A DNA stretch of 64,000 nucleotides from Candidatus Aenigmatarchaeota archaeon (lineage in GTDB: Archaea > Aenigmatarchaeota > Aenigmatarchaeia > CG10238-14 > SpSt-28). This document shows, one piece after another, positions 1-64,000 of the stretch (the stretch's first letter is position 1; each line of letters starts with the position of its first letter). Below the pieces are notes generated by a model. That model saw only the letters and a list, made by a program, of their open reading frames with translations. It had not been told where the DNA came from and did not search any database. Location of the stretch: assembly GCA_039000985.1 (NCBI GenBank), contig JAWBMD010000003.1, positions 1 through 64,000 of the forward strand, read 5' to 3'. The translations under genes and the position numbers were made by a program.

Positions 1-83
1 TTAATATTGTTGATAGGTACTTCCTTATTCTTTTCCGATATCAAATAAGTATATAACTGTTCTAATAATTTTTCATCTTTCAC
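1..83 (-). CDS. partial ORF running off window (MKDEKLLEQLYTYLISEKNKEVPINNI...)
   Basis: GTG at 83, frame open to the window edge, same strand as the upstream operon; no recognisable motif. Confidence 0.35.
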   Translation of the reverse strand, partial: MKDEKLLEQLYTYLISEKNKEVPINNI

Positions 84-107
84 GATTAGTTTTTAGCATA
101 AAAAAAT

Positions 108-353
108 TTATATCTTTATTAATCCTAATTTTAGTAAACAATCCAAATAGCTCCAGCAAATTATTATAGCTTCAAATGCATTTAAAAAATCCTTTTTATC
201 AAAGAAAAATTTAGAATCGTTAAAATAAGAATTTACATTTATCATAACTTCTTTACAATTAATACTACAATAAACAATACTTTTTATCATACCTTCAACT
301 CTTTTTATTTCCTTTTCAACTAATTTTTCCAGATTCAATGATATAGATTCCAT
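108..353 (-). CDS. DUF357 family protein
   Basis: SYFNDSKFF..KKDFLNAFEAI..W.YLD.LL.LG pattern typical of archaeal DUF357. Confidence 0.75.
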   Translation of the reverse strand: MESISLNLEKLVEKEIKRVEGMIKSIVYCSINCKEVMINVNSYFNDSKFFFDKKDFLNAFEAIIICWSYLDCLLKLGLIKI

Positions 354-849
354 CTAAAAAAACTCTTCTATCATAACCAGTAATTCTACAAGATTGTTCT
401 ATTCTATTTGCTGTTTGCATAACATCCTCTCTGTCACAACCTTCTACTATTATAATTTCATTATCTATCTTTATTTCGCTATTTCCAATTGGTTCTATTT
501 CTCGAATTGTTTTTTCACCTAAAAAATTTTTTATTATTAATTTTTTATCCTTTTTTTCTAACTTTACTGGAAAATGCATGTAAACTACTTTAAGCTTTGC
601 ATAATAGCCATGAACAACATCTTCCATCATATTTTTTATATGTGCAGCTATAGTTCCAACTAATGCTTTTTGCTTTCTTCTTTCACTATCGCAACTAACA
701 ATTATTTTATCATTATTTATTTCAATTTTTATTGGATATGTAACTTTAAAAATTCTTCTTCCTTCACCTCTTGGTCCCTTTATTTTTACTTCCATTCCAT
801 TTACTTCAACTTGAACATTTTTATCTATAAGAATTTCTCTAGAATACAT
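316..849 (-). CDS. rpl6: 50S ribosomal protein L6
   Basis: IKGPRGE, HIKNM, VVYMHFP, NFLGEK, DRRVFLDGIYI motifs. Confidence 0.97.
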   Translation of the reverse strand: MYSREILIDKNVQVEVNGMEVKIKGPRGEGRRIFKVTYPIKIEINNDKIIVSCDSERRKQKALVGTIAAHIKNMMEDVVHGYYAKLKVVYMHFPVKLEKKDKKLIIKNFLGEKTIREIEPIGNSEIKIDNEIIIVEGCDREDVMQTANRIEQSCRITGYDRRVFLDGIYIIESGKIS

Positions 850-850
850 T

Positions 851-1450
851 TTACCTAGATACCTCAGCTTCCTTTTCTATTCTTTCCTTTTCTTTAATTG
901 CTTCACTTTTAGAAGGGTCTTTATTATAAGCTCCTATTATTTCTTCAACTAGTGCATCAACTACTGTAACTTTTTTATTAAAGGATTTTCTGTAAGCTGA
1001 TTGTGTAATATTTTTTATAGCTAAATCTACTCTTCTTTGTGGGGATACAACAACAGCTTTTCTAACTATTATACCACCAACCTGATAAGAAGCTATTTCT
1101 TCTCTTAATGCACAATTTTCTATAGCCTTAACTAAAACTTCAATTGGATTTTTCTTTGTAATTTTTTCAATTCTATCAAAAACATCCTCAATAATTTTTA
1201 AATGATTCCAATATTTCCCAACACATCTATTTGAGCTAATAACATGTTTTTTACCTTTATGACCAGGTACATTTAATCTATTTATAAATCTTTCAATTAT
1301 GTTCATTTTGCTTTTTCCGAATCTTTTTGTGGAATATCTACCAAAAGTTTTTGGTATTATAACTGGAGTTAAATTTATATATTTTTTTAGTCCAGGATCT
1401 TCTACTTCTATGCCATCAAATGACCATCTATTTAAAAATTTTGTTTTCAT
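851..1450 (-). CDS. rps7: 30S ribosomal protein S7
   Basis: NPIEVLVKAIEN, SPQRRVDLA motifs; follows rps12. Confidence 0.97.
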   Translation of the reverse strand: MKTKFLNRWSFDGIEVEDPGLKKYINLTPVIIPKTFGRYSTKRFGKSKMNIIERFINRLNVPGHKGKKHVISSNRCVGKYWNHLKIIEDVFDRIEKITKKNPIEVLVKAIENCALREEIASYQVGGIIVRKAVVVSPQRRVDLAIKNITQSAYRKSFNKKVTVVDALVEEIIGAYNKDPSKSEAIKEKERIEKEAEVSR

Positions 1451-1872
1451 CTAGCAGGTTTTTGTTTTTTACCTTTTACTATTTCACTTAAGGCAACATT
1501 ATTAATTTTCGCTACTCTAAATTTAATACCAACCATACTTCCAATAGAACCTCCCTGCGAACCACCAATTCCTTCTAATATAACTTCATCGTGCTCAGAA
1601 ACTATATCAATAGCTTTATTAAATGGAACATAAGCAGTTACTTGAATATTATTTTTTACAAGTTGTACCCTAACAGCTTTTGTTAAACCAGAAGAAGGCT
1701 TTCTTTGCTCAACCATTCTCTTTTCTAAAACAATTCCTCTAGCTTGAGGGGCTCCTTCAAAAGGACCCAATTTCCAAAGCTTTAAAGCTTTTCTTTTATA
1801 ACTATTACTATTCCATTTAAATTTTTTTCTATTTGCTACTAATTTTCTAGCTGCGAATAATCCATTCCCCAT
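1447..1872 (-). CDS. rps12: 30S ribosomal protein S12 (divergent)
   Basis: GLFAARKL, GAPQARGIVLEK, KAVRVQL, EHDEV. Confidence 0.96.
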   Translation of the reverse strand: MGNGLFAARKLVANRKKFKWNSNSYKRKALKLWKLGPFEGAPQARGIVLEKRMVEQRKPSSGLTKAVRVQLVKNNIQVTAYVPFNKAIDIVSEHDEVILEGIGGSQGGSIGSMVGIKFRVAKINNVALSEIVKGKKQKPAR

Positions 1873-1873
1873 G

Positions 1874-2290
1874 TTATTTGATAAATATTTCTTTAACCTT
1901 AAAATTTTTATTTAACAATCTTTTGTATATTTCTATATTTCTTCTATTTCTTCCAAGAACATAAGGTTTTGCATATTTTTCTATAAATATGGTTAAACTT
2001 TCACCACCATTATTTATTTCTACATCTATAACATTTGGTATTAAATTTTTTACAAAGTCTTTTAAATTACTTGAATATTCTATAACTTTAACTTTCATGT
2101 TAGTTCTCCTTTCTATTATTTTTATATTCCTCCCATACTTACCAATAGCTTTTTTTACTTGACCCTCACCAACTATAATAAATATTGTATTTCCTGTTTT
2201 ATCTATAAAGCAATCTAAGCAATCAGAATCCGTTAAATACTCAAACATTTGCATTATGTTCAATTCCTCGCTACTAATCTTTATGTTCAT
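1874..2290 (-). CDS. nusA: NusA-like transcription factor
   Basis: KH motifs (AIGKYGRNIK, VKVIEYS); conserved position between rpl30e and rps12. Confidence 0.92.
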   Translation of the reverse strand: MNIKISSEELNIMQMFEYLTDSDCLDCFIDKTGNTIFIIVGEGQVKKAIGKYGRNIKIIERRTNMKVKVIEYSSNLKDFVKNLIPNVIDVEINNGGESLTIFIEKYAKPYVLGRNRRNIEIYKRLLNKNFKVKEIFIK

Positions 2291-2291
2291 T

Positions 2292-2567
2292 CTACTTTTT
2301 TATTCCAATTGCAGAGATTGTATATGGTTTTCCTACTAATATTCCTAATTCTCTACTACTTCCTTCAAATATTATTATTTCTGTGTTAAGTATTTTTGCA
2401 TTATGCATAACATCCTTTAGTTTGTATTCATCTATATTTTTAGCTATTATTATTTTTTCCACTAAACCATTTTTTAAAGCTTTATAAACCTTTCTAAAAC
2501 CAATTATTGCTTTATCATTTCTTAATGCATAATCTATTACTTCCTTAATATTCTTCACCCTTTTCAA
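2292..2567 (-). CDS. rpl30e: 50S ribosomal protein L30e (start may be GTG at 2558)
   Basis: [14 protein letters not shown] motif; synteny. Confidence 0.92.
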
Positions 2568-3657
2568 CTATTAGTTCAAAAGCTCCTGTACCTACTGGAA
2601 CTATTCTTCCTATAAATATATTTTCAAAGACTCCTTTAAATTCTTCTTTCTCATTTTTTAAAACAGCTAATGTTAAATGTTTAATTGTTTCTTCAAAGTT
2701 TGCTCTAGCTAAAACAGAAGATTTTGATCCAGCGATACCATATCTTCCTATTGGCATGACTTCACCACTAAAACACATTATATCAGCAACCAAGCATACA
2801 TAATATGGGTTAACATCTAAACCTTGCTCAGCTAAAGCTTTCAAAACTTCTTTAACTATTAAATTTCTAGCAGCTTCTATACCCAAAACTCTAGCTGTTT
2901 CATGAATGTCATTTGAATAAGTTCTTGTTGCATCCACTTCTTCCATTTCTAAAATTTTTTCCAAATTAGTTCCTTTTGTTTGTATTAAATAATTGTTTTC
3001 TTCCCTTATAATAAAAGCTTCTTCTATTCCCTCAACACCATAAACTAAAGTATTCAAAATACTTTCCTTAATATCTTGCAAGTGAGTTAAGGATTCTTCC
3101 TTTTTGCTATAAATTAATAAAATATTGTCATTTCTTTTTACCTCTATAGATTTTTTATCAGATAAGATAGAATGAACTTTTTCAGCATCTCTATTGTTAT
3201 AAAACTCTAACTCTAATCTAACTTCTGATAGATTTACATAAGATCTTTTTATAAGATTTCTAACTTTTCTCTCCTCTATTTTTTTGGCAAATTTAATGGC
3301 ATCTTCTTCATTATTATACTTTGGTTTTAGGTATATATACATTGTTGGACTAGATATAACTTTTTTAGCATCGAAAATTTCTATCAAGCGTGGTAGACCT
3401 TGTGTAATTTTTACTCCTAATGATCCTGCTAAATGATAAACTCTCATAGTTAATTGAGTTGCCGGTTCTGATATGCTTTGAGCCGCAATTATACCAATAC
3501 TACTACCATATTCTTCTCTGATTTTAACAAATTCCTCCATAACTTTTTCTCTTAAAGCATCTTCACTAATGTTCAATTCCTTAGCTACTCTTTTTATCTC
3601 TTCTTCTATACTAATTGGTAATTCCAAACTATATTCCCTTTGTTCTTTCTCTGACAT
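2545..3657 (-). CDS. rpoA2: RNA polymerase subunit A''
   Basis: [41 protein letters not shown]. Confidence 0.97.
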
Positions 3658-6040
3658 CTATTTCTTTTGTTAGAACATCAAAATGTATTATTCTCCCCTC
3701 AGTATCTCTAACACTTCCATCATAACAAATTTTCAAATCTTGTAATGCATTTATTAATCTCCTTTCCATATAGCCTGAAACTCTAGTTTTTACAGATTTA
3801 TCCATCATAGATTCTCTACTATTGCTTGCATCAAAGAAAAATTCAAATGGGTTTAAACCATCTCTAAAGCCTTTTGCTACAAATCCTCTAGCTTCTAAAC
3901 TTTCATCACCAACTTTAAAATGTGGTAATGTTCTTCCAGTATAACCTCTTTTAATTCTTTCCCCCATAACTCTTTCTTGACCTATTAGGCCAACAGTTTG
4001 TAAGTAATTAATTATATCTCCTCTCGCTCCACATCTTGCTATTTTTATTGTATGATTATCTAATTTCAACTTGGAGATCATATCACTAATATTGTTTATT
4101 AAGGTATTAATTTTTCTAGTTATTATACTTTCAATATTCTTCTCATCCTTTGCTGATTCTATGAATTTGTTTATATTTTCTTTTTCTTTATTTATTTCAT
4201 CTTTTATTTTTTTCTTCGCCGTTTCTGGTAAATTGTAATCGTTTATTCCTATTGAAAATCCATAAAACATTAAAAAGTTCATTGATAATAGTGAAATATT
4301 TTGTAGAAATTCATTGAAATAATCCTTCCCATATTTATTATAAATGGCATGTAAAAGAATAGCAGTTTCTGCACCAATAGCCGCTTTATCTATACATCCT
4401 TCCTTCAAACAACCATTCTCTATAACAACTTTTTCACCTGTTTTAGATTTAAACTCGATAGAAAAATCTTTAGGTAAGAAAAATGAAAAAATTTCCTTTC
4501 CACTAAATTCTTTCTTTTTTGGTATTTCTATTGTCGGGTCTATGCTTTTTACTAATTCTAAAGCTTCTTCTCTTGTAAAATTTCTTGGATATGTTGTTAA
4601 CAAATATAATCCTGAAATGAAATCTTCCCTTAAACCTATTATTGGTCTATTATATCTTGGAGAAATAATATTTTCTAAAACACTCATAAGTATTTCAGCT
4701 TCCGTTCTAGCTTCCTCTGTTTGTGGAATGTGTAGATTCATTTCATCTCCATCAAAATCAGCATTGTAGGGAGCAGAAACAGAGAGGTTAAGTCTAAAAG
4801 TTTTAGCGGGAAGAACTCTTACTTTATGTGACATCATACTCATTTTATGTAAAGATGGTTGTCGATTAAATAAAGAAATATCACCATTTATTAAATGCCT
4901 TTCAACTATATAGCCAGGTTGTATTTCTTTTGCTATTTCTTCTTTGTTTTCTTCTGTTATTCTTTTTCTTCTACCATCTGGCCTTATTATATAATTTGCA
5001 CCTGGCCAGATATTTGGTCCATTTAAAATATATTTCTTTAACTCTTCTATATTCTCTTCCCTAACAAATTCCGGAATAGTAAGCTCTTTAGCAATTTCTT
5101 CAGGAACACCAACTTCATCTATCATAACAAATGGATCGGGAGAAATAACAGTTCTAGCTGAAAAGTTAACTCTTTTACCAGCTAGGTTTCCTCTAAATCT
5201 ACCTTCTTTTGTTTTTAATCTTTGTGATAATCCTTTAAGAACCCTTCCACTTCTATGTCTTGCTGGTGGTATTCCAGAAAGTTCATTATCGAAATATGTG
5301 GAAACATTATATTGTAGTAATTCCCATAAATCATCAATTATAAATTGTGGAGAGCCCAACTGTATATTTTCTCTTAATCTTTCATTTGTTCTAACTATTT
5401 CAACTAATTTATGAGTTAAGTCATCCTCACTTCTTTCACCAGTTTCTAAAGTTATAGATGGTCTCACTGTTACTGGTGGTACTAGTAATGTAGAAATTAT
5501 AAAATATTCTGGTCTTGTTTTTATTCCAATTTTCTTTAAATCTTCGTTGCTTATTTTCTCGAATCTTTCTCTTATTTTATCAGGAGTTAATTGTTCTTCT
5601 CCTTCTAAGTACGTATGAGGCTTCAAAAATCTTATCTCTTTTTGTGTTTCACCACAATGCGGGCATTTTTTCTGTATATTTTTGAATACTTCTTTTATGC
5701 TTATTTTTTCTTTAGATTCCAACAATTCCTTTTTAACAAGTAATCTACTACATTTTCTACAAATAATTGTCAAAAGCTGATGAATAACTTTTGCATAAAG
5801 AACATGAACAACAGGTTTAGCCAACTCTATATGACCAAAATGACCTGGACATATACCTAAAGTTTGACCACAAGTTCTACATCTTACTCCAGGATCTATA
5901 GCACCCAATCTAGGATCCATTACTCCACCCTCTTTAGGATATCCTTCTTCATCATAAAGCTCAGCTTTATTTATTCTAGCAACACTTATTCTTTTTAAAA
6001 GCTCGGGATTTAAAAACTCAAATTCTATTTCTATCTTCAT
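3629..6040 (-). CDS. rpoA1: RNA polymerase subunit A'
   Basis: catalytic [29 protein letters not shown]. Confidence 0.98.
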
Positions 6041-7830
6041 TCTTCAACAATCCTAATTCTTGGATATATATGCATGCTCTTTAATTCATCTAACATTAGC
6101 TTAAAAGCGTAACTCGTTTCTACATCATAAATTTTACTATCCCTACAAACCAAACAAACTTTTTTCCCACCCTTTTCTATTGCAAAAAGCCCACATTCCC
6201 CACAAACAGGAACAGTTACCTTATCTGAATCAAACCTTTCTTTTAATGTAACAACTGCACCATGTGCTAATAAAACATCTTTTTCCATTTCACCTAGTCT
6301 CAAACCACCTTCTCTACTTCTTCCTTCAGTTGGTTGTTTTGTTAATAAAGTTACAGGACCTCTTGATCTGGCATGTATTTTATTAGATACTAAATGATCT
6401 AATTTTTGGTAATAACAAGAACCTATAAAGATTTCTGCTTCAAACATTTTTCCAGTTATTCCATCATACATTATTTCATTACCAGTTCCTTTAAATCCAT
6501 GTGCTATTAATTCTTTTTCTACTTCTTTTTCACTTATAGACTCAAATGGTAAAACAGTTTTAATTTTACCAGTAATGGCTGCAGCTTTACCAAAAAGCAA
6601 CTCTAATAGCATACCCACAGTCATTCTAGATGGTAATCCATGTGGATTAAAAACTATATCTGGAACTATACCATCTTTAGTAAATGGCATATCTTCTTGT
6701 GGGAGAAGCAGTGCACAAACACCTTTTTGTCCATGTCTATTAGCAAACTTATCACCAATTTCTGGAATTTTCAAATCTCTAACAACAACTTTAACCATTT
6801 TTTCTCCATTTATGTTCCTACTAATAAAAACTCTATCAACTATTCCTCTATCTCCACTTCTTAATGTTAATGAAGATTCTCTTATATTTCCAAAAAGCAT
6901 TTCTTTTCCTCCACCAAGAAATCTTAAAGGTGAAATCTTACCAACTAAAACATCTTCAGATGTAACTATAGCTTCTGGATAAATTATTCCATCCTCTTGT
7001 AACTTTTTGTAGGCATCTTCTCCTCTATATCCTTTAGCTTCTGGATCCGGAATTCTTATTTCATCTGTTTGACCACCCATATATCTTTTTCTCTCAGTCG
7101 TATAAGTTCTATACATCATTGACCAAAACATTCCCCTCATTACAGAGCTTAAATTTATAAGTATAGCATCTCCCGTATTAAATCCATCAAAAGAAGCAAC
7201 TGCAACTATAGCATTTGATCCACCAACATTTTCTAATATTTTAGGATATGCTCTTGGTAAATGAGTTTGAACTAGTGGTACTTGTGAATATAAAAGCAAA
7301 TTTGATTTTGTATCAGTTCTTATTGGTATACTTCTTAAAAATATGGATATTGCTTGATTGTTCATTTTGGCACCATAGTTTACTCTATCCCCCCTATCAA
7401 ATTCTGGAAATGGAACAAGTGAAGCTGAAAAACCAAACATTAAGGATGGATGAATTTCTAAATGTGTATGCTCTTCAGTTAAGCTTTCCTCATCTATTGC
7501 TATATAGCTGTTTTCTTCTTCATCGCAATCTAAAAATTCAATAATTCCATTTTTAACTAAATCAGAAAATTTCATTTCACCATTTTTCAACTTTTTTATA
7601 TGTTCCTCTGTTAATTTAGGTTTACCTTTTTCAACAACTATTAAAGGTCTTCTTACTCTTCCCCCCTCTGTAAAAATATGAATAACATTTAAATTCTTAT
7701 AGTAGGCAATGTTTAAACTATTTGGTAAAGTATTATTTCTTCTTTTTTCTTTTACTTCCTTTACAAATTTTTCTGGATTATCTGTAAAACCTAAAAATTT
7801 GCCATCCAAAAATATTTCACATTTTTTCAT
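6037..7830 (-). CDS. rpoB1: RNA polymerase subunit B'
   Basis: GDKFANRHGQKG, GGLRLGEMEKD; ATG at 7830 preferred over TTG at 7848. Confidence 0.97.
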   Translation of the reverse strand: MKKCEIFLDGKFLGFTDNPEKFVKEVKEKRRNNTLPNSLNIAYYKNLNVIHIFTEGGRVRRPLIVVEKGKPKLTEEHIKKLKNGEMKFSDLVKNGIIEFLDCDEEENSYIAIDEESLTEEHTHLEIHPSLMFGFSASLVPFPEFDRGDRVNYGAKMNNQAISIFLRSIPIRTDTKSNLLLYSQVPLVQTHLPRAYPKILENVGGSNAIVAVASFDGFNTGDAILINLSSVMRGMFWSMMYRTYTTERKRYMGGQTDEIRIPDPEAKGYRGEDAYKKLQEDGIIYPEAIVTSEDVLVGKISPLRFLGGGKEMLFGNIRESSLTLRSGDRGIVDRVFISRNINGEKMVKVVVRDLKIPEIGDKFANRHGQKGVCALLLPQEDMPFTKDGIVPDIVFNPHGLPSRMTVGMLLELLFGKAAAITGKIKTVLPFESISEKEVEKELIAHGFKGTGNEIMYDGITGKMFEAEIFIGSCYYQKLDHLVSNKIHARSRGPVTLLTKQPTEGRSREGGLRLGEMEKDVLLAHGAVVTLKERFDSDKVTVPVCGECGLFAIEKGGKKVCLVCRDSKIYDVETSYAFKLMLDELKSMHIYPRIRIVEE

Positions 7831-9307
7831 ATTCTGGTAAATTTTCAATTATTTTATCTATTTCCTCTTTAGGTAAATCAAAAGTTACTTCAGACATAAG
7901 TGCTAAATATTTTCTCAAACCTATGTTAGCTCCTTCTGGAGTTTCGACAGCACATATTCTTCCAAAATTTGTAGGATGTAGTTCTCTAGCTTCGAAGTGC
8001 TCTTGTGAAGATGCTAATGGAGACATTATGTTTCTCATATGCGATATAGATTTAAAATAGCTCATTCTATCTAATCTTTGTGTAACACCACTTCTATTAC
8101 CAGGCCATGTACCTATTGCCATTGTAGATATCATTTGGTTTGTGAAAACATTCGCTTCAACAACAGTCTTTAATGGTGGTAATCTTCCCCTTTTTGTAGA
8201 TTTAACATAATTAAAATTTATTCTAGTTATCAATCCCCATTTCCCAAGCATTATTGTTCTAAATAAAATTTCTAATAAATCACCAGCCAATCTTAATCTT
8301 TTGTTAGAGTAATGGTCTAAATCATCTTTATCCATTTTTCCCAAATGAAACATTATTAATTTTTCAATAGCTTTACATAGAAATATAGCTTTTTCCATTC
8401 TAAATGATTTTTCTTGTCCTATATGTGGTAACAAATATTTATCTAGCAATTTTTCTATTTTTTCATGCTTTTCTGGAGATTTTGTTATTTTTAAGTGCTT
8501 TATTAAATAATTCTTAGCTTCCTTACTATCACTAACTTCACTCTCTACTAAATTTATGTAGAATTGATCTTGAATTTCTTCATTTAGAGAAATTGTTAAA
8601 GCAATATCCTTATCTTCCTCTAATCCAAGTGCTTTTAATAATACTACTACTGGTAATCTAACAACATTTGCAAAAGTTATAGTTATTATTCCATCTTTTC
8701 TTCTTTCAAGTAAATGTCTTTGAATATAACCATCTTTTTCAGAATGTATTCTAGCTATCTCTTCAACTGTTCCAACATTAACTCTATCAACTATTACTTT
8801 ATTTTCCGAAATTTCCTCTACTATAACCATTAATCTTTCAGTTCCATTTATTATGAAATAGCCACCAGGATCATTCGGATCTTCAAAATTTGCTATCAAT
8901 TCGTTTTCATCCATTTTGGATAAAGGACATAAAACTGATTTAACCATTACAGGTATATCTCCAAAATGAACATATTCTTTCTCATTTTTTATTTCATTTA
9001 TCCAAACATCACAACCTATGTAAAGAGGGGAAGCGTAAGTTAAGTTTCTTAATCTACACTCAAATGGAAGAACTTCTCTTTCAATGCCATCTGATTCAAT
9101 AACTCTAGGACTTAAAAATTTTACATCACGAAGCTTAATTTTTAAGCTTCCCACTTCAGGCACATCTGGCTTTATAGTTTCTATTTCATCGACAATTTTT
9201 TGTACCTTTCTTGTTACGAAGTTATTGTATGAATCGATTTGATGCTTAACAAATCCTCTTTCCTTTAAAAAGCTATTTAATATATCAATAAAAGTCTCTC
9301 TTATCAC
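7817..9307 (-). CDS. rpoB2: RNA polymerase subunit B''
   Basis: GGYFIINGTER, ETPEGANIGLRK. Confidence 0.97.
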   Translation of the reverse strand: MIRETFIDILNSFLKERGFVKHQIDSYNNFVTRKVQKIVDEIETIKPDVPEVGSLKIKLRDVKFLSPRVIESDGIEREVLPFECRLRNLTYASPLYIGCDVWINEIKNEKEYVHFGDIPVMVKSVLCPLSKMDENELIANFEDPNDPGGYFIINGTERLMVIVEEISENKVIVDRVNVGTVEEIARIHSEKDGYIQRHLLERRKDGIITITFANVVRLPVVVLLKALGLEEDKDIALTISLNEEIQDQFYINLVESEVSDSKEAKNYLIKHLKITKSPEKHEKIEKLLDKYLLPHIGQEKSFRMEKAIFLCKAIEKLIMFHLGKMDKDDLDHYSNKRLRLAGDLLEILFRTIMLGKWGLITRINFNYVKSTKRGRLPPLKTVVEANVFTNQMISTMAIGTWPGNRSGVTQRLDRMSYFKSISHMRNIMSPLASSQEHFEARELHPTNFGRICAVETPEGANIGLRKYLALMSEVTFDLPKEEIDKIIENLPEYEKM

Positions 9308-9546
9308 TTTCCTTTAACCACTACCCTATAATATATTGATTTTATTTTTTTTAAATGAGGATCTTTTCTATAAAATTTTATTATATCCCCTTCTTTTGCT
9401 CCTAGAGCCTTAACTAACGGATCTGTCGAAAAAATCTTTGGATAAAATTTTAGAGATTTTCCATATTTTTTAAAGAGAGCACTCTTTTCTTCTTCGCTTA
9501 CTATTTCGCATTCAGGTACCAAAAAATGTTTTCTTATATCTACCAC
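9304..9546 (-). CDS. rpoH: RNA polymerase subunit H
   Basis: HFLVP, DPLVKALGAKEGDIIK, YYRVV. Confidence 0.96.
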   Translation of the reverse strand: MVDIRKHFLVPECEIVSEEEKSALFKKYGKSLKFYPKIFSTDPLVKALGAKEGDIIKFYRKDPHLKKIKSIYYRVVVKGK

Positions 9547-9583
9547 TATAATAATATTAAAATGTCTAAAGTATTTATATTTT

Positions 9584-10780
9584 ATGGTGCAATCAGAAAG
9601 CCTAATACAATCTATTGTTTGGTTAATATTTTGGATATTTATAATTATTAATATTTTATTTCCTGGATTTCAATTAAAAGTTCAAGTAATGCGTACTTTA
9701 TCTGAAATTGAACAAACTCATTCATCAATAAGAAGATTGAAAATAGAAGCAGAAAACAAGATAAGAAAAATAGTGTCCAAAAAAATTAAGATAAAAAAAG
9801 AAACATTAGAAAACTTCTTTAAAAATATTATGGAACATCATATAATTCTTCCAGCTTCATTAGATCCTGCCGGAATAGTAGAAAAAATAGAGCATATATT
9901 AAATGTTGAAGAGAAAGAGCTTGAAAGACTTGGTTTAATGTTTTATAAAGATAAAAATGAGATGTATAATTTTCTTACATCAGTTTTAGCTCTGGTTGAA
10001 ATAAATAAAATAGACAAAATAATAACTCATTATTTAGAGCTTATTAAAAAATCTAAAAACATTTATTTAGCATATCTTTTATCTACTCAATTACACATGT
10101 CTACTTACTTTTTTAATAAAATATCAAAATCACTTTATGCTGCCTCAACAGCGTTTATAGAAAATTTACCAGTTGGTGATTCTGTTGGTCCTTTAATTGC
10201 TTTACATTTAATTAAAAAAAGTAAAGCCAAATTAGTAAAAGAATTTAAAGAAGAAAATTGTGTTTTGTTAAAAGGAAAAATAAATGGTAGAGAAGTTTAT
10301 TTAATAAAAGCTAGTGGGTTTGGTAGTAAAGTTGGTAGAATTGGTAGAGCAATTGAAAGAACAATAAAAGAAAGAAAAATTAAAAATTTGATAACAATTG
10401 ATGCAGCTGTTAAGCTGGAAAGTGAAGAAAGTGGTACCATAGCTGAAGGAGTTGGAGTAGCTATTGGTGGTATTGGAATAGATAGCGCTTTTATAGAAAA
10501 CATAGCAACTAAAAACAAAGTTAACTTATTTTCAACTTTAGTAAAAATGAGTATGGAGGAAGCTCTTAGTCCATTAAATAAAAAAATTTGTGATTCAGCA
10601 AAAATTGTTGTTGAAAAAATTGAAAACAGAATTAAAGATTTAAAAGGAAATATTTTAATAGCTGGAATTGGAAATACATGTGGAATTGGAAATACAATTA
10701 ATGATTTCGAAAAAAGCGAAGAAAAAGTTAAGAAAGCTTTTCAAGAATATGAGAAACTTCGAAAATCAATTTTTTCTTAA
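9584..10780 (+). CDS. DUF1512 family membrane protein
   Basis: LDPAGIV, PVGDSVGPL, ITIDAAVKLESE, GVAIGGIG, IAGIGNTCGIG. Confidence 0.85.
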   Translation: MVQSESLIQSIVWLIFWIFIIINILFPGFQLKVQVMRTLSEIEQTHSSIRRLKIEAENKIRKIVSKKIKIKKETLENFFKNIMEHHIILPASLDPAGIVEKIEHILNVEEKELERLGLMFYKDKNEMYNFLTSVLALVEINKIDKIITHYLELIKKSKNIYLAYLLSTQLHMSTYFFNKISKSLYAASTAFIENLPVGDSVGPLIALHLIKKSKAKLVKEFKEENCVLLKGKINGREVYLIKASGFGSKVGRIGRAIERTIKERKIKNLITIDAAVKLESEESGTIAEGVGVAIGGIGIDSAFIENIATKNKVNLFSTLVKMSMEEALSPLNKKICDSAKIVVEKIENRIKDLKGNILIAGIGNTCGIGNTINDFEKSEEKVKKAFQEYEKLRKSIFS

Positions 10781-11282
10781 CTTCCTCTAAATCTTTATTA
10801 TTCAAAATTTTAATATCAGCTAAATTAAGACAAGCTTCAGTTCCTTGACCATATTCTGGTTCATTAACTCCTCTATCTCTTTTATCAGCTTCTATAAATT
10901 CTTCTAAAGTTTTTGGGTCATCTTCTCTTGCCCGTTTTTTTATTCTTTCGAATCTTATTTGTAAATCAGCATCAACTCCTATTAGCAAAAAATTTTTGAA
11001 ATTCTTTCTTAGATATTCTACTTCTCCAATATTTCTTAAGCCATCGATTATTACATTATCTTTATAAAAAAATGTTACTATTCTAACTAAAATATTATTA
11101 CCAAAATTTTCCCTTAGTTCATTTCCTAAATCTTGTAATTTTTTTCTATCAAAATTTTTATCAGGTAAAAAAATTTTTATTATGTCTGAAAGTTTTACTA
11201 TTGGTAGATTAAAATAGCTACTTAAAAATTTTGCTATCTCATCTTTACCAGAACCTATTGTACCAGTAATACCTATTATCAC
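10728..11282 (-). CDS. P-loop nucleotide kinase (dephospho-CoA/dCMP kinase-like)
   Basis: IIGITGTIGSGKD Walker A, IIDGLRN.GE, RFERIKKRARE. Confidence 0.8.
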   Translation of the reverse strand: MIIGITGTIGSGKDEIAKFLSSYFNLPIVKLSDIIKIFLPDKNFDRKKLQDLGNELRENFGNNILVRIVTFFYKDNVIIDGLRNIGEVEYLRKNFKNFLLIGVDADLQIRFERIKKRAREDDPKTLEEFIEADKRDRGVNEPEYGQGTEACLNLADIKILNNKDLEEVKKKLIFEVSHILEKLS

Positions 11283-11290
11283 AAAAAAAT

Positions 11291-11455
11291 TTAAAGGTCG
11301 GCGGCTCTAAGTGTTTTTCTATCGTTTGCTTTTGCTCTACCCACAGCTTCCTTTACAAGAGATTCTACTTTTTTATCTAATGCATTAAAAAATTCTTCAC
11401 TTACTCTAAAATCTTTTATTAGTTCTCTAACAGCAGATTTTACTACAAGCGCCAT
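11291..11455 (-). CDS. short histone-fold protein, 54 aa (not in ORF track)
   Basis: Manual translation [57 protein letters not shown] and RKT...DL histone-fold hallmarks. Confidence 0.85.
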
Positions 11456-11486
11456 AATTTATTTTAAAGCTAGGTATTTAAATATT

Positions 11487-11675
11487 ATGACAAAAGGTAC
11501 TCCATCAATGGGAAAAAGAATAGGAACAAAACATATAAGATGTAGAAGATGTGGAAAGCATAGTTACCATGTAAGAAAAAAGGTATGTTCACATTGTGGA
11601 TTTGGAGAGGGCAGTAAAATAAGAAAATATAATTGGCATACAAAGCATTGGACTGGAAAATTTAGAACTATATAA
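11487..11675 (+). CDS. rpl37e: 50S ribosomal protein L37e
   Basis: [23 protein letters not shown]. Confidence 0.97.
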
Positions 11676-11676
11676 T

Positions 11677-11805
11677 GGGCCCGTAGCTCAGCATGGTAGA
11701 GCGGCTGAGGCTTTTGCCGCCGATGCTTTTAAGCTGCTGGGCTAAAAGCTTTGATATGTGAAAGAAGAAACCAGTAGGTCGCGGGTTCAAATCCCGCCGG
11801 GCCCA
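11677..11805 (+). tRNA. tRNA-Lys(UUU) with two introns: 11708-11724 (position 30/31) and 11732-11769 (37/38)
   Basis: Acceptor GGGCCCG/CGGGCCC, D and T arms; removing both inserts gives GCTGG-CTTTTAA-CCAGT; intron 1 forms a full BHB (CGGC/GCCG). Confidence 0.9.
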
Positions 11806-12048
11806 TGCACTTTAAATATTTAAAGCTTTCTTACTCATCCTTAACGGAATTTCTAACGACAAATTCTAGGAATTTAACGGAATTCCCCACCAACCTACCT
11901 TCTCTAAAGCTTAAAGCAGGAGAAGGTTAGCTTCTGGTTTGATGGAAAATTGATAGATTACTTAGTACTAAGAAGAAAGATTGATTGAACTTTAAATTTA
12001 ACTTTCAATATGAAAGAAACTTTGCTATATTATTATTAATACTACTAT

Positions 12049-12561
12049 CTACTCCTTTAATACAATTAAATTTGACATTCCTCTTCTCCTTCTTTCTATT
12101 AAACCCCTAATTTCTAACCTATCAAGAATTCTACTTATTTTGACTTTTGAAAACCCAGTTTTCGAAATAAGATCGCCTTGAAAAATTGATCCACCAGCTT
12201 CTATAACTAATTCGTAAATCTTCCTTTCATCACCTTGTAAAGTTTTAGATATATGCTTAAACTTTGTTAGTTCTCTATTTGTTATTTGAACATGCTTTAT
12301 CATTAACATCAAATATAAACTTACTATAATTAAAATAGACGAAAAAAACAATCCAATTACAGATTCTATGGGTAAAACTCCCCTTTTAATCGGGCAAATT
12401 TCTGGTTCTAATGGACATTGTTTATGCAACTCTTCTCCATATTTCAGAACAGTTTGTGTCAATGAAAAAATAACAAAGATTAAACCTATAGCAATTCCAG
12501 CAATTATTATTCCAACAATTTTCAAATTACCATAATTTCTCTGCATAAATTTAGATAGCAT
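12049..12561 (-). CDS. membrane-anchored winged-helix transcriptional regulator (COG2512-like)
   Basis: two TM segments with a CP...CP loop, then GSIFQGDL...FSKVKISRILDRLE.RGLIERRRRG.SN. Confidence 0.8.
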   Translation of the reverse strand: MLSKFMQRNYGNLKIVGIIIAGIAIGLIFVIFSLTQTVLKYGEELHKQCPLEPEICPIKRGVLPIESVIGLFFSSILIIVSLYLMLMIKHVQITNRELTKFKHISKTLQGDERKIYELVIEAGGSIFQGDLISKTGFSKVKISRILDRLEIRGLIERRRRGMSNLIVLKE

Positions 12562-12691
12562 ATTTAGTTATTTCTAAGTTACAACTTTTATATTTTTTAC
12601 ACCATTCTTCACACTTTTCAGCCCAATGCCTTTCCTTGTATTTTAGTTTACATTCTTCGCAAACATAAAATTCATTTATTTTCTTTACCAT
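12551..12691 (-). CDS. small Cys-rich protein, 46 aa (not in ORF track)
   Basis: MVKKINEFYVCEECKLKYKERHWAEKCEEWCKKYKSCNLEITKYAI; overlaps both neighbours as expected in an operon. Confidence 0.7.
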   Translation of the reverse strand: MVKKINEFYVCEECKLKYKERHWAEKCEEWCKKYKSCNLEITKYAI

Positions 12692-13167
12692 ACTTTCTAC
12701 CTAATTCTTCATACCTTTCATATACACCTTTTCCAGTTTTTTCTTCAATTTTTTCAAATTCTTCTTTATCTTTTTTGTTCAAAACAGGATCAACTAGTGG
12801 GTATAAGATATTATTCTTTTTATCTATATGTTCTCTAAATAAAACAACAAAATCCTCCGCACTTTCTCTGAATTTTTTAAACTCTGCTTCTAACATAAAT
12901 AATTTTCTCAATTAATAACATAACTACTATTTGTCCGCCTTCTTTTGGAATTCCTTCCACTTCAGCTAATGGAAATAATGATTTTTCATCTTTCACATGA
13001 TGACATTTATCTGCAAATTGGCTAAAGAACTCTAAAAGCTTTTTTACATCAGAATGTAGAACTTTATTTGGACTAAGCTTACTGAAAGATTCTAGGATCT
13101 TTAATCCTTCTATGATTACCCCATATTCTTCTTTTAATATCTCTGTCGGGTTTTCTACTTTCTCCAT
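12672..13167 (-). pseudogene. hemerythrin/HHE domain protein, split and degraded
   Basis: N-half (FADKCHH..EK.LFP, GIPKEGG) and C-half (REHIDK.NNILYP) lie in different frames; several expected His/Glu ligands altered. Confidence 0.75.
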
Positions 13168-13642
13168 TTTTTATGCTTTTACTTAACCAATATAAACTTA
13201 ATAATAAAAGCGACAAACTTAATATTCTTAAAAAAGGAAAATAAGGTGCCAAAAACTCTAGGGTTATATAAGTTCCTATCAGTGCTAAAAGAAGAATTGG
13301 ACAGGAAGGACATATGCTAGTCAAAAATCCTGCTAAGATTCCACCTGAAAGTGTGCAAACTCCTTTAACACTTTTTTTCGAGTACCAGTAAAGTGCAATA
13401 GTAATACCGGATATCAAAGAAAAAACAACCATATAAATAATGTCAAATATTGTAATCGAGACTATTCTTATACTTTCGACATTAAATATCGGAATTGTTA
13501 TCAGACCCATCGAAAAAGAATATAGGAAAAGAATTATAGCAGTGAAAAAAGTTGTTATTAAAATGTATCTTTTTTCACTAAATACCGACTTCAATTTTTT
13601 CACAAATTTTATTTCTTTCAATATTTCAATTGGATTTTTCAT
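13079..13642 (-). CDS. membrane protein with CPSC motif (metal-homeostasis associated)
   Basis: four hydrophobic segments, GVCT..GILAG.LTSICPSC; directly downstream of copA. Confidence 0.65.
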   Translation of the reverse strand: MKNPIEILKEIKFVKKLKSVFSEKRYILITTFFTAIILFLYSFSMGLITIPIFNVESIRIVSITIFDIIYMVVFSLISGITIALYWYSKKSVKGVCTLSGGILAGFLTSICPSCPILLLALIGTYITLEFLAPYFPFLRILSLSLLLLSLYWLSKSIKNGESRKPDRDIKRRIWGNHRRIKDPRIFQ

Positions 13643-13674
13643 AATTTCTTTTTACGTTATAGAAATAAGTAAGT

Positions 13675-15846
13675 TTAAATAGAAGGTTTAAAATTTTTGA
13701 GTAACAAGGAATTTCCAACTACTGAAATATCGCTTAACATCATAGCGATAGCAGAAATTGTAGGGGTAACTAAAATCCCAAAGAAAGGATACAAAAAACC
13801 AGCTGCTATAGGAATTGCGGAAACGTTATAAATAAATGCCCAAAAAAGATTTTGTTTAATTTTATTCACAGTCTTTTCGCTTAACTCTATCGCAGAAACA
13901 ACATCTCTTAAATCATCTTTTATTAAAACAATATCTCCAGCAGATTTTGCTATGTCAGTACCAGAACCAATTGCTATTCCTATATCGCTTTGAGTTAAAG
14001 CTGGTGCATCGTTAATTCCGTCTCCAACCATTATAACAGTCTTTCCATTCTTCTGTAATCTTTTAATTTCTTTTACCTTGTCTTGCGGCAACACTTCCGC
14101 CAAAACTTTTTCTATTCCGAGCTCCTTAGCTATAGAATTTGCAACTTTTTTGTTGTCTCCAGTTAGCATAATTACTTCTAATCCACTTTCCTTAAGTTTT
14201 TGTATTGCTTCCTTAGAAAATTCTTTCAAAGTATCTGCTACTCCTATTACACCAACAGCTTTTTTGTTTAAAGAAACGATTATGGTTGTAATTCCATTTT
14301 CTTGTAAAGATGAAATTTCTTCTTCAAATTCTTTTACGTTAATCTTATAATCGTTCATAAGAGTTAAATTTCCAACTAAAATTTCTCTATTTCTTTGTTT
14401 TGCTATAACCCCCTTTCCAGGTATAACTTCAAACCTTTCTGGATTAGAAACTTTAATTTTTTTCTTTTTAACTTCATCAATGATAGCTCGAGCTATGGGA
14501 TGCTCAGAGTTTTTTTCTGCAATGGCAGCTAGCTCCAAAGCCTTTTCGTTAATTATTTTAACAACTTCTGGTTTACCTTTAGTTAAAGTTCCAGTCTTAT
14601 CAAGAACGATTGTATCAGCTTTATGTATCACTTCTAATTTTCCCGCATCCCTTATTAGAATGCCAAGCTTGGCCCCGTTTCCCATCCCAACCATCAAGGC
14701 TGTGGGAGTTGCCAAGCCTAAAGCACAGGGGCAAGCTATAACTAAGACAGAAACAGCTGCAGTTAATGCAAAAAGAAAACTTGAACCTAAGACAAAATAC
14801 CAAGCTGAAAATGTGATAAAGGAAATTGAAATAACCACGGGAACAAAATAACCGGTAACTTTATCAGCGATTTTTTGAATGGATGCTTTGGTAAGTAAAG
14901 CCTCATCAACGAGCTTAACTATTTGTGCTAGTAAAGTTTCTTTTCCAACTTTTTCCGCTTTTATTTTTAGTACACCAAACTTGTTTATGGTACCAGCAAT
15001 GACTTTATCCCCAGTTTTTTTATCAACAGGAATGCTTTCTCCAGTAATCATAGACTCATCAACACTAGAATAGCCTTCAATTACTTTCCCATCAACTGGC
15101 ACACTTTCTCCAGGTTTTACAATTAAGATATCGCCAACTTTAACCTCTTCCAATGGGATTTTAACTTCTCTACCATTTTTAATCAAGGTAGCTATTCTTG
15201 GCTTGAGTGAAATCAACTTTTTTATTGCTTCCCCTGCTTTCTTTCTTGTTAGGCTTTCTAAGAAATGACCAAAGTAAATAGTTGTTAGAACAGTAGTAGA
15301 AGCTTCGTAGAACACTTCTCCCTTAAACAAAAAGGTTGCAAACACGGAATAAAAATAAGAAACAGAAGTACTTAGTGCAACTAAAACATCCATGTTTGCG
15401 GTTTTGCCTTTTAAGGAAAACCAAGCACCTTTGTAAAATTTATAGCCAACTAAAACTTGAACAGGAGTAGCTAAAAGAAATAGAAGTAAGTTTTTTTCAG
15501 GCGAATAATAAAAGGTCGTAATAAAAAATACTGGTAATGTAAAAATCAATCCTATGAAGAAAACTATAAGTTGCTTCTTTATTTCGAATTTTTCTCTTCC
15601 TTCCTCCAAAATCTCTTCTTTTTCAGAAACGTATGCTTCATAGCATAGCTTTTTAACTATTTTTTTAATTTTTCCCTCGTCAATTTCATTAGGGTTGTAC
15701 AATACAACAGCTTTCTTTGTCGCAAAACTTACAGAAGCCTTAGTTACACCTTTTAGTTTGGATAGTCCTTTCTCTATAGTAGTCGCACAGCTAGCACAGT
15801 GCATTCCTCCTATTTCCAAAACAATCTTTCTTTCATTTCCCTTCAC
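13675..15846 (-). CDS. copA: Cu(I)-translocating P1B-type ATPase
   Basis: GMHCASC HMA, TGES, CPCALGLA, DKTGTLT, HP, GDGINDAP, YN. Confidence 0.95.
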   Translation of the reverse strand: MKGNERKIVLEIGGMHCASCATTIEKGLSKLKGVTKASVSFATKKAVVLYNPNEIDEGKIKKIVKKLCYEAYVSEKEEILEEGREKFEIKKQLIVFFIGLIFTLPVFFITTFYYSPEKNLLLFLLATPVQVLVGYKFYKGAWFSLKGKTANMDVLVALSTSVSYFYSVFATFLFKGEVFYEASTTVLTTIYFGHFLESLTRKKAGEAIKKLISLKPRIATLIKNGREVKIPLEEVKVGDILIVKPGESVPVDGKVIEGYSSVDESMITGESIPVDKKTGDKVIAGTINKFGVLKIKAEKVGKETLLAQIVKLVDEALLTKASIQKIADKVTGYFVPVVISISFITFSAWYFVLGSSFLFALTAAVSVLVIACPCALGLATPTALMVGMGNGAKLGILIRDAGKLEVIHKADTIVLDKTGTLTKGKPEVVKIINEKALELAAIAEKNSEHPIARAIIDEVKKKKIKVSNPERFEVIPGKGVIAKQRNREILVGNLTLMNDYKINVKEFEEEISSLQENGITTIIVSLNKKAVGVIGVADTLKEFSKEAIQKLKESGLEVIMLTGDNKKVANSIAKELGIEKVLAEVLPQDKVKEIKRLQKNGKTVIMVGDGINDAPALTQSDIGIAIGSGTDIAKSAGDIVLIKDDLRDVVSAIELSEKTVNKIKQNLFWAFIYNVSAIPIAAGFLYPFFGILVTPTISAIAMMLSDISVVGNSLLLKNFKPSI

Positions 15847-16620
15847 TTGAGTTTATTACTATTGCCACATGAACAACTGCTACCTGAACCTTTACTTTCA
15901 GGAGAGTTTTTTTGTTGATTTGTTACCTCATTGGAAGTTTCGTCTGTAATGGCAGCTTTATACGTATTGAACACGTCTAAGGAAAGTATCTGTTGTTTTG
16001 ATGTTCTTGTTGGAATATAGCTAACATCAAATAAATTTGGGAACCTAAATTTTACACTAATAACACCATCAATTTTTTTGAGTTCTTCTGTTATTAATGG
16101 GGCATGACCTGGGCATGGGATATTAACCTGTAGTGTTATTGACGATTCAGCTCCAGCAAAAGATCCTGTTATCAACGATCCAGAATTTAAGTTTGCTACA
16201 ATCGGAAATATCAGCATGAATAACAATAAGTTTGTAAAAACTGTCGTTCAATATAATGTTGAAAGATATTTCCATTTCCTTTTAATACCTTCTAATGAAA
16301 AGCTTATTTCCGTTCCATTTGCCATTTTCTGGCAGACATATATGCCTTGCTTTTTAAGGTAAACAAACGCAGAAATTGTAGCAAAAACCAAAGATAGTGC
16401 TATGAGTATGTGAACGAAATAAGGATTTAACAAAAGTGGTCTGAAGAATGCTGTAGCTGCTGTTACACCTAAGATTGTGAATAGTATGAAAGCTATACAT
16501 CCTATGTTATGTGTGGTAATATTCTGTATAACAGTCCAGACCAAATGCCTTTCTTTTCTTCCTTTCTTGTTTTTACTTGTTTTTACAACAACTTTTCTTT
16601 TGATTGCTGGATTTTTCCAT
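15843..16620 (-). pseudogene. membrane protein plus HMA-like (CPGH) domain, disrupted
   Basis: ATG at 16620; early TAA; 5-nt duplication (16503-16512) breaks LPHIGCIAF; in-frame TGA at 16248-16250 in YLSTLY*TTVFTNLLLFML links the two ORF-track pieces. Confidence 0.7.
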
Positions 16621-16658
16621 AATAAAATGTAGAAAGAAACAGCTTATAAAAGTAATGA

Positions 16659-16672
16659 TGAAACTAGTTTCA
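16659..16672. promoter_or_regulatory. 14-bp perfect palindrome TGAAACTAGTTTCA upstream of the copper operon TATA box
   Basis: perfect dyad immediately upstream of a TTTTATAA element (16644-16651, minus strand) about 25 nt before ATG 16620. Confidence 0.5.
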
Positions 16673-17488
16673 CTAGCGGGTTTCTGAATTACGAATCTCT
16701 TAAAAAATCTGTCAAAAATTTTGTTTTGTGTGCATTAATGGTAAACTTAATGATCTCTTGAGCAGTTTGGCAATTTATCAGCTAGGCAAAAAATCGAGCA
16801 AACGGCAAACCGAAAAATGGGTCCTATTCTTGATTAAAGTATTAGATGGGAAAAAAGAGAAAAATTAAACCAGAATAGTTGACAAATCCTCGGTTTTTAT
16901 CATTGTTATTTTGTGTGTATTAATGAATTTTCAAAAAAGTTTTCAAAGAGGAAAAATGTCAACCACCAAATGTAAATTAAGCAAGGTATTTTTCAATCTC
17001 TAGAGTTCCAACAATTTTGGCAATCTCAATCATAACTTCTTTTCTTAATCCTTTATCAATCTACTTTTGAGCAAGGATCTTAAACTCACGATAATAATCT
17101 ACAACCCACTTCCAAACGCTTGGATGAAATTTCTTTTTAACAAACATTAGTAACCAGCATTCTAGTCAGATAATGTTCCAAACTTTGCTAAAACATTTCT
17201 TACCTGCTTTTGTAAAGTATTAATTCGACTTGAGCTATAACTTGAATTCCAAAGCAACAAAATTCAACTTAGCTTTATACTCGGCAATAGCTTGGTTAGG
17301 CCATTCTGGTTCTTCTGGCATTCAACTCATTTTTTCAACCTCAGTATTACCACAAATGTTATATATTTCAGCTTCTTCGCTAAAAATTGCTTTACAGTTT
17401 AGACATTTCTTCATATGCTTAGTTTTTAATGGCAAATAATTTAAAAATTTATTTCCCGTTAGAATTACCGTTAATAAATTAAAGCAAA

Positions 17489-17806
17489 TTAAGGTCTATG
17501 CTTTTTTTCGGTTATTTTACTCCATTCATTCCATGTTACAGGAGAACAAGTGAAATTGATTATTTTACCATCAGGACAAGCCTTCTTAGCTTCATTCAAG
17601 CAATTGTTTTTTGTTTCTTCAATTGTATTACCTCCAATAGCTGCATTGTTAACTACATCTCTTGTTGTTTTCCATTTCTTACCTTCGTATTCCCCACTTT
17701 CATAGCAACTTGCTAAGCAAGCGCAAACATACTTAGGAGGATTATAACCTACACATCCAGATAGAAAAATTATTGGTATTATCAGTAAAGTTAAAATCTC
17801 TTTCAT
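17489..17806 (-). CDS. Cys-rich putative lipoprotein
   Basis: signal peptide with lipobox FLSGC; multiple Cys. Confidence 0.65.
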   Translation of the reverse strand: MKEILTLLIIPIIFLSGCVGYNPPKYVCACLASCYESGEYEGKKWKTTRDVVNNAAIGGNTIEETKNNCLNEAKKACPDGKIINFTCSPVTWNEWSKITEKKHRP

Positions 17807-18039
17807 AATTAATTTTTTTTGCTTGTATTTAAATATTATGTTAAAACATAATTATTCTAATTATTAGAAAATTGGCTATAGATCAAGGTAGATCTGCTTC
17901 CGAGTTTTTAGAAGAGTTAATGAGGAAAATAGTTTAATGATAATTTTAACGTAAGGAAAATCTTATGAATAACCTCTTACAAAATACTTAACATAAGTTT
18001 TGAAATTCGTTCTGGAGAAGGTAAGGTAGCAGGAGGTTC

Positions 18040-18243
18040 AAGATGTTTTACTTGAATGTATTGAAGCATGTATCGATATATCAAATCATATAAGGAGACC
18101 AACTAGTTGTAGTGATTAAAAATCTTTCTAAACGTTTACAAGAAATAGCAAAATTTAGAAATGTGGTTGTTCAATATGTCTTGGTAAATAAAGTTAAGCT
18201 CTTTAAAATAGTTAAGGAAAGTACAAAAGATATAAAATATTAA
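18040..18243 (+). pseudogene. HepT/DUF86 (HEPN) toxin remnant
   Basis: fragments LLECIEACIDISNHI and LSKRLQEIAKFRNVVVQY (degenerate R-x4-H) in different frames. Confidence 0.6.
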
Positions 18244-18305
18244 AGCTTTTTTGTTTGAATTATACTAATATTTGAGCAAGCAAGTAAGAAGCTTTAGATA
18301 AAATT

Positions 18306-20327
18306 TTAGAGTGTCTTTTCAATAGCTTCCTTTATAATTTCATAAGCTTTTTTAGCTTCTTCTACGGCAACTTCACTTTCAAGTGTTGATACATCTCCCA
18401 ATGGTTTTCCTTCTGCAACAGCTCTTAACAATCTACGCATTATTTTTCCACTTCTAGTTTTTGGTAATACATTAACAAAAGTTATTATTGCATCACTTGC
18501 AACTATAGGACCAATTGTTGTTCTAAGATGTTTTTTTAGTTCTTCTCTAAGATTTTCACTAGCTGAATAACCTTCTTTTAATGTAACATAAATTAATGGA
18601 ATTTCTCCTTTTATTGGGTCGTTTTTACCAACGCAAGCAGATTCAGCAACAGCAGGATGTTTATTCATAGCCGATTCTACTTCTGCTGTTCCTATTCTAT
18701 GTCCAGCAACTTTAAGAACATCATCTGCTCTACCAATAACCCAAATCCAGTTATCATTATCAATAGTTGCAAAATCACCAGTATAAAACCACCAACCTTT
18801 ATGTTTATATTTTTCAAAGTATGTACTCAAAAATCTGTTTGGATCTTTCCATAATGTCATGAGTATTCCTGGCCATGGAGATGTAATAATAAGATATCCT
18901 TTTTGTCCAGTCATTACAGGATTTCCTTCTTCATCAACAACACTAAAAGTTATACCAGGAAAAATTGGACCATTTGTACCTGGCTTGAGAGGTAGAATTT
19001 TACCTCTACCTGGGCAGTGACCAGTTAATATACCACCAGTTTCTGTCATCCACCATGTGCTAGAGCTACATGTCTTTTCTCTTCCAAAAACTTTGAAATA
19101 CCATTTCCAAGCTTCTGGATTTATAGGTTCTCCAACACTATGAGCTATTCTAAGTGTAGATGTATCATGTTTTAAATATATTTCCTCAGGAAATCTCATT
19201 AACATTCTTATAGCAGTTGGGGCTGTGTAAAATATTGTTACTCCATATCTTTCTATAATTGCAGCCCATCTATCAATGCTTGGATAATCTGGAGCACCTT
19301 CATAAATTATTATAGTAGCTCCATGCATGAGTGGACCATAAACTATGTGACTATGTCCTGTAATCCATCCTATATCTGCTGTGGACCAGTAAATATCTGA
19401 ATCATTTATATCAAAAATCATTTTAGTTGTTGCAAAAAGATAAACAGCATAACCTCCAACACTATGTTGAGTTCCTTTTGGTTTTCCAGTTGTTCCAGAA
19501 GTATAAAGAATAAAGCTATAATCATCGCTTCCCATTGGTTCACATGGTACAAAAGTATTCATTGGAATATTTGCAATTAATTCATGATACCATAAATCTC
19601 TTTCTTTATTCCAAGGAACTTCTATTCCAAGTCTTTTAATAACTATAACCTTTTCAATTTTATGTCCTTGAGCTTCACATATTTTTACTGCTTCATCAAC
19701 AGTTGCTTTTAAATTAATTTGCTTTCCTCTTCTCCACATTCCATCAGTTGCTACTATTATTTTTGCTCCCGCATCAATTATTCTCGTAGCAAGAGCTTCT
19801 GCACTAAAGCCACTAAAAACAATACTATGTGCAACACCAATCCTTTGAACAGCAAGCATGAACAAGATTAATTCTGGAATCATTGGAAGATAAAATGTTA
19901 TGATTTCTCCCTTTTTAATACCAAATTTTTCTTTAAGAGTAAAAGCAATTCTATTTGTTTCCCTCCAAATGTCATAATATGTTAACTTTCTAACTTCTTT
20001 TGGTTCTCCTTTTTCATCAACAGGTTCTCCTTCCCATATTATTGCAACTTTGTTCTTTCTACCCTTTTCTATTTGCCAATCTGTACAAAGATAAGCTAGA
20101 TTTGTTTCACCACCAACAAACCATCTAAAAAAAGGTGGATTCGTATCATCTAAAACCTTATTCCACTTTTTAAACCAATGAATTTGATTTGCCCAATATT
20201 CCCACCATTTTTCCATAGATTCTTTATCTTTTATAGTTGAGAAATAAAATTTTTTCCATTCATCTAAGCTTTCAATTTTATTTTCCCAACCTTTTGGAAT
20301 CATATATGTTTTGAATTCATCTATCAT
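18306..20327 (-). CDS. acs: AMP-forming acetyl-CoA synthetase
   Basis: LYTSGTTGKPKG, SVGEPINPEAW, WWMTETGG, GRADD, LPKTRSGKIMRR. Confidence 0.96.
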   Translation of the reverse strand: MIDEFKTYMIPKGWENKIESLDEWKKFYFSTIKDKESMEKWWEYWANQIHWFKKWNKVLDDTNPPFFRWFVGGETNLAYLCTDWQIEKGRKNKVAIIWEGEPVDEKGEPKEVRKLTYYDIWRETNRIAFTLKEKFGIKKGEIITFYLPMIPELILFMLAVQRIGVAHSIVFSGFSAEALATRIIDAGAKIIVATDGMWRRGKQINLKATVDEAVKICEAQGHKIEKVIVIKRLGIEVPWNKERDLWYHELIANIPMNTFVPCEPMGSDDYSFILYTSGTTGKPKGTQHSVGGYAVYLFATTKMIFDINDSDIYWSTADIGWITGHSHIVYGPLMHGATIIIYEGAPDYPSIDRWAAIIERYGVTIFYTAPTAIRMLMRFPEEIYLKHDTSTLRIAHSVGEPINPEAWKWYFKVFGREKTCSSSTWWMTETGGILTGHCPGRGKILPLKPGTNGPIFPGITFSVVDEEGNPVMTGQKGYLIITSPWPGILMTLWKDPNRFLSTYFEKYKHKGWWFYTGDFATIDNDNWIWVIGRADDVLKVAGHRIGTAEVESAMNKHPAVAESACVGKNDPIKGEIPLIYVTLKEGYSASENLREELKKHLRTTIGPIVASDAIITFVNVLPKTRSGKIMRRLLRAVAEGKPLGDVSTLESEVAVEEAKKAYEIIKEAIEKTL

Positions 20328-20363
20328 CTGAATTAATATATTGTTTTGCTTAATTTATTTCAT

Positions 20364-21038
20364 ATGAAAAATATAATTGAGCTTGAAAATGTTACTAAAA
20401 TATATCAACTTGGATTAACACAAGTTGTTGCACTCAATAAAATAAATTTAAAAATAAAAAGGAATGAGCTTGTTTCAATAATGGGTCCTTCTGGCTCTGG
20501 TAAGTCAACTCTTTTACATTTAATTGGTGCTTTAGATAAACCAACTTATGGTAAAGTGTATATAGATGGAATAGATTTATCTAATCTAACAGATGATGAA
20601 ATGTCAAAAATAAGATTAGAAAAAATTGGCTTCGTTTTTCAATTTTTTAATCTTTACCCAACACTTACAGCATTAGAAAATATAGAGTTACCAATGATTA
20701 TAGGGGAAAGAAATAAAAAAGAAAGAAGAAAAAGAGCTATTGAGTTACTTGAATCTGTTGGATTAAAAAATAAAGCGAATCATTATCCATCTCAATTATC
20801 CGGTGGTGAAAGACAAAGAGTTGCAATAGCTAGAGCTTTAGCAAATGATCCACCTATAATTCTTGCGGATGAACCAACAGGAAACTTAGATTCTAAAAGT
20901 GGTGAAGAAATAATAAAACTGTTAAGTAATTTACATGAAAACAATGAAAAAACAATTGTTTTAGTTACACATAACAAAAATATTGCTAAATATTCAGAAC
21001 GTATAATTTATTTAAAAGATGGTAAAATAGAGGTATGA
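20364..21038 (+). CDS. ABC transporter ATP-binding protein (LolD/MacB-like)
   Basis: [36 protein letters not shown] 20364 preferred. Confidence 0.93.
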
Positions 21039-22198
21039 AAAAATTATATTTGTTGTTTATATTGTTAGTAATTTCACAATCAATAGCTATTATTTCAGCA
21101 AGCAAATCTTTTGAAATTATATCAAAAGTAAATCCATCAATAATTTTTCCTGGTAATGAAGGTTATATCGAGTTTACATTATTAAATACAGGTACAGAAT
21201 CTATAAATAATATTGAAATAAAATCTTGGAAAGTAGATCCAGCTATATCTATTAAAACTCCTATTATGAAAGACCTAGGAAGCTTAGAAGCTGGAAGAAG
21301 TAAATCTTTTTTGGTTAAATTTTCAGTTTCACCAACCGCATCTTCTGGCTTTTATACTTCATCATTTACAATAGATGCTTGCTACGAAAATTTATGTAAA
21401 TCATATGTAGTACATGTATTAATAACAGTTCAATCACCCTCAACCATAGAAATATTATCAGTAGAGCCAAATTCAATAAAAATTGGTGAGGAAGCAACAT
21501 TTAATATTTCCATAATTAATGTTGCGGATAGTTCTCTAAACAATTTGCTTGTATCATGGCAATCTTTGAATAACCTAATAGTACCAATAGGTTCTGATAA
21601 TAATGTATTTATACAAAAAATTGAGCCATATGAAACTAAAAAACTTTCATGGAAAATTATGGCACATTCTACAGCTGCTCCAGGAATTGTTCCAATAACA
21701 ATAAAAATAACTTATGTTGATCAAATAGGAAATCAAAAAGAAATTGTTAGCAATTCAGGAATAATTATTGAAGGTAGCACAGATTTTGATATTAATATTG
21801 AAAGCATAACAGAAAATTCTGTAACACTAACTTTATCAAACATAGGACCAAATCATGCATACTCTGTAATACTTACTATTGATAATATAACAAAAGTTAT
21901 TGGTAACATTAATTCTGGAGATTATACAGCAATTGATTTAAAACCAAGAGAAATAGGTAAAAGTGCTTTAATTAAAATTTCCTATACAGATGCTCTTGGA
22001 GTAAGAAGAACAATAGAAAAACCAATAACATTAAAACTGCCAATTGAAAAAACTATTATTGAAAAATATCCTTCACAAAAATTTAGAGAAAGAGGAAGTA
22101 ATGTAACAATGAATTATATTTTAATTGGAATTCTCGGAATTGTTATATTGGTGCTAATTTTCAAGTTTGTTGTTTTTAGAAAAAAATCATCTAGATGA
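21035..22198 (+). CDS. COG1361 S-layer-domain-like protein
   Basis: signal peptide, repeated Ig-like beta domains, C-terminal TM; usual position between ABC ATPase and permease. Confidence 0.75.
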   Translation: MKKLYLLFILLVISQSIAIISASKSFEIISKVNPSIIFPGNEGYIEFTLLNTGTESINNIEIKSWKVDPAISIKTPIMKDLGSLEAGRSKSFLVKFSVSPTASSGFYTSSFTIDACYENLCKSYVVHVLITVQSPSTIEILSVEPNSIKIGEEATFNISIINVADSSLNNLLVSWQSLNNLIVPIGSDNNVFIQKIEPYETKKLSWKIMAHSTAAPGIVPITIKITYVDQIGNQKEIVSNSGIIIEGSTDFDINIESITENSVTLTLSNIGPNHAYSVILTIDNITKVIGNINSGDYTAIDLKPREIGKSALIKISYTDALGVRRTIEKPITLKLPIEKTIIEKYPSQKFRERGSNVTMNYILIGILGIVILVLIFKFVVFRKKSSR

Positions 22199-23445
22199 AA
22201 TTTATCGATATATTAAAACTTTCAATAAACAATCTTTCACAAAGAGAGTTGAGAAGTTGGTTAACAATACTTGGAATAATTATTGGTACGGCTTCGATAG
22301 TTGGAATACTTTCTGTTGGAGAAGGGATGAAAGAATCTATTTCAAGTCAACTAGCATCTTTTGGAGGAGATATGTTATTAATAACGCCTGGCCATACAAG
22401 AGCTACAAGAGAGTTCGATGAAATAAGGGCTGTTATGCAAGCTAGATTTGCTATACCAACAAGCATTTTAGATGAAAAGGATGTTAGAACAATAAAAAGT
22501 GTAGAGGGAGTTAAATTTGTAACACCAACAATATCTGGAAGAGCAGAAATAAAATATAAAAATGAAAAAATAACACTACCAATTCAAGGAATAGAGACTT
22601 TATACTTTAGTGAATTTACAAAAGTTGATTTAGAGAATGGAAGATTTTTTCATAATTCAGAAAAAGATGTTGTCGTTATAGGAAGTAATGTACCAAGTAT
22701 GTTTAAAAATTCACTTAAATTAAACTTAAAAATAGAAATTAATGGAAGAATATTTAAAGTTATTGGGATTTTGGAAAAAGCAGGGGAAGTCGGTGCATTT
22801 GTTGGGATAGATAGAACAATATACATGCCAATTTCTTCTGCAAGGGATGTTTTAAATATTAGTTCTACTAGATATTCAGCAATTTTTGCAAAAGTAGAAA
22901 ATTTAGAAATACTTGATGAAACAAGCAATAATATTGAAACAGCTTTAATGAAATCAAGAAAAGTTACAGAAAATACAAAAGATTTTACAATAACATCTAT
23001 AAAAACAATTCAAGAAAGAGTTTTAAATATTGTTGGAAGTATGAATTTTTTTCTTGGAGGAATTGCTGCAATATCATTATTAGTTGGAGCAGTTGGTATA
23101 GCTAATACAATGTTTACTTCTGTTCTCGAAAGAACAAGACTAATAGGAACTTTAAAAGCATTAGGTACGAAAAATAGTGAAATAATGAAAATATTTTTAG
23201 TAGAATCTGCATTGCTTGGCTTTATAGGCGGTTTAATTGGTATATTTTGTGGATTTATAGTATCTGGTTTAATTTCTGAAATGGGAATTAGAATGGGTGG
23301 ATTTGTAACTAGTGTAGTATCGATTAATGCAAACTTATTTATATTTGCAATTGTATTTTCAACATCTATAGGAATTATTTCAGGAATCCTCCCAGCAAAA
23401 AGGGCTGCTAACCTTCAACCAATAGAGGCATTAAGGTATGAATAA
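22195..23445 (+). CDS. ABC transporter permease (MacB/FtsX family)
   Basis: RSWLTILGIIIG, GIANTMFTSVLERT, PAKRAANLQPIEALRYE. Confidence 0.93.
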   Translation: MKFIDILKLSINNLSQRELRSWLTILGIIIGTASIVGILSVGEGMKESISSQLASFGGDMLLITPGHTRATREFDEIRAVMQARFAIPTSILDEKDVRTIKSVEGVKFVTPTISGRAEIKYKNEKITLPIQGIETLYFSEFTKVDLENGRFFHNSEKDVVVIGSNVPSMFKNSLKLNLKIEINGRIFKVIGILEKAGEVGAFVGIDRTIYMPISSARDVLNISSTRYSAIFAKVENLEILDETSNNIETALMKSRKVTENTKDFTITSIKTIQERVLNIVGSMNFFLGGIAAISLLVGAVGIANTMFTSVLERTRLIGTLKALGTKNSEIMKIFLVESALLGFIGGLIGIFCGFIVSGLISEMGIRMGGFVTSVVSINANLFIFAIVFSTSIGIISGILPAKRAANLQPIEALRYE

Positions 23446-24402
23446 TACATCATCAATTCTCCATTTTGGAACTATTTTATCTTTTATTTTTGGAACCGAG
23501 TTATTTTTATAATGCTGTAAGCCGCAATAAGCTATCATTACACCGTTATCTGAAGCATATTCTTCTTCAACAACTTTAAAGCTTGCTCCCCTTTCACTGC
23601 ACATTATATTAAACATTTCTTGTAATCTTTTATTAGATGCTACCCCACCAACTAGTAAAACTTCATTTTTATTCATATGTGCTAAAGCTCTTTCAGTTAC
23701 TTCAACTATCATTGCGAAGCATGTTTCTTGCAAAGAAAAAGCTATATCTTCAAACTTATAACCTTCCTTAATTAATTTTATGGCATGCGTTGCAATTCCA
23801 GAAAAAGAAAAATCAATTCCCTTTACCAAATAAGGCAAACTTATGTATTTTCCACTTTTTGCTAATTTTTCTATTTCCCTACCACCAGGCATTGGTAGTT
23901 TCATTTCCCTAGCAACAACATCCAAGCAATTACCAATTGGTATGTCTAATGTTTCTCCAAGAATTCTATATCTCCCTTCTATAAAAGCAATTATTTGACT
24001 ATTTCCACCAGATAAATAAACAAAAATGGGATCATCGCTTTTTGTTGTTAGCTTACCAATTTCTAAATGAGCTATACCGTGATTTACAGGAACCAATAAC
24101 TTTTTATATTTTTTTGCTAGTTGAATTGCAAAATTTGCAGTAATAATTAATGGTAAAGGTAATCCAGGACCAGCTGAATAAGAAATTATATCAATATCTT
24201 TTAAACTCAAGTTAGATTTTTCTAAAGCTCTTTTAAGAATATCTTTTTTTACTTTTTCATGATGTTTACCTGCTTCTCGTGGAATAATACCACTTCCTAT
24301 TTTTGGTACATATACATCTTTTTCATTTGCCAATATTTTCTCATCTTCAACAATACCAATCCCAAATGTATGTGCAGTACCTTCTATACCCAAAGAAATC
24401 AT
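23431..24402 (-). CDS. kae1: KEOPS t6A transferase Kae1
   Basis: LGIEGTAHT, VNHGIAHLE, YLSGGNSQ, DNGVMIA. Confidence 0.96.
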   Translation of the reverse strand: MISLGIEGTAHTFGIGIVEDEKILANEKDVYVPKIGSGIIPREAGKHHEKVKKDILKRALEKSNLSLKDIDIISYSAGPGLPLPLIITANFAIQLAKKYKKLLVPVNHGIAHLEIGKLTTKSDDPIFVYLSGGNSQIIAFIEGRYRILGETLDIPIGNCLDVVAREMKLPMPGGREIEKLAKSGKYISLPYLVKGIDFSFSGIATHAIKLIKEGYKFEDIAFSLQETCFAMIVEVTERALAHMNKNEVLLVGGVASNKRLQEMFNIMCSERGASFKVVEEEYASDNGVMIAYCGLQHYKNNSVPKIKDKIVPKWRIDDVLFIP

Positions 24403-24779
24403 TCCATGTATAATGTATAATTTTCAAAACGTATAAGATAGCTGAAATTCAATCTATTGAAAGATGAGGTATAATTTATGTTAGATTCTATATTTCTCAC
24501 AACTAAGTTATTATTTTGTTGGTTAACTTTTATCTCAAAATTTTGCTTAGTTAAATTTTTAAAACTTATAATACTCTCAAAATAACAATCTTTGCAATTA
24601 GTTATAAGGTTAATCGCATATGATTCAATAATTTTTGAAATATAGGAAGAATATTTTGTTGAAATATCTTTTTTTAGCTTAAAAAAACTAAGATCGAACA
24701 TATTAGCAATTAAAACAAATAAAATAAATCCTAGAGTGGAATAAATTACAAATTGTATTATTAAAACTTGAGATTTCAT
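24399..24779 (-). CDS. hypothetical, pilin-like N-terminus
   Basis: MKSQ followed by a hydrophobic helix (class III signal-like). Confidence 0.5.
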   Translation of the reverse strand: MKSQVLIIQFVIYSTLGFILFVLIANMFDLSFFKLKKDISTKYSSYISKIIESYAINLITNCKDCYFESIISFKNLTKQNFEIKVNQQNNNLVVRNIESNINYTSSFNRLNFSYLIRFENYTLYME

Positions 24780-25375
24780 TAAGTGAAATAAAGTGTTATT
24801 ATGTTATTTTTATCTATTTTAGAAAATACTATTCGAATATTTTTCAAATCTGTAGATTGAATTGGTGATTCGATTTTATATTGAAAAGTTTCTGAATCAG
24901 ATGTTAAGTTTCTAAAACTTATTCTATAAGATATTTTAAATACCATACCTTCTCTATCAGCTCTAGCACAAATACAAAATGGTTTATCCAAACCAAAAAT
25001 ACCTGGATTTCTTTCACATTTACCAGTATTATTATTGCAGGAATCGTAAATAGATAGCCAACCATAACCTATTGCTATATTACTACTTTTACTAATTGAT
25101 TCAAAAGTCAAATAATTTTCACTTTTATTAACTTTCCATACACCATCTACTGGAGAAGAAAATAATTGCTCGGAAGCTCCTTTTATAGCATTCTCTATTT
25201 TTGATGATAATGAGTTGAAATTATAAATATCAAACATATCTTTCATTCTTTCTACTTTTATAGAACCTTGTCTTTTTTCTATTAGTGGCATACCCCAAAA
25301 ATAAGCAGTAGAAACTAAAGTTATTGTTAGCATCGCTATAGTAACTAATGCTACTATTTCAGATTGTGTTTTCAT
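24779..25375 (-). CDS. pilin-like protein
   Basis: MKTQSEIVALV...AYFWGMPLIEK class III-like N-terminus. Confidence 0.6.
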   Translation of the reverse strand: MKTQSEIVALVTIAMLTITLVSTAYFWGMPLIEKRQGSIKVERMKDMFDIYNFNSLSSKIENAIKGASEQLFSSPVDGVWKVNKSENYLTFESISKSSNIAIGYGWLSIYDSCNNNTGKCERNPGIFGLDKPFCICARADREGMVFKISYRISFRNLTSDSETFQYKIESPIQSTDLKNIRIVFSKIDKNNIITLYFT

Positions 25376-25836
25376 TTTGTTAATTCTGGTTTTTTCAATG
25401 GTGGTAATGTTGGTCTTCTAGTTCTTTTTTCAATTTCTTCTAATGTAGCAACTATTCTTTCATTCAATTCCAAAATTCTTTTGTTATTTTCTATCAATTG
25501 AGTTATTAATTCACTTTCAATACCTTTCGTTTCCTCTTTTTTTGGAGCTTCCTTTTCTTCTTCACTACTACCTAGTTTTATATATGTTAGCAATTCGTTC
25601 AAATTTGAAATCAAAGTATCTAACTTTCCAGGGATTTTAGAAAGCTCTATTGTTAATGCATCATTGGCTCTAACTATTTGATGTACAACCTCTTGATTCA
25701 TTTTTACTATACCCACAATATCCTTCAAAAACTCCTTTATATCTAGCAATTGCTTAGCAGATTCTATTTCTTCAATTTTTTTCTCTAACTTTCTAAGTGG
25801 AGAAACAGGAATAAGCTCGAATTCTTCTTCTGGCAT
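25372..25836 (-). CDS. coiled-coil hypothetical protein
   Basis: heptad-rich, Pro-rich tail. Confidence 0.6.
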   Translation of the reverse strand: MPEEEFELIPVSPLRKLEKKIEEIESAKQLLDIKEFLKDIVGIVKMNQEVVHQIVRANDALTIELSKIPGKLDTLISNLNELLTYIKLGSSEEEKEAPKKEETKGIESELITQLIENNKRILELNERIVATLEEIEKRTRRPTLPPLKKPELTK

Positions 25837-25876
25837 ATATAAAATTTGCTTTTATTAATTAAATTTAATTAGTTAA

Positions 25877-26557
25877 GTGATAGTAAAACCCTCTAGATTA
25901 AAAAAGATAGGAAGATATATTTTTGCTATTCTACTAATAATTTTTGGTATTGCTCATTATTTCAATGTTTTTAGCTATTTTCAACGTATACCCCTTTCAA
26001 ATTATCTTAACTTATTTTTTGTAGCTTTTGGTATATTAATAATTTTACATACAGAGCTAAGTAGGTTATTAATTAAATACATAATAAGTGAAAGCGAAAT
26101 AAGTGAAATGAAAGGAATTATAAGAAGAAAAAAGATAAAAGTTTTACCAAATAAGGTATCATCTATCAAAATAAAACAAAACATATTTGAAAGGGGTATT
26201 GGTATAGGGGATATTGAGGTTTATGTTGAGGAAGACGTACCAGATATAGTAATGAGTGGTATAAGAAATGTTAAAGAAGTTTATTCTTATATAGAGAGTT
26301 TAGTTGGTAAAGGAGTTGTAGAATATAAAAGTAAAAAAGTTTTGCCAAGCACAGAAATTCTAAAAATATTAGAAAATAAATTTAAAGAAAGCAAAATAAT
26401 TGCATACAAATTTTTTGAAAAAGAAAAAGTATGGAAAGCTTTAATTTATTATAAACAAAGTTATTTTTTAATCGAATTAAGCGAAGAAGGAGAAATAATT
26501 TCTGAAGTAAGATTAAATAGCGAAGAAGCAAATAAAGTTAAAGAAAAATTTTTATAA
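25877..26557 (+). CDS. membrane protein with bacterial PH (bPH_2) domain
   Basis: two TMs then KGIIRRK...IKQNIFERGIGIGDIEV. Confidence 0.75.
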   Translation: MIVKPSRLKKIGRYIFAILLIIFGIAHYFNVFSYFQRIPLSNYLNLFFVAFGILIILHTELSRLLIKYIISESEISEMKGIIRRKKIKVLPNKVSSIKIKQNIFERGIGIGDIEVYVEEDVPDIVMSGIRNVKEVYSYIESLVGKGVVEYKSKKVLPSTEILKILENKFKESKIIAYKFFEKEKVWKALIYYKQSYFLIELSEEGEIISEVRLNSEEANKVKEKFL

Positions 26558-27523
26558 AAGTTCATCTAACGAATTTAAAACTTTTATACCATTTTCTTCT
26601 AAAATTTTTTTGGCAATAATCTCGTTTGTACCAACTATTCTTATAAAAAAGGGAATATCAATTTTTTCTTCAACTATTGCTTTAGCTATTTCATCACATC
26701 TAGTAATCCCACCAAAAATATTAAAAATTACTTTTTTTGGTTTTCTAATTTTTATTATTTTTAAAGCTGCTTTCATTTTTTCCACGGATGCACCACCTCC
26801 AATATCCATGAAAAAAGCTGGATTATCAATCAAATCCATAGTTGCCATTGTTAAACCAGCTCCAACACCAAGTATCCCAACTTCTCCATTTAAATCTACA
26901 AAATGAATATCATTTTCAAAAGCAATTTTTTCTATTTCACTTTTTATTTCTTTAATTCTATACTTTAAAATATCTTCATGTTTATATAAAGAGTTATCAT
27001 CTATTATAATTTTTGCATCCAAAGCAATAAATCCATTTTTAGTTAAAGCTAATGGATTTATTTCAACAAGTTCAGCATCATAATCAACAGCTATTTTCAA
27101 AAGCTTTTCTGCAATAATTTTTATTTCGAGATTTTCTATTTTATTCAAATCTATTTCATTTGCTTCACTAATATCTATTCCTCCCTTATCAGAAAATAAT
27201 AGTTTTAGCTTTCTTTCATACGTATCTAAAAAAGCAGATAAATAAAGCTCTTTTATTACATCAATTTTTTCCTCTATTAAAACTTCTTCAACATTTTTAT
27301 CGAAAATTTCTTTTAGATTTTTAATTAAATCTTCCTTGCTCGAAAAAATTATTAAATTATTTTTTCTTCTATTACCTATTAATACCTGAGCTTTTAAAAC
27401 AACTTCTTCAAAATCCATTCTTAGCGAGTAAAAGCTATCGGTTCTTCTAACCAAATAAGATTTTGGAACTTTTATTCCATACTTTTTAAATATTTCTTTT
27501 CCAATATATTCTTTAATCCTCAT
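26552..27523 (-). CDS. sucC: succinyl-CoA synthetase beta-like subunit
   Basis: EYIGKEIF, VLKAQV, EINPLA, GAGLTMATMD, NIFGGITRCD. Confidence 0.88.
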   Translation of the reverse strand: MRIKEYIGKEIFKKYGIKVPKSYLVRRTDSFYSLRMDFEEVVLKAQVLIGNRRKNNLIIFSSKEDLIKNLKEIFDKNVEEVLIEEKIDVIKELYLSAFLDTYERKLKLLFSDKGGIDISEANEIDLNKIENLEIKIIAEKLLKIAVDYDAELVEINPLALTKNGFIALDAKIIIDDNSLYKHEDILKYRIKEIKSEIEKIAFENDIHFVDLNGEVGILGVGAGLTMATMDLIDNPAFFMDIGGGASVEKMKAALKIIKIRKPKKVIFNIFGGITRCDEIAKAIVEEKIDIPFFIRIVGTNEIIAKKILEENGIKVLNSLDELL

Positions 27524-28280
27524 TTGTTAAGCTAAAAAATTTAATTGCATTTTCTGTAGTTTTTAAATCAACTTCTTCAAATGAAACTTTTTTAATTTCA
27601 GCTATTTTCTGGCAAACAATTTTAACGTTTAAAGGTGAATTTCTAGCTTTAGGATTTTCTGGATTGTTCCAAGGAGAATCTGTTTCTGTCATCAAATATT
27701 CTAAATCAAAAAGCTTAACAATTTCTTTATGTTTATTGCTTTTAACAATTATTGGTCCAATTGTTATTTTAAAATTATTTTCATTAATACGTTTAAATAA
27801 ATGCAATGCTCCAAATAAATGTAGTAAAACATTTTTGGCATCTTCTTGTTCCAAAATTTTTATTGCATCTTCATATGCATCCCTACAATGAATAACCAAA
27901 GGTTTTTTGATTTCATTAGCAAATTCAATCATTCTTTCAAAAAGCTCTTTTTGTTTATTTCTCCAGTAATCTTCTTTAATCCAAAAATAATCTAAACCAA
28001 CTTCGCCAATAGCTTTTACATAATCAATATTTTCCTTAACTAGAGAAAAAAACATTTCTATATCTTTTTCCGAAATTTCTTTTATATATTCTGGATGTAA
28101 CCCAAAACATGCAAAAACAAAATTATTATATTTTTTAACAATATTCAAAGTTTTTTGAAAATCATTTAAATGACAACAACTTGTAACTATTGCTTTTAAC
28201 CCTTTTTTACAATTTCCTATAACCAAATCTCTATCATCATCAAAATCTTTTTGCTCAATATGACAATGAGCATCTATCAT
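27513..28280 (-). CDS. tatD: TatD family nuclease
   Basis: DAHCH, GLHP, AIGEVGLD, IHCRDA, ETDSP. Confidence 0.93.
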   Translation of the reverse strand: MIDAHCHIEQKDFDDDRDLVIGNCKKGLKAIVTSCCHLNDFQKTLNIVKKYNNFVFACFGLHPEYIKEISEKDIEMFFSLVKENIDYVKAIGEVGLDYFWIKEDYWRNKQKELFERMIEFANEIKKPLVIHCRDAYEDAIKILEQEDAKNVLLHLFGALHLFKRINENNFKITIGPIIVKSNKHKEIVKLFDLEYLMTETDSPWNNPENPKARNSPLNVKIVCQKIAEIKKVSFEEVDLKTTENAIKFFSLTNED

Positions 28281-28310
28281 ATTTAAATTCGAGATAAAGT
28301 TTATATATTT

Positions 28311-29087
28311 ATGAAAAAAAGAAGTTTAGAAATATTGGCAATTATACTTTCAATAGCTTTAATTATAAACATAATGCTAATAATATGGTTTGAAGTAAGC
28401 TCATTAACAGAAGAAAAAGAAGAGCTAGCGAAAGCAAAAGAAACCTTATATCCAATTTATATTGGCAATGTTACAAATTATCCAATTGTAGAAATATATG
28501 CTCCAGCTGTAGATAATAATGGAAATGGTGTAATTACAAAATTTAGAGTTCAAGCAATTCCTGGAACTGGAAGAGTTTTGGTAAATATAAATAATTTGGT
28601 TTATTGGGTAGATACTCAAAGCTCTATTCAAACAGCAAGAAAGGTTGCAGAAAAATTTACCAAGATTAATTTATCGAACATTGATGTAATATATGACATA
28701 GATGCTAGTAATACAAGTATTGTTGGAGGGCCATCTGGAGGAGCAGCACTAACTTTAGCAACAATAGCTGCTATAAAAAATGTTTCTTTGAGAAAAGATA
28801 TAACTATAACAGGAACTATAAATGAAGATGGAATCATAGGTCAGGTAGGTGGTATAAAAGAAAAAACGGAAGCAGCAAAAAAATTTGGGTTAAAAGCGAT
28901 TTTAGTTCCTTTTGGTGAATCCGAAAGTGTTAATTATATACCGGTTAAAAAATGTGAAGAAATAGGTTTTGTTAAATTTTGTATAATAGAATATAAAGCA
29001 GAAAGGCAAAAAATTAAAGAAAAAGATATTGATGTAATTGAAGTTAGCAATATAGAGGAAGCTTGGAAATATTTTTCAACTTATTGA
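28311..29087 (+). CDS. membrane-anchored S16 (Lon-like) serine protease domain protein
   Basis: GGPSGGAAL, ITGTI..DG.IG.VGGIKEK (Ser-Lys dyad); no ATPase domain. Confidence 0.85.
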   Translation: MKKRSLEILAIILSIALIINIMLIIWFEVSSLTEEKEELAKAKETLYPIYIGNVTNYPIVEIYAPAVDNNGNGVITKFRVQAIPGTGRVLVNINNLVYWVDTQSSIQTARKVAEKFTKINLSNIDVIYDIDASNTSIVGGPSGGAALTLATIAAIKNVSLRKDITITGTINEDGIIGQVGGIKEKTEAAKKFGLKAILVPFGESESVNYIPVKKCEEIGFVKFCIIEYKAERQKIKEKDIDVIEVSNIEEAWKYFSTY

Positions 29088-30626
29088 ATCAATTAATTTT
29101 TTTATAATCTTTTCCTTTCCAACTTCTTTTATATAATTAATAAGTCTTGGTCCCCCATCTTTGCTTAATAAAATTCTATAAACAATTTTAAAAAATTCCT
29201 TTATATTTCCACTTCTTTTTGCTATTTCAAAAATTTTTTTTTCTAAGTTATTTTCAGTTTGAATGGCATTTATAAGCTCTTTAATAAATTGCTTATATTC
29301 TTCTGGCACAACAAACTTTTCTTTTTTCAAGTAAAAGTTGTTCATCCAATTTTTTATTAATGTAATTATTTTGTTTAATCTTACTTCATCAAATTCATAA
29401 TTTAATTCTTTCAATTTTTTAACCAAAAGTTCTTCTCCAAAGTTTTCTATTATTTCAACTATTTTGAAAAAATTAACATTAAATGTTTTTCTATTTTCAA
29501 CATTTACAACAGCAAGCATATAAGCATTTTTCAAATTATTATCCTTTCTTTTATTTCCTGCGCTTTCTAAACCAAAATAAACTCTCTCTGCAAAATTAAA
29601 TTCATCGAAAATTCTTGGCACTAAGGAAGAGAATCTTATATCTTTAGCTATTGTTAATCTACCTTGGGCCATCCAATATCTTAAATGTTCTGGTAACATG
29701 AAATTTAAAACATCATCAAGAGTAATTACATTTCCTCTGCTTTTACTCATTTTAGCACCATTAACTAAAAAATGTTCATAAATAACAGGAAACGGTACTT
29801 CCCAATTAAACAATTTAACTATTTCTTTTCCACTATCCCAGCTACCACCAGCTGCAGCATGCTCTTTACCAAAAGGTTCACAAGTAACTTTTAAAAATGA
29901 CCATCTGGCTGGCCATTCTACTCTCCATGTTAATTTAGCATTTCCATTTAAAACGGAAATTTCTCCTTCATATCCGCAACCTTCCACTTCATATTTTTTA
30001 TGCAAAAATTTTTTAGCTTTTTCACAAACAAATCTTGCTTTTAAGCTTTTTTCATCGTAGCTTAAAATTTTTGTATTAGATATTTTTTTGCATTTTGGGC
30101 AAATTATATCTATTGGATACCAATCTTCTTCGAGCTTAGTTGTTCTATATTTGTTTAAAATTTCTATTATTTCCATTCTTTTTTCTAAAGCAATTTTGAT
30201 TGTTTCATTGTACATACCATTTTTATACATCTCAATCCCAAAAAAAGCTTCTGGCTTAACAAAAAATTTTTCCAATTGCTTTAGAAATATATCTTCAAAA
30301 TGTCTTGTAAAACTTTCATGACATCCATATATATCTGGAATATAACATACAGGAATCCCCAAATATTCTTTCAATTCTAAAGGAAAACCAGCTGGTATAC
30401 TTCTTAGTGGATCCATATCATCAGCTATCCAAACAAGCTTTGCATCATAGCCAATATTTTTTAAAGCAATTTCTATGAAATTACCTCTTATAACATCGTT
30501 AGCATTTCCTATATGAGGTTCTCCAGATATAGATGTTCCAGTGGCTATTACATGAGTTTTTATATTTGGAAACTTTTTAACTATTTCCTTAGCTATTTTA
30601 AATGGCCAAAATGTATATTCCTCCAT
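29076..30626 (-). CDS. lysS: class I lysyl-tRNA synthetase
   Basis: SGEPHIGN, WRVEWPARW, EPFGKEH, KMSKS; ATG 30626 preferred. Confidence 0.95.
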   Translation of the reverse strand: MEEYTFWPFKIAKEIVKKFPNIKTHVIATGTSISGEPHIGNANDVIRGNFIEIALKNIGYDAKLVWIADDMDPLRSIPAGFPLELKEYLGIPVCYIPDIYGCHESFTRHFEDIFLKQLEKFFVKPEAFFGIEMYKNGMYNETIKIALEKRMEIIEILNKYRTTKLEEDWYPIDIICPKCKKISNTKILSYDEKSLKARFVCEKAKKFLHKKYEVEGCGYEGEISVLNGNAKLTWRVEWPARWSFLKVTCEPFGKEHAAAGGSWDSGKEIVKLFNWEVPFPVIYEHFLVNGAKMSKSRGNVITLDDVLNFMLPEHLRYWMAQGRLTIAKDIRFSSLVPRIFDEFNFAERVYFGLESAGNKRKDNNLKNAYMLAVVNVENRKTFNVNFFKIVEIIENFGEELLVKKLKELNYEFDEVRLNKIITLIKNWMNNFYLKKEKFVVPEEYKQFIKELINAIQTENNLEKKIFEIAKRSGNIKEFFKIVYRILLSKDGGPRLINYIKEVGKEKIIKKLIDSIS

Positions 30627-31249
30627 AAATAATATTTGCAACCCTTCTTTAACGAACATTTATAGCAAAGAGGATTTTTTGGTTTGCAAATTGTTTGGCC
30701 AAAAGCTACAAGAATTTTATTAAAATCTTTTTTCAAATTTTCAGGAACTATTTTCTCTAGCTCCTTTTCACTTTCTTTAATGCTTTTAGTGTTTATAATT
30801 CCAATTCTATTAGAAATTCTGTGAACATGAGTATCAACCGCTACAACATTTGAATCATATAATTCATTTAAAATAACTTTTCCAACTTTTCTACCAATAC
30901 CATATAATTTAACTATTTCCTCTAATCTGTTTGGTAATTTTTTTAGTTTAATTATTTGTTTTGCTAACTTTTTTAAAATCATAGCTTTTCTCTTGTAAAA
31001 GCCGATTGGATATAAAATAGATTCCAAATCTTTTCTTTTCATTTTAACTATATCTTTAAAGTCCTTAGCTTTTTTAAACAAAGTTTTGCTAACTTTAATT
31101 AAAGTCTCATCTTTAGCTCTTGGGCTTAAAACAGCAAAAGTAATAATTCTAAAAGGATTTTTATCAACTATTTGCATTTTTCTAAAAACTGGAGCATTTT
31201 TTACTTCTTTTATATTATTAATAGATTTCAGTATTTCTTCTATTTGCAT
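30593..31249 (-). CDS. nth: endonuclease III
   Basis: HhH LYGIGRK, VDTHVHRI, C-x6-C-x2-C-x5-C cluster. Confidence 0.93.
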   Translation of the reverse strand: MQIEEILKSINNIKEVKNAPVFRKMQIVDKNPFRIITFAVLSPRAKDETLIKVSKTLFKKAKDFKDIVKMKRKDLESILYPIGFYKRKAMILKKLAKQIIKLKKLPNRLEEIVKLYGIGRKVGKVILNELYDSNVVAVDTHVHRISNRIGIINTKSIKESEKELEKIVPENLKKDFNKILVAFGQTICKPKNPLCYKCSLKKGCKYYLWRNIHFGHLK

Positions 31250-32109
31250 TTAAATTTGCTTGGATGCGCAAAAACGATTATATCTTTAACTTCTTTTAAT
31301 TCATTTTTAATTTCTTTTTTAACTTTTTCACAAATCTCACTAGCTTTACTCAAAGAAATTTCTTTTTTAAATACCAAATGCAAATCTAAACTAATATGAT
31401 TACCTATTTTTTCAGCTCTTGCTTTATGAATGTTTTTAATTTCTTTAAATCTTAAACAAACTTCATTAACTTTCTGAAAAAATTCTTTTCCAGGAGATTT
31501 CCCTATTATTGTATCTATAGAATCATAAATAACTTCAAAGATATTTTTTAACAAGAGAATAATTACAAAAAATGACATTAGTGGATCTATTATTGGTGGT
31601 AAGCCAAAATAATATATCGAAATAGAACTAGATATAACAGCAATTGTTAAAAGCATATCCACTTTTGTATGATAAGAGTCTGCTATTAAAGGTAGTGAAA
31701 ATTCTTTTTTACCAATACTATATTCAATTTTATAAGTAAAATAATTTAATGGTAATACTAAAAGAAGAGCTAATAGAAGCAATGGTTTCAGATCTATTAT
31801 TTCTGGTTTAAATAGTTTATCAAAAGACTCTCTTAAAACAAAAGCTATAAATATTAATAAAAGTATTGAGGAAGCTACACTCGCTAATGGTTCAATTCTT
31901 TTATGACCATACAAATGTTTTTTATCTGGTTTTTTTGAAGAAAATTTAAGTGAAAAATAAGCTGTTAAGCTGGAGAGTGAATCAAAAAGAGAGTGAAAAC
32001 TTTCCGAAACTATAGCCAAACTTGATGAAAATATTCCTACAAAAATTTTTAAAAGAAATGCAATGCCATTTAAAAATAATGTTAATAAAGCTACTTCATA
32101 TGTTCTCAT
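31240..32109 (-). CDS. cation diffusion facilitator transporter
   Basis: HSLFD, KPDKKHLYGH, ADSYHTKVD. Confidence 0.9.
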   Translation of the reverse strand: MRTYEVALLTLFLNGIAFLLKIFVGIFSSSLAIVSESFHSLFDSLSSLTAYFSLKFSSKKPDKKHLYGHKRIEPLASVASSILLLIFIAFVLRESFDKLFKPEIIDLKPLLLLALLLVLPLNYFTYKIEYSIGKKEFSLPLIADSYHTKVDMLLTIAVISSSISIYYFGLPPIIDPLMSFFVIILLLKNIFEVIYDSIDTIIGKSPGKEFFQKVNEVCLRFKEIKNIHKARAEKIGNHISLDLHLVFKKEISLSKASEICEKVKKEIKNELKEVKDIIVFAHPSKFKCK

Positions 32110-32115
32110 AATTTA

Positions 32116-32190
32116 TAGCGAGGCCTGGATTTGAACCAGGGACCTCCGGGTTATGAGCCCGGCGACCACTCCAGGCTGGTCCACCTCGCT
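32116..32190 (-). tRNA. initiator tRNA-Met(CAU)
   Basis: A1-U72 pair and GGG/CCC anticodon stem; no intron. Confidence 0.95.
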
Positions 32191-32226
32191 TTATATAATA
32201 ATAGATGAACTAAAAAATTTATTTAT

Positions 32227-32631
32227 ATGTATGGGGAATTATTGATTATATTAGCACAATTTATATGGGCAGTTGTTTTAATTTTACAAAAGAAAATAAT
32301 AGGAATTATTGATCCTTTATTAGTAATTTTCGTATCAGCATTAATAAGTACATTAGTTTTAATACCTCTTATTTTATCTAAAAATTTATCAATACCAAAA
32401 ACAAGTCTTATTTATTTAATCATTGCTGGAATACTTTGGATACCAATAGGTCAAATGGTTTTTCTTAATGGTGTTAAATTAGTAGAGGTGTCTAAAGTAT
32501 CTTTTCTTGCTTTAACTTATCCTTTATTTGTTACTATTCTTTCAATTATTTTTCTTGGAGAAAAAATAACGTTAAACTTTTTAGTTGCTTCTATATTAAT
32601 TACTCTTGGAGTGATAGTACTAATAATTTAG
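32227..32631 (+). CDS. EamA/DMT family transporter (single repeat)
   Basis: five TMs, YPLFVTILSIIFLGEK. Confidence 0.85.
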   Translation: MYGELLIILAQFIWAVVLILQKKIIGIIDPLLVIFVSALISTLVLIPLILSKNLSIPKTSLIYLIIAGILWIPIGQMVFLNGVKLVEVSKVSFLALTYPLFVTILSIIFLGEKITLNFLVASILITLGVIVLII

Positions 32632-32786
32632 ATAAACTTTCTGCAGATTTTTTACTTAAAAAAGTAATTTTTTCATAAAATTGAAGGTTATTAAAAGCAA
32701 AATTTATAATAATAAGGAAATATCTTTCGTTTTTTATTTTTAACACATAATAATATAGTTGTTTTTTTCTTAATTTTATTTATAAT

Positions 32787-32861
32787 GCGCCAATGGTCTA
32801 GCCTGGTCTAAGACGCGAGCTTGCCAAGCTCGAAACTCGGGTTCAAATCCCGATTGGCGCA
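32787..32861 (+). tRNA. tRNA-Gly(GCC)
   Basis: GCGCCAA/TTGGCGC acceptor, CGAGC-TTGCCAA-GCTCG. Confidence 0.95.
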
Positions 32862-32868
32862 ATAATTT

Positions 32869-32942
32869 TGGGAAGGTTGGGATTCGAACCCAAACCACTG
32901 GCACCCGAAGCCAGCATCCTAACCAAATTAGACTACCTTCCC
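32869..32942 (-). tRNA. tRNA-Pro(CGG)
   Basis: GGGAAGG/CCTTCCC acceptor, CTGGC-TTCGGGT-GCCAG. Confidence 0.92.
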
Positions 32943-32945
32943 ATT

Positions 32946-33007
32946 TACCACCTCTGATAGAAAGATTTTTCTCATTTAATCAATCTGCCCGTCTATCTTC
33001 ATTGGCT
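32946..33007 (-). ncRNA. box C/D sRNA, predicted guide for 16S C1402
   Basis: C AUGAAGA, 12-nt guide UAGACGGGCAGA, D' UUGA, C' AUGAGAA, 12-nt guide, D CAGA; 9-nt match to 16S at 50051-50059. Confidence 0.75.
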
Positions 33008-33622
33008 TTGGCTAACTATATTTTCAATTTCTTTTTTAAATTCATCATAAGGTAAAAAACCACTAATTTCTTTTCCATTAATAAAAAAAGTTGGTGTTCC
33101 TTTAATACCTTTAGATTTACCAAAATTTATGCTATTTCTTATTTCACTATCATAATTGTTTGAGTTCAAGCAATTTTCAAACAAATCAATATTTAGACTT
33201 AACATTTTCGCATAACTTTCAAAAATGCTTTTTGGTATAGACGATGTTGCCCATTCATTTTGCCTTTCAAATAATAAGTCATGCATCTCCAAATACTTAC
33301 CTTGTTCTCCAGCACATTTAGCTGCTTTATGAGCAATAAATGCATTATTATGGAAAGGTAATGGAAAATCTAAGAAATACCATTTAACTAATCCTTTATC
33401 TATAAAGTTCTTTTTTATTAATGGAAAAACTTGTGTAGCAAATTTGGCACAAAATGGACATTGATAATCAGAAAATTCAAAAATCTCTATTTTAGCATTT
33501 TCATTGCCAAATATTTGATTTGGATTAAAGCTAAACTCTTTTTGTTCTTTAGGTAAAAAATAGATAAATAAGAAGCATGCAATTATTGCAGCAAAAGTGG
33601 CTAATATTAAATATTTTTTCAT
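32999..33622 (-). CDS. DsbA-family thioredoxin-fold protein
   Basis: FSDYQCPFC, GTPTFFING, N-terminal anchor. Confidence 0.92.
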   Translation of the reverse strand: MKKYLILATFAAIIACFLFIYFLPKEQKEFSFNPNQIFGNENAKIEIFEFSDYQCPFCAKFATQVFPLIKKNFIDKGLVKWYFLDFPLPFHNNAFIAHKAAKCAGEQGKYLEMHDLLFERQNEWATSSIPKSIFESYAKMLSLNIDLFENCLNSNNYDSEIRNSINFGKSKGIKGTPTFFINGKEISGFLPYDEFKKEIENIVSQSQ

Positions 33623-33633
33623 ATATACTATGT

Positions 33634-33903
33634 ATGGAAATAAAAATAAATAAAAGGGGAGATGGATATGAAATAGAATTTTTAGAAATTTCTAAAACAA
33701 TAATGCGTTTAATAAGCTCAGAACTAAAAAATCTAAAGGAGGTTGAGGAAGCTGTAGTGCTTAAAGTACATCCACTTTATGATAATCCCAAAGTATGGAT
33801 AAAACTAAAAGAAGGTAAACCAAAAGAAGCCTTGAAAAATGCTATTGATAATTTAATTGAAAAGTTAGAGCAAGTAAAAAATTTTCTTATAGAGAGTAAA
33901 TAG
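33634..33903 (+). CDS. rpoL: RNA polymerase subunit L
   Basis: T...L...L...V..A....HPL...P...I pattern; ATG 33634 preferred. Confidence 0.8.
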   Translation: MEIKINKRGDGYEIEFLEISKTIMRLISSELKNLKEVEEAVVLKVHPLYDNPKVWIKLKEGKPKEALKNAIDNLIEKLEQVKNFLIESK

Positions 33904-35611
33904 GTTTTAAACCAATTATAGAAAATAAACTTTCATAAACTTTTTTTAAAGAAGCTAAAAGGTTTAACCTAAAATTTCTTACATCTTCTTCGGCATTCAA
34001 AACTGGGCATTCCTCATAAAACTTGTTGAAAATTGTAGAAATTTTATAAAGATATTCACAAAGCAAATTCAATCTTAAAGTGTTTTTCAACGATGATAAA
34101 AACAATGGATAATTAAGTATTAAAAATAAAAGCTTTTTTTCCAACTTGTTTATTTCTTTTATTTGATAATCTTTTTTAAAGCTTTTTACCTTTTTTAATA
34201 TTTTTGACAATCTAACATATGAATATAAATTGTAAATTGCTGTATTGCCAATTAGTTTTAATGAATTATCAAAATCAAAAACAATCATTTTTTCTGGAGA
34301 TACTTTGAGAAATTCATACTTTATTACATTAACAGCTAATTTTTCAATTTTTTTCTCACTTAGTTTTGGATTAATGCTTTTAATTTTTTGTTTTAGCTTT
34401 TCCAGAATTTCATCAACATTTATAAATATTCCTTTTCTTCCGCTCAAATGCAAAATATCTTCACTTGCTTCTAAATTTAATTGCTTTGCAGTATTTCCAC
34501 TAATAGCAACAACTTCATAAGAATAATGAATATATTTTTTTCCAGAAATTTTTTCTGCAATGTATTTAACTAAGTTTTGCTCATCTTTTTGTCTAACATC
34601 TACAACATTAATTGATATATCAAAACCTTTCAAATTTTTTTCATTCCCATTTATTGAAGTAATAAAAGAGGAATTAAATTTCTCAAATTTAAAATTCTTT
34701 TTTATACAACCAAGTTTCCATAAGGCAAATGCTATATCTTTACCAGCATATAAAGTAGTTCCATCTTTTCTTGTTATTGGAATTTCCTTATTATTAAAAA
34801 TAACATAAATGCAATCTTTAATAGATAATAAATTATTTGCTTTTAATATTTTTAGTGATTCTTCAAATATTTTTGAAGTTAATATATCCCTTTCCCTTAT
34901 TAAAAAATCAAAGCTTATATTAAATTTTTTTAATGTATTTAGTTGTTCTTTTAAAATTTTTTGAATTATTTTTTCGCTAAATTCATAATATTTTTCTAAG
35001 TTTTTAATAATTTCAGTTAGTTTTTCGCTAAGTAAACTATCTTCTTCTATTTTTTTGTGAACAATTGGATATATTTCAGAACAATACAAATCAAACTTTT
35101 TATCTGTATTTAAATTAAAACCTAAATCTTTAAAAGCTAAAATTATTTCTGCAACTTGTTGGCCGGTATCATCTATATAGTTAAAAACTTTAACATATTT
35201 AAAAAAATTTTTTAGTAATCTATAGAGACAATCACCAATTATGCTATTTCTTAAGTGACCTATATGTAAAGCTTTATTTGGATTAACACTAGTATGTTCT
35301 ATAATAACTCTTTTATTTTCTTTTTCAAAAAAAATTTCTTGTTCTAATATATCTTTATAAAAATTTTTAAAATTCAAAAACAAATTAACATAACCATTTT
35401 TTGCTTCTATTTTCTCAAAATAGCTCAAATTTTTTAATTTTTCAGCAATTTCATTTGCAACAACATTTAAATCTCTATTTTCTTCTTTACTAATTTTAAA
35501 TGCTAAAGTTAAGCAATAATCCCAATCATTATCTTCACTTTCTTTAAAAAATGGTTTTATATTTGTGTTTAATGTTTTTTCTATTTCTTCAATTATTTTA
35601 AATATTTTCAC
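33887..35611 (-). CDS. argS: arginyl-tRNA synthetase
   Basis: EHTSVNPNKALHIGHLRN, LSGRKG, FNKFYEECPVL. Confidence 0.95.
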   Translation of the reverse strand: MKIFKIIEEIEKTLNTNIKPFFKESEDNDWDYCLTLAFKISKEENRDLNVVANEIAEKLKNLSYFEKIEAKNGYVNLFLNFKNFYKDILEQEIFFEKENKRVIIEHTSVNPNKALHIGHLRNSIIGDCLYRLLKNFFKYVKVFNYIDDTGQQVAEIILAFKDLGFNLNTDKKFDLYCSEIYPIVHKKIEEDSLLSEKLTEIIKNLEKYYEFSEKIIQKILKEQLNTLKKFNISFDFLIRERDILTSKIFEESLKILKANNLLSIKDCIYVIFNNKEIPITRKDGTTLYAGKDIAFALWKLGCIKKNFKFEKFNSSFITSINGNEKNLKGFDISINVVDVRQKDEQNLVKYIAEKISGKKYIHYSYEVVAISGNTAKQLNLEASEDILHLSGRKGIFINVDEILEKLKQKIKSINPKLSEKKIEKLAVNVIKYEFLKVSPEKMIVFDFDNSLKLIGNTAIYNLYSYVRLSKILKKVKSFKKDYQIKEINKLEKKLLFLILNYPLFLSSLKNTLRLNLLCEYLYKISTIFNKFYEECPVLNAEEDVRNFRLNLLASLKKVYESLFSIIGLKPIYSL

Positions 35612-36327
35612 TTAACTTTAATTAATAAATCTAAATTTTTGAGTGTAGCTTCGTAATCATCAGGGACACCTATATCTGTCCAGAAATCGTTGTAAATATA
35701 AGCTGATAATTCTCCTTCTTCACATAAAATTGGAAAAACTTCTTTTTCTAAAGAAACTTTAGAATTAGGTCTCATATATTCAAAAATTTCATCATTGAAA
35801 ACATATAATCCTGCATTTATATAACCGCTCATTTCTTTTTGTGGCTTTTCTAGAAATCTTGTTATTATATTATCAATATTAAAATCAATTATGCCAAATC
35901 TTTTCGAGTTTTCTATATATTTAACAACTATTGTTCCTATAGTTCCTTTTGATTTATGGAAATTAAGTAAATCAAGCAAATTTAAAGAATAAGAAAAAAT
36001 AACATCACCATTCATAGCAAAAAAAGTTTTACCCAGTTTATCTCTTGCATTTAATATTGCTCCAGCTGTATCTAAAGCTGTTTTTTCTATTGAATACTCT
36101 ATATTAACACCAAAATTACCCCCATCACCAAAATACTTAACTATTGCATCACCCAAATAACCAATAGCTAGAACAATATCATCAAAACCTTTATTTTTAA
36201 AAAACTCTATTGTATGTTGTAAAATTGGTTTTCTACCTAGTGGCAATAATGGCTTTGGGATTATATAGGTTAGAGGTCTCATTCTTGTACCTTCCCCACC
36301 GCATAGAATTAAAACCTTTACTTTCAT
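35608..36327 (-). CDS. NDP-sugar pyrophosphorylase / nucleotidyltransferase
   Basis: GGEGTRMRPLT..PKPLLP, FLEKP, WTDIG. Confidence 0.9.
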   Translation of the reverse strand: MKVKVLILCGGEGTRMRPLTYIIPKPLLPLGRKPILQHTIEFFKNKGFDDIVLAIGYLGDAIVKYFGDGGNFGVNIEYSIEKTALDTAGAILNARDKLGKTFFAMNGDVIFSYSLNLLDLLNFHKSKGTIGTIVVKYIENSKRFGIIDFNIDNIITRFLEKPQKEMSGYINAGLYVFNDEIFEYMRPNSKVSLEKEVFPILCEEGELSAYIYNDFWTDIGVPDDYEATLKNLDLLIKVK

Positions 36328-36371
36328 AAATTTATTAGATGAATGAAAAAATATAAATTATTTTAGGAGTT

Positions 36372-36469
36372 GCCGGTGTAGTTGAGCGGTTAAAACGCCA
36401 CGCTCATATTGAATGAGCTTCGATAAATGAGATACGTGGAGGTCGAGGGTTCGAATCCCTCCACCGGCA
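36372..36469 (+). tRNA. elongator tRNA-Met(CAU) with 25-nt intron 36409-36433
   Basis: CCACG-CTCATA^A-CGTGG; BHB central helix CUCA/UGAG; Ile2 identity not fully excluded. Confidence 0.88.
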
Positions 36470-36471
36470 AA

Positions 36472-36572
36472 GCCCCAGTAGCTCAGTTTGGATAGAGCGG
36501 CGCCCTTCTAATTTAGAAGGTTTGAAAAAAGATGAAAGGCGTAGGTCGCGGGTTCAAATCCCGCCTGGGGCA
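36472..36572 (+). tRNA. tRNA-Arg(UCU) with 26-nt intron 36511-36536
   Basis: GCGCC-CTTCTA^A-GGCGT; A20 in the D loop. Confidence 0.9.
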
Positions 36573-36625
36573 ATAATTTACTAAAAAAAGAAAATTGAAG
36601 TTCTAGAGGTTATGATTATTAAGGT

Positions 36626-36958
36626 TTAGGACGGTTCAATTCCTCGTAACGAACAAGCATCCTGAAAACTACTCTCACTGCAACTAATTTTAAAATTACC
36701 ACTGTCTGGATCTTTATTTGCGCTAATTCCAAATCCATTAAGAATATTTTCCGAACAGTGAAGTCCAGAAATTGTTACTTCTTTATTCCAACCACTTAGC
36801 TTACACTGACCACATGCAGTTGTTACAGCTGCATTACACATCTCTAAATTAGGTCCTGCCTTAACAAATACAGAATATAGAAGATAGCCTACTATGGCAA
36901 GCACTATTATTCCTAATATTAATAAAATTATTTTTTGAACTGCTACACCTTTGGACAT
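36626..36958 (-). CDS. archaeal type IV pilin-like protein
   Basis: MSKG|VAVQKIILLILGIIVLAIV class III signal; Cys-rich head. Confidence 0.7.
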   Translation of the reverse strand: MSKGVAVQKIILLILGIIVLAIVGYLLYSVFVKAGPNLEMCNAAVTTACGQCKLSGWNKEVTISGLHCSENILNGFGISANKDPDSGNFKISCSESSFQDACSLRGIEPS

Positions 36959-36995
36959 AAATTAATATAAAAAACTATTATTTAAATATCAAAAA

Positions 36996-39647
36996 ATGAA
37001 AAAAATAACCTATATAGAAAAAGAGTATGAAAAAGAAGAAATATTAAAAAAATTAGAAAAACCAGTAGCTATTTGGTTCGAAAGCAATTTCAAAGGATTT
37101 ACACCACCTCAAAAAAAGTCAATAATACCGATATTAAACAATAAAAATGTTTTAATAACTTCACCAACTGGTTCTGGAAAAACATTAGCTTGCTTTCTAG
37201 CAATAATAAATAAATTAATAAGGCTTTCACATGAAAACAAGCTAGAGGATTTAGTTTATTGCATATATATAAGCCCATTAAGAGCTTTGGATAGGGATAT
37301 TTATTGGAATTTAATAGACCCGCTTGAAAAAATAGAGGAAATTGCAAAAAAAATTAACTATAATCTAAATAAAAAAATAAGAGTAGCTTTGAGAACTGGA
37401 GATATAAAACCACATGAAAAACAAAAACAATTAAAGGAACCACCCCATATTTTAATAACAACTCCAGAAAGCATTGCAATAATTTTGAATACTATAAAAT
37501 TTAAAGAAAAGTTGAGGGGCGTTAATTATGTTATTGTTGACGAAATTCATGAACTAGCTAATTCAAAAAGAGGAGTTCATTTATCTTTAAGCTTGGAAAG
37601 ATTGGAAAATTTTTGTGGAAGGAAAATTGTTAGAATTGGAGCAGGAGCAACATTAGAACCTTTAGAGCTTGCTGCAAAATTTTTAGTTGGAACAAAAAGA
37701 AGTTGTTATATTGTTGATGCAAGATTTCTCAAAAAAACAAATATAAATGTAACAATTCCATCAACAAAGCTATTATATGAAAACGCTGAAAGCATAAATA
37801 AAAAAATGTATGAGATTTTGGATAGGCTTATTGCAAATAGCAAAACAACGTTAGTTTTCACAAACACAAGAAGTGGTGCAGAAAGAGTTCATTGGCATTT
37901 GAAGCAAATGTTTCCATCAAGATATTTAGATGAATATACTGGGGTGCATCATTCAAGCATAAGTAGAGATATTAGATTTGAAGTAGAGGAAAAATTAAAA
38001 AAAGGTGAACTTAAATGTGTTATTACCTCAACCTCCTTAGAGCTTGGGATAGATATAGGTTATATAGATCTTGTGGTTCAAATTGGTTCTCCAAAAAGTG
38101 TTTCTAGATTAATACAAAGAATTGGAAGAGCAGGTCATGCTTTGTATGAAATTTCTAATGGAACAATTATTTGTTTGGATAGGGATGATTTAGTTGAATG
38201 CTTAGTAATGGTTAAAAAAAGCTATGAATATTGGCTTGATAAATTTCACATACCAAGAAATTGTTTAGATATTCTTTCTCAGCATATAGTCGGAATGGCA
38301 ATTGAGAAAAAATGGAAAATAAAAGAAGCTTTTAATTTAGTAAAAAATGCTTATCCATTTTCAACATTAAAATATAAGGATTTCATTTCTGTTTTAAGAT
38401 ATTTAGCTGGCTATTATCATACTTTAACAGATTACAATATTTATGGAAAAATTTGGTTAGATGAAAATGAAGGAACTTTTGGAAGAAGAGGAAAATACAC
38501 AAGAGTTATTTATGTGCTAAACATAGGCACTATTCCAGATGAAGTAAAAATAAAAGTAAGAACAGTAGATGGAAAATTTGTTGGTTTTATTGAAGAAGGA
38601 TTCTTAGAAAGACTTATGCCAAAAGATATTTTTGTTCTTGGTGGTAAAACTTATGAGTTCGTTAAGTCAAAAAAGAATGTTGCATATGTTTTACCAGCAA
38701 AAGAAAAAAAGCCAACAATACCAAGCTGGTTTAGCGAGCAATTACCACTTAATTTCGATTTAGCTATTCAAATAGGAAAATTTAGAGAAAAAGTTTTTGA
38801 AATGATTGATAAGAAATTTTCTAAAGATAAAATAATTGAATTTTTGGAAAATGAGTATTTTGCAAGCAAGGATGTTGCAAATGAAATTTGTGATTACTTC
38901 ATTATTCAATACAACTTTTTGAAATTTTTAAATGTTAATGAATTTCATTCAGATAAAAACGTTATTGTTGAAAATATTATAAATAAAGAAGAGGAAACAC
39001 AAAACATAGTTTTTCATACTTTATATGGAAGAAGAGTTAATGATGCTTTAAGTAGGGCTTATGCTTATGCATTGTCCAAAAAAATTGGTAAAAGTGTTAA
39101 GGTTTCTATAAATGATAATGGATTTATTTTATCATTTGATTTAGAAAAAGAAAGAAGGGGAATTTTTGGAAAAGAATATAAAATTATTGATAGTAAAGAA
39201 GTTGCTTATCTTGTAAATGAAAATAATTTGGAAGAGCTTTTGGTAAAAAGCTTAATAAATACAGAACTAATAAAAAGAAAATTCAGGCATTGTGCAACAA
39301 GAAGCTTTATGATATTAAAAAACTATAAAGGGCATGAAATTAGTGTTGAAAAGCAACAAATAAATGCAGAAAGATTAATAAGAGCGATAAAAGATATAAA
39401 AGATTTTCCAACATTAAAAGAAACTTATAGAGAAATTTTAGAAGATTTCATGGATATTGAAAAGGCAAAGGAAGTTCTTAGATTTTGTAAATTCATTTTT
39501 GCTTCGCTAGCTGATATTCCATCACCATTTGCACACAATTTATTTGTTTTATCTGAAAGTGATGTTGTTTTAATGGAAGATAGAAGAAAACTTTTATTAG
39601 ATTTGCATAAAAAGATTTTAGAAAGAATAGAAGGAATTAAAACTTAA
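36996..39647 (+). CDS. lhr: Lhr-like SF2 helicase
   Basis: SPTGSGKT, DEIH, SLELGIDIG, QRIGRAGH, PSWFSE. Confidence 0.93.
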   Translation: MKKITYIEKEYEKEEILKKLEKPVAIWFESNFKGFTPPQKKSIIPILNNKNVLITSPTGSGKTLACFLAIINKLIRLSHENKLEDLVYCIYISPLRALDRDIYWNLIDPLEKIEEIAKKINYNLNKKIRVALRTGDIKPHEKQKQLKEPPHILITTPESIAIILNTIKFKEKLRGVNYVIVDEIHELANSKRGVHLSLSLERLENFCGRKIVRIGAGATLEPLELAAKFLVGTKRSCYIVDARFLKKTNINVTIPSTKLLYENAESINKKMYEILDRLIANSKTTLVFTNTRSGAERVHWHLKQMFPSRYLDEYTGVHHSSISRDIRFEVEEKLKKGELKCVITSTSLELGIDIGYIDLVVQIGSPKSVSRLIQRIGRAGHALYEISNGTIICLDRDDLVECLVMVKKSYEYWLDKFHIPRNCLDILSQHIVGMAIEKKWKIKEAFNLVKNAYPFSTLKYKDFISVLRYLAGYYHTLTDYNIYGKIWLDENEGTFGRRGKYTRVIYVLNIGTIPDEVKIKVRTVDGKFVGFIEEGFLERLMPKDIFVLGGKTYEFVKSKKNVAYVLPAKEKKPTIPSWFSEQLPLNFDLAIQIGKFREKVFEMIDKKFSKDKIIEFLENEYFASKDVANEICDYFIIQYNFLKFLNVNEFHSDKNVIVENIINKEEETQNIVFHTLYGRRVNDALSRAYAYALSKKIGKSVKVSINDNGFILSFDLEKERRGIFGKEYKIIDSKEVAYLVNENNLEELLVKSLINTELIKRKFRHCATRSFMILKNYKGHEISVEKQQINAERLIRAIKDIKDFPTLKETYREILEDFMDIEKAKEVLRFCKFIFASLADIPSPFAHNLFVLSESDVVLMEDRRKLLLDLHKKILERIEGIKT

Positions 39648-39664
39648 TTTTCATAAAATAAATT

Positions 39665-40162
39665 ATGGCAGAATGTTTATTTTGTAAAATAGTGAATAAT
39701 GAGGTTAAATCATTTAAATTTTATGAAGATGAAAATTGCGTAGCAATTTTAGATATAATGCCAAGAAGCAGGGGAATGACATTAGTTATACCAAAGCAGC
39801 ATTTAAATGATATAAATGAAAATGAAGAATTATCAAAAAAACTTTTTGAATCTTCTTTGAAAGTAATTTCAATTATAAAAAAAAGTTTAAACCCAATTGA
39901 AATAGTTGTTTCAACTTATCCATCCCAAATAAAACATTTTCATTTAAGAATATATCCATTTTATGAAAACGAAATTCCATTAATTGAGAATCAACCAAAA
40001 AAAGTTGAAGAAAGCGAGTTAGAAGAAGTTTTAAGTTTGTTAAAAAGCAACGTAATTCAAGAAGAAGAAAAGAAAGAGGAGGAGCCAAAGAAAGTTGAAG
40101 AAGTGAAAGAAAGAAGCGAAGAAGAAGTTTATTGGATAAAAAGAAGTATTTCTATTGATTAA
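39665..40162 (+). CDS. HIT family protein
   Basis: CLFCKI, TLVIPKQH, HFHLR (third His replaced). Confidence 0.85.
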   Translation: MAECLFCKIVNNEVKSFKFYEDENCVAILDIMPRSRGMTLVIPKQHLNDINENEELSKKLFESSLKVISIIKKSLNPIEIVVSTYPSQIKHFHLRIYPFYENEIPLIENQPKKVEESELEEVLSLLKSNVIQEEEKKEEEPKKVEEVKERSEEEVYWIKRSISID

Positions 40163-41301
40163 AAAAGTTTTAATGGAAAACCAAATTTACTTGTTAAGTA
40201 TAAATTATATAAAAGAATGAAAAAAAGTAATAAAGAAATGTAGTTTGAAATTCTTTTAGCTTTTTTACTACCAAAATATTTTTTCAATATTTCTTCAAAG
40301 ATTAATCCACCATCCAACGGCTTTATTGGTAATGAATTTGCTATTGAAATACCAAGCGTTGCAGTTGCTAAAAATATTAAATATTTACTTTCCCAACCTA
40401 ATGGAAATGTAAAACCAAAAAAATTATATTCAAATTTTTGAGTTATATTTATTACTCCTAAAAATCCTCTATCTTTTAAATCTTTGTGCTCAGCAAGCTT
40501 AACAATAAATTTTCCTTTTGTTGTTTCTATTTCAAGTGTTTGATTTGGTTTTGTTTTATTTAAAAATTTTATTAGAGAAATTAAATCTTTCACTTCTGTA
40601 TTATTAATTTTTAATATGCTTCCAGCTAATTTTGATTCATAAGCTGGAGAATTTTCTATGACATCATAATCTATTCCAGCAGCAACTATAAATCTACTCA
40701 AAATAAACAATATTAAAAGAATTATTAAAAAAGTGAGAAAATTTGAAAATGAACCAGCAGAAAGTATAAATAATTTTTCTTTTGTTTCTATTCTTTTGAA
40801 TTTTTTATTATCTGGATCTACAAAAGCACCTATTGGTAGCAAAAAAAGAAAAATTAAACCATAGGATTTTACTTTCACTTTAGAATACAAAGAGTAAATA
40901 GCATGAGAAAATTCATGTGGAATTAATAATATTGGTAATATTGTTAGCCATGCAAATATTGGGACTGAAATAACCGGACCTGGAATTTGATAACCACCAG
41001 CAGTTGGAAGAACTATTGCAAAACAAGCTTGTGAATGAATAGCACAATTAACTATATAATAAGTTCCAAAAATACTTAAAGCAAAAGTTAAACATAAAGA
41101 AGCAAAACCTAAAGCACTTAAAATTTTTCTATTTTTATTAACAAACTCTTTGACTTTTTTGCCAAATCCTTTATACCTTAAAATAACTATTCCGTACTTA
41201 AACTCAACTCTATTTTTTCTTTTTTCTAAAAGAATAAATAAAAAAACTAAGGAAAAAAAAGCTATTAAGCTAATAATTTCTATCTCAATCCAAGTAATCA
41301 T
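40159..41301 (-). CDS. site-2 protease (M50) with PDZ-like region
   Basis: HEFSH, GAFVDPD, NSLPIKPLDGG. Confidence 0.9.
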   Translation of the reverse strand: MITWIEIEIISLIAFFSLVFLFILLEKRKNRVEFKYGIVILRYKGFGKKVKEFVNKNRKILSALGFASLCLTFALSIFGTYYIVNCAIHSQACFAIVLPTAGGYQIPGPVISVPIFAWLTILPILLIPHEFSHAIYSLYSKVKVKSYGLIFLFLLPIGAFVDPDNKKFKRIETKEKLFILSAGSFSNFLTFLIILLILFILSRFIVAAGIDYDVIENSPAYESKLAGSILKINNTEVKDLISLIKFLNKTKPNQTLEIETTKGKFIVKLAEHKDLKDRGFLGVINITQKFEYNFFGFTFPLGWESKYLIFLATATLGISIANSLPIKPLDGGLIFEEILKKYFGSKKAKRISNYISLLLFFILLYNLYLTSKFGFPLKLF

Positions 41302-42388
41302 TATTTTTTATTTTTTCTGGCAAATATTTTTCGCTTATGAAGGTTATTCCTTTAGAAGCTAATGCTTCTAATTCCGCTTTTGCACCAAATTTTTTCATTA
41401 AGTCAAACTGCTTTTGCCATTTTTTGTTTTCTTTAAACCATTCATAATTCCTAACTTGCTCCAATCTTTTTTCATCAACATCTTTAAATTTAATCAAATG
41501 CTTTTTTAATCCATAATTTTCTATATCTTCGCCAGTTAAACCTAAAAATTTTGCTGAAGGGACAGCCAATCTATCACTAATATGAGCAAGAGCAATTGAG
41601 CCAAATTTTATAACAGAATAAATATAAATTCCCCACGGATCAAAATCTGTTAAAACATAAATTGGTAAATCATGCTCATAATGAAGTCTTTGTAACAATC
41701 TTCTTATTCCTCTAGTAGCTTGTCCTTGAGATGCAACTATTATACAATTAAGCTTTTCCCAAACTTTATCTTCATGTAATCTTTCCCATACAGCTGATTT
41801 TTCAACATAAATAACAAACTTTGCTTTTACTTTTACAAACTCTATATCCTCAACATTACTAGGAACACTCCAGCCACCAGAACCCAATTTAGACCAATCT
41901 ATTAAATCACCCCTATCTCTTATAACAACTTCTCCAGCAACAGCTCCAAGCTTGTTAGCATTTATATGCAATTGCTCTCTTAAAGCACCTGTGATGAGCT
42001 CTAAATCTTCTATAGCTTTATTAGACTCCTCTTGCTCATCTACAGTATTTATTCTCGTTCCTTCAATCGTTCTTTTCAAAACATAAAAAGCTTCTCTTAA
42101 ACTAATATGTTTATTACTTTCTATTAAATTTTTTGAAAGAGAAGTTACACCAATTGTTTGAACAAATTTTCTTATTTGAGCTAAATGAAGGAAATATCTT
42201 TTAGAAATTGCACTCCCCAATATTAACTTTCTTTGTTTTGGATCAAATTTTATATTTCTTAAAGCTCTTATTGGAACTTCTAAATAGGGATTTTGACCTT
42301 TATCCAAATCGCTCCAAACTTTATTACCTATTGAAAACAAGCTTTTTTTAACCTCTTCCTTTGTTTTTGGTTTAATGTATATCTCCAT
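41285..42388 (-). CDS. top6A: DNA topoisomerase VI subunit A
   Basis: SLREAFY, VEK, TDFDPWG, KAELEAL. Confidence 0.96.
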   Translation of the reverse strand: MEIYIKPKTKEEVKKSLFSIGNKVWSDLDKGQNPYLEVPIRALRNIKFDPKQRKLILGSAISKRYFLHLAQIRKFVQTIGVTSLSKNLIESNKHISLREAFYVLKRTIEGTRINTVDEQEESNKAIEDLELITGALREQLHINANKLGAVAGEVVIRDRGDLIDWSKLGSGGWSVPSNVEDIEFVKVKAKFVIYVEKSAVWERLHEDKVWEKLNCIIVASQGQATRGIRRLLQRLHYEHDLPIYVLTDFDPWGIYIYSVIKFGSIALAHISDRLAVPSAKFLGLTGEDIENYGLKKHLIKFKDVDEKRLEQVRNYEWFKENKKWQKQFDLMKKFGAKAELEALASKGITFISEKYLPEKIKNNDYLD

Positions 42389-43995
42389 TATACTTTTATT
42401 TCTTCAACAATTTCTTTTGTTTCTTCTTTCTTTTCCTCAACTTCTTTATATTTTCCTTCCTCAATTAATTTAATAACTTTTTCGAAAATTATTTTTTCAT
42501 CTTTGTTAACTATATTGGATAAATATTCGGAAAAAACTTTTGAATAAGCTTCAAAGATACCTCTTCTTTGTCTAGCTTCTTGTAATCTTATTTTTTTGCT
42601 TAAATATAAGCCAAGCTTTCTACCAGCTTCTTGCAATGCAAGCTTTATTTCTTTTAATATTTCTGGATATTCAGCAATTGCTTGTTTACCTTCGCTTTTA
42701 TAAGGTATCCAAACAGAGATTAAATCAACAAATATAACCATTGGAGCTACGGGAAATCCTTTTTGCTGGCTTATTTTGTAATTTCTCCAATCTATTTCCT
42801 CAACAGCCCTTGTAATAACACAGTCATGTTGATTATAAAGTAAAGGAGTATGATTAGCAAATCTTATTAAAATAGAAGGATTTTCGTTACCAATAGTATT
42901 TATTAAATTACCACCATAAGCTATTGCTGCTTGTACCTGAAAAGGATTTCCTCTATAAACTGATGGTTTTCTAGTTACTGCCACAACAAACTCTGCATTA
43001 AATTCTTTTTTCAAGCTTTGTTCAATAAATTCATTTTTTAATGGAGAAAGACAATCTGTTGGTGGTGCTTTTAGTTTTAAAGATTGCAATGCTCTATATA
43101 ATTTTTCTATTTCTTTTTCACTTAATTCCTCACATTTTTTATCAATAGAAATTCTAGCTAATTTACAAGCTTTAATGGCATTATTCTTACCAACTCTTGA
43201 AAATTCTTTTGTTAAAAAAGATAAAACAGTTTTTCCAGTTGATAATTGAAGCATTCTTTTAAATCTTCCCAACTCTACTCCATAAGGATGGGGCTTTATT
43301 TCCTTAGGTAATGGTGGTAATTCATTTGTTAATCTTTCAAGCTTTATTACATTGTTGTTCGGATCTTCATAAATTATTTCAATAAATGGATTTGCAAGCC
43401 AAATATATCTTAAATAAGTTGGTATTGATTGACCTTTTTCTATATATCTCCCTTCAACAGTTAAATCCATTATTAATCCATGTTTATTACCATCAATGTT
43501 TTTAAAATTTGTTGAAATAACTTTTGGTTCATTTTTCAAAACATCTATAGTCATTTCTATATCATATCTTTTTCCTTTATAAAATGTTGATATAATAGCT
43601 GGCTTACCTGTTGTTAATTGAGCATATAAAATAGCTCCCTTAGCTCCTATGCCCTGGGTACCAACACTTTGTCTTAATCTATAAAATTTGCTACCAACTA
43701 AAAATTTTCCAAATGCAAATGGTATTTTATCTGGCGGTAGACCAGGACCATTATCTTCAACCCTAATCCTAAAGACATTTTCCGAATCCGATTTCACAGA
43801 AACTTTTATAGTTGGTAATATGCCAGCTTCCAATGCAGCATCTATTGAATTATCAACCATTTCCTTTACAACAGTTAGCAAGCTTTTAGTTGGATTTTCA
43901 TAACCAAGCAAATGTCTATTTTTTTCAAAAAATTCAGATATACTTATTTCTCTTATTTTTTCACCCATTAAATCAACAATACCATCTTGAGCCAT
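42388..43995 (-). CDS. top6B: DNA topoisomerase VI subunit B
   Basis: EMVDNSIDA, DNGPG, PHPYGV, RFANHTPLLY. Confidence 0.96.
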   Translation of the reverse strand: MAQDGIVDLMGEKIREISISEFFEKNRHLLGYENPTKSLLTVVKEMVDNSIDAALEAGILPTIKVSVKSDSENVFRIRVEDNGPGLPPDKIPFAFGKFLVGSKFYRLRQSVGTQGIGAKGAILYAQLTTGKPAIISTFYKGKRYDIEMTIDVLKNEPKVISTNFKNIDGNKHGLIMDLTVEGRYIEKGQSIPTYLRYIWLANPFIEIIYEDPNNNVIKLERLTNELPPLPKEIKPHPYGVELGRFKRMLQLSTGKTVLSFLTKEFSRVGKNNAIKACKLARISIDKKCEELSEKEIEKLYRALQSLKLKAPPTDCLSPLKNEFIEQSLKKEFNAEFVVAVTRKPSVYRGNPFQVQAAIAYGGNLINTIGNENPSILIRFANHTPLLYNQHDCVITRAVEEIDWRNYKISQQKGFPVAPMVIFVDLISVWIPYKSEGKQAIAEYPEILKEIKLALQEAGRKLGLYLSKKIRLQEARQRRGIFEAYSKVFSEYLSNIVNKDEKIIFEKVIKLIEEGKYKEVEEKKEETKEIVEEIKV

Positions 43996-44060
43996 AATAT
44001 ATTAAATTAGCTGCAAAATATATTTTACGAATATTTATTTTTGTTGATAGAATTAAATTT

Positions 44061-44732
44061 ATGAGTATAGCTAACTGGATAGGTATTTTAATAATGATAA
44101 TAGTTGTACTATATTTCTTAAAAACTGAAACAGGAAGCTATTATTTAGATTTGGTAAAAACAGCTTTAGGTTCTTTAGTGCCAAAGATTTTTAAATCAGA
44201 AGCAGCTGGCAATACAACAGTAGAAGTTTTTATGGAATCAAAAAATTCATTACAAAGCTTTAACATAGAAGTTAAAGAAACTGAACTTAGAATAACTACA
44301 GAAGCTGAAAATATGAAAAACTTAAATATAAAAATAGCTGAGATAAAAAAATTAAAAAACGGAACAATAGAGATAAATATGAGTATTAAAAAAGGTTTTC
44401 TTTTGTGGAAGGATGATGGAAGCTTGAAGTTTATTGGAAGTATTTATAAAATGAGCTTAGATGATTTATCATTTCCTTCAGATATTGGTTTCGAAGTTAA
44501 TATAGAAGCATATCCGAAAAAGTTTAGTATAGATGAAATTAAAGCAAAGGAATTAGTTTTTCTCAACTCGTTTGGTAATCTTAGTACAGAAAAAGGGATA
44601 TTAAAATTAAAAGGTGATGAACTAAGATTGAAATCATTTAGTGGTTCATTATCGTTAAACAATTTCATTAAAATAAAAGGAGTTGTTTCTAAAATGCTAA
44701 TAAATAATAAGCCTGCAGATATATTATCATGA
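44061..44732 (+). CDS. membrane-anchored hypothetical protein
   Basis: N-terminal TM, beta-rich remainder; ATGA overlap with sepF. Confidence 0.6.
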   Translation: MSIANWIGILIMIIVVLYFLKTETGSYYLDLVKTALGSLVPKIFKSEAAGNTTVEVFMESKNSLQSFNIEVKETELRITTEAENMKNLNIKIAEIKKLKNGTIEINMSIKKGFLLWKDDGSLKFIGSIYKMSLDDLSFPSDIGFEVNIEAYPKKFSIDEIKAKELVFLNSFGNLSTEKGILKLKGDELRLKSFSGSLSLNNFIKIKGVVSKMLINNKPADILS

Positions 44733-45073
44733 AGAAAATAATTGAAACAATGAAAAATCTGTTCGAAAAAATATTTTATGTTAGAGAAGAGAAGCTAGAA
44801 CTAACAGAAATAAAAGATACTTTTCAAAAATATCCATTGAAAGTAGAAAAGCTTTTGAACTATCAAGATGTAGAAAGAATAGCAAGAATTGTTAGAGATG
44901 GTAATTTAACTTTAGTAAGTGTAAAAGATTTGCAAAAGAAAGATTTGAGTGAGTTTCAGAATTCTTTAATAAAGCTGAAAAAAATAGCAAACCAATTCAA
45001 ATGGGATATGGTTGGAATAGAGGATGGTTATTTAATAATATCTCCTGGATTTGCGGTAATAGAAAGAAAATAA
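44729..45073 (+). CDS. sepF: cell division protein SepF
   Basis: DVERIARIVRDGNLTLV...LKK......DMVGI...YLIISP...IER. Confidence 0.8.
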   Translation: MKKIIETMKNLFEKIFYVREEKLELTEIKDTFQKYPLKVEKLLNYQDVERIARIVRDGNLTLVSVKDLQKKDLSEFQNSLIKLKKIANQFKWDMVGIEDGYLIISPGFAVIERK

Positions 45074-45076
45074 ACT

Positions 45077-45742
45077 TTATTTTTTATAAATTTTTATTTC
45101 ATCAAAAAAATCATTTTGAATACAATCTATTAATCCTTTCTTATCTAAATGTAAAACTGGAACAAAATAACTTACTATATTTTCAACATTCCATTCATCA
45201 ACTATTTCATCAAACAAAATAAATCCTTTATCTTTGCACAAATTAACTATTTTTTCATAAACATCATTCATTCTTTTTTCAAAATCCTTAGCTTGACCAA
45301 TTCTTATTTCTATTTGTCTTCTTCTTTCCCAAATTCTTCTTTCCTTTTTCTCTTTTAGTTCAATAACTTTTTTTAAAGCAATTATTAAATCATTCAAAGT
45401 TATAGGACCTTTTGGAATTCTTCTAATAGGGCTTTCAACATAAACTTCAATTTTTTCTACTGTTTCAACTTTTTCCTCTTTTGTTACTTCCTCCTCTTCC
45501 TTCTTTCTATCCAAATATTCCACTTTTATTCTAAGCAAAATAGAAGCAACAAAAATAACTTTAGCCGGTATTCTGAAATCCAACTCAACTACTTTATTCA
45601 AAAAATTTATAAAACCATTACAAAGTTTAACTAAATCTATATTCCATGGGTCTAAATTTTCTAAGCTAACAACATAATAAATAATTTCTTCCCAGCTTTC
45701 TTTTTTTATTATTTCACTTATTATGTTTTCTTCCAATATCAT
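45077..45742 (-). CDS. scpA: segregation/condensation kleisin ScpA
   Basis: LDPWNIDL, ASILLRIK, FVPVLHL...Q..FF.EI; follows smc. Confidence 0.92.
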   Translation of the reverse strand: MILEENIISEIIKKESWEEIIYYVVSLENLDPWNIDLVKLCNGFINFLNKVVELDFRIPAKVIFVASILLRIKVEYLDRKKEEEEVTKEEKVETVEKIEVYVESPIRRIPKGPITLNDLIIALKKVIELKEKKERRIWERRRQIEIRIGQAKDFEKRMNDVYEKIVNLCKDKGFILFDEIVDEWNVENIVSYFVPVLHLDKKGLIDCIQNDFFDEIKIYKK

Positions 45743-48700
45743 TTTGGTAATTCCAAGCTTACTATTTTTGATTCCCCATCTTCCATGCTTACTCCATATA
45801 TATAATCAGCAAACTTAAGAGCTTCTTCGTTATGCGAAATAACTATGAATTGAGAATCTTTTGAAAATTCTTTAATGACTTTCCAAATTAGTGTTGTGTT
45901 TTCTTTATCTAATGCTGCATCTATTTCATCAAACAAATAAAATAATGATGGTTTATATCTTTGAATAGCTAAAATAAAAGCTAAAGCTGTTACAGTTTTT
46001 TCTCCACCAGATAAAGAATCTATGTTAACAAGCTTTTTACCTGGAAAACTTGCTCTTATTAGTAAGCCGCTATCAATATTATCCTTTTCCTCAAGCTCAA
46101 GAGAAGCCTCCCCACCATTAATCCTTTTAAATATTTCATTAAAATTGTTACTTATTGCATTTAATGTTGAAATAAAAACTTCTTTTCTCCTTTTCTCTAT
46201 TTCATCAATCATTTTTAAAACAGCATCCCTTTCTTCACTAATTTTTTTAAATTTCAAAAAAATTTCTTCATATTCAGCTTTAAATTTCTCTAGCTCTTCT
46301 TCTGCTCTAAAATTAATGGTACCCAAGCTTTCTATCTTATTTGAAACTACTTTTATTTCATTTTCTATTTCGTTCAAACTTTTATTTACAAAAACAACAT
46401 CTTTATATTGTTGCAACTCCATTCTAACATTTTCAAAATCACTTTCTACTTTACCTTTATGAAAATTCAACTTGTTTATTTCATTTTGTAATTTGATTTT
46501 TTCTTCAATTAATTTCCTTCTTTTTTCTTTTAATGTTTCTAAAAGGATTGCAGAATTTTTTCTTAAGCTTTCTAAATTTTCCAAATCTTTACTTTCTTCT
46601 TTTGCTATTTCAAATTTAGATAATTCTTTTAAAATTTTTTCTCTTTCTTCTTTTAGTTTATTTAATTCCTCAATAGCTATTTTTCTTTTTTCAATAAGCT
46701 CATCTATATTAAACTCTTTTTTCCACGATTTTTTAACTAAATAACCACCAGTTAAAGCACCACTTCTCTCTATTAAATCACCATCTAATGTAACCATTCT
46801 AACTTCTCCAATTCCTATTTTTTCAACCGTATCTAAATCCTTAACAATTATTGTATTTCCAAATACAAATTCTATAGCATTTCTAAATTTTTCATCAAAT
46901 TTTAACAAATTGCTAGCAATACCGATATAACCATCTATGTTTTTAAATTTACTATCATCAATAACTTTACCCTTTATTTTATCTAATGGTAAAAATGTAG
47001 CTCTACCAATTTTATTATCTCTTAAATATTCTATACACAATCTAGCAATTTTAAAATCTTCAACAACTAAATCGTAATAATGATTTGCGGCAGCTATCTC
47101 TATTGCATATTCTAATTCTCTAGGAAATTTAATTAAAGAAGATATAGTACCAAAAACTCCTCTCAAATTTAATTTTAATACTGCTTTTACAGGAGAAGGA
47201 ATTTCTTCTATTTGCTTAGCTTCAGCCCTCGCTATGCTTTCATTAATGTTTTCTATTTCTCTTTCTTTAATTGTTATTTTGCTTTCTATTATACTTAAAG
47301 AATTTTGTAGTTTAATATATTCTTTTTCTTTTTCTAAGTTTTTGTAAGCGTTATAAATTTTTTCACCAATATCTTTAAGCACATTTTCATTTTTCTCTAT
47401 TTCTTGTTCTATTTTTTCACTTTCTTCTTCAATTTTCTTTTTCCTTTCTTCTAAAATATTCAAATTTTTTTCAATACTTTCTAAATTTTTTAATAAATAT
47501 TCTTCTTTTTTCTTCCAATACGATGCTTTTAAAGTAATTAGAGTTTTTTGGAGAGATTTGTAAGTATCAGCTATTTCTTTCTCTCTTTTCAATTTTTCTA
47601 AAATTTGATTTTTTTGATTAACAACAATTTCAACCTCTTTTAATTTTTGATTAACAAATTCCAAATCTTTTAGAGCTTTCTCCTTTTTTTCATTATACTC
47701 GCTTATTCCACAAATTTCATCTATTATTGCTTTTCTCTCTAAAGGATTCATTTCTATTATGTTTGCAACATCTCCTTGCAAAACTATATTATGTCCATCT
47801 GGATAAATTCTTACTGAAGATAAAACTTGTAAGATTTTTTCTCTTGTTGTAGTAATACCATTAAGTTTATAAACAGTAAATCCCTTTCTATTTACTTTTC
47901 TTGTAATTGTTATTTCTTGAGAATCTTCACCAAATATTTTATTTGAGTTATCGAAAGCTATAGAAACAGAAGCAATTTCTGCAGGTTTTTTATTTGGTGA
48001 GCCATGAAAAATTAATTCAGATAATCTATCTGCACGCAAACTTTTTGCACTAGTTCTTCCTAGAACAAAGCAAATAGCATCTATTATATTGCTATTATGA
48101 ACAATAATGTTATTAGCAATAAAATTGTGAAAATCTTTTATGCACAAATCATAAACCCATTTCTTTTTGTTTTCTTGTTTAATTTCAACGATTTCATCCC
48201 AAAATATATCAGATTTAATAAGCAAGTTAGCTAAATTTTCATCAATATCTTCTAAATTTAAATTTATATCATTACAATCTCTCAAAACAGCTATTTTTTC
48301 TCCAATCCTTAAATATTTTGATGGAATAGAAACTATTGAATTATTTCTTAAAACAAAAAATGGATGAGAATAAGTTACGGTCAATTCTTTACCACTAGCT
48401 GTTATTATTTTCAATAATTTGCAATCTATTCTTTTTATAAATGCATCTATTTTTCTTTCCTCAACTTTCAAAGTAAATGGATTTATAGAAAGAACTTTAT
48501 AATTGTTTGGATTATCTATACAGAAAACCCCATCAGATAGTTTTTTTATTTCTGAGCAGTTTTTTAAAGATTCATCAACAATTTCTTCAATAGTTTTATA
48601 TTCCCAATTAGATAAAGCTACTAATGTATTACCATCAACACATTTACCACTTCCATTTGGTCCTGTTATAATAGTTATACCTTTTTTAAATGGAATAGAT

Positions 48701-48750
48701 ATTCTTTTATTAAAGCTTTTAAATCCTTGCAATGTTAACTTTGTTATCAT
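45739..48750 (-). CDS. smc: chromosome segregation protein SMC, intein-containing, short coiled coils
   Basis: GFKSF, GPNGSGK|SN split by intein, hinge GRATFLPL, LSGGEK, DEIDAALD. Confidence 0.95.
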   Translation of the reverse strand: MITKLTLQGFKSFNKRISIPFKKGITIITGPNGSGKCVDGNTLVALSNWEYKTIEEIVDESLKNCSEIKKLSDGVFCIDNPNNYKVLSINPFTLKVEERKIDAFIKRIDCKLLKIITASGKELTVTYSHPFFVLRNNSIVSIPSKYLRIGEKIAVLRDCNDINLNLEDIDENLANLLIKSDIFWDEIVEIKQENKKKWVYDLCIKDFHNFIANNIIVHNSNIIDAICFVLGRTSAKSLRADRLSELIFHGSPNKKPAEIASVSIAFDNSNKIFGEDSQEITITRKVNRKGFTVYKLNGITTTREKILQVLSSVRIYPDGHNIVLQGDVANIIEMNPLERKAIIDEICGISEYNEKKEKALKDLEFVNQKLKEVEIVVNQKNQILEKLKREKEIADTYKSLQKTLITLKASYWKKKEEYLLKNLESIEKNLNILEERKKKIEEESEKIEQEIEKNENVLKDIGEKIYNAYKNLEKEKEYIKLQNSLSIIESKITIKEREIENINESIARAEAKQIEEIPSPVKAVLKLNLRGVFGTISSLIKFPRELEYAIEIAAANHYYDLVVEDFKIARLCIEYLRDNKIGRATFLPLDKIKGKVIDDSKFKNIDGYIGIASNLLKFDEKFRNAIEFVFGNTIIVKDLDTVEKIGIGEVRMVTLDGDLIERSGALTGGYLVKKSWKKEFNIDELIEKRKIAIEELNKLKEEREKILKELSKFEIAKEESKDLENLESLRKNSAILLETLKEKRRKLIEEKIKLQNEINKLNFHKGKVESDFENVRMELQQYKDVVFVNKSLNEIENEIKVVSNKIESLGTINFRAEEELEKFKAEYEEIFLKFKKISEERDAVLKMIDEIEKRRKEVFISTLNAISNNFNEIFKRINGGEASLELEEKDNIDSGLLIRASFPGKKLVNIDSLSGGEKTVTALAFILAIQRYKPSLFYLFDEIDAALDKENTTLIWKVIKEFSKDSQFIVISHNEEALKFADYIYGVSMEDGESKIVSLELPK
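48094..48642 (-). mobile_element. mini-intein (183 aa) in the SMC Walker A motif
   Basis: starts CVDGNT, block B TYSHPF, WDEI, VYDL, ends IVHN followed by Ser; no LAGLIDADG domain. Confidence 0.93.
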
Positions 48751-49247
48751 GAAATTTTTAAAGCACTTTTTATTTCATTAATTATGCTTTCTCCCAATTT
48801 TTTACAATCTTCAAAAAAATTTTTTCTAACATTGGAATAAAAATTGTTGTGATAAAATTTAAGTAATGTTTTATAAAAAATAGTTTTTTCTATTGGTGTA
48901 TCTAGGTAATACTCTGTAACAAGTTTAACTATTATGGAAATAGATAAATTACCTGGCTTATCAGAAGCTTTTGGTTGATCTCCATTAAATATTAATTCTA
49001 CAAAAGTAAATGTTCTTTCATCATGTTTTTTTAATATATATAACCTAATAAAAAATCCAAATTTCTCGTCGCTAGTTGCATCCCATCGAAAATCTCTTTC
49101 AAATATTTCATCATCAGAAATACCCAATTTAACTTTCAATAATTCCAAAACTTTTTTATATGCTTCAAATGGATCAGGTCCTTTATATTCTATTTTTAAT
49201 TTTGCTGTTGGTTCCATACAATCATCCTCAAACCTTATTACAGCCAT
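48747..49247 (-). CDS. hypothetical protein (paralog of 49248-49730)
   Basis: shared DxC, YxGPxP, I.ERxxRWD motifs. Confidence 0.7.
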   Translation of the reverse strand: MAVIRFEDDCMEPTAKLKIEYKGPDPFEAYKKVLELLKVKLGISDDEIFERDFRWDATSDEKFGFFIRLYILKKHDERTFTFVELIFNGDQPKASDKPGNLSISIIVKLVTEYYLDTPIEKTIFYKTLLKFYHNNFYSNVRKNFFEDCKKLGESIINEIKSALKIS

Positions 49248-49730
49248 TTAAACTCTTATATTTAAAAAGTTTTTTATGTTATTCTCCAATAAGCTAATAA
49301 TTTGTTTGCATTCATCCTTATATTTATTAATCTCTGCCTCCAAATGCCTTCTATAGACAAATCCAAATAACCCAGCTATAAAAGAAGTTTCCATAGTCGT
49401 ATTTTTTATTCTAGGGTCTATTAAGATAGATACTTTACCTTCTCTTTCAAATTCTTTGCTAGGTTTTGTTGAACCATCTATTTTTATTTCAACAAAAATG
49501 TATGTTGTTTCAGTTAAATATTTTGTAACAAAAAATGTAGAAGAAAATTTTTCTTCCATTGTGCTTCTATCCCATCTCAATTCTCTTTCCTCAATATTTT
49601 TATCTTCAACACCAAATACTCTTTTTAACATGTTTTTCATTTCAAAGTAAATATTTTCTGGTTTTGGTCCAACGTAATTTATAACTAATGGTAATGTTAA
49701 ACATGGTTCATCTATTATAATCTTAGCCAT
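49248..49730 (-). CDS. hypothetical protein (paralog of 48747-49247)
   Basis: EPC, YVGPKP, IEERELRWD. Confidence 0.7.
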   Translation of the reverse strand: MAKIIIDEPCLTLPLVINYVGPKPENIYFEMKNMLKRVFGVEDKNIEERELRWDRSTMEEKFSSTFFVTKYLTETTYIFVEIKIDGSTKPSKEFEREGKVSILIDPRIKNTTMETSFIAGLFGFVYRRHLEAEINKYKDECKQIISLLENNIKNFLNIRV

Positions 49731-49871
49731 AATTATTTTTTCTAAACTTGCAAATTTATTTTACTTCTTTTCACAAAACTTCCAATTAAGAAAAAGTTAG
49801 GAGAAATAATTTTACAAAAATTTTTGATGCCTAGATTGAGAATTTTATGGTGATCCAGCCGCACGTTCCCG

Positions 49872-49958
49872 TTGCCTGATATGTGGAAATCTCGTTTCAC
49901 CATAAATTCTTCATCGCTCAGAATCAACCCAAGCTTTCATTATTTTTTCCACATATCT
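49872..49958 (-). ncRNA. 16S intron after position 1513 (87 nt) containing a two-guide box C/D RNA
   Basis: BHB ends, 12-bp terminal stem, C/D'/C'/D boxes with two 12-nt guides antisense to 16S. Confidence 0.85.
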
Positions 49959-50260
49959 TACGGCTACCTTGTGACGACTTACCCCCCCTCGCAGAGGTTC
50001 TACTCGACTATTTCTTCAATAGCCTTGTAGAACCTCTACTCGGTTGGGTTGACGGGCAGTGTGAGCAAAGGACAGGGACGTATTCAGCGAACGTTAGTGA
50101 CGTCCGCTTACTAGGGATTCCAGCTTCACGAGGGCGAGTTACAACCCTCGATCTGAACTGAGCACGCTTTTTAGGGATTTGCTCTCCCTTTCGGGTTCGC
50201 ATCCCATTGTAGCGTGCATTGTGTCGCGCGTGTAGCCCAGCGCAATAGGGGCATACGGAC

Positions 50261-51080
50261 TTCGACCAGCTAGAGAGCATTTATTAAACTTTTCATGTCT
50301 TCAAAAATTTTATCAAAAGCTTGAAGTTCTTCGCGATTAAAACTATCTAATTTTCTCTTAGTTTCTATTAGTCCTCAAACTTTAATCATTGGAAAATTGA
50401 ATTTAATTTTGAATCCTTGAAAAGCCAATTTTTGAATTTGTTCTTTTATTTCTCTTTTTGAGAAGGAATTTATTTCTTTGCATTCTATCACTATGTTACT
50501 GTCAGGTAAGAAAAAGTCAACTATAAGATTTTCTTTGAGTGGAAAGTTAACATGGAACCCAATATTCTTCTCCGATAGCGCTTTCTCCAGTAATCTCTCT
50601 TGTGGTGCACGTCTCTTTTTGAGACTTTCTATAGCTCCTTTTCTTCTTGCTTTTTGTGCTGCATAACTTTTTCCATGTACTTTAAACCATTCGATAGCTT
50701 CCATCTGAGATTTCTAAATCTATTTATTACTTCAGATAAAATTACTACCCGCATTCTACTCTGAATTTTATTAACCAATTTTCTGCAGTTTTAAATTGCA
50801 TTGTTTTTATTTTACCTAACTCGTACTTGTTGATATTTTTGGAAGGACTTCCTACGAATTTCTCAAACTCATTTTGTGATAATCCTAATGCTAACCTTAA
50901 TATCAATAGTTTTTGAGGGTTTAACATTAGAATTTCTGGAGAAATCTCCGTAAAGTTTTTGTTTCTATCTTTACTTCTTTAAAGAGTTTTCTTATTTTAT
51001 CCTCTGGAATTATAGTTTTTGGTATATATATTATACTGATGTACGACCATTTAAATCTTACTGACCAACTCTCTAGCTGT
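50261..51080 (-). mobile_element. 16S intron after position 1197 (820 nt)
   Basis: BHB: CGGU/GUCG central helix, CAGCUAGAGAG/CUCUCUAGCUG stem; AT-rich coding interior. Confidence 0.9.
50270..51050 (-). pseudogene. fragmented intron-encoded HTH(XRE) plus PD-(D/E)xK endonuclease-like ORF
   Basis: LRLALGLSQNEF..KYELG HTH; VDFFLPDSNIVIECK; frame breaks and an in-frame TGA at 50375. Confidence 0.7.
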
Positions 51081-51179
51081 CTACCGTCGCCCACACCTTC
51101 CTCCCACTTATCGCGGGCAGTCTCCCATGAGTGCCTCCTTTCTTTCGAAAGGAGTAGCAACATGGGATGTGGGTCTCGC

Positions 51180-51211
51180 TTCAACCCTGACCAGAAATAC
51201 TCTGGTCAAGT
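51180..51211 (-). other. 16S hairpin intron after position 1105 (32 nt)
   Basis: BHB UAAC/GUUG, stem CUUGACCAGAG/UUCUGGUCAGG. Confidence 0.85.
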
Positions 51212-51214
51212 TCG

Positions 51215-51246
51215 TTAGTCTCATCAAGCTATTTTTGCTCGATGAT
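51215..51246 (-). other. 16S hairpin intron after position 1102 (32 nt)
   Basis: BHB GGUU/GACU, stem UCAUCGAGC/GCUUGAUGA. Confidence 0.85.
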
Positions 51247-51544
51247 TTAACCGACTTGACGGCACGCCTCACGGTACGAGCTGACGGTGGCCATGCACCA
51301 CCGCTCGGCTTGTCTGGTAAGCCCTTCAGACTGACCATCATCCTGCCGTCTGCGCTGGTAAGATTTCCGGTGTCGAATCCAATTGAACCGCACGACCCAC
51401 CCCTTGTGTGTCCTCCCGCCAATTCCCTTAAGTTTCATCCTTTCGGACGTACTCCCCAGGCGGCCCACTTAACACCTTCGCTCCGGCACAGGGTACTCCC
51501 AAGGAGTACCCCACACCAAGTGGGCATCGTTTACGCCCAGGACT

Positions 51545-51624
51545 TTCCCGCGCAGATGGGGAGCAGTTCATTTCTCAAAGGATTAGATATTCTTCATATA
51601 ATCAGAAGATACTCCCAACCACGC
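51545..51624 (-). ncRNA. 16S intron after position 801 (80 nt) with a C/D guide module
   Basis: BHB CCCG/CGGG; interior CUGA..AUGAAGA-AUAUCUAAUCCU-UUGA..AUGAAC. Confidence 0.85.
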
Positions 51625-51703
51625 ACCGGGGTATCTAATCCCGATCGCTCCCCTGGGTTTCGTCCCTCACCGTCCGGACTGTTCCAGGCAGCCGCCTTCG
51701 CCA

Positions 51704-51900
51704 CTCACCCAACAGAGGTCGGCTTAAAAAAGACTGTTAGGAGTTTCTCTATAAAAAATAAAAACGTTGTTTTCTTTTTTCCAAGTAAATTATTTGGCAA
51801 CTCCTCTAAAAATTGTATTTTTTTTATTGTTAGAATTTCAATAAGTCTTTTAGTCAAAGCTCGAAGCGACTATAATTATTGACCGCCAACACTCTGCTGA
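51704..51900 (-). other. 16S intron after position 722 (197 nt), AT-rich interior probably an ORF remnant
   Basis: BHB CACC/GGUG, stem CAGCAGAG/CUCUGUUG. Confidence 0.85.
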
Positions 51901-52216
51901 CTGGTGGTCCCCATAGGATTAACGGATTTAACCCCTACCCTATGGGTACCGCTGCCCTCTCCCAGCCGCTAGACTAGCAGTATCTCCCCCAAGCTCACCA
52001 GTTTACTGGTGAATTTCAAGGGAGACTTACTAGTCCGGCTACGAACGCTTTAGGCCCAATATTCGTGCTCACCACTTGGGGCGCGGGTCTTACCGTGGCA
52101 GCTGGCACCCGTCTTGCCCACCCCTTATTCGCCCAACCGTTAACATTGGGCAAAAGCTCCTTACCAAAAGGTAAGAAGCACTCCGGCTACCCTCATCGGG
52201 CGTTAACCCATTGTGA

Positions 52217-52251
<35 letters not shown>

Positions 52252-52449
52252 CTCATGTCTCAGAGTCCATCTGGGGGCTCCCACTTCCATGGCCCCTACC
52301 CGTTATAGCCTTGTGGAGCTATTACCTCCACAACAAGCTGATAGGGGATAGTCTCATCCTCGAGCGGCTTCGAACGCCCCTTTGATATGGAGACATTCCA
52401 GTACTCCATATCTATGGGGTATTAGCCCCAGTTTCCCGGGATTATCCCC

Positions 52450-52482
52450 TTCGAGCCAAAAGTGATAGAAATCACTTATGGT
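52450..52482 (-). other. 16S hairpin intron near position 144 (33 nt)
   Basis: BHB CGAG/CUCG, stem CCAUAAGUGAU/AUCACUUUUGG. Confidence 0.85.
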
Positions 52483-52779
52483 CTCTCGAGGGTAGATTAA
52501 CTACCCATTACGCAGCAGTACGCCGAGGGCTTGCCCCTCACGGCTTGCATGGCTTAGTCGTAGCCGGATAGCAGTGAGCTCTGGTGGGATCAACCAGCAT
52601 CGAGAATGGCGGGAAATTCTCAATCTAGGTTTCATCAATTATAATCAACCCGTGTTCTTCTCGAACACGGAATCTAAGTGACCAAGGCGAAATTTACTTT
52701 TCATAAACATCTCTCAACGATTCTTCCAAGTTAGACACTCCTTGGTCAATAATATATATGGAAATTGGAATTTAAATAT

Positions 52780-53247
52780 CTATAAATTTATTTTACCTCC
52801 CCTTATATCTCTTATAATTTCTTTGGGATATTTTCCTTCAACTCTTATACCATTTAAAGATTGAGCAGTACCAAGTATAGAAATTACAGATTTTTCTAAT
52901 GGTAAATCTGGAAATTTTGCTTTTGCAATTTTTTTAATTTGCTCTAATGTTAAATTTGCTAAAACTTTGTTTTTGTCATCTACTTTAGCTACTTCTATTT
53001 TAGCTTCTTTTTTTATTAAACTTGATGCTGGTGGAATGCCCACTTCTATTCTATATTCTTTCGTTTTCTTATCAACAATTATTTTAACTGGAACTTGCAT
53101 ACCTTCATAATCTTTTGTTATCTCATTAATTTTTTGAAAGATTTCTCCAATATTAAGCTTTAACGCTGAAAACTTTGGAGCTGTTGTTGGACCTGGAGAT
53201 GCTTTTCCACCTTCTACCAAAATATTTATCTCTTCCTTTTCCTCCAT
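52780..53247 (-). CDS. rpl11: 50S ribosomal protein L11
   Basis: LVEGGKASPGP, GMQVPVKI, PPASSLIKKE, ILGTAQSL. Confidence 0.95.
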   Translation of the reverse strand: MEEKEEINILVEGGKASPGPTTAPKFSALKLNIGEIFQKINEITKDYEGMQVPVKIIVDKKTKEYRIEVGIPPASSLIKKEAKIEVAKVDDKNKVLANLTLEQIKKIAKAKFPDLPLEKSVISILGTAQSLNGIRVEGKYPKEIIRDIRGGKINL

Positions 53248-56200
53248 AAAATTAAAATTGAAATTATTAATATTTGAGCTATTCCAAAAATTCCATAATC
53301 TGAAAGAGAAACTTGAACATATTTTATTTTTACTCTTTCAAAAGCATAAACATTATTATTAGTTTTAAAAAGTGCTTTTACTTCTATTTCTGCGTCCGCA
53401 GAAAATGGTATGAATAATTGAGAAGTTATTTCATCAAATTCATTTGGTTTTAATTCTTTGCTAAAATTTTTTGATAACATTAACTCAACATTGCCACTAA
53501 CTTTCTTCCAACTTATATTTAAACTATCTAAAACAATTCCTTTGTTTATAACTTTTATCGGAAGCAAAATTTTTCCAATTGTTGATATAATGTCTTTTTG
53601 AACTATTAAATCTAAATCAAAAGGTCTGAATTTATATTCTGTTATATTATTTATTCTGCTATCCAAACCATCTTCTACTCTGCAAACTATTTTGTTATAA
53701 ATACTAATACACTTATTTCCAGAACATTCAACATCCAAGATAAAATAGGGATCGTAAATAGTACAAACACTACCTACTTTAGATGTACATGTTTGAGCAA
53801 GTGAGCAATCTTCATATTTAGGATTGCAATTAAGCCAGCATTGGAGTGTTGAATTCGAATAAAAATATTCGCCATTTATATAATCAAAGTATTTTATATC
53901 GGCATTTATAAATAGTTGGTTATCTTTCACATATAAACTAAAATCTTTAAATATTATGAGAGGTAGATAAACAACTACACTATAACTTGCTAATGGCTCA
54001 AAACCTTTACTATCTACACCAATATATCCTATTCTACAAGGATTACCCTCAATACTATTAGGACAAATATAATCTGGAGAATCACAAACAGCATTTATGT
54101 AATCTACATAAACATTATATTCTCCAATTTCATTAAAAGTATAGCTATTTGTAACTTGTTGACCACCAGATCTCCAATTCAAATCACAAGCCCATAAAAA
54201 GCCCGATGTTCTACTTTCATTTATTAAATACTCTCTATCTCGAGAATAAATATAAGAAGGAGGAGGACAACCAGCATAATTGTTATGTAATAATCCAACT
54301 GGAATTTTTCCTTTATATATCCAAACTAATGTTCCAGGGTAAACTTGTGCAGTTACTCCATTATTACATTCTTCTGTAACTGTTGATGAAATCTTAAAAC
54401 TTATACTTTCTCCCAATCTACAATAATATTTTCCATTTAAATATAAACAGTTGTTTAAAAATTCCAATGTTGGTTGTTCTCTTATGTGTCCACCATGAGA
54501 ACATGTAGCACTTGTGTCACATCGATTTAGTATAGAAAATGGTTTAACTAACTGAGAAAAATTTATTCCTTTTAAAGTATAGTTAACAATCAAATTATAA
54601 CTACCTTGCTGAACATTTCCACCAACATAAGCTTCGCAACAATGCCTATCAAAACACAACCATCCCTCTGTACCATAGTATAAATTACAGTTTTCATTTA
54701 GTATATAGGTCGAACTGTCATTCAAAAATATAGTTCCGTTTATAGATTTTTTGTCATCTTCATTTAAGCATTCTGAAAAATTGGCATATATTGGTATGGA
54801 GGAATATGGACAAGATGAGCTAAAATCTCCATAAATAACAAACTCTTTTACAGGTTTAAAAGGACAACCAGTATTTGGATCTATTAAATTATTATAAACA
54901 TTGCATAACCACGAGTTTGGTGTAGAGCATTTATCAATATTATTTGGAACACCATCCATATCAGAATCAAATAAACTATAAGAAAAATATGGTGTAGAGT
55001 TCCATTCTTCTATCAAATTTTTTGCATACCATTTATAAGTGAATGAGGTGACACCAAATCCTCGTTCAACAGATTTCCAATATATTCCATATGTATTATT
55101 ACCATCTATTGTATAATTTGACAAAATTCCTGTTATGTTTGTCTCTAAAATAACAGAACTAGCATTAATAAAACCAGTACCGTTAATAGAATCATTCCAG
55201 AAAATAGTAAAATTATATCTATTCCATCCTATTCTTTTTATTTCAGCATCATCCCAAATAGGGATAGAAAAAGAAAAAGATATTAAAAATAAAATCAATA
55301 ATAAAGGTAATGCTGGTTTCGAGATTTTCTTCATATATAATATTATTCCAAAAACAAAAGTTAAAATAATTATAACAATGAGAAGTATTGTTGAAAATGT
55401 ATTTAAATCTATTAAATTTTTTGAAAATTCAAATGTTTTAGCAAAGCCAGAAGAAAGATCTTTTAAAACGACAAATATTCTAAAGCTTTTTGTTGGAATT
55501 TTCAACAAATATTCTTTTGAAATAAATTCTTGTCTACTAAAAATTAAGTTATTATTGTTATCTTTAACATCTAAATAAATTGGTCTTTTTAGATAAGAAC
55601 TTGTTTGAATTTTCAAAACAACCTCTTCTTTATTCCAATCGACTAGTTGAATTAAGTAATCGTTTTCATACTGTGAAAAATCATAAAATAAACAATAATT
55701 TTCATACCCAATATCTGCACAAACGTAAAACTTGTTAATATTTTTATCTATTTTATCTTTAATTTCAATTATATTATAAAGAATGTTATCATTAGAGCTT
55801 AGCTTTTCTATAACTTTTTTCCATTCTTTAATTATATTTCTTTTTTCATCTAGCAATGAAATTTTTACATTTATATTAGTTATTACAGGTTTCGTGTAGT
55901 GATCTGGAGAGGTACCAATTTTAACAAATATTGAAAACTCATCATTCTTAACTAATGGTAATTTATCTATTAAAATTTTTCTTATTTTGGCTGTTTCTCC
56001 AAGAACAACAACTCTACTTCTATAAATAGAATAAATATTTCCAGCTTCATCAAAAACTCTTAATAAAATAGAATATGCATCTGGCTTTTTAGGAGCTCTA
56101 AAATTAAAATCTATAAAATTTGCTCCAGTTTTTAATTTAAATGGAATTTTGGTAGAGAATTCAGAAGTACCGGTTAATAAACAATTAACATCATCCCATT

Positions 56201-56813
56201 TACAAATTAAAACGTCAAGATAACCATTAAAGTCATTATTTGATTCAAAATAAATCTTTGCATTTATAATAGAATCAGGTTGAGCAGGAAATCCTATTGG
56301 CCCTTTGTAATTATTAAAACTAGTTTTCGTTCTTAGTATTTTTACTTTGGTTTTTTGAAATTCATTTTCAACAAAAAAACTTTTATATTTACCTGGGGAA
56401 AATATGTAATGAATACCTAAAGATGGAGCTATCGGGTCTGAAATATAAACATCAACTCTATAGTTACCTTTAGCTAAAATTATATATTTTTCTATCTTTT
56501 TAACTATTTTCCCATATGGAAGCAAAACTATATCATCAACAACAAATTCATCTATTATATTATCACAATCAGATAATTGAGAAGGATATGTTGGCTCACC
56601 ACAACCCTCTACTATATCTATAACAATTCTTTGATTTGTTAAAACAAAATTTTCTAGGTTTCTCAATTCTAAGTCAAAAGATAATTTATTTTCAAAATAA
56701 ACTAAACCAGTTATAGATACATCAACGCTATTAAACAAAGAAGCTACATCAGCAAATGAAAATGGGAATATTAAAAATAATGAAATTAATATTTTTCTTA
56801 CTTTCATTATCAT
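53226..56813 (-). CDS. large cell-surface protein, Cys-rich, apparent two-gene fusion
   Basis: N-terminal signal, internal TM plus second signal-like segment, DSDMDGVPNNIDKC Ca-binding-like repeat, C-terminal TM. Confidence 0.7.
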   Translation of the reverse strand: MIMKVRKILISLFLIFPFSFADVASLFNSVDVSITGLVYFENKLSFDLELRNLENFVLTNQRIVIDIVEGCGEPTYPSQLSDCDNIIDEFVVDDIVLLPYGKIVKKIEKYIILAKGNYRVDVYISDPIAPSLGIHYIFSPGKYKSFFVENEFQKTKVKILRTKTSFNNYKGPIGFPAQPDSIINAKIYFESNNDFNGYLDVLICKWDDVNCLLTGTSEFSTKIPFKLKTGANFIDFNFRAPKKPDAYSILLRVFDEAGNIYSIYRSRVVVLGETAKIRKILIDKLPLVKNDEFSIFVKIGTSPDHYTKPVITNINVKISLLDEKRNIIKEWKKVIEKLSSNDNILYNIIEIKDKIDKNINKFYVCADIGYENYCLFYDFSQYENDYLIQLVDWNKEEVVLKIQTSSYLKRPIYLDVKDNNNNLIFSRQEFISKEYLLKIPTKSFRIFVVLKDLSSGFAKTFEFSKNLIDLNTFSTILLIVIIILTFVFGIILYMKKISKPALPLLLILFLISFSFSIPIWDDAEIKRIGWNRYNFTIFWNDSINGTGFINASSVILETNITGILSNYTIDGNNTYGIYWKSVERGFGVTSFTYKWYAKNLIEEWNSTPYFSYSLFDSDMDGVPNNIDKCSTPNSWLCNVYNNLIDPNTGCPFKPVKEFVIYGDFSSSCPYSSIPIYANFSECLNEDDKKSINGTIFLNDSSTYILNENCNLYYGTEGWLCFDRHCCEAYVGGNVQQGSYNLIVNYTLKGINFSQLVKPFSILNRCDTSATCSHGGHIREQPTLEFLNNCLYLNGKYYCRLGESISFKISSTVTEECNNGVTAQVYPGTLVWIYKGKIPVGLLHNNYAGCPPPSYIYSRDREYLINESRTSGFLWACDLNWRSGGQQVTNSYTFNEIGEYNVYVDYINAVCDSPDYICPNSIEGNPCRIGYIGVDSKGFEPLASYSVVVYLPLIIFKDFSLYVKDNQLFINADIKYFDYINGEYFYSNSTLQCWLNCNPKYEDCSLAQTCTSKVGSVCTIYDPYFILDVECSGNKCISIYNKIVCRVEDGLDSRINNITEYKFRPFDLDLIVQKDIISTIGKILLPIKVINKGIVLDSLNISWKKVSGNVELMLSKNFSKELKPNEFDEITSQLFIPFSADAEIEVKALFKTNNNVYAFERVKIKYVQVSLSDYGIFGIAQILIISILILWRKRKR

Positions 56814-56894
56814 AAATAAATTATAAACCTATAGAAATAAATTAAGATAGCTCCCAAATTATTAATACTTTAAATAAATAATTTATAAAACTTT

Positions 56895-57476
56895 ATGGAA
56901 AGAAAAGAATTAATTGATCTAACATTAGCAATATTATTAGCTACTTTTATTTTTTCATTTCCTAATCTAAGAATAGAGAATTTTTTCAATTATTTAATAA
57001 TAGTTTTAATATCTTTTTTGCCACATGAGCTAGCTCATCGTTATTTAGCTAGAAAATTTGGTTATATAGCTTTTTTCCAAATTTGGCCACAGGGTATACT
57101 TATTGCACTTTTAACTTTAATAGCTAGTTATGGTTTAATAAAATTCATAGCTTTAGGGGCTGTTATGATATATCCAATATCTTTTAGAGGTGGATTTTTA
57201 ATTGAAAAAAGAATATCAATAAAGGAAAATGCACTAATTTCATTAGCAGGTCCTTTAGTTAATATAATTATTTGTATTTTATCGCTACTAATATATCTAG
57301 CAACAAAAATTAATCTTCTTTTATACATAGCTCAAGTAAATGCTTGGATAAGTGTTTTTAATCTTCTTCCTATTTTTCCATTAGATGGGAGCAAAATATT
57401 TGTTTATAGTTATAAAAAATGGATTTTAATATTTTTCTTTTCTTTTATGTTGCTTGTTTTAACCTATATAGGATAA
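56895..57476 (+). CDS. M50 family zinc metalloprotease
   Basis: HELAH, ISLAGP, FNLLPIFPLDG. Confidence 0.9.
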   Translation: MERKELIDLTLAILLATFIFSFPNLRIENFFNYLIIVLISFLPHELAHRYLARKFGYIAFFQIWPQGILIALLTLIASYGLIKFIALGAVMIYPISFRGGFLIEKRISIKENALISLAGPLVNIIICILSLLIYLATKINLLLYIAQVNAWISVFNLLPIFPLDGSKIFVYSYKKWILIFFFSFMLLVLTYIG

Positions 57477-58187
57477 AGTTTCCCTTTCCTCTTTTTTCTC
57501 TGTAGTAAAGCTTTTAATAAGTTTTCTATATTCTTTTCTTTGATTTTCAACTATTTTATCCAAATCTGACAAATCTATTTCTATATTAAGAAATTTTGAT
57601 AGAACTTCTAGTAATTTTCTACATCCGCCATAATCGTTTTCAAAAAATTTATATGTATCAACCAATATAAGAGATGACTTATAGCCATTTTTAACCGAAA
57701 AAGCGTAATTCAAACCATTGCAACCTATAATTGTTGAAAATTGTCTGTCATTTTTCAAATTAAGTTCTTTTAAACTTTTTTCAATTTCTGATGAATTTGT
57801 ATAAAAGTAAACTTCTGGATTTTCATTTAAAAAATCAATTATCATTGCTCCAAGAGAAATGAAATACTTTACTTTGAATTTTTTTGTGAAATTTATTAAT
57901 TCTTTTGAAAGTTTGTATTGAAAAAAAGATAAACTAGGTTGAAATTCTGAATATACAACAAAAATATTATTTTTGTTAAAAATTTTTACACATGGAAAAT
58001 CAACTTCTTTACCTTCTATTATTGAAAATGGTGGAAAATCAAAACTATATATTTTGGCGACTAATTCACCTTTTATTTTATCTGCAAGAATTTTAGATGC
58101 TAAAAGACCAACATTTCCTGTTCCGGCAAATCCACTAACAAATATAGATTCATCTTTTATTTCTGGTATTTTTATGATTTCTATCAT
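57459..58187 (-). CDS. PAC2-family proteasome assembly chaperone
   Basis: GFAGTGNVG, ISLGA, C-terminal YIG (HbYX-like). Confidence 0.85.
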   Translation of the reverse strand: MIEIIKIPEIKDESIFVSGFAGTGNVGLLASKILADKIKGELVAKIYSFDFPPFSIIEGKEVDFPCVKIFNKNNIFVVYSEFQPSLSFFQYKLSKELINFTKKFKVKYFISLGAMIIDFLNENPEVYFYTNSSEIEKSLKELNLKNDRQFSTIIGCNGLNYAFSVKNGYKSSLILVDTYKFFENDYGGCRKLLEVLSKFLNIEIDLSDLDKIVENQRKEYRKLIKSFTTEKKEERETLSYIG

Positions 58188-58196
58188 TTTTTAAAA

Positions 58197-58317
58197 GTGC
58201 TAGGGACTTCATGGATTTCCCGAGCAAAGATGCTCAGTACTCTCCATATCTCCGAGGAGCTTAACTTCTGTGTTCGGGATGGGAACAGGTGTTTCCTCCC
58301 CGATTTGGTCCCCAGCA
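58197..58317 (-). rRNA. rrf: 5S rRNA
   Basis: CCCATCCCGAACACAGAAGTTAAGC core; terminal helix GCTGGGGAC/GTCCCTAGC; about 120 nt. Confidence 0.93.
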
Positions 58318-58345
58318 TAATATTATTACATTTAAAATTATTTAT

Positions 58346-60121
58346 ATGAAATTATTAGTTATTATTACTATATTTTTACTTTCAATAACTATTTCATTTT
58401 CAACTACACCAAAATCTATTACAAGCTTAATAGCCGAGCTAACAATATCTGGCGAAATAGAAATAATTGGTAATATAAAGGAAATTTCAACTAAAGTATA
58501 CATACCACAAGAAGGAATTAAAAATATCAGTGTTTATCCAAATAGCTGGAAATTTACTAAAGATGATTTGAATAACACAATGATTGAAATAAGTTGGAAA
58601 AATCCTTCTAATACTGAAAAATATGAAATAAAAATAGTAATAGAGAATAAAGCAAAATTTTTTGAGAATTTAACAAAAGAAGAATGGTTTATAGATTTAG
58701 CAAAGAAAGAAACAAATTTAACAATTGCAAACGATGAAATAAGAAAGTTAGCTTATGGTAATGAAACTATATTGGAAAAAGCTATAAGATTGACAAAATG
58801 GATAGATGAAAACATAGAATATGATTGGGATGCTTTAGAAAAAAGTATTCTCACACAAAGATCTGCTATAGAAGTTTTAAAAGAAAGAAAAGGTGTATCT
58901 GGAGAAATGTCGAATTTTTTAGTAGCTGCTATGAGAACTCAAAATATACCAGCTAGAGTTGTATTTAGTTATACTTTAGAAGAAATTGAAGATACAATAG
59001 AGCAAAAGGTGGCTCATGGTTGGGCTGAAGTTTATATCGATGGAAAATGGGTACCATTTGATATAACTTTTTTGGAATCTGGTTATTTAGACGCTTCTCA
59101 TATAAAATTTGCTAATTTGTTGGAAAACAATGCTTATGAAAGAACTTCATATCTTGGAATTGGAGATGTTATTGTAAAAAGAAATCCTTTAAAAATTAAA
59201 GTAATAAACTATAGTGTAGCTAATTTTAGTTTAGTTTTAGATGTAAAGGAAGAAACAAAAGGTAATGAAGCCATTTTAGCTAAGGCTAAAACTTTTGGTC
59301 CTTGTAGGTTAGAAAAGTTAGAGCTTATTTCTTGCATCGATTCAAACAAAAAACCTTTATTAAAAATTTTAGATAATGTAAGGAAATTTTGGTTTTGTAA
59401 TGAGAAAGAAATAAACTTTTTAATTTTAATTCCACGTATAAAAGAAAATGAAATAATAAAATGTCCAATAACTTTAATTAACGAATATGGGTCAATAATT
59501 GAAAAGCATATAATAATTGATGGAAATTTTCCAAAGCTGGAGGAGGAGATAATAGAAGGACCAAGTCAAGCCTCAATACTTGAAAAAATAAAATTAAAAA
59601 CAAAATCAAGCGGAATATGGTTTTCACCAAATTTCACTTTAAGCAAATATGGTAATGAAATAGAATTACAATTAAATAAGCCTGGAAAATATAAGCTTTA
59701 TTTTTATTCAAATGGAAAATTTGGTGAAAAGGAAATAGAAATTTTAGATGTAAAAGAGTTTGAGTTTGTTAATATTGAATTACCAAAAAAAGTTGAATTT
59801 AAAAAGGCATTTAGCATTAATGTAACTATAAAAAATCTTTTGAACAAAACAAATAATGCAAAAATGAAAATTGAATTCCAAAACAAAGAAAAAATTTTTT
59901 ACATAACATTTAATCCGTTAGAAGAAAAATTATTAGCATTAAATTTAACAGCTGAAAAAGATGAAATTAGCAAAATAGTTTTATCGGTAGAGGGGAAAAC
60001 ATTAAATACTTATATAACTTTTGTTGAAGTTAGCAAGCAAATTAACATAATAGATATTTTGATTAAAATTCTTGAAAAGTTATTTTCTATTTTTATTATT
60101 CTACTTGGAGTAACAATATAA
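58346..60121 (+). CDS. secreted transglutaminase-like domain protein (catalytic Cys replaced by Ser)
   Basis: W...NIEYD, GVSGE, IPARVV, HGWAEVY, WVPFD; ATG 58346 used because the ORF-track start overlaps 5S. Confidence 0.8.
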   Translation: MKLLVIITIFLLSITISFSTTPKSITSLIAELTISGEIEIIGNIKEISTKVYIPQEGIKNISVYPNSWKFTKDDLNNTMIEISWKNPSNTEKYEIKIVIENKAKFFENLTKEEWFIDLAKKETNLTIANDEIRKLAYGNETILEKAIRLTKWIDENIEYDWDALEKSILTQRSAIEVLKERKGVSGEMSNFLVAAMRTQNIPARVVFSYTLEEIEDTIEQKVAHGWAEVYIDGKWVPFDITFLESGYLDASHIKFANLLENNAYERTSYLGIGDVIVKRNPLKIKVINYSVANFSLVLDVKEETKGNEAILAKAKTFGPCRLEKLELISCIDSNKKPLLKILDNVRKFWFCNEKEINFLILIPRIKENEIIKCPITLINEYGSIIEKHIIIDGNFPKLEEEIIEGPSQASILEKIKLKTKSSGIWFSPNFTLSKYGNEIELQLNKPGKYKLYFYSNGKFGEKEIEILDVKEFEFVNIELPKKVEFKKAFSINVTIKNLLNKTNNAKMKIEFQNKEKIFYITFNPLEEKLLALNLTAEKDEISKIVLSVEGKTLNTYITFVEVSKQINIIDILIKILEKLFSIFIILLGVTI

Positions 60122-60687
60122 TCAACTTTTGTATCAAATTCGTTATGTGGAACTTTATCAACAATTTGCAATTCGTGAACAGTTGTTGCTACTGTAATCT
60201 TACCAAATTTTTTTAAAAACATTTTTATTTCTTTATCACCATAGCCACCACCTTTACCTAATCTCCAACCTTCTTTATCAACTGCAACACAACCAGTAAC
60301 TATTAAATCTGGTTTTATTAGTTCAGTTAATCTTTTTCCATACTTAAAAGCACCAGAAATTTTAGAAGCTTTTTCTTCAATACCTTTAACATGATTTGGA
60401 TTAATTAGTAAAAAACCTTGCTTCAATTTTGGACTAGCCATTATCAAAATTTTTCCCTCCTTTAAAGCTAATTCTCTAACTTTTTGTTGAGCAAAATCTG
60501 GATTTGCAAATATTGTTTTAGCATTTTTCCATTCAGGTAAGCTTGTTAATAATTCCGCTGCTTTATCAGAACCTTCAAAATTAGGAATTCTATTTTTTAA
60601 TGGTAAGGGAAATCTTGATAATCCTTTTTCTTCTAATAGCTTCCAAATTTTTTCTCTTAACTTTCTTTTTTCATTTTGAATATTCAT
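60010..60687 (-). CDS. 5-formyltetrahydrofolate cyclo-ligase family protein
   Basis: RIPNFEG, VTGCVAVD..G.RLGKGGGYGD, TTVHELQ. Confidence 0.9.
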   Translation of the reverse strand: MNIQNEKRKLREKIWKLLEEKGLSRFPLPLKNRIPNFEGSDKAAELLTSLPEWKNAKTIFANPDFAQQKVRELALKEGKILIMASPKLKQGFLLINPNHVKGIEEKASKISGAFKYGKRLTELIKPDLIVTGCVAVDKEGWRLGKGGGYGDKEIKMFLKKFGKITVATTVHELQIVDKVPHNEFDTKVDYIVTPSRIIKIENNFSRILIKISIMLICLLTSTKVI

Positions 60688-61086
60688 TTAATCAATTAAC
60701 TCTTTTCTCTGTAAAAATTCAATTGTTTTAATTCCAGCTGGAGTTAATAGGAATTTATGAATATTTTTATAAGAAACTCATGCTTTATCAATTATTTCAC
60801 TACTTAATTTAACTTTATCTAGTAAAGTTATTCTATATAAAACCATTTGAATATTCTCCAATTTATCCAAGCTTTTATCAAAAGTTTTTGCTTTTATAAT
60901 TCCAAGTCTTTCTTTTATTTTTATTCTACTTGATAGCTCTTCCATTATTTCTCTCCTTAAAGCTTCTTCCAATGTTTCACCTTTTTCTATTTTTCCTCCT
61001 GGCAAAATAAAAAAATAAAAATTTTTCTTTCTTAGATACAAAACTTTTCTATTTTTAATTACAATGCCAGCAACTTTTTTAATCAT
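60688..61086 (-). pseudogene. NUDIX hydrolase with in-frame TGA at 60778-60780
   Basis: Nudix box GGKIEKGETLEEALRREIMEEL; frame continues past TGA to a TAA abutting the next ATG. Confidence 0.6.
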
Positions 61087-61103
61087 AAATTAATAATATA
61101 TTT

Positions 61104-61688
61104 ATGAAAGTTTTTGAAACAGATTTGAGCAAAACAAAATTTTACCATTATTATCCTTGCTTACCATGTGTTGTTGTAGTAAAGCATGGAGAAAAATTAA
61201 ATGGAATGAGTGTAGCATGGAATACTGGCTTATCTTTTGAACCGCCATTATTTGGAGTTTCTATTTCTCCAAAAAGATTTACATATTCTTTAATAAAAGA
61301 AGCTAAAGAATTTACTGCAAATTTTTTATCATTCAAAGATATAAAAATAATAGCTGGTTTTGGTAGAATAAGTGGAAGAAATATTGATAAGTTCAAAACT
61401 TTTAAAGCTGAAATAGAAAATTCAAAATTCATTTCAACACCAATACTAAAAAATGCTTATGCATCTTATGAATGTAAAGTTATTGATATTATAAAAACTG
61501 GCGATCACGATTTATTTGTTGGAAAAATTTTGGGAATACATTATGATGAAGAACTTTTTGAAAAAGAAACAAAAATTCCAAACATGGAAAAAATTCAGTT
61601 GGCACTATATCTGGGCGCTGATTTTTATATTAGTCCAACAAATTTCAAAAAAATAAAAATAGGAGAAAAAGAAGTTTTAGAGCTTTAA
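61104..61688 (+). CDS. flavin reductase (DIM6/NTAB) family protein
   Basis: NGMSVAW, GRISGRNIDKF, ECKV, GDHDLFVG. Confidence 0.92.
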   Translation: MKVFETDLSKTKFYHYYPCLPCVVVVKHGEKLNGMSVAWNTGLSFEPPLFGVSISPKRFTYSLIKEAKEFTANFLSFKDIKIIAGFGRISGRNIDKFKTFKAEIENSKFISTPILKNAYASYECKVIDIIKTGDHDLFVGKILGIHYDEELFEKETKIPNMEKIQLALYLGADFYISPTNFKKIKIGEKEVLEL

Positions 61689-61700
61689 AAATTTAAAAAA

Positions 61701-62306
61701 TCAAACACTAACTTTATATACAGATGGCAAAACTTCAATTATTTTCTTCTCATCCAAAAGCTCAGAAATTACTTTATCAATAAAAGAGAGTGGTATTTGA
61801 AATGAATCTATTATTTTTCCTATTTCTACACCATTCCCATCATCCATTTCTCTTATAAATTTAAATATTAGCTGTTTATAATCCGTTAAATCTTTTTTTG
61901 TTGAAAAATTTTTTAAAAACTCTATAGCTTCTTGTTTTCTTCTAGCTTCTGTTTTTATATCAACAACACCAACAGCTTCTCCAGCAATATAAATCTCTCC
62001 ATTATACTCTCTAACTTTTCCAATAACAGTAACAATACTACCAATTTCTAAATCTTTAATTAATTTAACGTTTTTATCAAAAAATTTTACTCTTATTGAT
62101 TCTGTCATATCATTAACAATTAAAAATCCATAGCTTTCATCTTCAGCAATATATTTATCCAACATCGTTCCAACTATGTTTACTCTAGATACTTTAATTT
62201 CTTGTGGAGTTATTACATATGCAGCTTTTTTATTTTCTCTATCTGCTTCTTTAAAAATTCCAGAAATTAAATCAACAACTCTAACTTTTTTAGCAACTTC
62301 TCTCAC
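61701..62306 (-). CDS. RPA32-like OB-fold plus winged-helix protein
   Basis: VSRVNIVG, VIGKVREYNGEIYI, C-terminal wHTH. Confidence 0.8.
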   Translation of the reverse strand: MREVAKKVRVVDLISGIFKEADRENKKAAYVITPQEIKVSRVNIVGTMLDKYIAEDESYGFLIVNDMTESIRVKFFDKNVKLIKDLEIGSIVTVIGKVREYNGEIYIAGEAVGVVDIKTEARRKQEAIEFLKNFSTKKDLTDYKQLIFKFIREMDDGNGVEIGKIIDSFQIPLSFIDKVISELLDEKKIIEVLPSVYKVSV

Positions 62307-62335
62307 TATTAAATTTTAAAAATTTAAATTATTTT

Positions 62336-62515
62336 ATGGGTGTTAGTACTCCAATGCTTATATTGATGTCATTAATAATTGGAATAATAATTCTTGTTTT
62401 AGCTGTTTTGTTTATGTACCAAACATCTGGTAGCTTAAAAAAAGCATTTGAAGAAATGATAGAAGGTGTTAAAAGTTTCATTAGAAGTTTGTTCAGGTTA
62501 ATATTTCCATTTTAA
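62336..62515 (+). CDS. small pilin-like membrane protein, 59 aa (not in ORF track)
   Basis: MGVSTPMLILMSLIIGIIILVLAVLF...; abuts next ATG. Confidence 0.65.
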   Translation: MGVSTPMLILMSLIIGIIILVLAVLFMYQTSGSLKKAFEEMIEGVKSFIRSLFRLIFPF

Positions 62516-62665
62516 ATGGTAGCAATAAAAACAATAATAGAATTTATTATAATAATTCTCGCTATTTTTATAGTTGTTTTTTTAATCATTACTAATTGGA
62601 ATACATTAGCTGATAGAATAATGAGCTGGATAGAGGTATTGGGTGGATTACTTAGAATAAGTTAA
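62516..62665 (+). CDS. small pilin-like membrane protein, 49 aa (not in ORF track)
   Basis: MVAIKTIIEFIIIILAIF...; TAATG coupling; N-terminus resembles 63552 ORF. Confidence 0.65.
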   Translation: MVAIKTIIEFIIIILAIFIVVFLIITNWNTLADRIMSWIEVLGGLLRIS

Positions 62666-63552
62666 TGGGCGGTATCAGTATTAGAAAAATCGTAGCTTTG
62701 ATTATTGGTATTTTAGTACTAGTAATTGGTTTTTTTATTTCATCTTTAATAATAAAGGGAGCTAGGATTTGTGATCCAGAAAATCCAGATATTCTTAAAT
62801 GTCCTATGTTTTTTAATCCTTTTTATATAGAACCAAACTATTGTAATCATGTATTTGGTAGTGAGGATGGTGATATAACCCATATAAAACCACCGGTAGA
62901 ATTTTGCAACATGTGCTGCGCGCTTTGGGATTCTGACTGTTTAAATAAAAAAGATTGCATAGGATGCGTATTTGTAAGATGCGATCCAACTATTCTATTT
63001 GAAGTACTTAATAAAATATTATCTTCTATTGGTAGTGATTTTGTGCAGTTAAAAGATAAATCTTTTTTTCTTCACTGGAATGCTAGTGATATGGCCCAAT
63101 CTTCTATTAGAATAAAGAATCATGCTTATTTATTTGAATCAGTTGGAGATATAGCTAGTGCTTTTGAGTGTTGCGCCGAAGATAATTGTAACTCCGATAA
63201 TAAGGATGGAGTTAGAGTAAAAAAGGGAATTCTAGATATTAATAATGTAGATCTTTCATGTGTTCCGTTTTTATTTTTTTGTCTTTCTCAAGAAGGGGGA
63301 AAAAAAACAATAGTGGAAGAAATAACAAGATTGTATTGTGGAATCTCATATAAAAAATGTTTAATGTGTAATAAAGATTTTGAAAAAAAGGAAAATACAG
63401 CATGGTATGTCTGTACTATTTTCGATTATCCAAAGATTTTAAATAATGGGTTAGAAAGTGGTATAATTAGTGTTAAACCAAATACTAAAATAACTATTGA
63501 TGGGGAAGAATGGTTTTGTAATAAAAATTTTGAATGGGAAAAAATTAAATAA
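62665..63552 (+). CDS. Cys-rich protein with pilin-like N-terminal helix
   Basis: MGGISIRKIVALIIGILVL; very Cys-rich ectodomain. Confidence 0.7.
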   Translation: MGGISIRKIVALIIGILVLVIGFFISSLIIKGARICDPENPDILKCPMFFNPFYIEPNYCNHVFGSEDGDITHIKPPVEFCNMCCALWDSDCLNKKDCIGCVFVRCDPTILFEVLNKILSSIGSDFVQLKDKSFFLHWNASDMAQSSIRIKNHAYLFESVGDIASAFECCAEDNCNSDNKDGVRVKKGILDINNVDLSCVPFLFFCLSQEGGKKTIVEEITRLYCGISYKKCLMCNKDFEKKENTAWYVCTIFDYPKILNNGLESGIISVKPNTKITIDGEEWFCNKNFEWEKIK

Positions 63553-63737
63553 TGGTAGCTATAAAATCTTTGAGAGAAATAGTATTAATGTTAATACTTT
63601 TAATTTTCATAATTATAATAGTGTCTTCTATTGTTTTCTATTTAATGAAGCCAAGTAACGATGGAAAAAGTTTTATGGAAAAGGCAATAGAAAATGTAAC
63701 AAAAATTGTGAAAGATTTCTTTACTATAAAAAAATAA
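63552..63737 (+). CDS. small pilin-like membrane protein
   Basis: MVAIKSLREIVLMLIL...; TAATG coupling. Confidence 0.65.
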   Translation: MVAIKSLREIVLMLILLIFIIIIVSSIVFYLMKPSNDGKSFMEKAIENVTKIVKDFFTIKK

Positions 63738-64000
63738 TGACACATATTTCTGTTGATTGGACAATTTATATAGCCATAATAGCTATGTCAATTATGGTTA
63801 TAGTACTTTTAGTATTTATTTTGTCAAGATACATCTCTATGGAGCCGTGTATTCAAAAACAAAAAGAAATTATAAATGAAATATTTAGAATTTACTATGA
63901 AGAGATTGTAATTAAAAAGAACAGTGAGGTAATAAAAAGTTTTAAATTAGAACCATTTTGCACTAAATGGATTTTTTCTCCCTGTAAAGAAAAAGGTGTT
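63737..64000 (+). CDS. partial membrane-anchored protein (runs off window)
   Basis: MTHISVDWTIYIAIIAMSIMVIVLLVFIL...; frame open to the edge. Confidence 0.6.
   Translation, partial: MTHISVDWTIYIAIIAMSIMVIVLLVFILSRYISMEPCIQKQKEIINEIFRIYYEEIVIKKNSEVIKSFKLEPFCTKWIFSPCKEKGV

Follow-up and report, generated by a model that had tools for sequence, protein, structure and literature searches.

Short tRNA introns of an Aenigmatarchaeota archaeon as candidate one-motif box C/D guides for nucleotide 34 of their own precursors

Two adjacent tRNA genes, tRNA-Met(CAU) and tRNA-Arg(UCU), in the window (the whole 64,000-nt stretch of Candidatus Aenigmatarchaeota archaeon DNA that was analysed, contig JAWBMD010000003.1) carry introns of 25 and 26 nt, each with a guide complementary to the anticodon loop of its own host tRNA, a D'-like box, a short loop and a C'-like box. 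It is very probable, judging from the sequence data described below, that this module guides 2'-O-methylation of nucleotide 34, and we favour, with less assurance, the view that such introns are natural C'/D' half-guides that methylate nucleotide 34 in cis before splicing.

The tRNA-Met(CAU) gene (36372–36469, forward strand, as are all coordinates except those of the 16S rRNA gene and those given with a contig name; Rfam tRNA, 64.1 bits) appears to encode an elongator tRNA, since a separate initiator-type CAU gene (32116–32190) and a tRNA-Ile(UAU) gene are present and TiaS had no match in the genome, which is 89.7% complete. Its 25-nt intron (36409–36433) lies at position 37/38 and contains the 6-nt guide AUGAGC (36413–36418), an exact complement of G31–U36 (36402–36407). 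The D-5 base, G36415, faces C34 (36405), and U36419 is an unpaired spacer. The D'-like box UCGA (36420–36423) is followed by the C'-like box AUGAGAU (36427–36433), which overlaps the bulge-helix-bulge (BHB) strand (36428–36431); the two boxes form tandem G-A pairs plus a C-G and a U-A pair. The tRNA-Arg(UCU) gene (36472–36572; Rfam tRNA, 60.4 bits), 2 nt downstream of tRNA-Met, has a 26-nt intron (36511–36536), also at 37/38, with the 7-nt guide UAGAAGG (36514–36520) complementary to C31–A37 (36504–36510). Here, A36517 is the D-5 base and faces U34 (36507), U36521 is the spacer, the D'-like box is UUGA (36522–36525) and the C'-like stretch (36529–36537) overlaps the BHB strand GAUG (36531–36534). 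This stretch can be read in two registers, as an RUGA core at 36532–36535 or as AAGAUGA at 36529–36535; with AUGA, the kink-stem pairs use A36536 and the exon base A38 (36537).

Both introns share one layout: bases 5–10 complement nt 31–36, base 11 is U, bases 12–15 are NNGA, and a short loop then leads to the C-like box, with the BHB strand within the last six bases. Both are archaeal BHB introns by their 37/38 site and a 4-bp helix with nt 32–35 between two 3-nt bulges; the intron strand of that helix is UGAG in Met (4/4 pairs) and GAUG in Arg (3/4 pairs, with one U-U). Both genes and introns, the guides, the one-nucleotide gap, the NNGA boxes and the D+5 placement on nt 34 are as the sequence-only reading had described them. 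The leading UUGA of the Met intron is not a box: the same-genus homologue has AAA there, and in the window these bases pair with the D box in an outer helix. The probability of such a module in shuffled introns is 0.014 for Met and 0.030 for Arg. Gene boundaries were taken from our own regular expression and Rfam; the default ARAGORN calls at the two genes (Gln and Ser) were rejected as miscalls, and a relaxed ARAGORN run gave mostly noise. No C/D sRNA family matched the Met/Arg locus in Rfam searches with an E-value limit of 10. RNA reads of four related runs, mapped over 36000–52800, show no depth on tRNA genes and give no evidence either way.

The host assembly (843 kb in 26 contigs) contains 41 tRNAs found by Rfam plus Leu(UAA), found by the regular expression only; there is no tRNA-Trp in the assembly. 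Ten tRNAs have introns, and eight of these carry the module (Met, Arg UCU, Leu CAA, Leu UAA, Gln UUG, Glu UUC, Lys UUU and Ser UGA), where the earlier reading had named two. The introns of Tyr(GUA) and Ile(UAU) have no module and serve as internal negatives. Shuffle probabilities in the six further module introns are 0.002–0.053 each. The module is present in each of the five U34 tRNAs that read split NNR boxes, a distribution linking it to accurate decoding in a reduced genome; the family-box U34 tRNAs, with the exception of Ser, are intronless. The tRNA-Lys(UUU) gene (11677–11805) has a 38-nt intron at 37/38 (11732–11769) with guide 11743–11749, box D 11751–11754 and box C 11758–11764, and its target would be U34 at 11728. 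A second intron of this gene (17 nt, near 30/31) repeats a GCUUUU stretch resembling the anticodon loop, and two introns are likewise present in the Lys UUU and Leu UAA genes of several relatives. The tRNA-Ile(UAU) gene (contig C26:24257–24348) has a 20-nt intron.

A panel of introns from relatives was gathered with a pattern blind to the motif (long tRNA only), which matched in 21 of 21 genomes searched. It comprises the matches listed (150 of 255 in one search) from 15 relatives, plus the host genome; intronless chance matches (judged by eye), one duplicate Ile gene and two introns of one relative were left out. Ten genes with only non-canonical introns remained unparsed, 10 doubtful parses were dropped and three were fixed by hand. 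The resulting panel holds 172 canonical introns from 16 genomes in seven families, eight of the genomes being from one family. With the BHB strand excluded and at least five Watson–Crick pairs over nt 34 required, 96 of the 172 introns have nt-34 antisense, and in 93 of these 96 a GA begins exactly seven bases beyond the base that faces nt 34 (offset 7), which is the N+5 geometry (offsets 5, 6, 8 and 9 account for 2, 0, 1 and 3 introns). Intron shuffles give a mean of 2.2 such cases (maximum 9 in 500) and non-cognate exon swaps a mean of 6.1 (maximum 15), nulls that, like the permutations below, overstate independence because the genomes are kin. The module is real, far beyond chance, and the guide–anticodon covariation, fixed one-base gap and N+5 placement on nt 34 that the sequence-only reading had expected are borne out in the 16 genomes.

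The module is found in Lys UUU (13/13), Leu CAA (12/13), Gln (11/11), Glu (11/11), Met (11/12), Trp (11/12), Leu UAA (10/10), Arg UCU (7/7) and Ser UGA (4/12), and the nt-34 form is absent in the panel from Ile UAU (0/11), Tyr (0/8), Cys (0/8) and Thr UGU (0/9). The Ile UAU intron was obtained from 11 of the 16 genomes. Five of the seven families have complete nt-34 modules; one panel genome has no module in three introns and another has only the nt-39 modules described below. The guide varies with the anticodon and with nt 31, with G facing C34 in 60 introns and A facing U34 in 73. The spacer does not form a Watson–Crick pair with nt 30 in 131 of 133 cases, and among 127 distinct modules the guide–target duplex is 6 bp in 49 and at least 9 bp in 29. 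We regard as negligible the prospect that the module arose by chance or as a by-product of the BHB, as a second complement of the anticodon. Each intron is indeed short, A/U-rich and obliged to hold one complement of nt 32–35; however, the BHB strand was excluded from the test, the 93 cases observed stand against a shuffle maximum of 9, and the Ile UAU, Tyr and short introns without a module argue against a necessary by-product.

The boxes were examined in a set of 224 introns (the panel and loci picked by motif), which yielded 157 modules when box C was kept out of the definition. In 133 of the 157 the spacer is U, and box D is UUGA in 91, the canonical CUGA in 34, UCGA in nine and some other sequence in 23. 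An RUGA follows after a 3–12-nt loop in 153 modules; the 3' half of box C departs from the consensus but covaries with box D, with D1:C6 pairs in 150/153 (permutation mean 104, maximum 119) and D2:C5 pairs in 148/153 (permutation mean 134, maximum 144). This kink motif matches the archaeal sRNA D'/C' K-loop as it is described in PMC6009581. There were 78 cases in which both the NNGAUGA and the RUGA registers were possible: both fit in 66 of them, RUGA alone in 11, NNGAUGA alone in none, and neither in one. The Arg box is therefore probably AUGA at 36532; the sequence-only reading was right to place a C box there, but AAGAUGA is the less likely register. It had also held that the C box explains the flaw in the Arg BHB helix, and this agrees with the homologues: GAUG is found in four of four Arg introns with box C at the very end, and the other six of the ten Arg introns pair fully. 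As a general claim, degradation of the BHB helix by box C overlap is weak (36 of 88 introns with the overlap and 21 of 39 without it have a fully paired helix) and it is clear only for Arg.

A second class of modules is directed at nt 39, in Cys GCA, Thr UGU, Tyr GUA and one Lys CUU. Defined only by pairing to nt 38–41 plus the boxes, it includes 19 of 217 distinct introns. In all 19 the guide forms Watson–Crick pairs with the last two bases of its own intron, in eight combinations (permutation mean 3.1, maximum 10), whereas only one of the 19 would pair with nt 36–37 of the mature tRNA. Three of these guides extend into exon bases, and 18 of the 19 introns have box C at 6 nt from the splice site. 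Among the distinct nt-34 modules, 77 of 127 pair through nt 37. In the 46 informative cases, in which intron base 1 is not the same as A38 and the guide has space to extend, 37 guides pair with intron base 1, two with the mature A38 and seven with neither; the Met and Arg introns of the window have no room for such an extension. By these pairings (37 versus two, and 19 of 19), the predicted substrate is the unspliced pre-tRNA, and mature tRNA is excluded. As a check on rRNA as the real target, the eight guides of the host genome were compared with its 16S and 5S rRNA (49800–58400): their longest perfect matches are 6–7 nt, which is the chance level. Six 23S rRNA motifs had no match in the assembly.

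We infer from these observations that each intron is probably a natural half of a box C/D guide, with an internal D'-loop-C' kink (K-loop) and the guide upstream of it. The guide would fold back on nt 31–36 (or 37) of the unspliced pre-tRNA during transcription, L7Ae would bind the K-loop, and Nop5–fibrillarin would join the complex and add a 2'-O-methyl group to the nucleotide opposite D-5 (C34 for Met, U34 for Arg), most likely in cis. The RNA would then refold to the BHB for splicing by the endonuclease. The guide fold excludes the BHB, because both require nt 32–35 and a portion of box C, and a refolding step before splicing would therefore be required. Action in cis is preferred because a duplex of 6–7 bp should be too little in trans, an 8-bp substrate having been left unmodified in trans in an experiment reported in PMC7229835. 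The loop between nt 36 and its guide partner is 5 nt in Met and Arg and 3–20 nt across homologues, and 5 nt may be tight for the enzyme.

Methylation of nt 34 in trans, guided by the excised intron in linear or circular form or by the intron of another pre-tRNA, is a serious but unlikely alternative. It was favoured in vitro for Haloferax tRNA-Trp, according to PMC2584109; RtcB and the splicing endonuclease are encoded in the genome and archaeal introns circularise (PMC7714728); and once splicing has taken place, box C and the BHB strand would no longer clash. The sequence-only reading had taken a circularised intron with a C-to-D spacing of 11–12 nt as the working form, and the Met intron circle does have a spacing of 11 nt, but the spacing in such circles ranges from 8 to 41 nt and is 11–12 nt in only 12 of the 127 distinct modules, a variability that leaves the circle unsupported as the selected form. 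Further, the 6–7-bp duplexes are too weak in trans by the PMC7229835 data just mentioned, the three nt-39 guides that extend into the exon require exon bases, and the fixed 6-nt tail of the nt-39 class suits a fold-back. Pairing to the intron ends excludes mature tRNA as the target, though another pre-tRNA would still fit action in trans.

The proteins that guided methylation would need are encoded in the genome: fibrillarin, Nop5 and L7Ae, with fibrillarin in 115 of 118 genomes of the order. A stand-alone enzyme of the SpoU type was not found in the 89.7%-complete genome. A weak FtsJ match (27 bits, in a 261-aa protein) was rejected as a wobble 2'-O-methyltransferase because the protein looks like an m5C enzyme of the RsmB/NSUN kind. 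As separate observations, the RtcB gene (contig C1:66304–69051) is a 966-aa open frame whose profile match is split by about 1400 bases, in an intein-like manner, and the catalytic domain of the splicing endonuclease (contig C7:7390–7641) belongs to a 393-aa open frame, whose length would suffice for a multi-unit enzyme.

Folding of the naked RNA at 37 °C, in a model that ignores K-turns and protein, gives the guide fold a probability of 0.56–0.98 in six of the eight module introns of the host, with 0.88 for Arg and 0.08 for Gln. In Met, C34 is in the BHB helix with probability 1.0 and the guide fold has 0.00, and the D box is hidden in the outer helix by the first intron bases. The guide hairpin and K-loop thus compete with the BHB, which is one argument for the view that the K-loop binds L7Ae only and, together with the antisense hairpin, controls folding or the timing of splicing, no methyl group being added. 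The duplexes are also shorter than in known guides, and a lone motif lacked specificity in the experiments of PMC1635284. We nevertheless consider such a switch improbable: it needs neither the exact facing of D-5 to nt 34 or nt 39 with one unpaired spacer, seen in the 93 of 96 and 131 of 133 cases above, nor a choice of tRNAs that are known for 2'-O-methylation at position 34. Guided methylation, most likely in cis, remains the reading we prefer.

A Met-specific pattern searched over 185,579 genomes found 15 loci, nine in Aenigmatarchaeota, four in uncultured archaea, one in a woesearchaeote and one in a bacterium; no tRNA was found in the bacterium. A strict pattern with a 5-nt loop matched in 92 of 371 genomes of the phylum, including 18 of 18 of the host's own family, and mostly within its own order (the reversed control gave one match); some single matches outside the order are due to chance. 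A looser pattern matched in 24 of 400 genomes sampled from the phylum to which the Woesearchaeota record belongs, one further genome being uncounted, and about 22 of the 26 matches listed show, by eye, a guide to their own anticodon, mostly in Trp and Met.

In relatives, the tRNA genes for Ser, Thr CGU and Arg CCU also have introns of 53–65 nt that contain two copies each of a C-like and a D-like box, so that a reduction series exists, and these two-motif introns with non-self guides are plausibly the ancestral form. The series, and the non-consensus boxes of the window introns, could suggest that the short introns are decaying relics of full-size C/D sRNAs once housed in introns, but compensatory changes in the kink stem and guide across five families show continuing selection, and we give decay very little weight. 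Ser introns (CGA, GGA and UGA; 53–65 nt) that have the shape of complete two-motif C/D sRNAs, with conserved non-self guides, were found at eight loci. The guide of the long Ser GGA intron matches host 16S rRNA over 10 bp in two genomes; of 65 candidate guides from long introns, seven reach 9 bp against the spliced 16S rRNA of the genome described here, and 20 shuffles give 0–5, so that any 16S target of these guides is tentative. One relative has two tRNA-Glu(UUC) genes with the same exons and different module introns (28 and 32 nt), possibly a result of bin contamination.

The 16S rRNA gene of the window (49850–52600, reverse strand) has six inserts of 33, 197, 80, 66, 820 and 87 nt. RNA reads in two runs (X1 and X3) skip the inserts, although these reads may derive from a close relative, and 20 X3 reads join 52629 back to 49823, which corresponds to a circular pre-16S form. 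The 80-nt intron (51545–51624, reverse strand) contains a 10-nt guide, one U, UUGA, 3 nt and AUGA; its N+5 target would be a U of its own upstream exon (51638), and there is one kink-stem mismatch. By this layout, the intron appears to have the same self-guide design within an rRNA intron. The 87-nt intron (49872–49958, reverse strand) resembles a complete C-guide-D'-C'-guide-D sRNA with a long closing stem; the second of its guides (10 nt) is complementary to the 3' end of 16S rRNA, with the target C at 49850, and four X1 reads connect the end of the intron with its start, as expected for a circle. The 820-nt intron (50261–51080, reverse strand) has two open stretches, of 77 and 112 aa and not in the same frame, which look like a helix-turn-helix and a nuclease-like domain. 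The 3' end of the 16S rRNA (49840–49856, reverse strand) is without the usual CCUCC anti-Shine–Dalgarno run.

More broadly, introns of 22–26 nt may be the smallest known working one-motif box C/D guides, which methylate their own precursor in cis and delay splicing until nt 34 or nt 39 is modified, with a design that reaches 16S rRNA introns, an ancestry in long two-motif introns and a role for introns as the main guide carrier of the cell; this whole picture we offer tentatively, as somewhat less probable than not. If it is true, most anticodon introns of a whole lineage gain a defined job, the persistence of short archaeal tRNA introns being an open question. Such introns would also be natural substrates for two disputes: whether one C'/D' motif is enough (PMC7229835 versus PMC1635284) and whether an intron guide acts in cis (PMC2584109).

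In one study (Yang et al., 2020; PMC7229835), halfmers with C'/D' alone directed methylation to specific sites in vitro when combined with archaeal proteins, whereas a one-motif RNP was active but non-specific in another (Hardin and Batey, 2006; PMC1635284). These engineered RNAs share with the introns a single motif and a single guide; unlike them, they are laboratory constructs acting in trans with 9–10-bp duplexes, and their specificity results conflict. The discussion of eukaryotic snoRNAs in PMC7229835 judges natural C'/D'-only RNAs unlikely to assemble in cells. PMC6239191 mentions a crystal structure with a half-mer RNA and its target, and 9 bp is the usual minimum for predicting a duplex according to PMC6009581. 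One-motif self-guides in short tRNA introns were not found described in the literature searched, which leaves out most subscription journals, and the portion of PMC7714728 consulted has nothing on short intron guides.

C/D-guided wobble 2'-O-methylation of Met, Trp, Leu and Gln tRNAs has been documented or predicted: the Pyrococcus targets include Leu CAA, Leu UAA, Met and Trp (PMC7994747) and a Sulfolobus target is Gln UUG (PMC7668247). The tRNAs that carry the module match these known targets (Leu CAA, Leu UAA, Met, Trp and Gln UUG). Free-standing wobble guides (Pyrococcus; Sulfolobus; Pyrobaculum sR26, sR27, sR45 and sR46) thus share with the introns the target position, an overlapping set of tRNAs and the N+5 rule, but they are separate two-motif genes acting in trans. 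The statement in PMC2584109 that the guide for Cm34 of tRNA-Met is always outside the intron is contradicted by the Aenigmatarchaeota lineage described here. The elongator tRNA-Met intron of Nanoarchaeum equitans (66 nt, a stable C/D-like RNA) is another DPANN Met intron with a box D, a variant box C and a proposed guide role; the consulted part of that report names no target and treats the three shorter introns as lacking this feature (Randau, 2012; PMC3491384). Possibly it is a longer representative of the class described here.

Canonical archaeal C/D sRNAs share with the introns a D-type box with GA, an RUGA C box, a guide with one spacer and N+5 targeting, and the presence of L7Ae, Nop5 and fibrillarin in the cell. 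They have, however, two motifs, two spacers of about 12 nt, a length of 50–60 nt, box C at the 5' end and box D at the 3' end, and duplexes of about 9–10 bp; the introns have one motif with D before C, 25–26 nt, no fixed spacing in the circle and duplexes of 6 bp (Met) and 7 bp (Arg), and we do not file them as canonical members because they lack the two motifs and the 9–10-bp duplex. The closest relative is the euryarchaeal tRNA-Trp intron guide (Haloferax volcanii; Pyrococcus sR50), which two reviews treat as the one case in which an intron guides modification of the tRNA that hosts it (PMC7994747, PMC4090602). In common with the introns described here it has a guide directed at its own tRNA, targets at nt 34 and nt 39, and paired intron bases (PMC2584109, PMC7994747, PMC4090602). 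Modification of Haloferax tRNA-Trp precedes splicing, and the choice between cis and trans in vivo is called open in PMC2584109. The tRNA-Trp guide is 65–103 nt long with C/D and C'/D' motifs and two guides, and is described as unique to tRNA-Trp. The introns described here, in contrast, are 22–45 nt long with one D-loop-C motif, one guide of 6–10 nt and one predicted target each, and are found with at least nine anticodons for nt 34 and four for nt 39; even the Trp introns of the relatives carry a single nt-34 module (11 of 12), unlike the two-target sR50 type. Thus, we class the feature as a variant of the intron-encoded guide known from tRNA-Trp, unlike the canonical two-motif sRNA.

What the first reader, a model, noticed from the sequence alone, without database searches (positions are those of the whole stretch)
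49872..49958. 16S helix-45 intron encodes a complete two-guide C/D sRNA targeting the decoding site and 3' end of its host
The intron reads stem-AUGAAAG(C)-CUUGGGUUGAUU-CUGA(D')-GCG-AUGAAGA(C')-AUUUAUGGUGAA-ACGA(D)-stem. Both guides are 12 nt. Guide 1 (49922-49933) matches 16S at 50044-50052 (9 bp plus one G-U), with D+5 at A1408 (50050). Guide 2 (49896-49907) matches 10 nt at 49844-49853, with D+5 at C1535 (49850). Guide 2 tracks this organism's atypical tail (CACCAUAAA), which argues against chance.
Basis: partly seen in the sequence, partly recalled or inferred. Interest (0 to 1): 0.9.

Follow-up and report, generated by a model that had tools for sequence, protein, structure and literature searches.

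The report
16S intron is its own guide
An 87-base intron in this tiny archaeon's small-subunit ribosomal RNA gene is cut out as a circle that is itself a methylation-guide RNA aimed back at two sites of the same ribosomal RNA, and its second guide changed in step when the host lost the usual mRNA-binding tail.

Summary
Confirmed. Window 49872-49958 (-) is a bulge-helix-bulge intron after position 1513 of an archaeal 16S rRNA (Aenigmatarchaeota). Metatranscriptome contigs from two studies show an 87-nt back-junction at exactly these ends, i.e. a circle. It carries C, D', C' and D boxes and two 12-nt guides and is the orthologue of Nanoarchaeum equitans sR13, whose Am1408 was measured. The family occurs in 79 of 118 genomes of the order, nearly always once. 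All 72 copies inspected lie in an intron: four 16S sites or tRNA-Ser(UGA). This host lost its anti-Shine-Dalgarno; guide 2 pairs 10 nt with its own tail and 4-5 with 31 others. Corrections: box D is degenerate (ACGA); sR13 methylates A1534, so Cm1535 is uncertain; a sister genus lost guide 2; the cis position is not required. No methylation was measured. This scan found the same class before in other genomes; I found no paper on it in eight searches. What this locus adds: RNA evidence of the circle, guide tracking of a lost anti-SD, and box D decay with pairing kept.

The parts
49872..49958 (-). 87-nt BHB intron after 16S position 1513 (helix 45 stem, two base pairs from the GGAA loop); excised as a circle
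   Evidence: back-junction 49958>49872 in RNA runs X1 and X3
49958..49964 (-). 5' half of the splice motif: central-helix strand GCCG and bulge UA^A
   Evidence: sequence; cut matches circle end
49871..49877 (-). 3' half of the splice motif: central-helix strand AGGC (one G.A mismatch) and bulge AA^C
   Evidence: sequence; same-genus G001 has UGGC, fully paired
49946..49957 (-). 5' arm of the 12-bp terminal stem
   Evidence: fold; pairing kept through changes in G001
49878..49889 (-). 3' arm of the terminal stem
49934..49940 (-). box C (AUGAAAG; family mostly AUGAAAA/AUGAUAA)
49922..49933 (-). guide 1 (D' guide), pairs with 16S 1405-1414, D'+5 = A1408
   Evidence: duplex -14.8 kcal/mol
49918..49921 (-). 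box D' (CUGA, canonical)
   Evidence: CTGA in 44 of 46 copies
49908..49914 (-). box C' (AUGAAGA)
   Evidence: same variant common in N. equitans sRNAs
49896..49907 (-). guide 2 (D guide), pairs with 16S 1532-1541, nominal D+5 = C1535
   Evidence: duplex -12.8 kcal/mol
49892..49895 (-). box D, degenerate (ACGA; family consensus UUGA)
50044..50053 (-). target 1, decoding-site strand of helix 44; A1408 = 50050
49844..49853 (-). target 2, 16S 3' tail UCACCAUAAA with no CCUCC anti-Shine-Dalgarno; C1535 = 49850
49843..52600 (-). host 16S rRNA gene with further insertions at 52450-52482, 51703-51899, 51545-51624, 51181-51246 (two small ones) and 50261-51080

Best explanation
The intron is the cell's only gene for an sR13-type box C/D guide RNA. 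The tRNA splicing endonuclease cuts the relaxed bulge-helix-bulge (inferred from sequence and enzyme presence), the 87-nt intron is ligated into a circle (shown in RNA contigs) and the exons are joined so that helix 45 can close (inferred). The circle binds L7Ae, Nop5 and fibrillarin (genes shown, binding inferred). Its canonical C'/D' half directs 2'-O-methylation of A1408 at the decoding site (inferred from the measured orthologue; about 0.85). Its second guide pairs with the 3' tail 1532-1541 (selection on pairing shown by covariation); methylation of C1535 is about 0.4, pairing without methylation about as likely. It most likely acts in trans as a free circle. The gene came to this site by relocation between introns, probably from the tRNA-Ser(UGA) intron (inferred, no tree built).
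For: Back-junction 49958>49872 in X1 (depth 275) and X3 (5.7), two studies; X1 holds a 796-nt spliced 16S contig with one other letter. Shuffles 0 of 20000. Family in 79 of 118 genomes of the order at E<1e-5, one copy in 77 (counted); reversed-pattern control 0. G000 guide 2 pairs 10 nt with its own tail, 4-5 with 31 others; the other guides pair 7-13 with their own tails and 5-6 with G000's; G001 of the same genus differs at two tail positions and its guide at both partners. Guide 1 covaries also in trans: tRNA-borne GGCGUGA with target GUCACGCC in G005 and G011. G-U wobbles are tolerated in both guides, as expected for RNA pairing. Fibrillarin, Nop5, EndA, RtcB, L7Ae present. Neq sR13 has the same two guides; Am1408 and Am1534 measured.
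Against: No methylation data for this lineage. Box D lacks the consensus here and lacks GA in G001 and six copies of genus g3, against NNGA in 37 of 38 other copies. In genus g2, which also lost the anti-SD, guide 2 no longer matches the tail, and five tRNA-borne copies outside the order show only guide 1, so guide 2 is dispensable. The exon-exon joint of this intron was not among the listed joints; those at 49869/49870>49959 carry other letters and come from other organisms, and 12 joints were not shown. No DNA run was laid as control. Tail tracking by guide 2 is seen only in cis copies. Genomes are related, so covariation rests on about three or four independent events.
Confidence: 0.85

Rival explanations
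1. Half guide, half chaperone: only the D' half methylates (A1408); guide 2 holds the 3' tail during 30S assembly or 3'-end trimming without methylating, standing in for the missing RsmA/Dim1 checkpoint on helix 45. This differs from the best explanation only in what guide 2 does.
For: In this family of hosts box D decayed while guide 2 pairing stayed at 10-12 nt, against 8-9 in most others. A full-length RsmA match is found in 1 of 118 genomes of the order (G063, 6% contamination) and not in G000; controls 14 of 14. No Nob1-type PIN match in G000, controls 4 of 14. Seistrup et al. propose that sR13 replaces the RsmA checkpoint.
Against: ACGA keeps the GA needed for the sheared pairs (recalled k-turn rules). 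Genus g2 also has no full-length RsmA match yet lost guide 2 pairing. G000 is 89.7% complete, so absences are soft. tRNA-borne copies in family f5 pair 10 nt with CCGA/CTGA boxes.
Confidence: 0.4
2. Guide 2 matches the tail because the two form a close inverted repeat in the DNA (about 45 nt apart) that is homogenised by template switching, or a cis helix that helps splicing; it has no guide role.
For: Tracking of changed tails is seen only where the cassette sits next to the tail (G000, G001). With one bulged A the G000 match can be read on for 4 nt into box C' (sequence).
Against: The match is bounded by boxes C' and D in all copies and is kept at 8-10 nt in tRNA-borne copies far from the 16S. 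G-U wobbles persist in guide 2 (G006, G010, G016). The same guide in a free-standing gene directs a measured methylation in N. equitans. It does not explain guide 1.
Confidence: 0.1
3. Selfish or neutral hairpin intron with a decayed guide relic; the real guide is elsewhere or unneeded.
For: Degenerate C and D boxes; short hairpin and remnant introns are known in archaeal 16S genes (PMC4496867). The tRNA-Trp intron guide is not essential in Haloferax (PMC7714728).
Against: The model finds one match in G000, this one; G000's tRNA-Ser(UGA) intron is 29 nt without the cassette. D' and both guides are conserved while stems and sites change. The circle contig is deeper than those of the 820-nt and 197-nt introns in the same run (275 against 69 and 23; a rough measure).
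Confidence: 0.05

Closest known systems
Nanoarchaeum equitans box C/D sRNA sR13 (Dennis et al. 2015, PMC4644070; Seistrup et al. 2017, PMC5389701)
   Same: Same order of guides, same targets: D' guide to A1408, D guide to 1531-1540; near-identical core to the family consensus; host without RsmA.
   Different: sR13 is free-standing (L216 holds the published letters, no tRNA called in its 3 kb); canonical CUGA box D; one more base before D, so A1534 rather than C1535; targets a normal anti-SD. Here it is an rRNA intron, circularised by splicing, with rewritten guides.
[quoted passage not shown]
   Same: BHB intron whose excised form is a C/D guide for its own host RNA.
   Different: Host is a tRNA and the site fixed. 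Here the host is 16S rRNA and the same guide occupies several unrelated intron sites.
Archaeal 16S BHB introns (Thermoproteales; Jay and Inskeep 2015, PMC4496867)
   Same: BHB ends, terminal stem, several introns per gene.
   Different: Classed as homing-endonuclease, short hairpin or remnant introns; the main text has no occurrence of sRNA, snoRNA, guide, methylat or box.
Eukaryotic intronic snoRNAs; U13/snR45 at the 18S 3' end (U13/snR45 recalled, not checked)
   Same: Guide RNA released from an intron; pairing near helix 45.
   Different: Spliceosomal lariats in mRNA-type hosts; U13/snR45 guide acetylation and flank one site. Analogy only.

Membership tests
Archaeal BHB intron | Two 3-nt bulges around a 4-bp helix; removal restores the host sequence | tested here: met
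   Bulges UA^A and AA^C, central helix 3 of 4 pairs (relaxed), removal gives the helix 45 of intron-less relatives
Archaeal BHB intron | Excised in vivo, intron circularised | tested here: met
   87-nt back-junction at the predicted ends in 2 of 4 RNA runs laid
Archaeal BHB intron | Exons ligated | tested here: inconclusive
   Own-sequence exon joint not among the listed joints; 12 not shown
Archaeal BHB intron | Host has splicing endonuclease and ligase | tested here: met
   PF01974 and PF01139 over cut-off
Archaeal box C/D sRNA | C, D', C', D in order with about 12-nt guides | tested here: met
   weak Rfam matches to sR2, sR5, SNORD69 below gathering score, as for Neq sR13 itself
Archaeal box C/D sRNA | Internal C'/D' motif fits consensus | tested here: met
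   CUGA and AUGAAGA
Archaeal box C/D sRNA | Terminal C/D motif fits consensus | tested here: inconclusive
   AUGAAAG/ACGA keeps the tandem GA but not the adjacent pairs; family norm is UUGA
Archaeal box C/D sRNA | Guides pair 9 nt or more across D+5 and covary with targets | tested here: met
Archaeal box C/D sRNA | Host encodes L7Ae, Nop5, fibrillarin | tested here: met
Archaeal box C/D sRNA | Binds the proteins and directs 2'-O-methylation | not testable with these tools
   Shown only for the orthologue in N. equitans (PMC5389701)
sR13 orthologues | D' guide to A1408 and D guide to the 16S 3' tail in one RNA | tested here: met
   D+5 shifted by one (1535 against 1534)
Group I intron | Catalytic core of several hundred bases | tested here: not met
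   87 nt; no Rfam group I match in the window

The most novel reading that the evidence does not exclude
In Aenigmatarchaeota rRNA introns are the working gene loci of box C/D guides, and one conserved guide (sR13) has moved repeatedly between a tRNA intron and at least four sites of its own target rRNA while staying single-copy. At this site it couples 30S maturation to splicing: helix 45 cannot close until the intron leaves, and the released circle then methylates A1408 and clamps the 3' tail, an RNA stand-in for the missing RsmA/Dim1 checkpoint. In this host the second half has become a non-methylating chaperone that follows a tail with no anti-Shine-Dalgarno left.
Probability: 0.3. Interest if true: 0.9.

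Novelty: new variant of a known kind. Interest (0 to 1): 0.78.

Why it matters
Archaeal rRNA introns are described as homing-endonuclease carriers, hairpins or remnants. Here one is the sole gene of a conserved modification guide for its own host, which would make the intron hard to lose and is a prokaryotic parallel to intronic snoRNAs. The family gives a traceable case of guide-RNA mobility, which Randau 2012 left open, with donor and recipient sites in sequenced genomes. It also extends the sR13-for-RsmA idea from one species to an order in which 117 of 118 genomes show no full-length RsmA match. Because this host lost its anti-Shine-Dalgarno while the guide kept pairing, it offers a test of whether that guide serves translation initiation, methylation or assembly. 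Practically, short 16S/23S insertions in DPANN genomes should be screened as sRNA genes.

Tried and rejected
Host tRNA first read as Leu(CAA) (so in notebook entries 1-2): wrong. The loop is C-U-UGA-R followed by the intron in 30 of 30 loci parsed, and ARAGORN calls Ser(UGA) in 24 of them; the plain tRNA tool found none of these hosts. A loose genome-wide C/D scan of G000 did not beat its nulls (36 hits against 35 and 35), so it supports nothing by count. The strict pattern missed many copies (44 of 118) that the model found. One search left out G000 through a strand-calling slip and missed several sR13 copies by parsing, so 28 of 80 is an undercount. In one search, 14 of 46 rows were dropped (own target not held, three mis-parsed guides, one wrong anchor). 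Joints at 49869/49870>49959 were rejected as evidence of exon ligation because their letters differ. Run X4 and the small-share runs say nothing. Rfam has no family for this RNA above threshold. In the Nanoarchaeota sample the strict pattern hit 3 of 301 genomes; one was looked at. Micrarchaeota were not surveyed beyond one genome. No tree was built, so the direction tRNA to rRNA is not tested. SD-motif counts before 579 long ORFs show no enrichment (GGAG 12 against 20 upstream), but start codons were chosen crudely. PMC12918454 and PMC7897474 held nothing relevant.

Full report
Observation. The window holds an archaeal 16S gene on the minus strand in an 843-kb, 89.7% complete genome. The closest named relative of its L11 protein is a Candidatus Aenigmatarchaeota record at 79% identity. 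An 87-nt insertion at 49958-49872 interrupts helix 45 after E. coli position 1513 (numbering from a fetched E. coli operon, plus 2 at the 3' end, the standard numbers being recalled). Shuffling the 56-nt loop gave both matches in 0 of 20000 trials.

It is a spliced intron. The ends form a relaxed bulge-helix-bulge: bulges UA^A and AA^C around GCCG/AGGC with one G.A mismatch, which is G-U in the same-genus genome G001. Contigs of four RNA runs were laid on the whole 16S. Runs X1 and X3, from two studies, each have a contig that goes back 87 bases from 49958 to 49872, the predicted circle. X1 holds this organism or a near-identical strain (796-nt contig, one other letter, the 820-nt and small introns removed). 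The circle contig has depth 275 against 69 and 23 for two other excised introns in X1; contig depth is a poor measure and small circles may be over-amplified. The exon-exon joint of this intron was not among the listed rows (12 not shown), and no DNA run was laid.

It is a conserved C/D RNA. A strict pattern found the cassette in 44 of 118 genomes of the order with 0 reversed-pattern hits. A model built from 42 copies gave 81 matches at E<1e-5 in 79 of 118 genomes, 77 with one copy; the two with two copies are G106 (1.7 Mb, two 16S genes) and G063 (6% contamination) (counted). I inspected 72 copies (69 of those 81 and three weak ones). Forty-four lie in 16S introns: 23 after 1513, 11 after 1499, 9 between A1492 and A1493, 1 after 1520 (sites assigned from flanks). 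Twenty-eight lie in a tRNA intron (26 by script, 2 by eye), and none is free-standing. The tRNA is Ser(UGA). G000's own tRNA-Ser(UGA) has a 29-nt intron without the cassette. Outside the order, two copies sit in 16S introns at 1513 and 1492/1493, one in a 16S insertion near 1360, and five in the tRNA intron with guide 1 only. More widely, 28 of 80 distinct 55-140-nt insertions in relatives' 16S genes carry a box-flanked guide of 9 nt or more to their own 16S, against 4 of 4000 shuffles (undercount, G000 not included).

Covariation. Most hosts have the tail UCACCUCCU and the guide GGAGGUGA. G000 has UCACCAUAAA with UUUAUGGUGA; G001 has UCACUACAAA with UUUGUAGUGA. On 32 of 46 rows with both parts held, G000's guide 2 pairs 10 nt with its own tail and 4-5 with the other 31; the other guides pair 7-13 with their own tails and 5-6 with G000's. 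Guide 1 follows a G1410-to-C change in this genus and an A1409-to-C change in genus g2, where the cassette sits in the tRNA. These are a few independent events among kin, not 32. Against: g2 also lost the anti-SD, and there guide 2 no longer matches.

Box D. Outside the eight 16S copies of this host family, D is TTGA in 33 of 38 and ends in GA in 37 of 38. In the eight it is ACGA (G000), TTAA or TAAA, while guide 2 pairing is 10-12 nt where parsed. This is the main reason to doubt Cm1535 and to consider pairing without methylation.

Machinery. Fibrillarin, Nop5, L7Ae, splicing endonuclease and RtcB are present. RsmA/Dim1 has no full-length match in G000; 1 of 118 genomes has one, the others at best partial matches of E 4e-10 or weaker. 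No Nob1-type PIN domain was found. The genomes are incomplete. The D+5 rule points at known modified sites in two other cassettes of this genome: G2251 from a 23S intron and C1402 from a cassette before tRNA-Pro (read by eye; that these are widely methylated sites is recalled, Cm1402 also).

How it most likely works. Shown: excision as a circle, box layout, conserved and covarying pairing, presence of the proteins, single copy. Inferred: EndA/RtcB as the enzymes, RNP assembly, Am1408 (about 0.85), Cm1535 (about 0.4), action in trans, relocation from the tRNA-Ser intron. At this site helix 45 cannot close until the intron is out (spliced hairpin), so splicing, guide release and helix 45 folding are coupled; but other sites and the tRNA serve other hosts, so that coupling is not required.

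Known systems. The lead to sR13 came from earlier notes of this scan and was checked. Dennis et al. 2015 (PMC4644070; passages and rows of supplementary file 1 seen) list Neq sR13 with the same two guides. Seistrup et al. 2017 (PMC5389701; passages seen, supplement not read) measured Am1408, Am1409 and Am1534 and propose sR13 as a substitute for RsmA. Breuer et al. 2021 (PMC7994747; passages), Randau 2012 (PMC3491384; passages) and PMC7714728 (passages) name only tRNA introns as intronic hosts of archaeal C/D RNAs. Jay and Inskeep 2015 (PMC4496867; passages and word counts) and Nawrocki et al. 2018 (PMC6125680; passages) treat rRNA introns without guides. Eight searches (listings and abstract starts) showed no paper on C/D guides in archaeal rRNA introns. 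The library lacks most subscription papers, and preprint supplements were not available, so a report may exist unseen.

Novelty and verdict. It is a member of the BHB introns and, on sequence, of the C/D sRNAs and the sR13 family; activity is untested. The arrangement is a new variant of a known kind. This locus adds the circle in RNA data, the tracking of a lost anti-Shine-Dalgarno, and box D decay with pairing kept. Interest 0.78.

Noticed in passing
window 51545-51624 (-): 80-nt BHB-type insertion after 16S position 801 with CUGA, AUGAAGA, a 12-nt guide to 785-794 (D+5 about U788), UUGA and a permuted C-like box. It is retained in X1's otherwise spliced 796-nt contig and in an X2 contig, so it may be spliced slowly or not at all. 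Homologues in many relatives.
   Followed up: partly
L001; G000:C12:57119-57033 (-): 87-nt 23S intron with two guides: one to the P loop (D'+5 = G2251; 7 bp plus G-U pairs) and one of 10 nt to about U2438; boxes UUGA and AUGA.
   Followed up: partly
window 32950-33002 (-): C/D cassette directly upstream of tRNA-Pro(CGG) with a 9-nt guide whose D+5 is C1402.
   Followed up: partly
G000:C12:59800-59960 (-): C/D-like elements in the leader before the 23S gene, one with 11 nt complementary to 23S near 2596-2606.
   Followed up: no
16S loci L080, L086, L093, L097, L100, L104, L105, L122, site about 1357-1370: A second intron-borne guide family aimed at a G near 1050 of the host 16S; absent from this window's 16S.
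   Followed up: no
window 50261-51080 (-): 820-nt intron, spliced in X1, X2, X3; holds a 109-aa ORF with only a weak DpnII-MboI-like match (E 0.004); X1's copy differs by a 4-base insertion and a 1-base deletion.
   Followed up: partly
window 51703-51899, 51181-51246, 52450-52482 (-): Further 16S introns with RNA joints; the 197-nt one also shows a back-junction in X1.
   Followed up: partly
L033, L034, L043, L055, L065 upstream of tRNA-Ser(UGA); G000:C22:52135-52249: A CUGA/AUGAUGA element with a stretch complementary to the tRNA-Ser anticodon arm lies just upstream of the tRNA in relatives; G000's 29-nt tRNA-Ser intron holds a similar stretch.
   Followed up: no
L007, L008, L009, L011, L023, L028: The anti-Shine-Dalgarno is also missing in genus g2 and in G018, with different tails: more than one loss within one family.
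   Followed up: partly
window 49780-49835 and 52670-52700 (-): The 16S gene stands alone with no linked 23S (on contig C12) and the 5S at 58198-58316; conserved flanking motifs look like the processing stem.
   Followed up: no
window 45739-48750 (-); G000:C1:66304-69051: The SMC-like gene appears to hold an intein after its Walker A motif (by eye); RtcB is split by a long in-frame insert (966 aa frame).
   Followed up: no

Follow-up and report, generated by a model that had tools for sequence, protein, structure and literature searches.

A short intron in the 16S rRNA gene of an Aenigmatarchaeota archaeon reads as a rearranged box C/D guide for its flanking exon

Introduction

What does an 80-nt intron without an open reading frame do in the 16S rRNA gene of an archaeon with a low-G+C genome of 843 kb? 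The intron lies in the window analysed here, a stretch of 64,000 nucleotides from a Candidatus Aenigmatarchaeota archaeon. An initial annotation had proposed that it carries a box C/D module with permuted boxes, whose target would be U788 in the exon next to it. We have followed up this proposal by comparing the introns inserted at the same site in related genomes, by searching for free-standing guides with the same target and by comparing the 16S gene with assembled metatranscriptomes.

The 801 intron and its host gene

The 16S rRNA gene is of the Aenigmatarchaeota type and is interrupted by seven introns of the BHB type. The features needed below are the following, the numbering of the target being transferred from E. 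coli through the alignment in the supplement of PMC4644070.

49939..52600, minus strand: host gene, archaeal 16S rRNA (Rfam RF01959, 1020.6 bits)
51545..51624, minus strand: 801 intron, 80 nt, BHB, between U801 and A802 in E. coli numbering (sequence)
51624..51630, minus strand: 5' side of the BHB, made up of the first 3-nt bulge and of the strand that the exon contributes to the 4-bp central helix, C796-G799 (sequence and fold)
51544..51555, minus strand: 3' side of the BHB, comprising the second 3-nt bulge, the strand that the intron contributes to the central helix, and the 3' strand of the terminal stem (fold)
51628..51642, minus strand: target region, 784-798 in helix 24 and the 790 loop; U788 lies at 51638, U793 at 51633
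51607..51616, minus strand: guide 1, antisense to 16S 790-798; its D+5 position (51610) pairs U793
51591..51605, minus strand: K-loop 1, box D CUGA, 4-nt loop and box C AUGAAGA (D/C covariation in 51 introns)
51579..51590, minus strand: guide 2, 12 nt, antisense to 16S 784-794; its D+5 position (51583) pairs U788
51565..51578, minus strand: K-loop 2, box D' UUGA, 3-nt loop and degenerate box C' AUGAACU (kept in two-module relatives)
51558..51565, minus strand: accessory arm, pairing either 16S 773-780 (5' strand of helix 24) or guide 1 within the intron

The boundaries of the intron (51624-51545, minus strand) had been placed correctly, to the nucleotide, in the initial annotation. The last CGGG of the intron pairs with exon C796-G799, and the resulting 4-bp central helix stands between two 3-nt bulges, one at each cut site, as in BHB rRNA introns. 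Across the 55 introns collected at this site, the terminal stem is paired in 271 of 275 cells, with 2-6 letter combinations per position; the central helix of the relatives was part of the search pattern and hence gives no independent support for the BHB. The intron has no open reading frame in its 80 nt and so lacks the endonuclease gene of a LAGLIDADG homing intron.

Five further BHB-type introns of the same gene (52450-52482, 51704-51900, 51180-51246 and 50261-51080, minus strand) are confirmed by RNA joints. They comprise a 33-nt hairpin in helix 7, an A+T-rich intron of 197 nt at 722, two 32-nt hairpins near 1102-1105 with a mini-exon of 2-3 nt between them, and an 820-nt intron near 1197 with broken ORFs, one piece of which was scanned and had no Pfam match. 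The 87-nt intron of helix 45 (49872-49958, minus strand) holds a C/D sRNA of canonical order, whose D+5 positions we read as A1408 and C1535. The 3' end of this 16S rRNA is devoid of the usual anti-Shine-Dalgarno tail, and the 16S, 5S and 23S genes are unlinked in the assembly.

Boxes and guides within the intron

The elements of the 801 intron follow the order guide-D-loop-C-guide-D'-loop-C'. The series CUGA (51605-51602), UUAU, AUGAAGA (51597-51591), guide (51590-51579), UUGA (51578-51575), GAA and AUGAAC (51571-51566), all on the minus strand, is as first annotated, and the register that places D+5 of the guide on U788 (51638) was confirmed. This is guide 2, which forms 10 Watson-Crick pairs and one G-U pair with 16S 784-794 and thus shows the 12-nt spacer, the duplex of about 10 bp and the Watson-Crick D+5 pair of a C/D guide. 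To call its target universally conserved was too strong, N. equitans and the loci L184 and L223 having G at 793. In eukaryotes the equivalent of U788 is a pseudouridine.

The intron stem had been thought to take the place of a second guide. A second guide is in fact present at 51616-51607, so that the stem is not a simple replacement for it, and 47 of the 51 short introns have a U793 guide ahead of their first D box. This guide 1 has the Watson-Crick pair at D+5 and a duplex of only 6 bp, a bulged A and 3 bp in the window's intron; other introns have 8 straight pairs. Helix 21, with which guide 1 can form 7 bp here, was considered as its main target and set aside: it is variable in relatives that keep the guide, and intact in L223, which has lost it.

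The boxes CUGA/AUGAAGA and UUGA/AUGAACU are conserved and covarying, the second C box being degenerate. A canonical archaeal sRNA reads C-guide-D'-C'-guide-D, has a terminal K-turn and contains two spacers of 12 nt. The 801 intron departs from this order, and its second spacer is broken up by the intron stem. We therefore describe it as a variant that would work like a box C/D sRNA and not as a plain member of that class. No sRNA family reached the Rfam gathering score in the 64-kb window. Among 20,000 dinucleotide shuffles of the intron, 12 contained a D-loop-C module whose guide formed at least 10 Watson-Crick pairs, D+5 included, with the 60-nt local exon, and none combined a 10-pair guide with a second guide of 6 pairs. 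The duplex of the accessory arm amounts to -16.9 kcal/mol at 37 C.

Introns at the 801 site in related genomes

Introns were collected from 371 genomes of the phylum and from a metagenome scan by means of their 3' splice site, boxes and guides playing no part in the selection. The splice-site pattern (at most one mismatch) was found in 38 genomes, of which 16 had ordinary exons and 22 an intron-type end; the latter all belong to three families of the window's order. The metagenome scan gave 94 stretches. Of the 130 splice-site rows, 40 were dropped for want of a usable 5' exon, being either cut introns or chance matches to sequence other than rRNA. The remaining 90 correspond to 55 distinct introns, of which 51 are short (48-110 nt) and four long (584-638 nt). 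A looser pattern of exon plus guide returned at least 120 loci, mostly chance matches, from which only L103 was used. The four long introns encode LAGLIDADG proteins (PF14528), and neither guide is present in them. The short introns come from three families of one order and from unclassified contigs; they are kin, so that the counts given here measure conservation and are not independent trials.

All 51 short introns contain a D-loop-C module whose guide is matched to the local exon, through D+5, by at least 6 Watson-Crick pairs, a combination seen in 103 of 5,100 shuffles (2%). Thirty introns have one module and hence one K-loop, 21 have two, and each of the 72 modules has a Watson-Crick pair at D+5. 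The first slot is directed at U793 in 47 introns, at U788 in three and at G784 in one, and the second slot at U788 in 21 out of 21, which makes U793 the common target and U788 an add-on. Loop length (2-9 nt) and intron length vary, and the register of the guide is constant. The first D and C boxes covary: position 2 of D and position 5 of C are U-A in 26 introns, C-G in 11, U-G in six, U-U in six, and U-C and C-A in one each, the change from U-A to C-G accounting for 11 introns. In the 21 two-module introns box C' keeps RUGA and is free in its later letters, as is the C' of the free-standing copies described below.

The exceptions are informative. In L184 and L223, where the exon has G793, the U793 guide is absent and a U788 guide occupies slot 1, as it does in L157. 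The guide of L234 is a new one, directed at G784 with the register unchanged, and the 3' arm of this intron tracks its own exon variant. These natural swaps and losses fit a real guide. The permuted module announced for U788 is thus borne out by boxes and register kept in relatives, and the case named as refuting it, an inverted exon duplication with no box conservation in relatives, does not apply.

Arms of at least 6 letters, antisense to a strand of helix 24 and without a D box, occur in 45 of 51 introns (a count made without shuffle control); they face 770-784 in 23 introns and 802-815 in 35. In nine of the 51 genes a further intron directly follows U793; these genes nevertheless retain the U793 guide, the target of which exists only once that intron is removed. 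BHB introns right after U793, from 36 nt to several hundred nt, were noted in L013, L015, L016, L017, L163 and L188, and likewise in L197, L199, L205, L243, L247 and L268. They are cut at the very nucleotide to which guide 1 would direct methylation, and the site is absent from the 13 loci given in the available text of Jay and Inskeep (PMC4496867).

Free-standing copies and origin

The block C-guide788-D'-loop-C' was matched in 16 of 371 genomes: eight times within the 801 intron, seven times elsewhere and once by chance. None of the 371 genomes has it both in the 801 intron and elsewhere. In four genomes of a genus of the same family, the block is the first half of a canonical free-standing sRNA, and three of these four have a 16S gene without the 801 intron. 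In three genomes of another family it lies within a multi-guide array, and one of them (G026) has a minimal 801 intron with the U793 guide alone. The array (L280, L281 and L282, around 1400-1620) concatenates about four C/D guides sharing boxes and is found in three genomes of one family.

In the window's genome the 801 intron is the sole match to the U788 block, in an assembly that is 89.7% complete. A scan of this genome for canonical C/D sRNAs gave none aimed at 788 or 793 among the best 10 of 19 matches. Its convincing canonical C/D candidates all lie in pre-rRNA; among them are those of locus L325 (G000:C12, about 57100 and 59850-59950, minus strand), in a 23S intron and in the 23S leader, where one guide points, by eye, at the P-loop G (2251). 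A search of 118 genomes of the order for a free-standing U793 guide found none: of its 29 matches, four belong to the 801 intron family and 25 are chance-like ones in coding DNA. One candidate of the window's genome, C8:16007, was rejected, being placed inside a protein-coding frame (TFB, as we assume from its appearance) and having no partner boxes.

A likely origin is a mobile LAGLIDADG intron inserted at 801, whose gene would have been lost. In the proposed sequence of events, this former homing intron would have gained guide modules and taken up the C-guide-D'-C' half of an ordinary sRNA.

Host machinery, splicing and circles

The host encodes fibrillarin (PF01269, E 1.6e-70), Nop5 (PF01798, E 1.1e-64), L7Ae (PF01248, E 6.7e-28), the splicing endonuclease EndA (PF01974, E 1.5e-19) and the ligase RtcB (PF01139, E 2.9e-141), all over the Pfam cut-off. 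The RtcB match is in two pieces within a 966-aa open frame (G000:C1:66304-69051), as an intein would give.

RNA evidence came from four metatranscriptomes of two studies, compared as assembled contigs with the 16S gene. Splicing of the 801 intron is weakly indicated: the exact joint 51544/51625 occurs in one of the four runs (X10), in one contig of depth 9.7 whose short side has 24 letters and which comes from a slightly different strain; an intronless relative could give the same joint. This joint was not seen in the one DNA run compared. Exon joints for the other 16S introns were seen in RNA contigs, and a contig of run X5 retains the 801 intron while three other introns are joined out; contigs are not single molecules, and we draw no splicing order from it. 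In run X9 the 801 intron is without cover, and this run was left out as evidence on it.

Circle joints were found for the helix-45, 722 and 1197 introns, that of the 87-nt helix-45 intron (runs X5 and X9) at depth 275. None for the 801 intron is among the joints listed for the four RNA runs, in which contigs show presence and not absence. The joints 49822/52630, corresponding to a circular pre-16S rRNA, occur in runs X5 and X10.

A probable guide, proposed to act on its own precursor

The 801 intron is very probably a real C/D guide, judging from conserved boxes, register and swaps. It is predicted to direct 2'-O-methylation of U788 (Um788) with good confidence, and that of U793 (Um793) is a reasonable expectation. 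How it would act is a finer question. The reading that we favour, at a probability of about 0.6, is that of a rearranged box C/D guide with two K-loops that acts on its own precursor and then refolds into the BHB; on the narrower point of action in cis on the unspliced precursor versus in trans, we lean only slightly towards cis.

In this mechanism the intron RNA would bind L7Ae and Nop5-fibrillarin. During transcription guide 1 would fold back on exon 790-798 and form a hairpin beside K-loop 1, guide 2, between the two K-loops, would take 784-794, and the accessory arm would keep helix 24 open. The targets for U788 and U793 overlap, and the two guides would therefore act in turn. After methylation the RNA would refold into the BHB, which needs the same C796-C798, and EndA and RtcB would splice it. 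Both K-loops are local (D, short loop, C); judging by the K-loop structure in the available part of PMC8413462, L7Ae would not require a circle and could already bind the precursor in its linear form.

When the boxes and guide 2 are kept unpaired in the folding, the guide-1 hairpin has -19.5 and the BHB -20.9 kcal/mol at 37 C, and -8.3 and -7.3 kcal/mol, respectively, at 65 C; these energies exclude proteins and K-loops. The two folds are mutually exclusive because both use C796-C798, and as transcription proceeds the guide-1 hairpin can be the earlier of the two to form. In the window's intron the accessory arm pairs guide 1 and buries it, both in the BHB fold and when the intron is free. Action in cis would be favoured by the position of every guide target within 17 nt of the splice site, by the shortness of guide 1 and by its partial burial in the modelled stem of the excised intron. 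The near-equal, mutually exclusive folds, the parallel with the tRNA introns and the contrast with the helix-45 sRNA are our reasons for opting for the precursor: the sRNA of the helix-45 intron has canonical order and distant targets and is seen as a circle, whereas the 801 intron is permuted and has adjacent targets. In the window, the tRNA-Met and tRNA-Arg genes (36372-36572, plus strand; misnamed Gln and Ser by ARAGORN) have introns of 25-26 nt with the design guide-D-loop-C, in which a guide of 6-7 nt places D+5, by eye, on position 34 of the adjacent anticodon.

Some points count against this reading. Guide 1 is short, and the 118 genomes of the order gave no free-standing U793 guide. 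The available part of the P. abyssi 16S modification tables (PMC7005279) has nothing at the equivalents of 788 or 793. Archaeal C/D activity is said, in the accessible text of PMC8413462, to need a symmetric two-site RNP, with which the one-K-loop forms (30 of 51) conflict.

Alternative explanations

The same guide RNA might instead act in trans after excision, as a circle released by EndA and RtcB or as a stem-closed RNA. The intron can be read as a canonical sRNA that has been circularly permuted, with the opening in the D guide; a circle would restore C-guide-D'-C'-guide-D, its 3' arm and guide 1 forming a split guide that brackets the ligated 801/802 junction. Arms against 802-815 in 35 of 51 introns, the circle joints of three other introns of the same gene, the circular form of the permuted N. 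equitans sRNA24 (excerpts of PMC3491384) and the action in trans of the tRNA-Trp intron guide (excerpts of PMC7994747 and PMC7714728) are all in line with this. However, guide 1 is paired into the closing stem of the excised window intron, 6+3 bp are few for a guide that has to locate its target in trans, and the 3' arm is equally able to pair in cis; moreover, no 801 circle joint is listed in the four RNA runs, whose contigs show presence and not absence, against a depth of 275 for the helix-45 circle. We consider action in trans rather unlikely, though it is the main rival. Less probable by far is that the RNP is mainly a chaperone for folding or splicing and methylates little or not at all, its arms and L7Ae-bound K-loops holding helix 24 open or aiding the BHB, a proposal that concerns above all the single-K-loop forms. 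It would account for the arms without a D box behind them (45 of 51 introns) and for the single K-loop of 30 of 51, a chaperone role has been proposed for archaeal sRNAs (available text of PMC4644070), and no measured Um788 or Um793 was found in the literature consulted, a point on which supplementary tables of measured archaeal modifications may bear. Against it, D+5 is Watson-Crick paired in 72 of 72 modules, guide swaps hold the exact register, and the U788 block is identical to that of free-standing sRNAs.

Finally, the intron could have arisen by decay of a homing intron and carry an inverted exon copy, its box-like words being due to chance in A+T-rich DNA. Four long introns at the same site do encode LAGLIDADG proteins, the antisense pieces are colinear with the exon, and one D-loop-C word appears in 1,151 of 5,100 shuffles. 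Yet the guide is in register in 51 of 51 introns versus 2% of shuffles, the boxes covary, three different guides occupy one slot, the block is shared with free-standing sRNAs, and the four long introns hold neither guide. This explanation is strongly disfavoured, and we regard it as highly improbable.

Comparison with known systems

One of the closest parallels to the 801 intron is the C/D guide in the euryarchaeal pre-tRNA-Trp intron (Haloferax volcanii, Pyrococcus sR50), which, in the portions of PMC7994747 and PMC7714728 available, is likewise a BHB intron with two guides for its own host RNA beside the splice site. The 801 intron differs in its 16S host, in the order D-C-guide-D'-C', in having two K-loops and no terminal K-turn and, as a family, in its overlapping targets and the existence of one-K-loop forms. 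The tRNA-Trp guide, at first thought to act in cis, was shown to act in trans (same sources). The D guide of N. equitans sRNA11 is near-identical to guide 2, its predicted target U757 being E. coli U788 (accessible parts of PMC3491384 and PMC4644070), and this sRNA is expressed (25,000 reads, supplement of PMC3491384); unlike the 801 intron it is free-standing and canonical in order, its second guide is aimed at 23S rRNA, and its target is predicted, not mapped. N. equitans sRNA24 (PMC3491384) and Pyrobaculum sR56 and sR57 (PMC6009581) have circularly permuted boxes, as the 801 intron does, but in the portions consulted they are neither intronic nor aimed at flanks and have no BHB ends. The searched text of the Pyrobaculum supplement contains no guide for the 790 loop.

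Short 16S introns of Thermoproteales, Desulfurococcales and Aigarchaeota (Jay and Inskeep 2015, PMC4496867) resemble the 801 family in their BHB ends, conserved site and coexistence of endonuclease-bearing and short forms. In the available text they are called functionless hairpins or partial or remnant introns, with no guides reported; 801 is not among its 13 loci, and the nearby locus '803' is likened to it by position only, not by sequence. Guides in tRNA introns and permuted sRNAs have each been published before; no paper on guides in archaeal rRNA introns was found in the largely open-access literature searched.

Significance

The 801 intron lies inside the binding site of common 16S primers (about 789-806), and its carriers are therefore likely to be undercounted in surveys. 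Its predicted targets U788 and U793 flank A790, which lines the P site (available part of PMC7005279). A wider and more tentative reading is that small archaea possess self-guiding introns, in which K-loop-only half guides of the design guide-D-loop-C would methylate the adjacent exon in cis and work as a methylate-then-splice switch, guide hairpin and BHB being rivals for the same bases of the exon. With one or two modules and exchangeable guides (U793, U788, G784), a former homing intron may in this way have become a part of ribosome maturation, and the design may also serve in the 25-nt tRNA introns of this genome.

The family would provide natural guides with one and two K-loops, contrary to the rule that archaeal methylation depends on an RNP which is symmetric and has two sites and two spacers of 12 nt. 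It would also be a compact system in which to study whether guiding takes place in cis or in trans, and in which order methylation and splicing occur. It would be an archaeal counterpart to intron-borne snoRNAs. Short archaeal rRNA introns are usually seen as functionless remnants of homing elements, and the 801 family would show that one of them has been kept for a task of the host.
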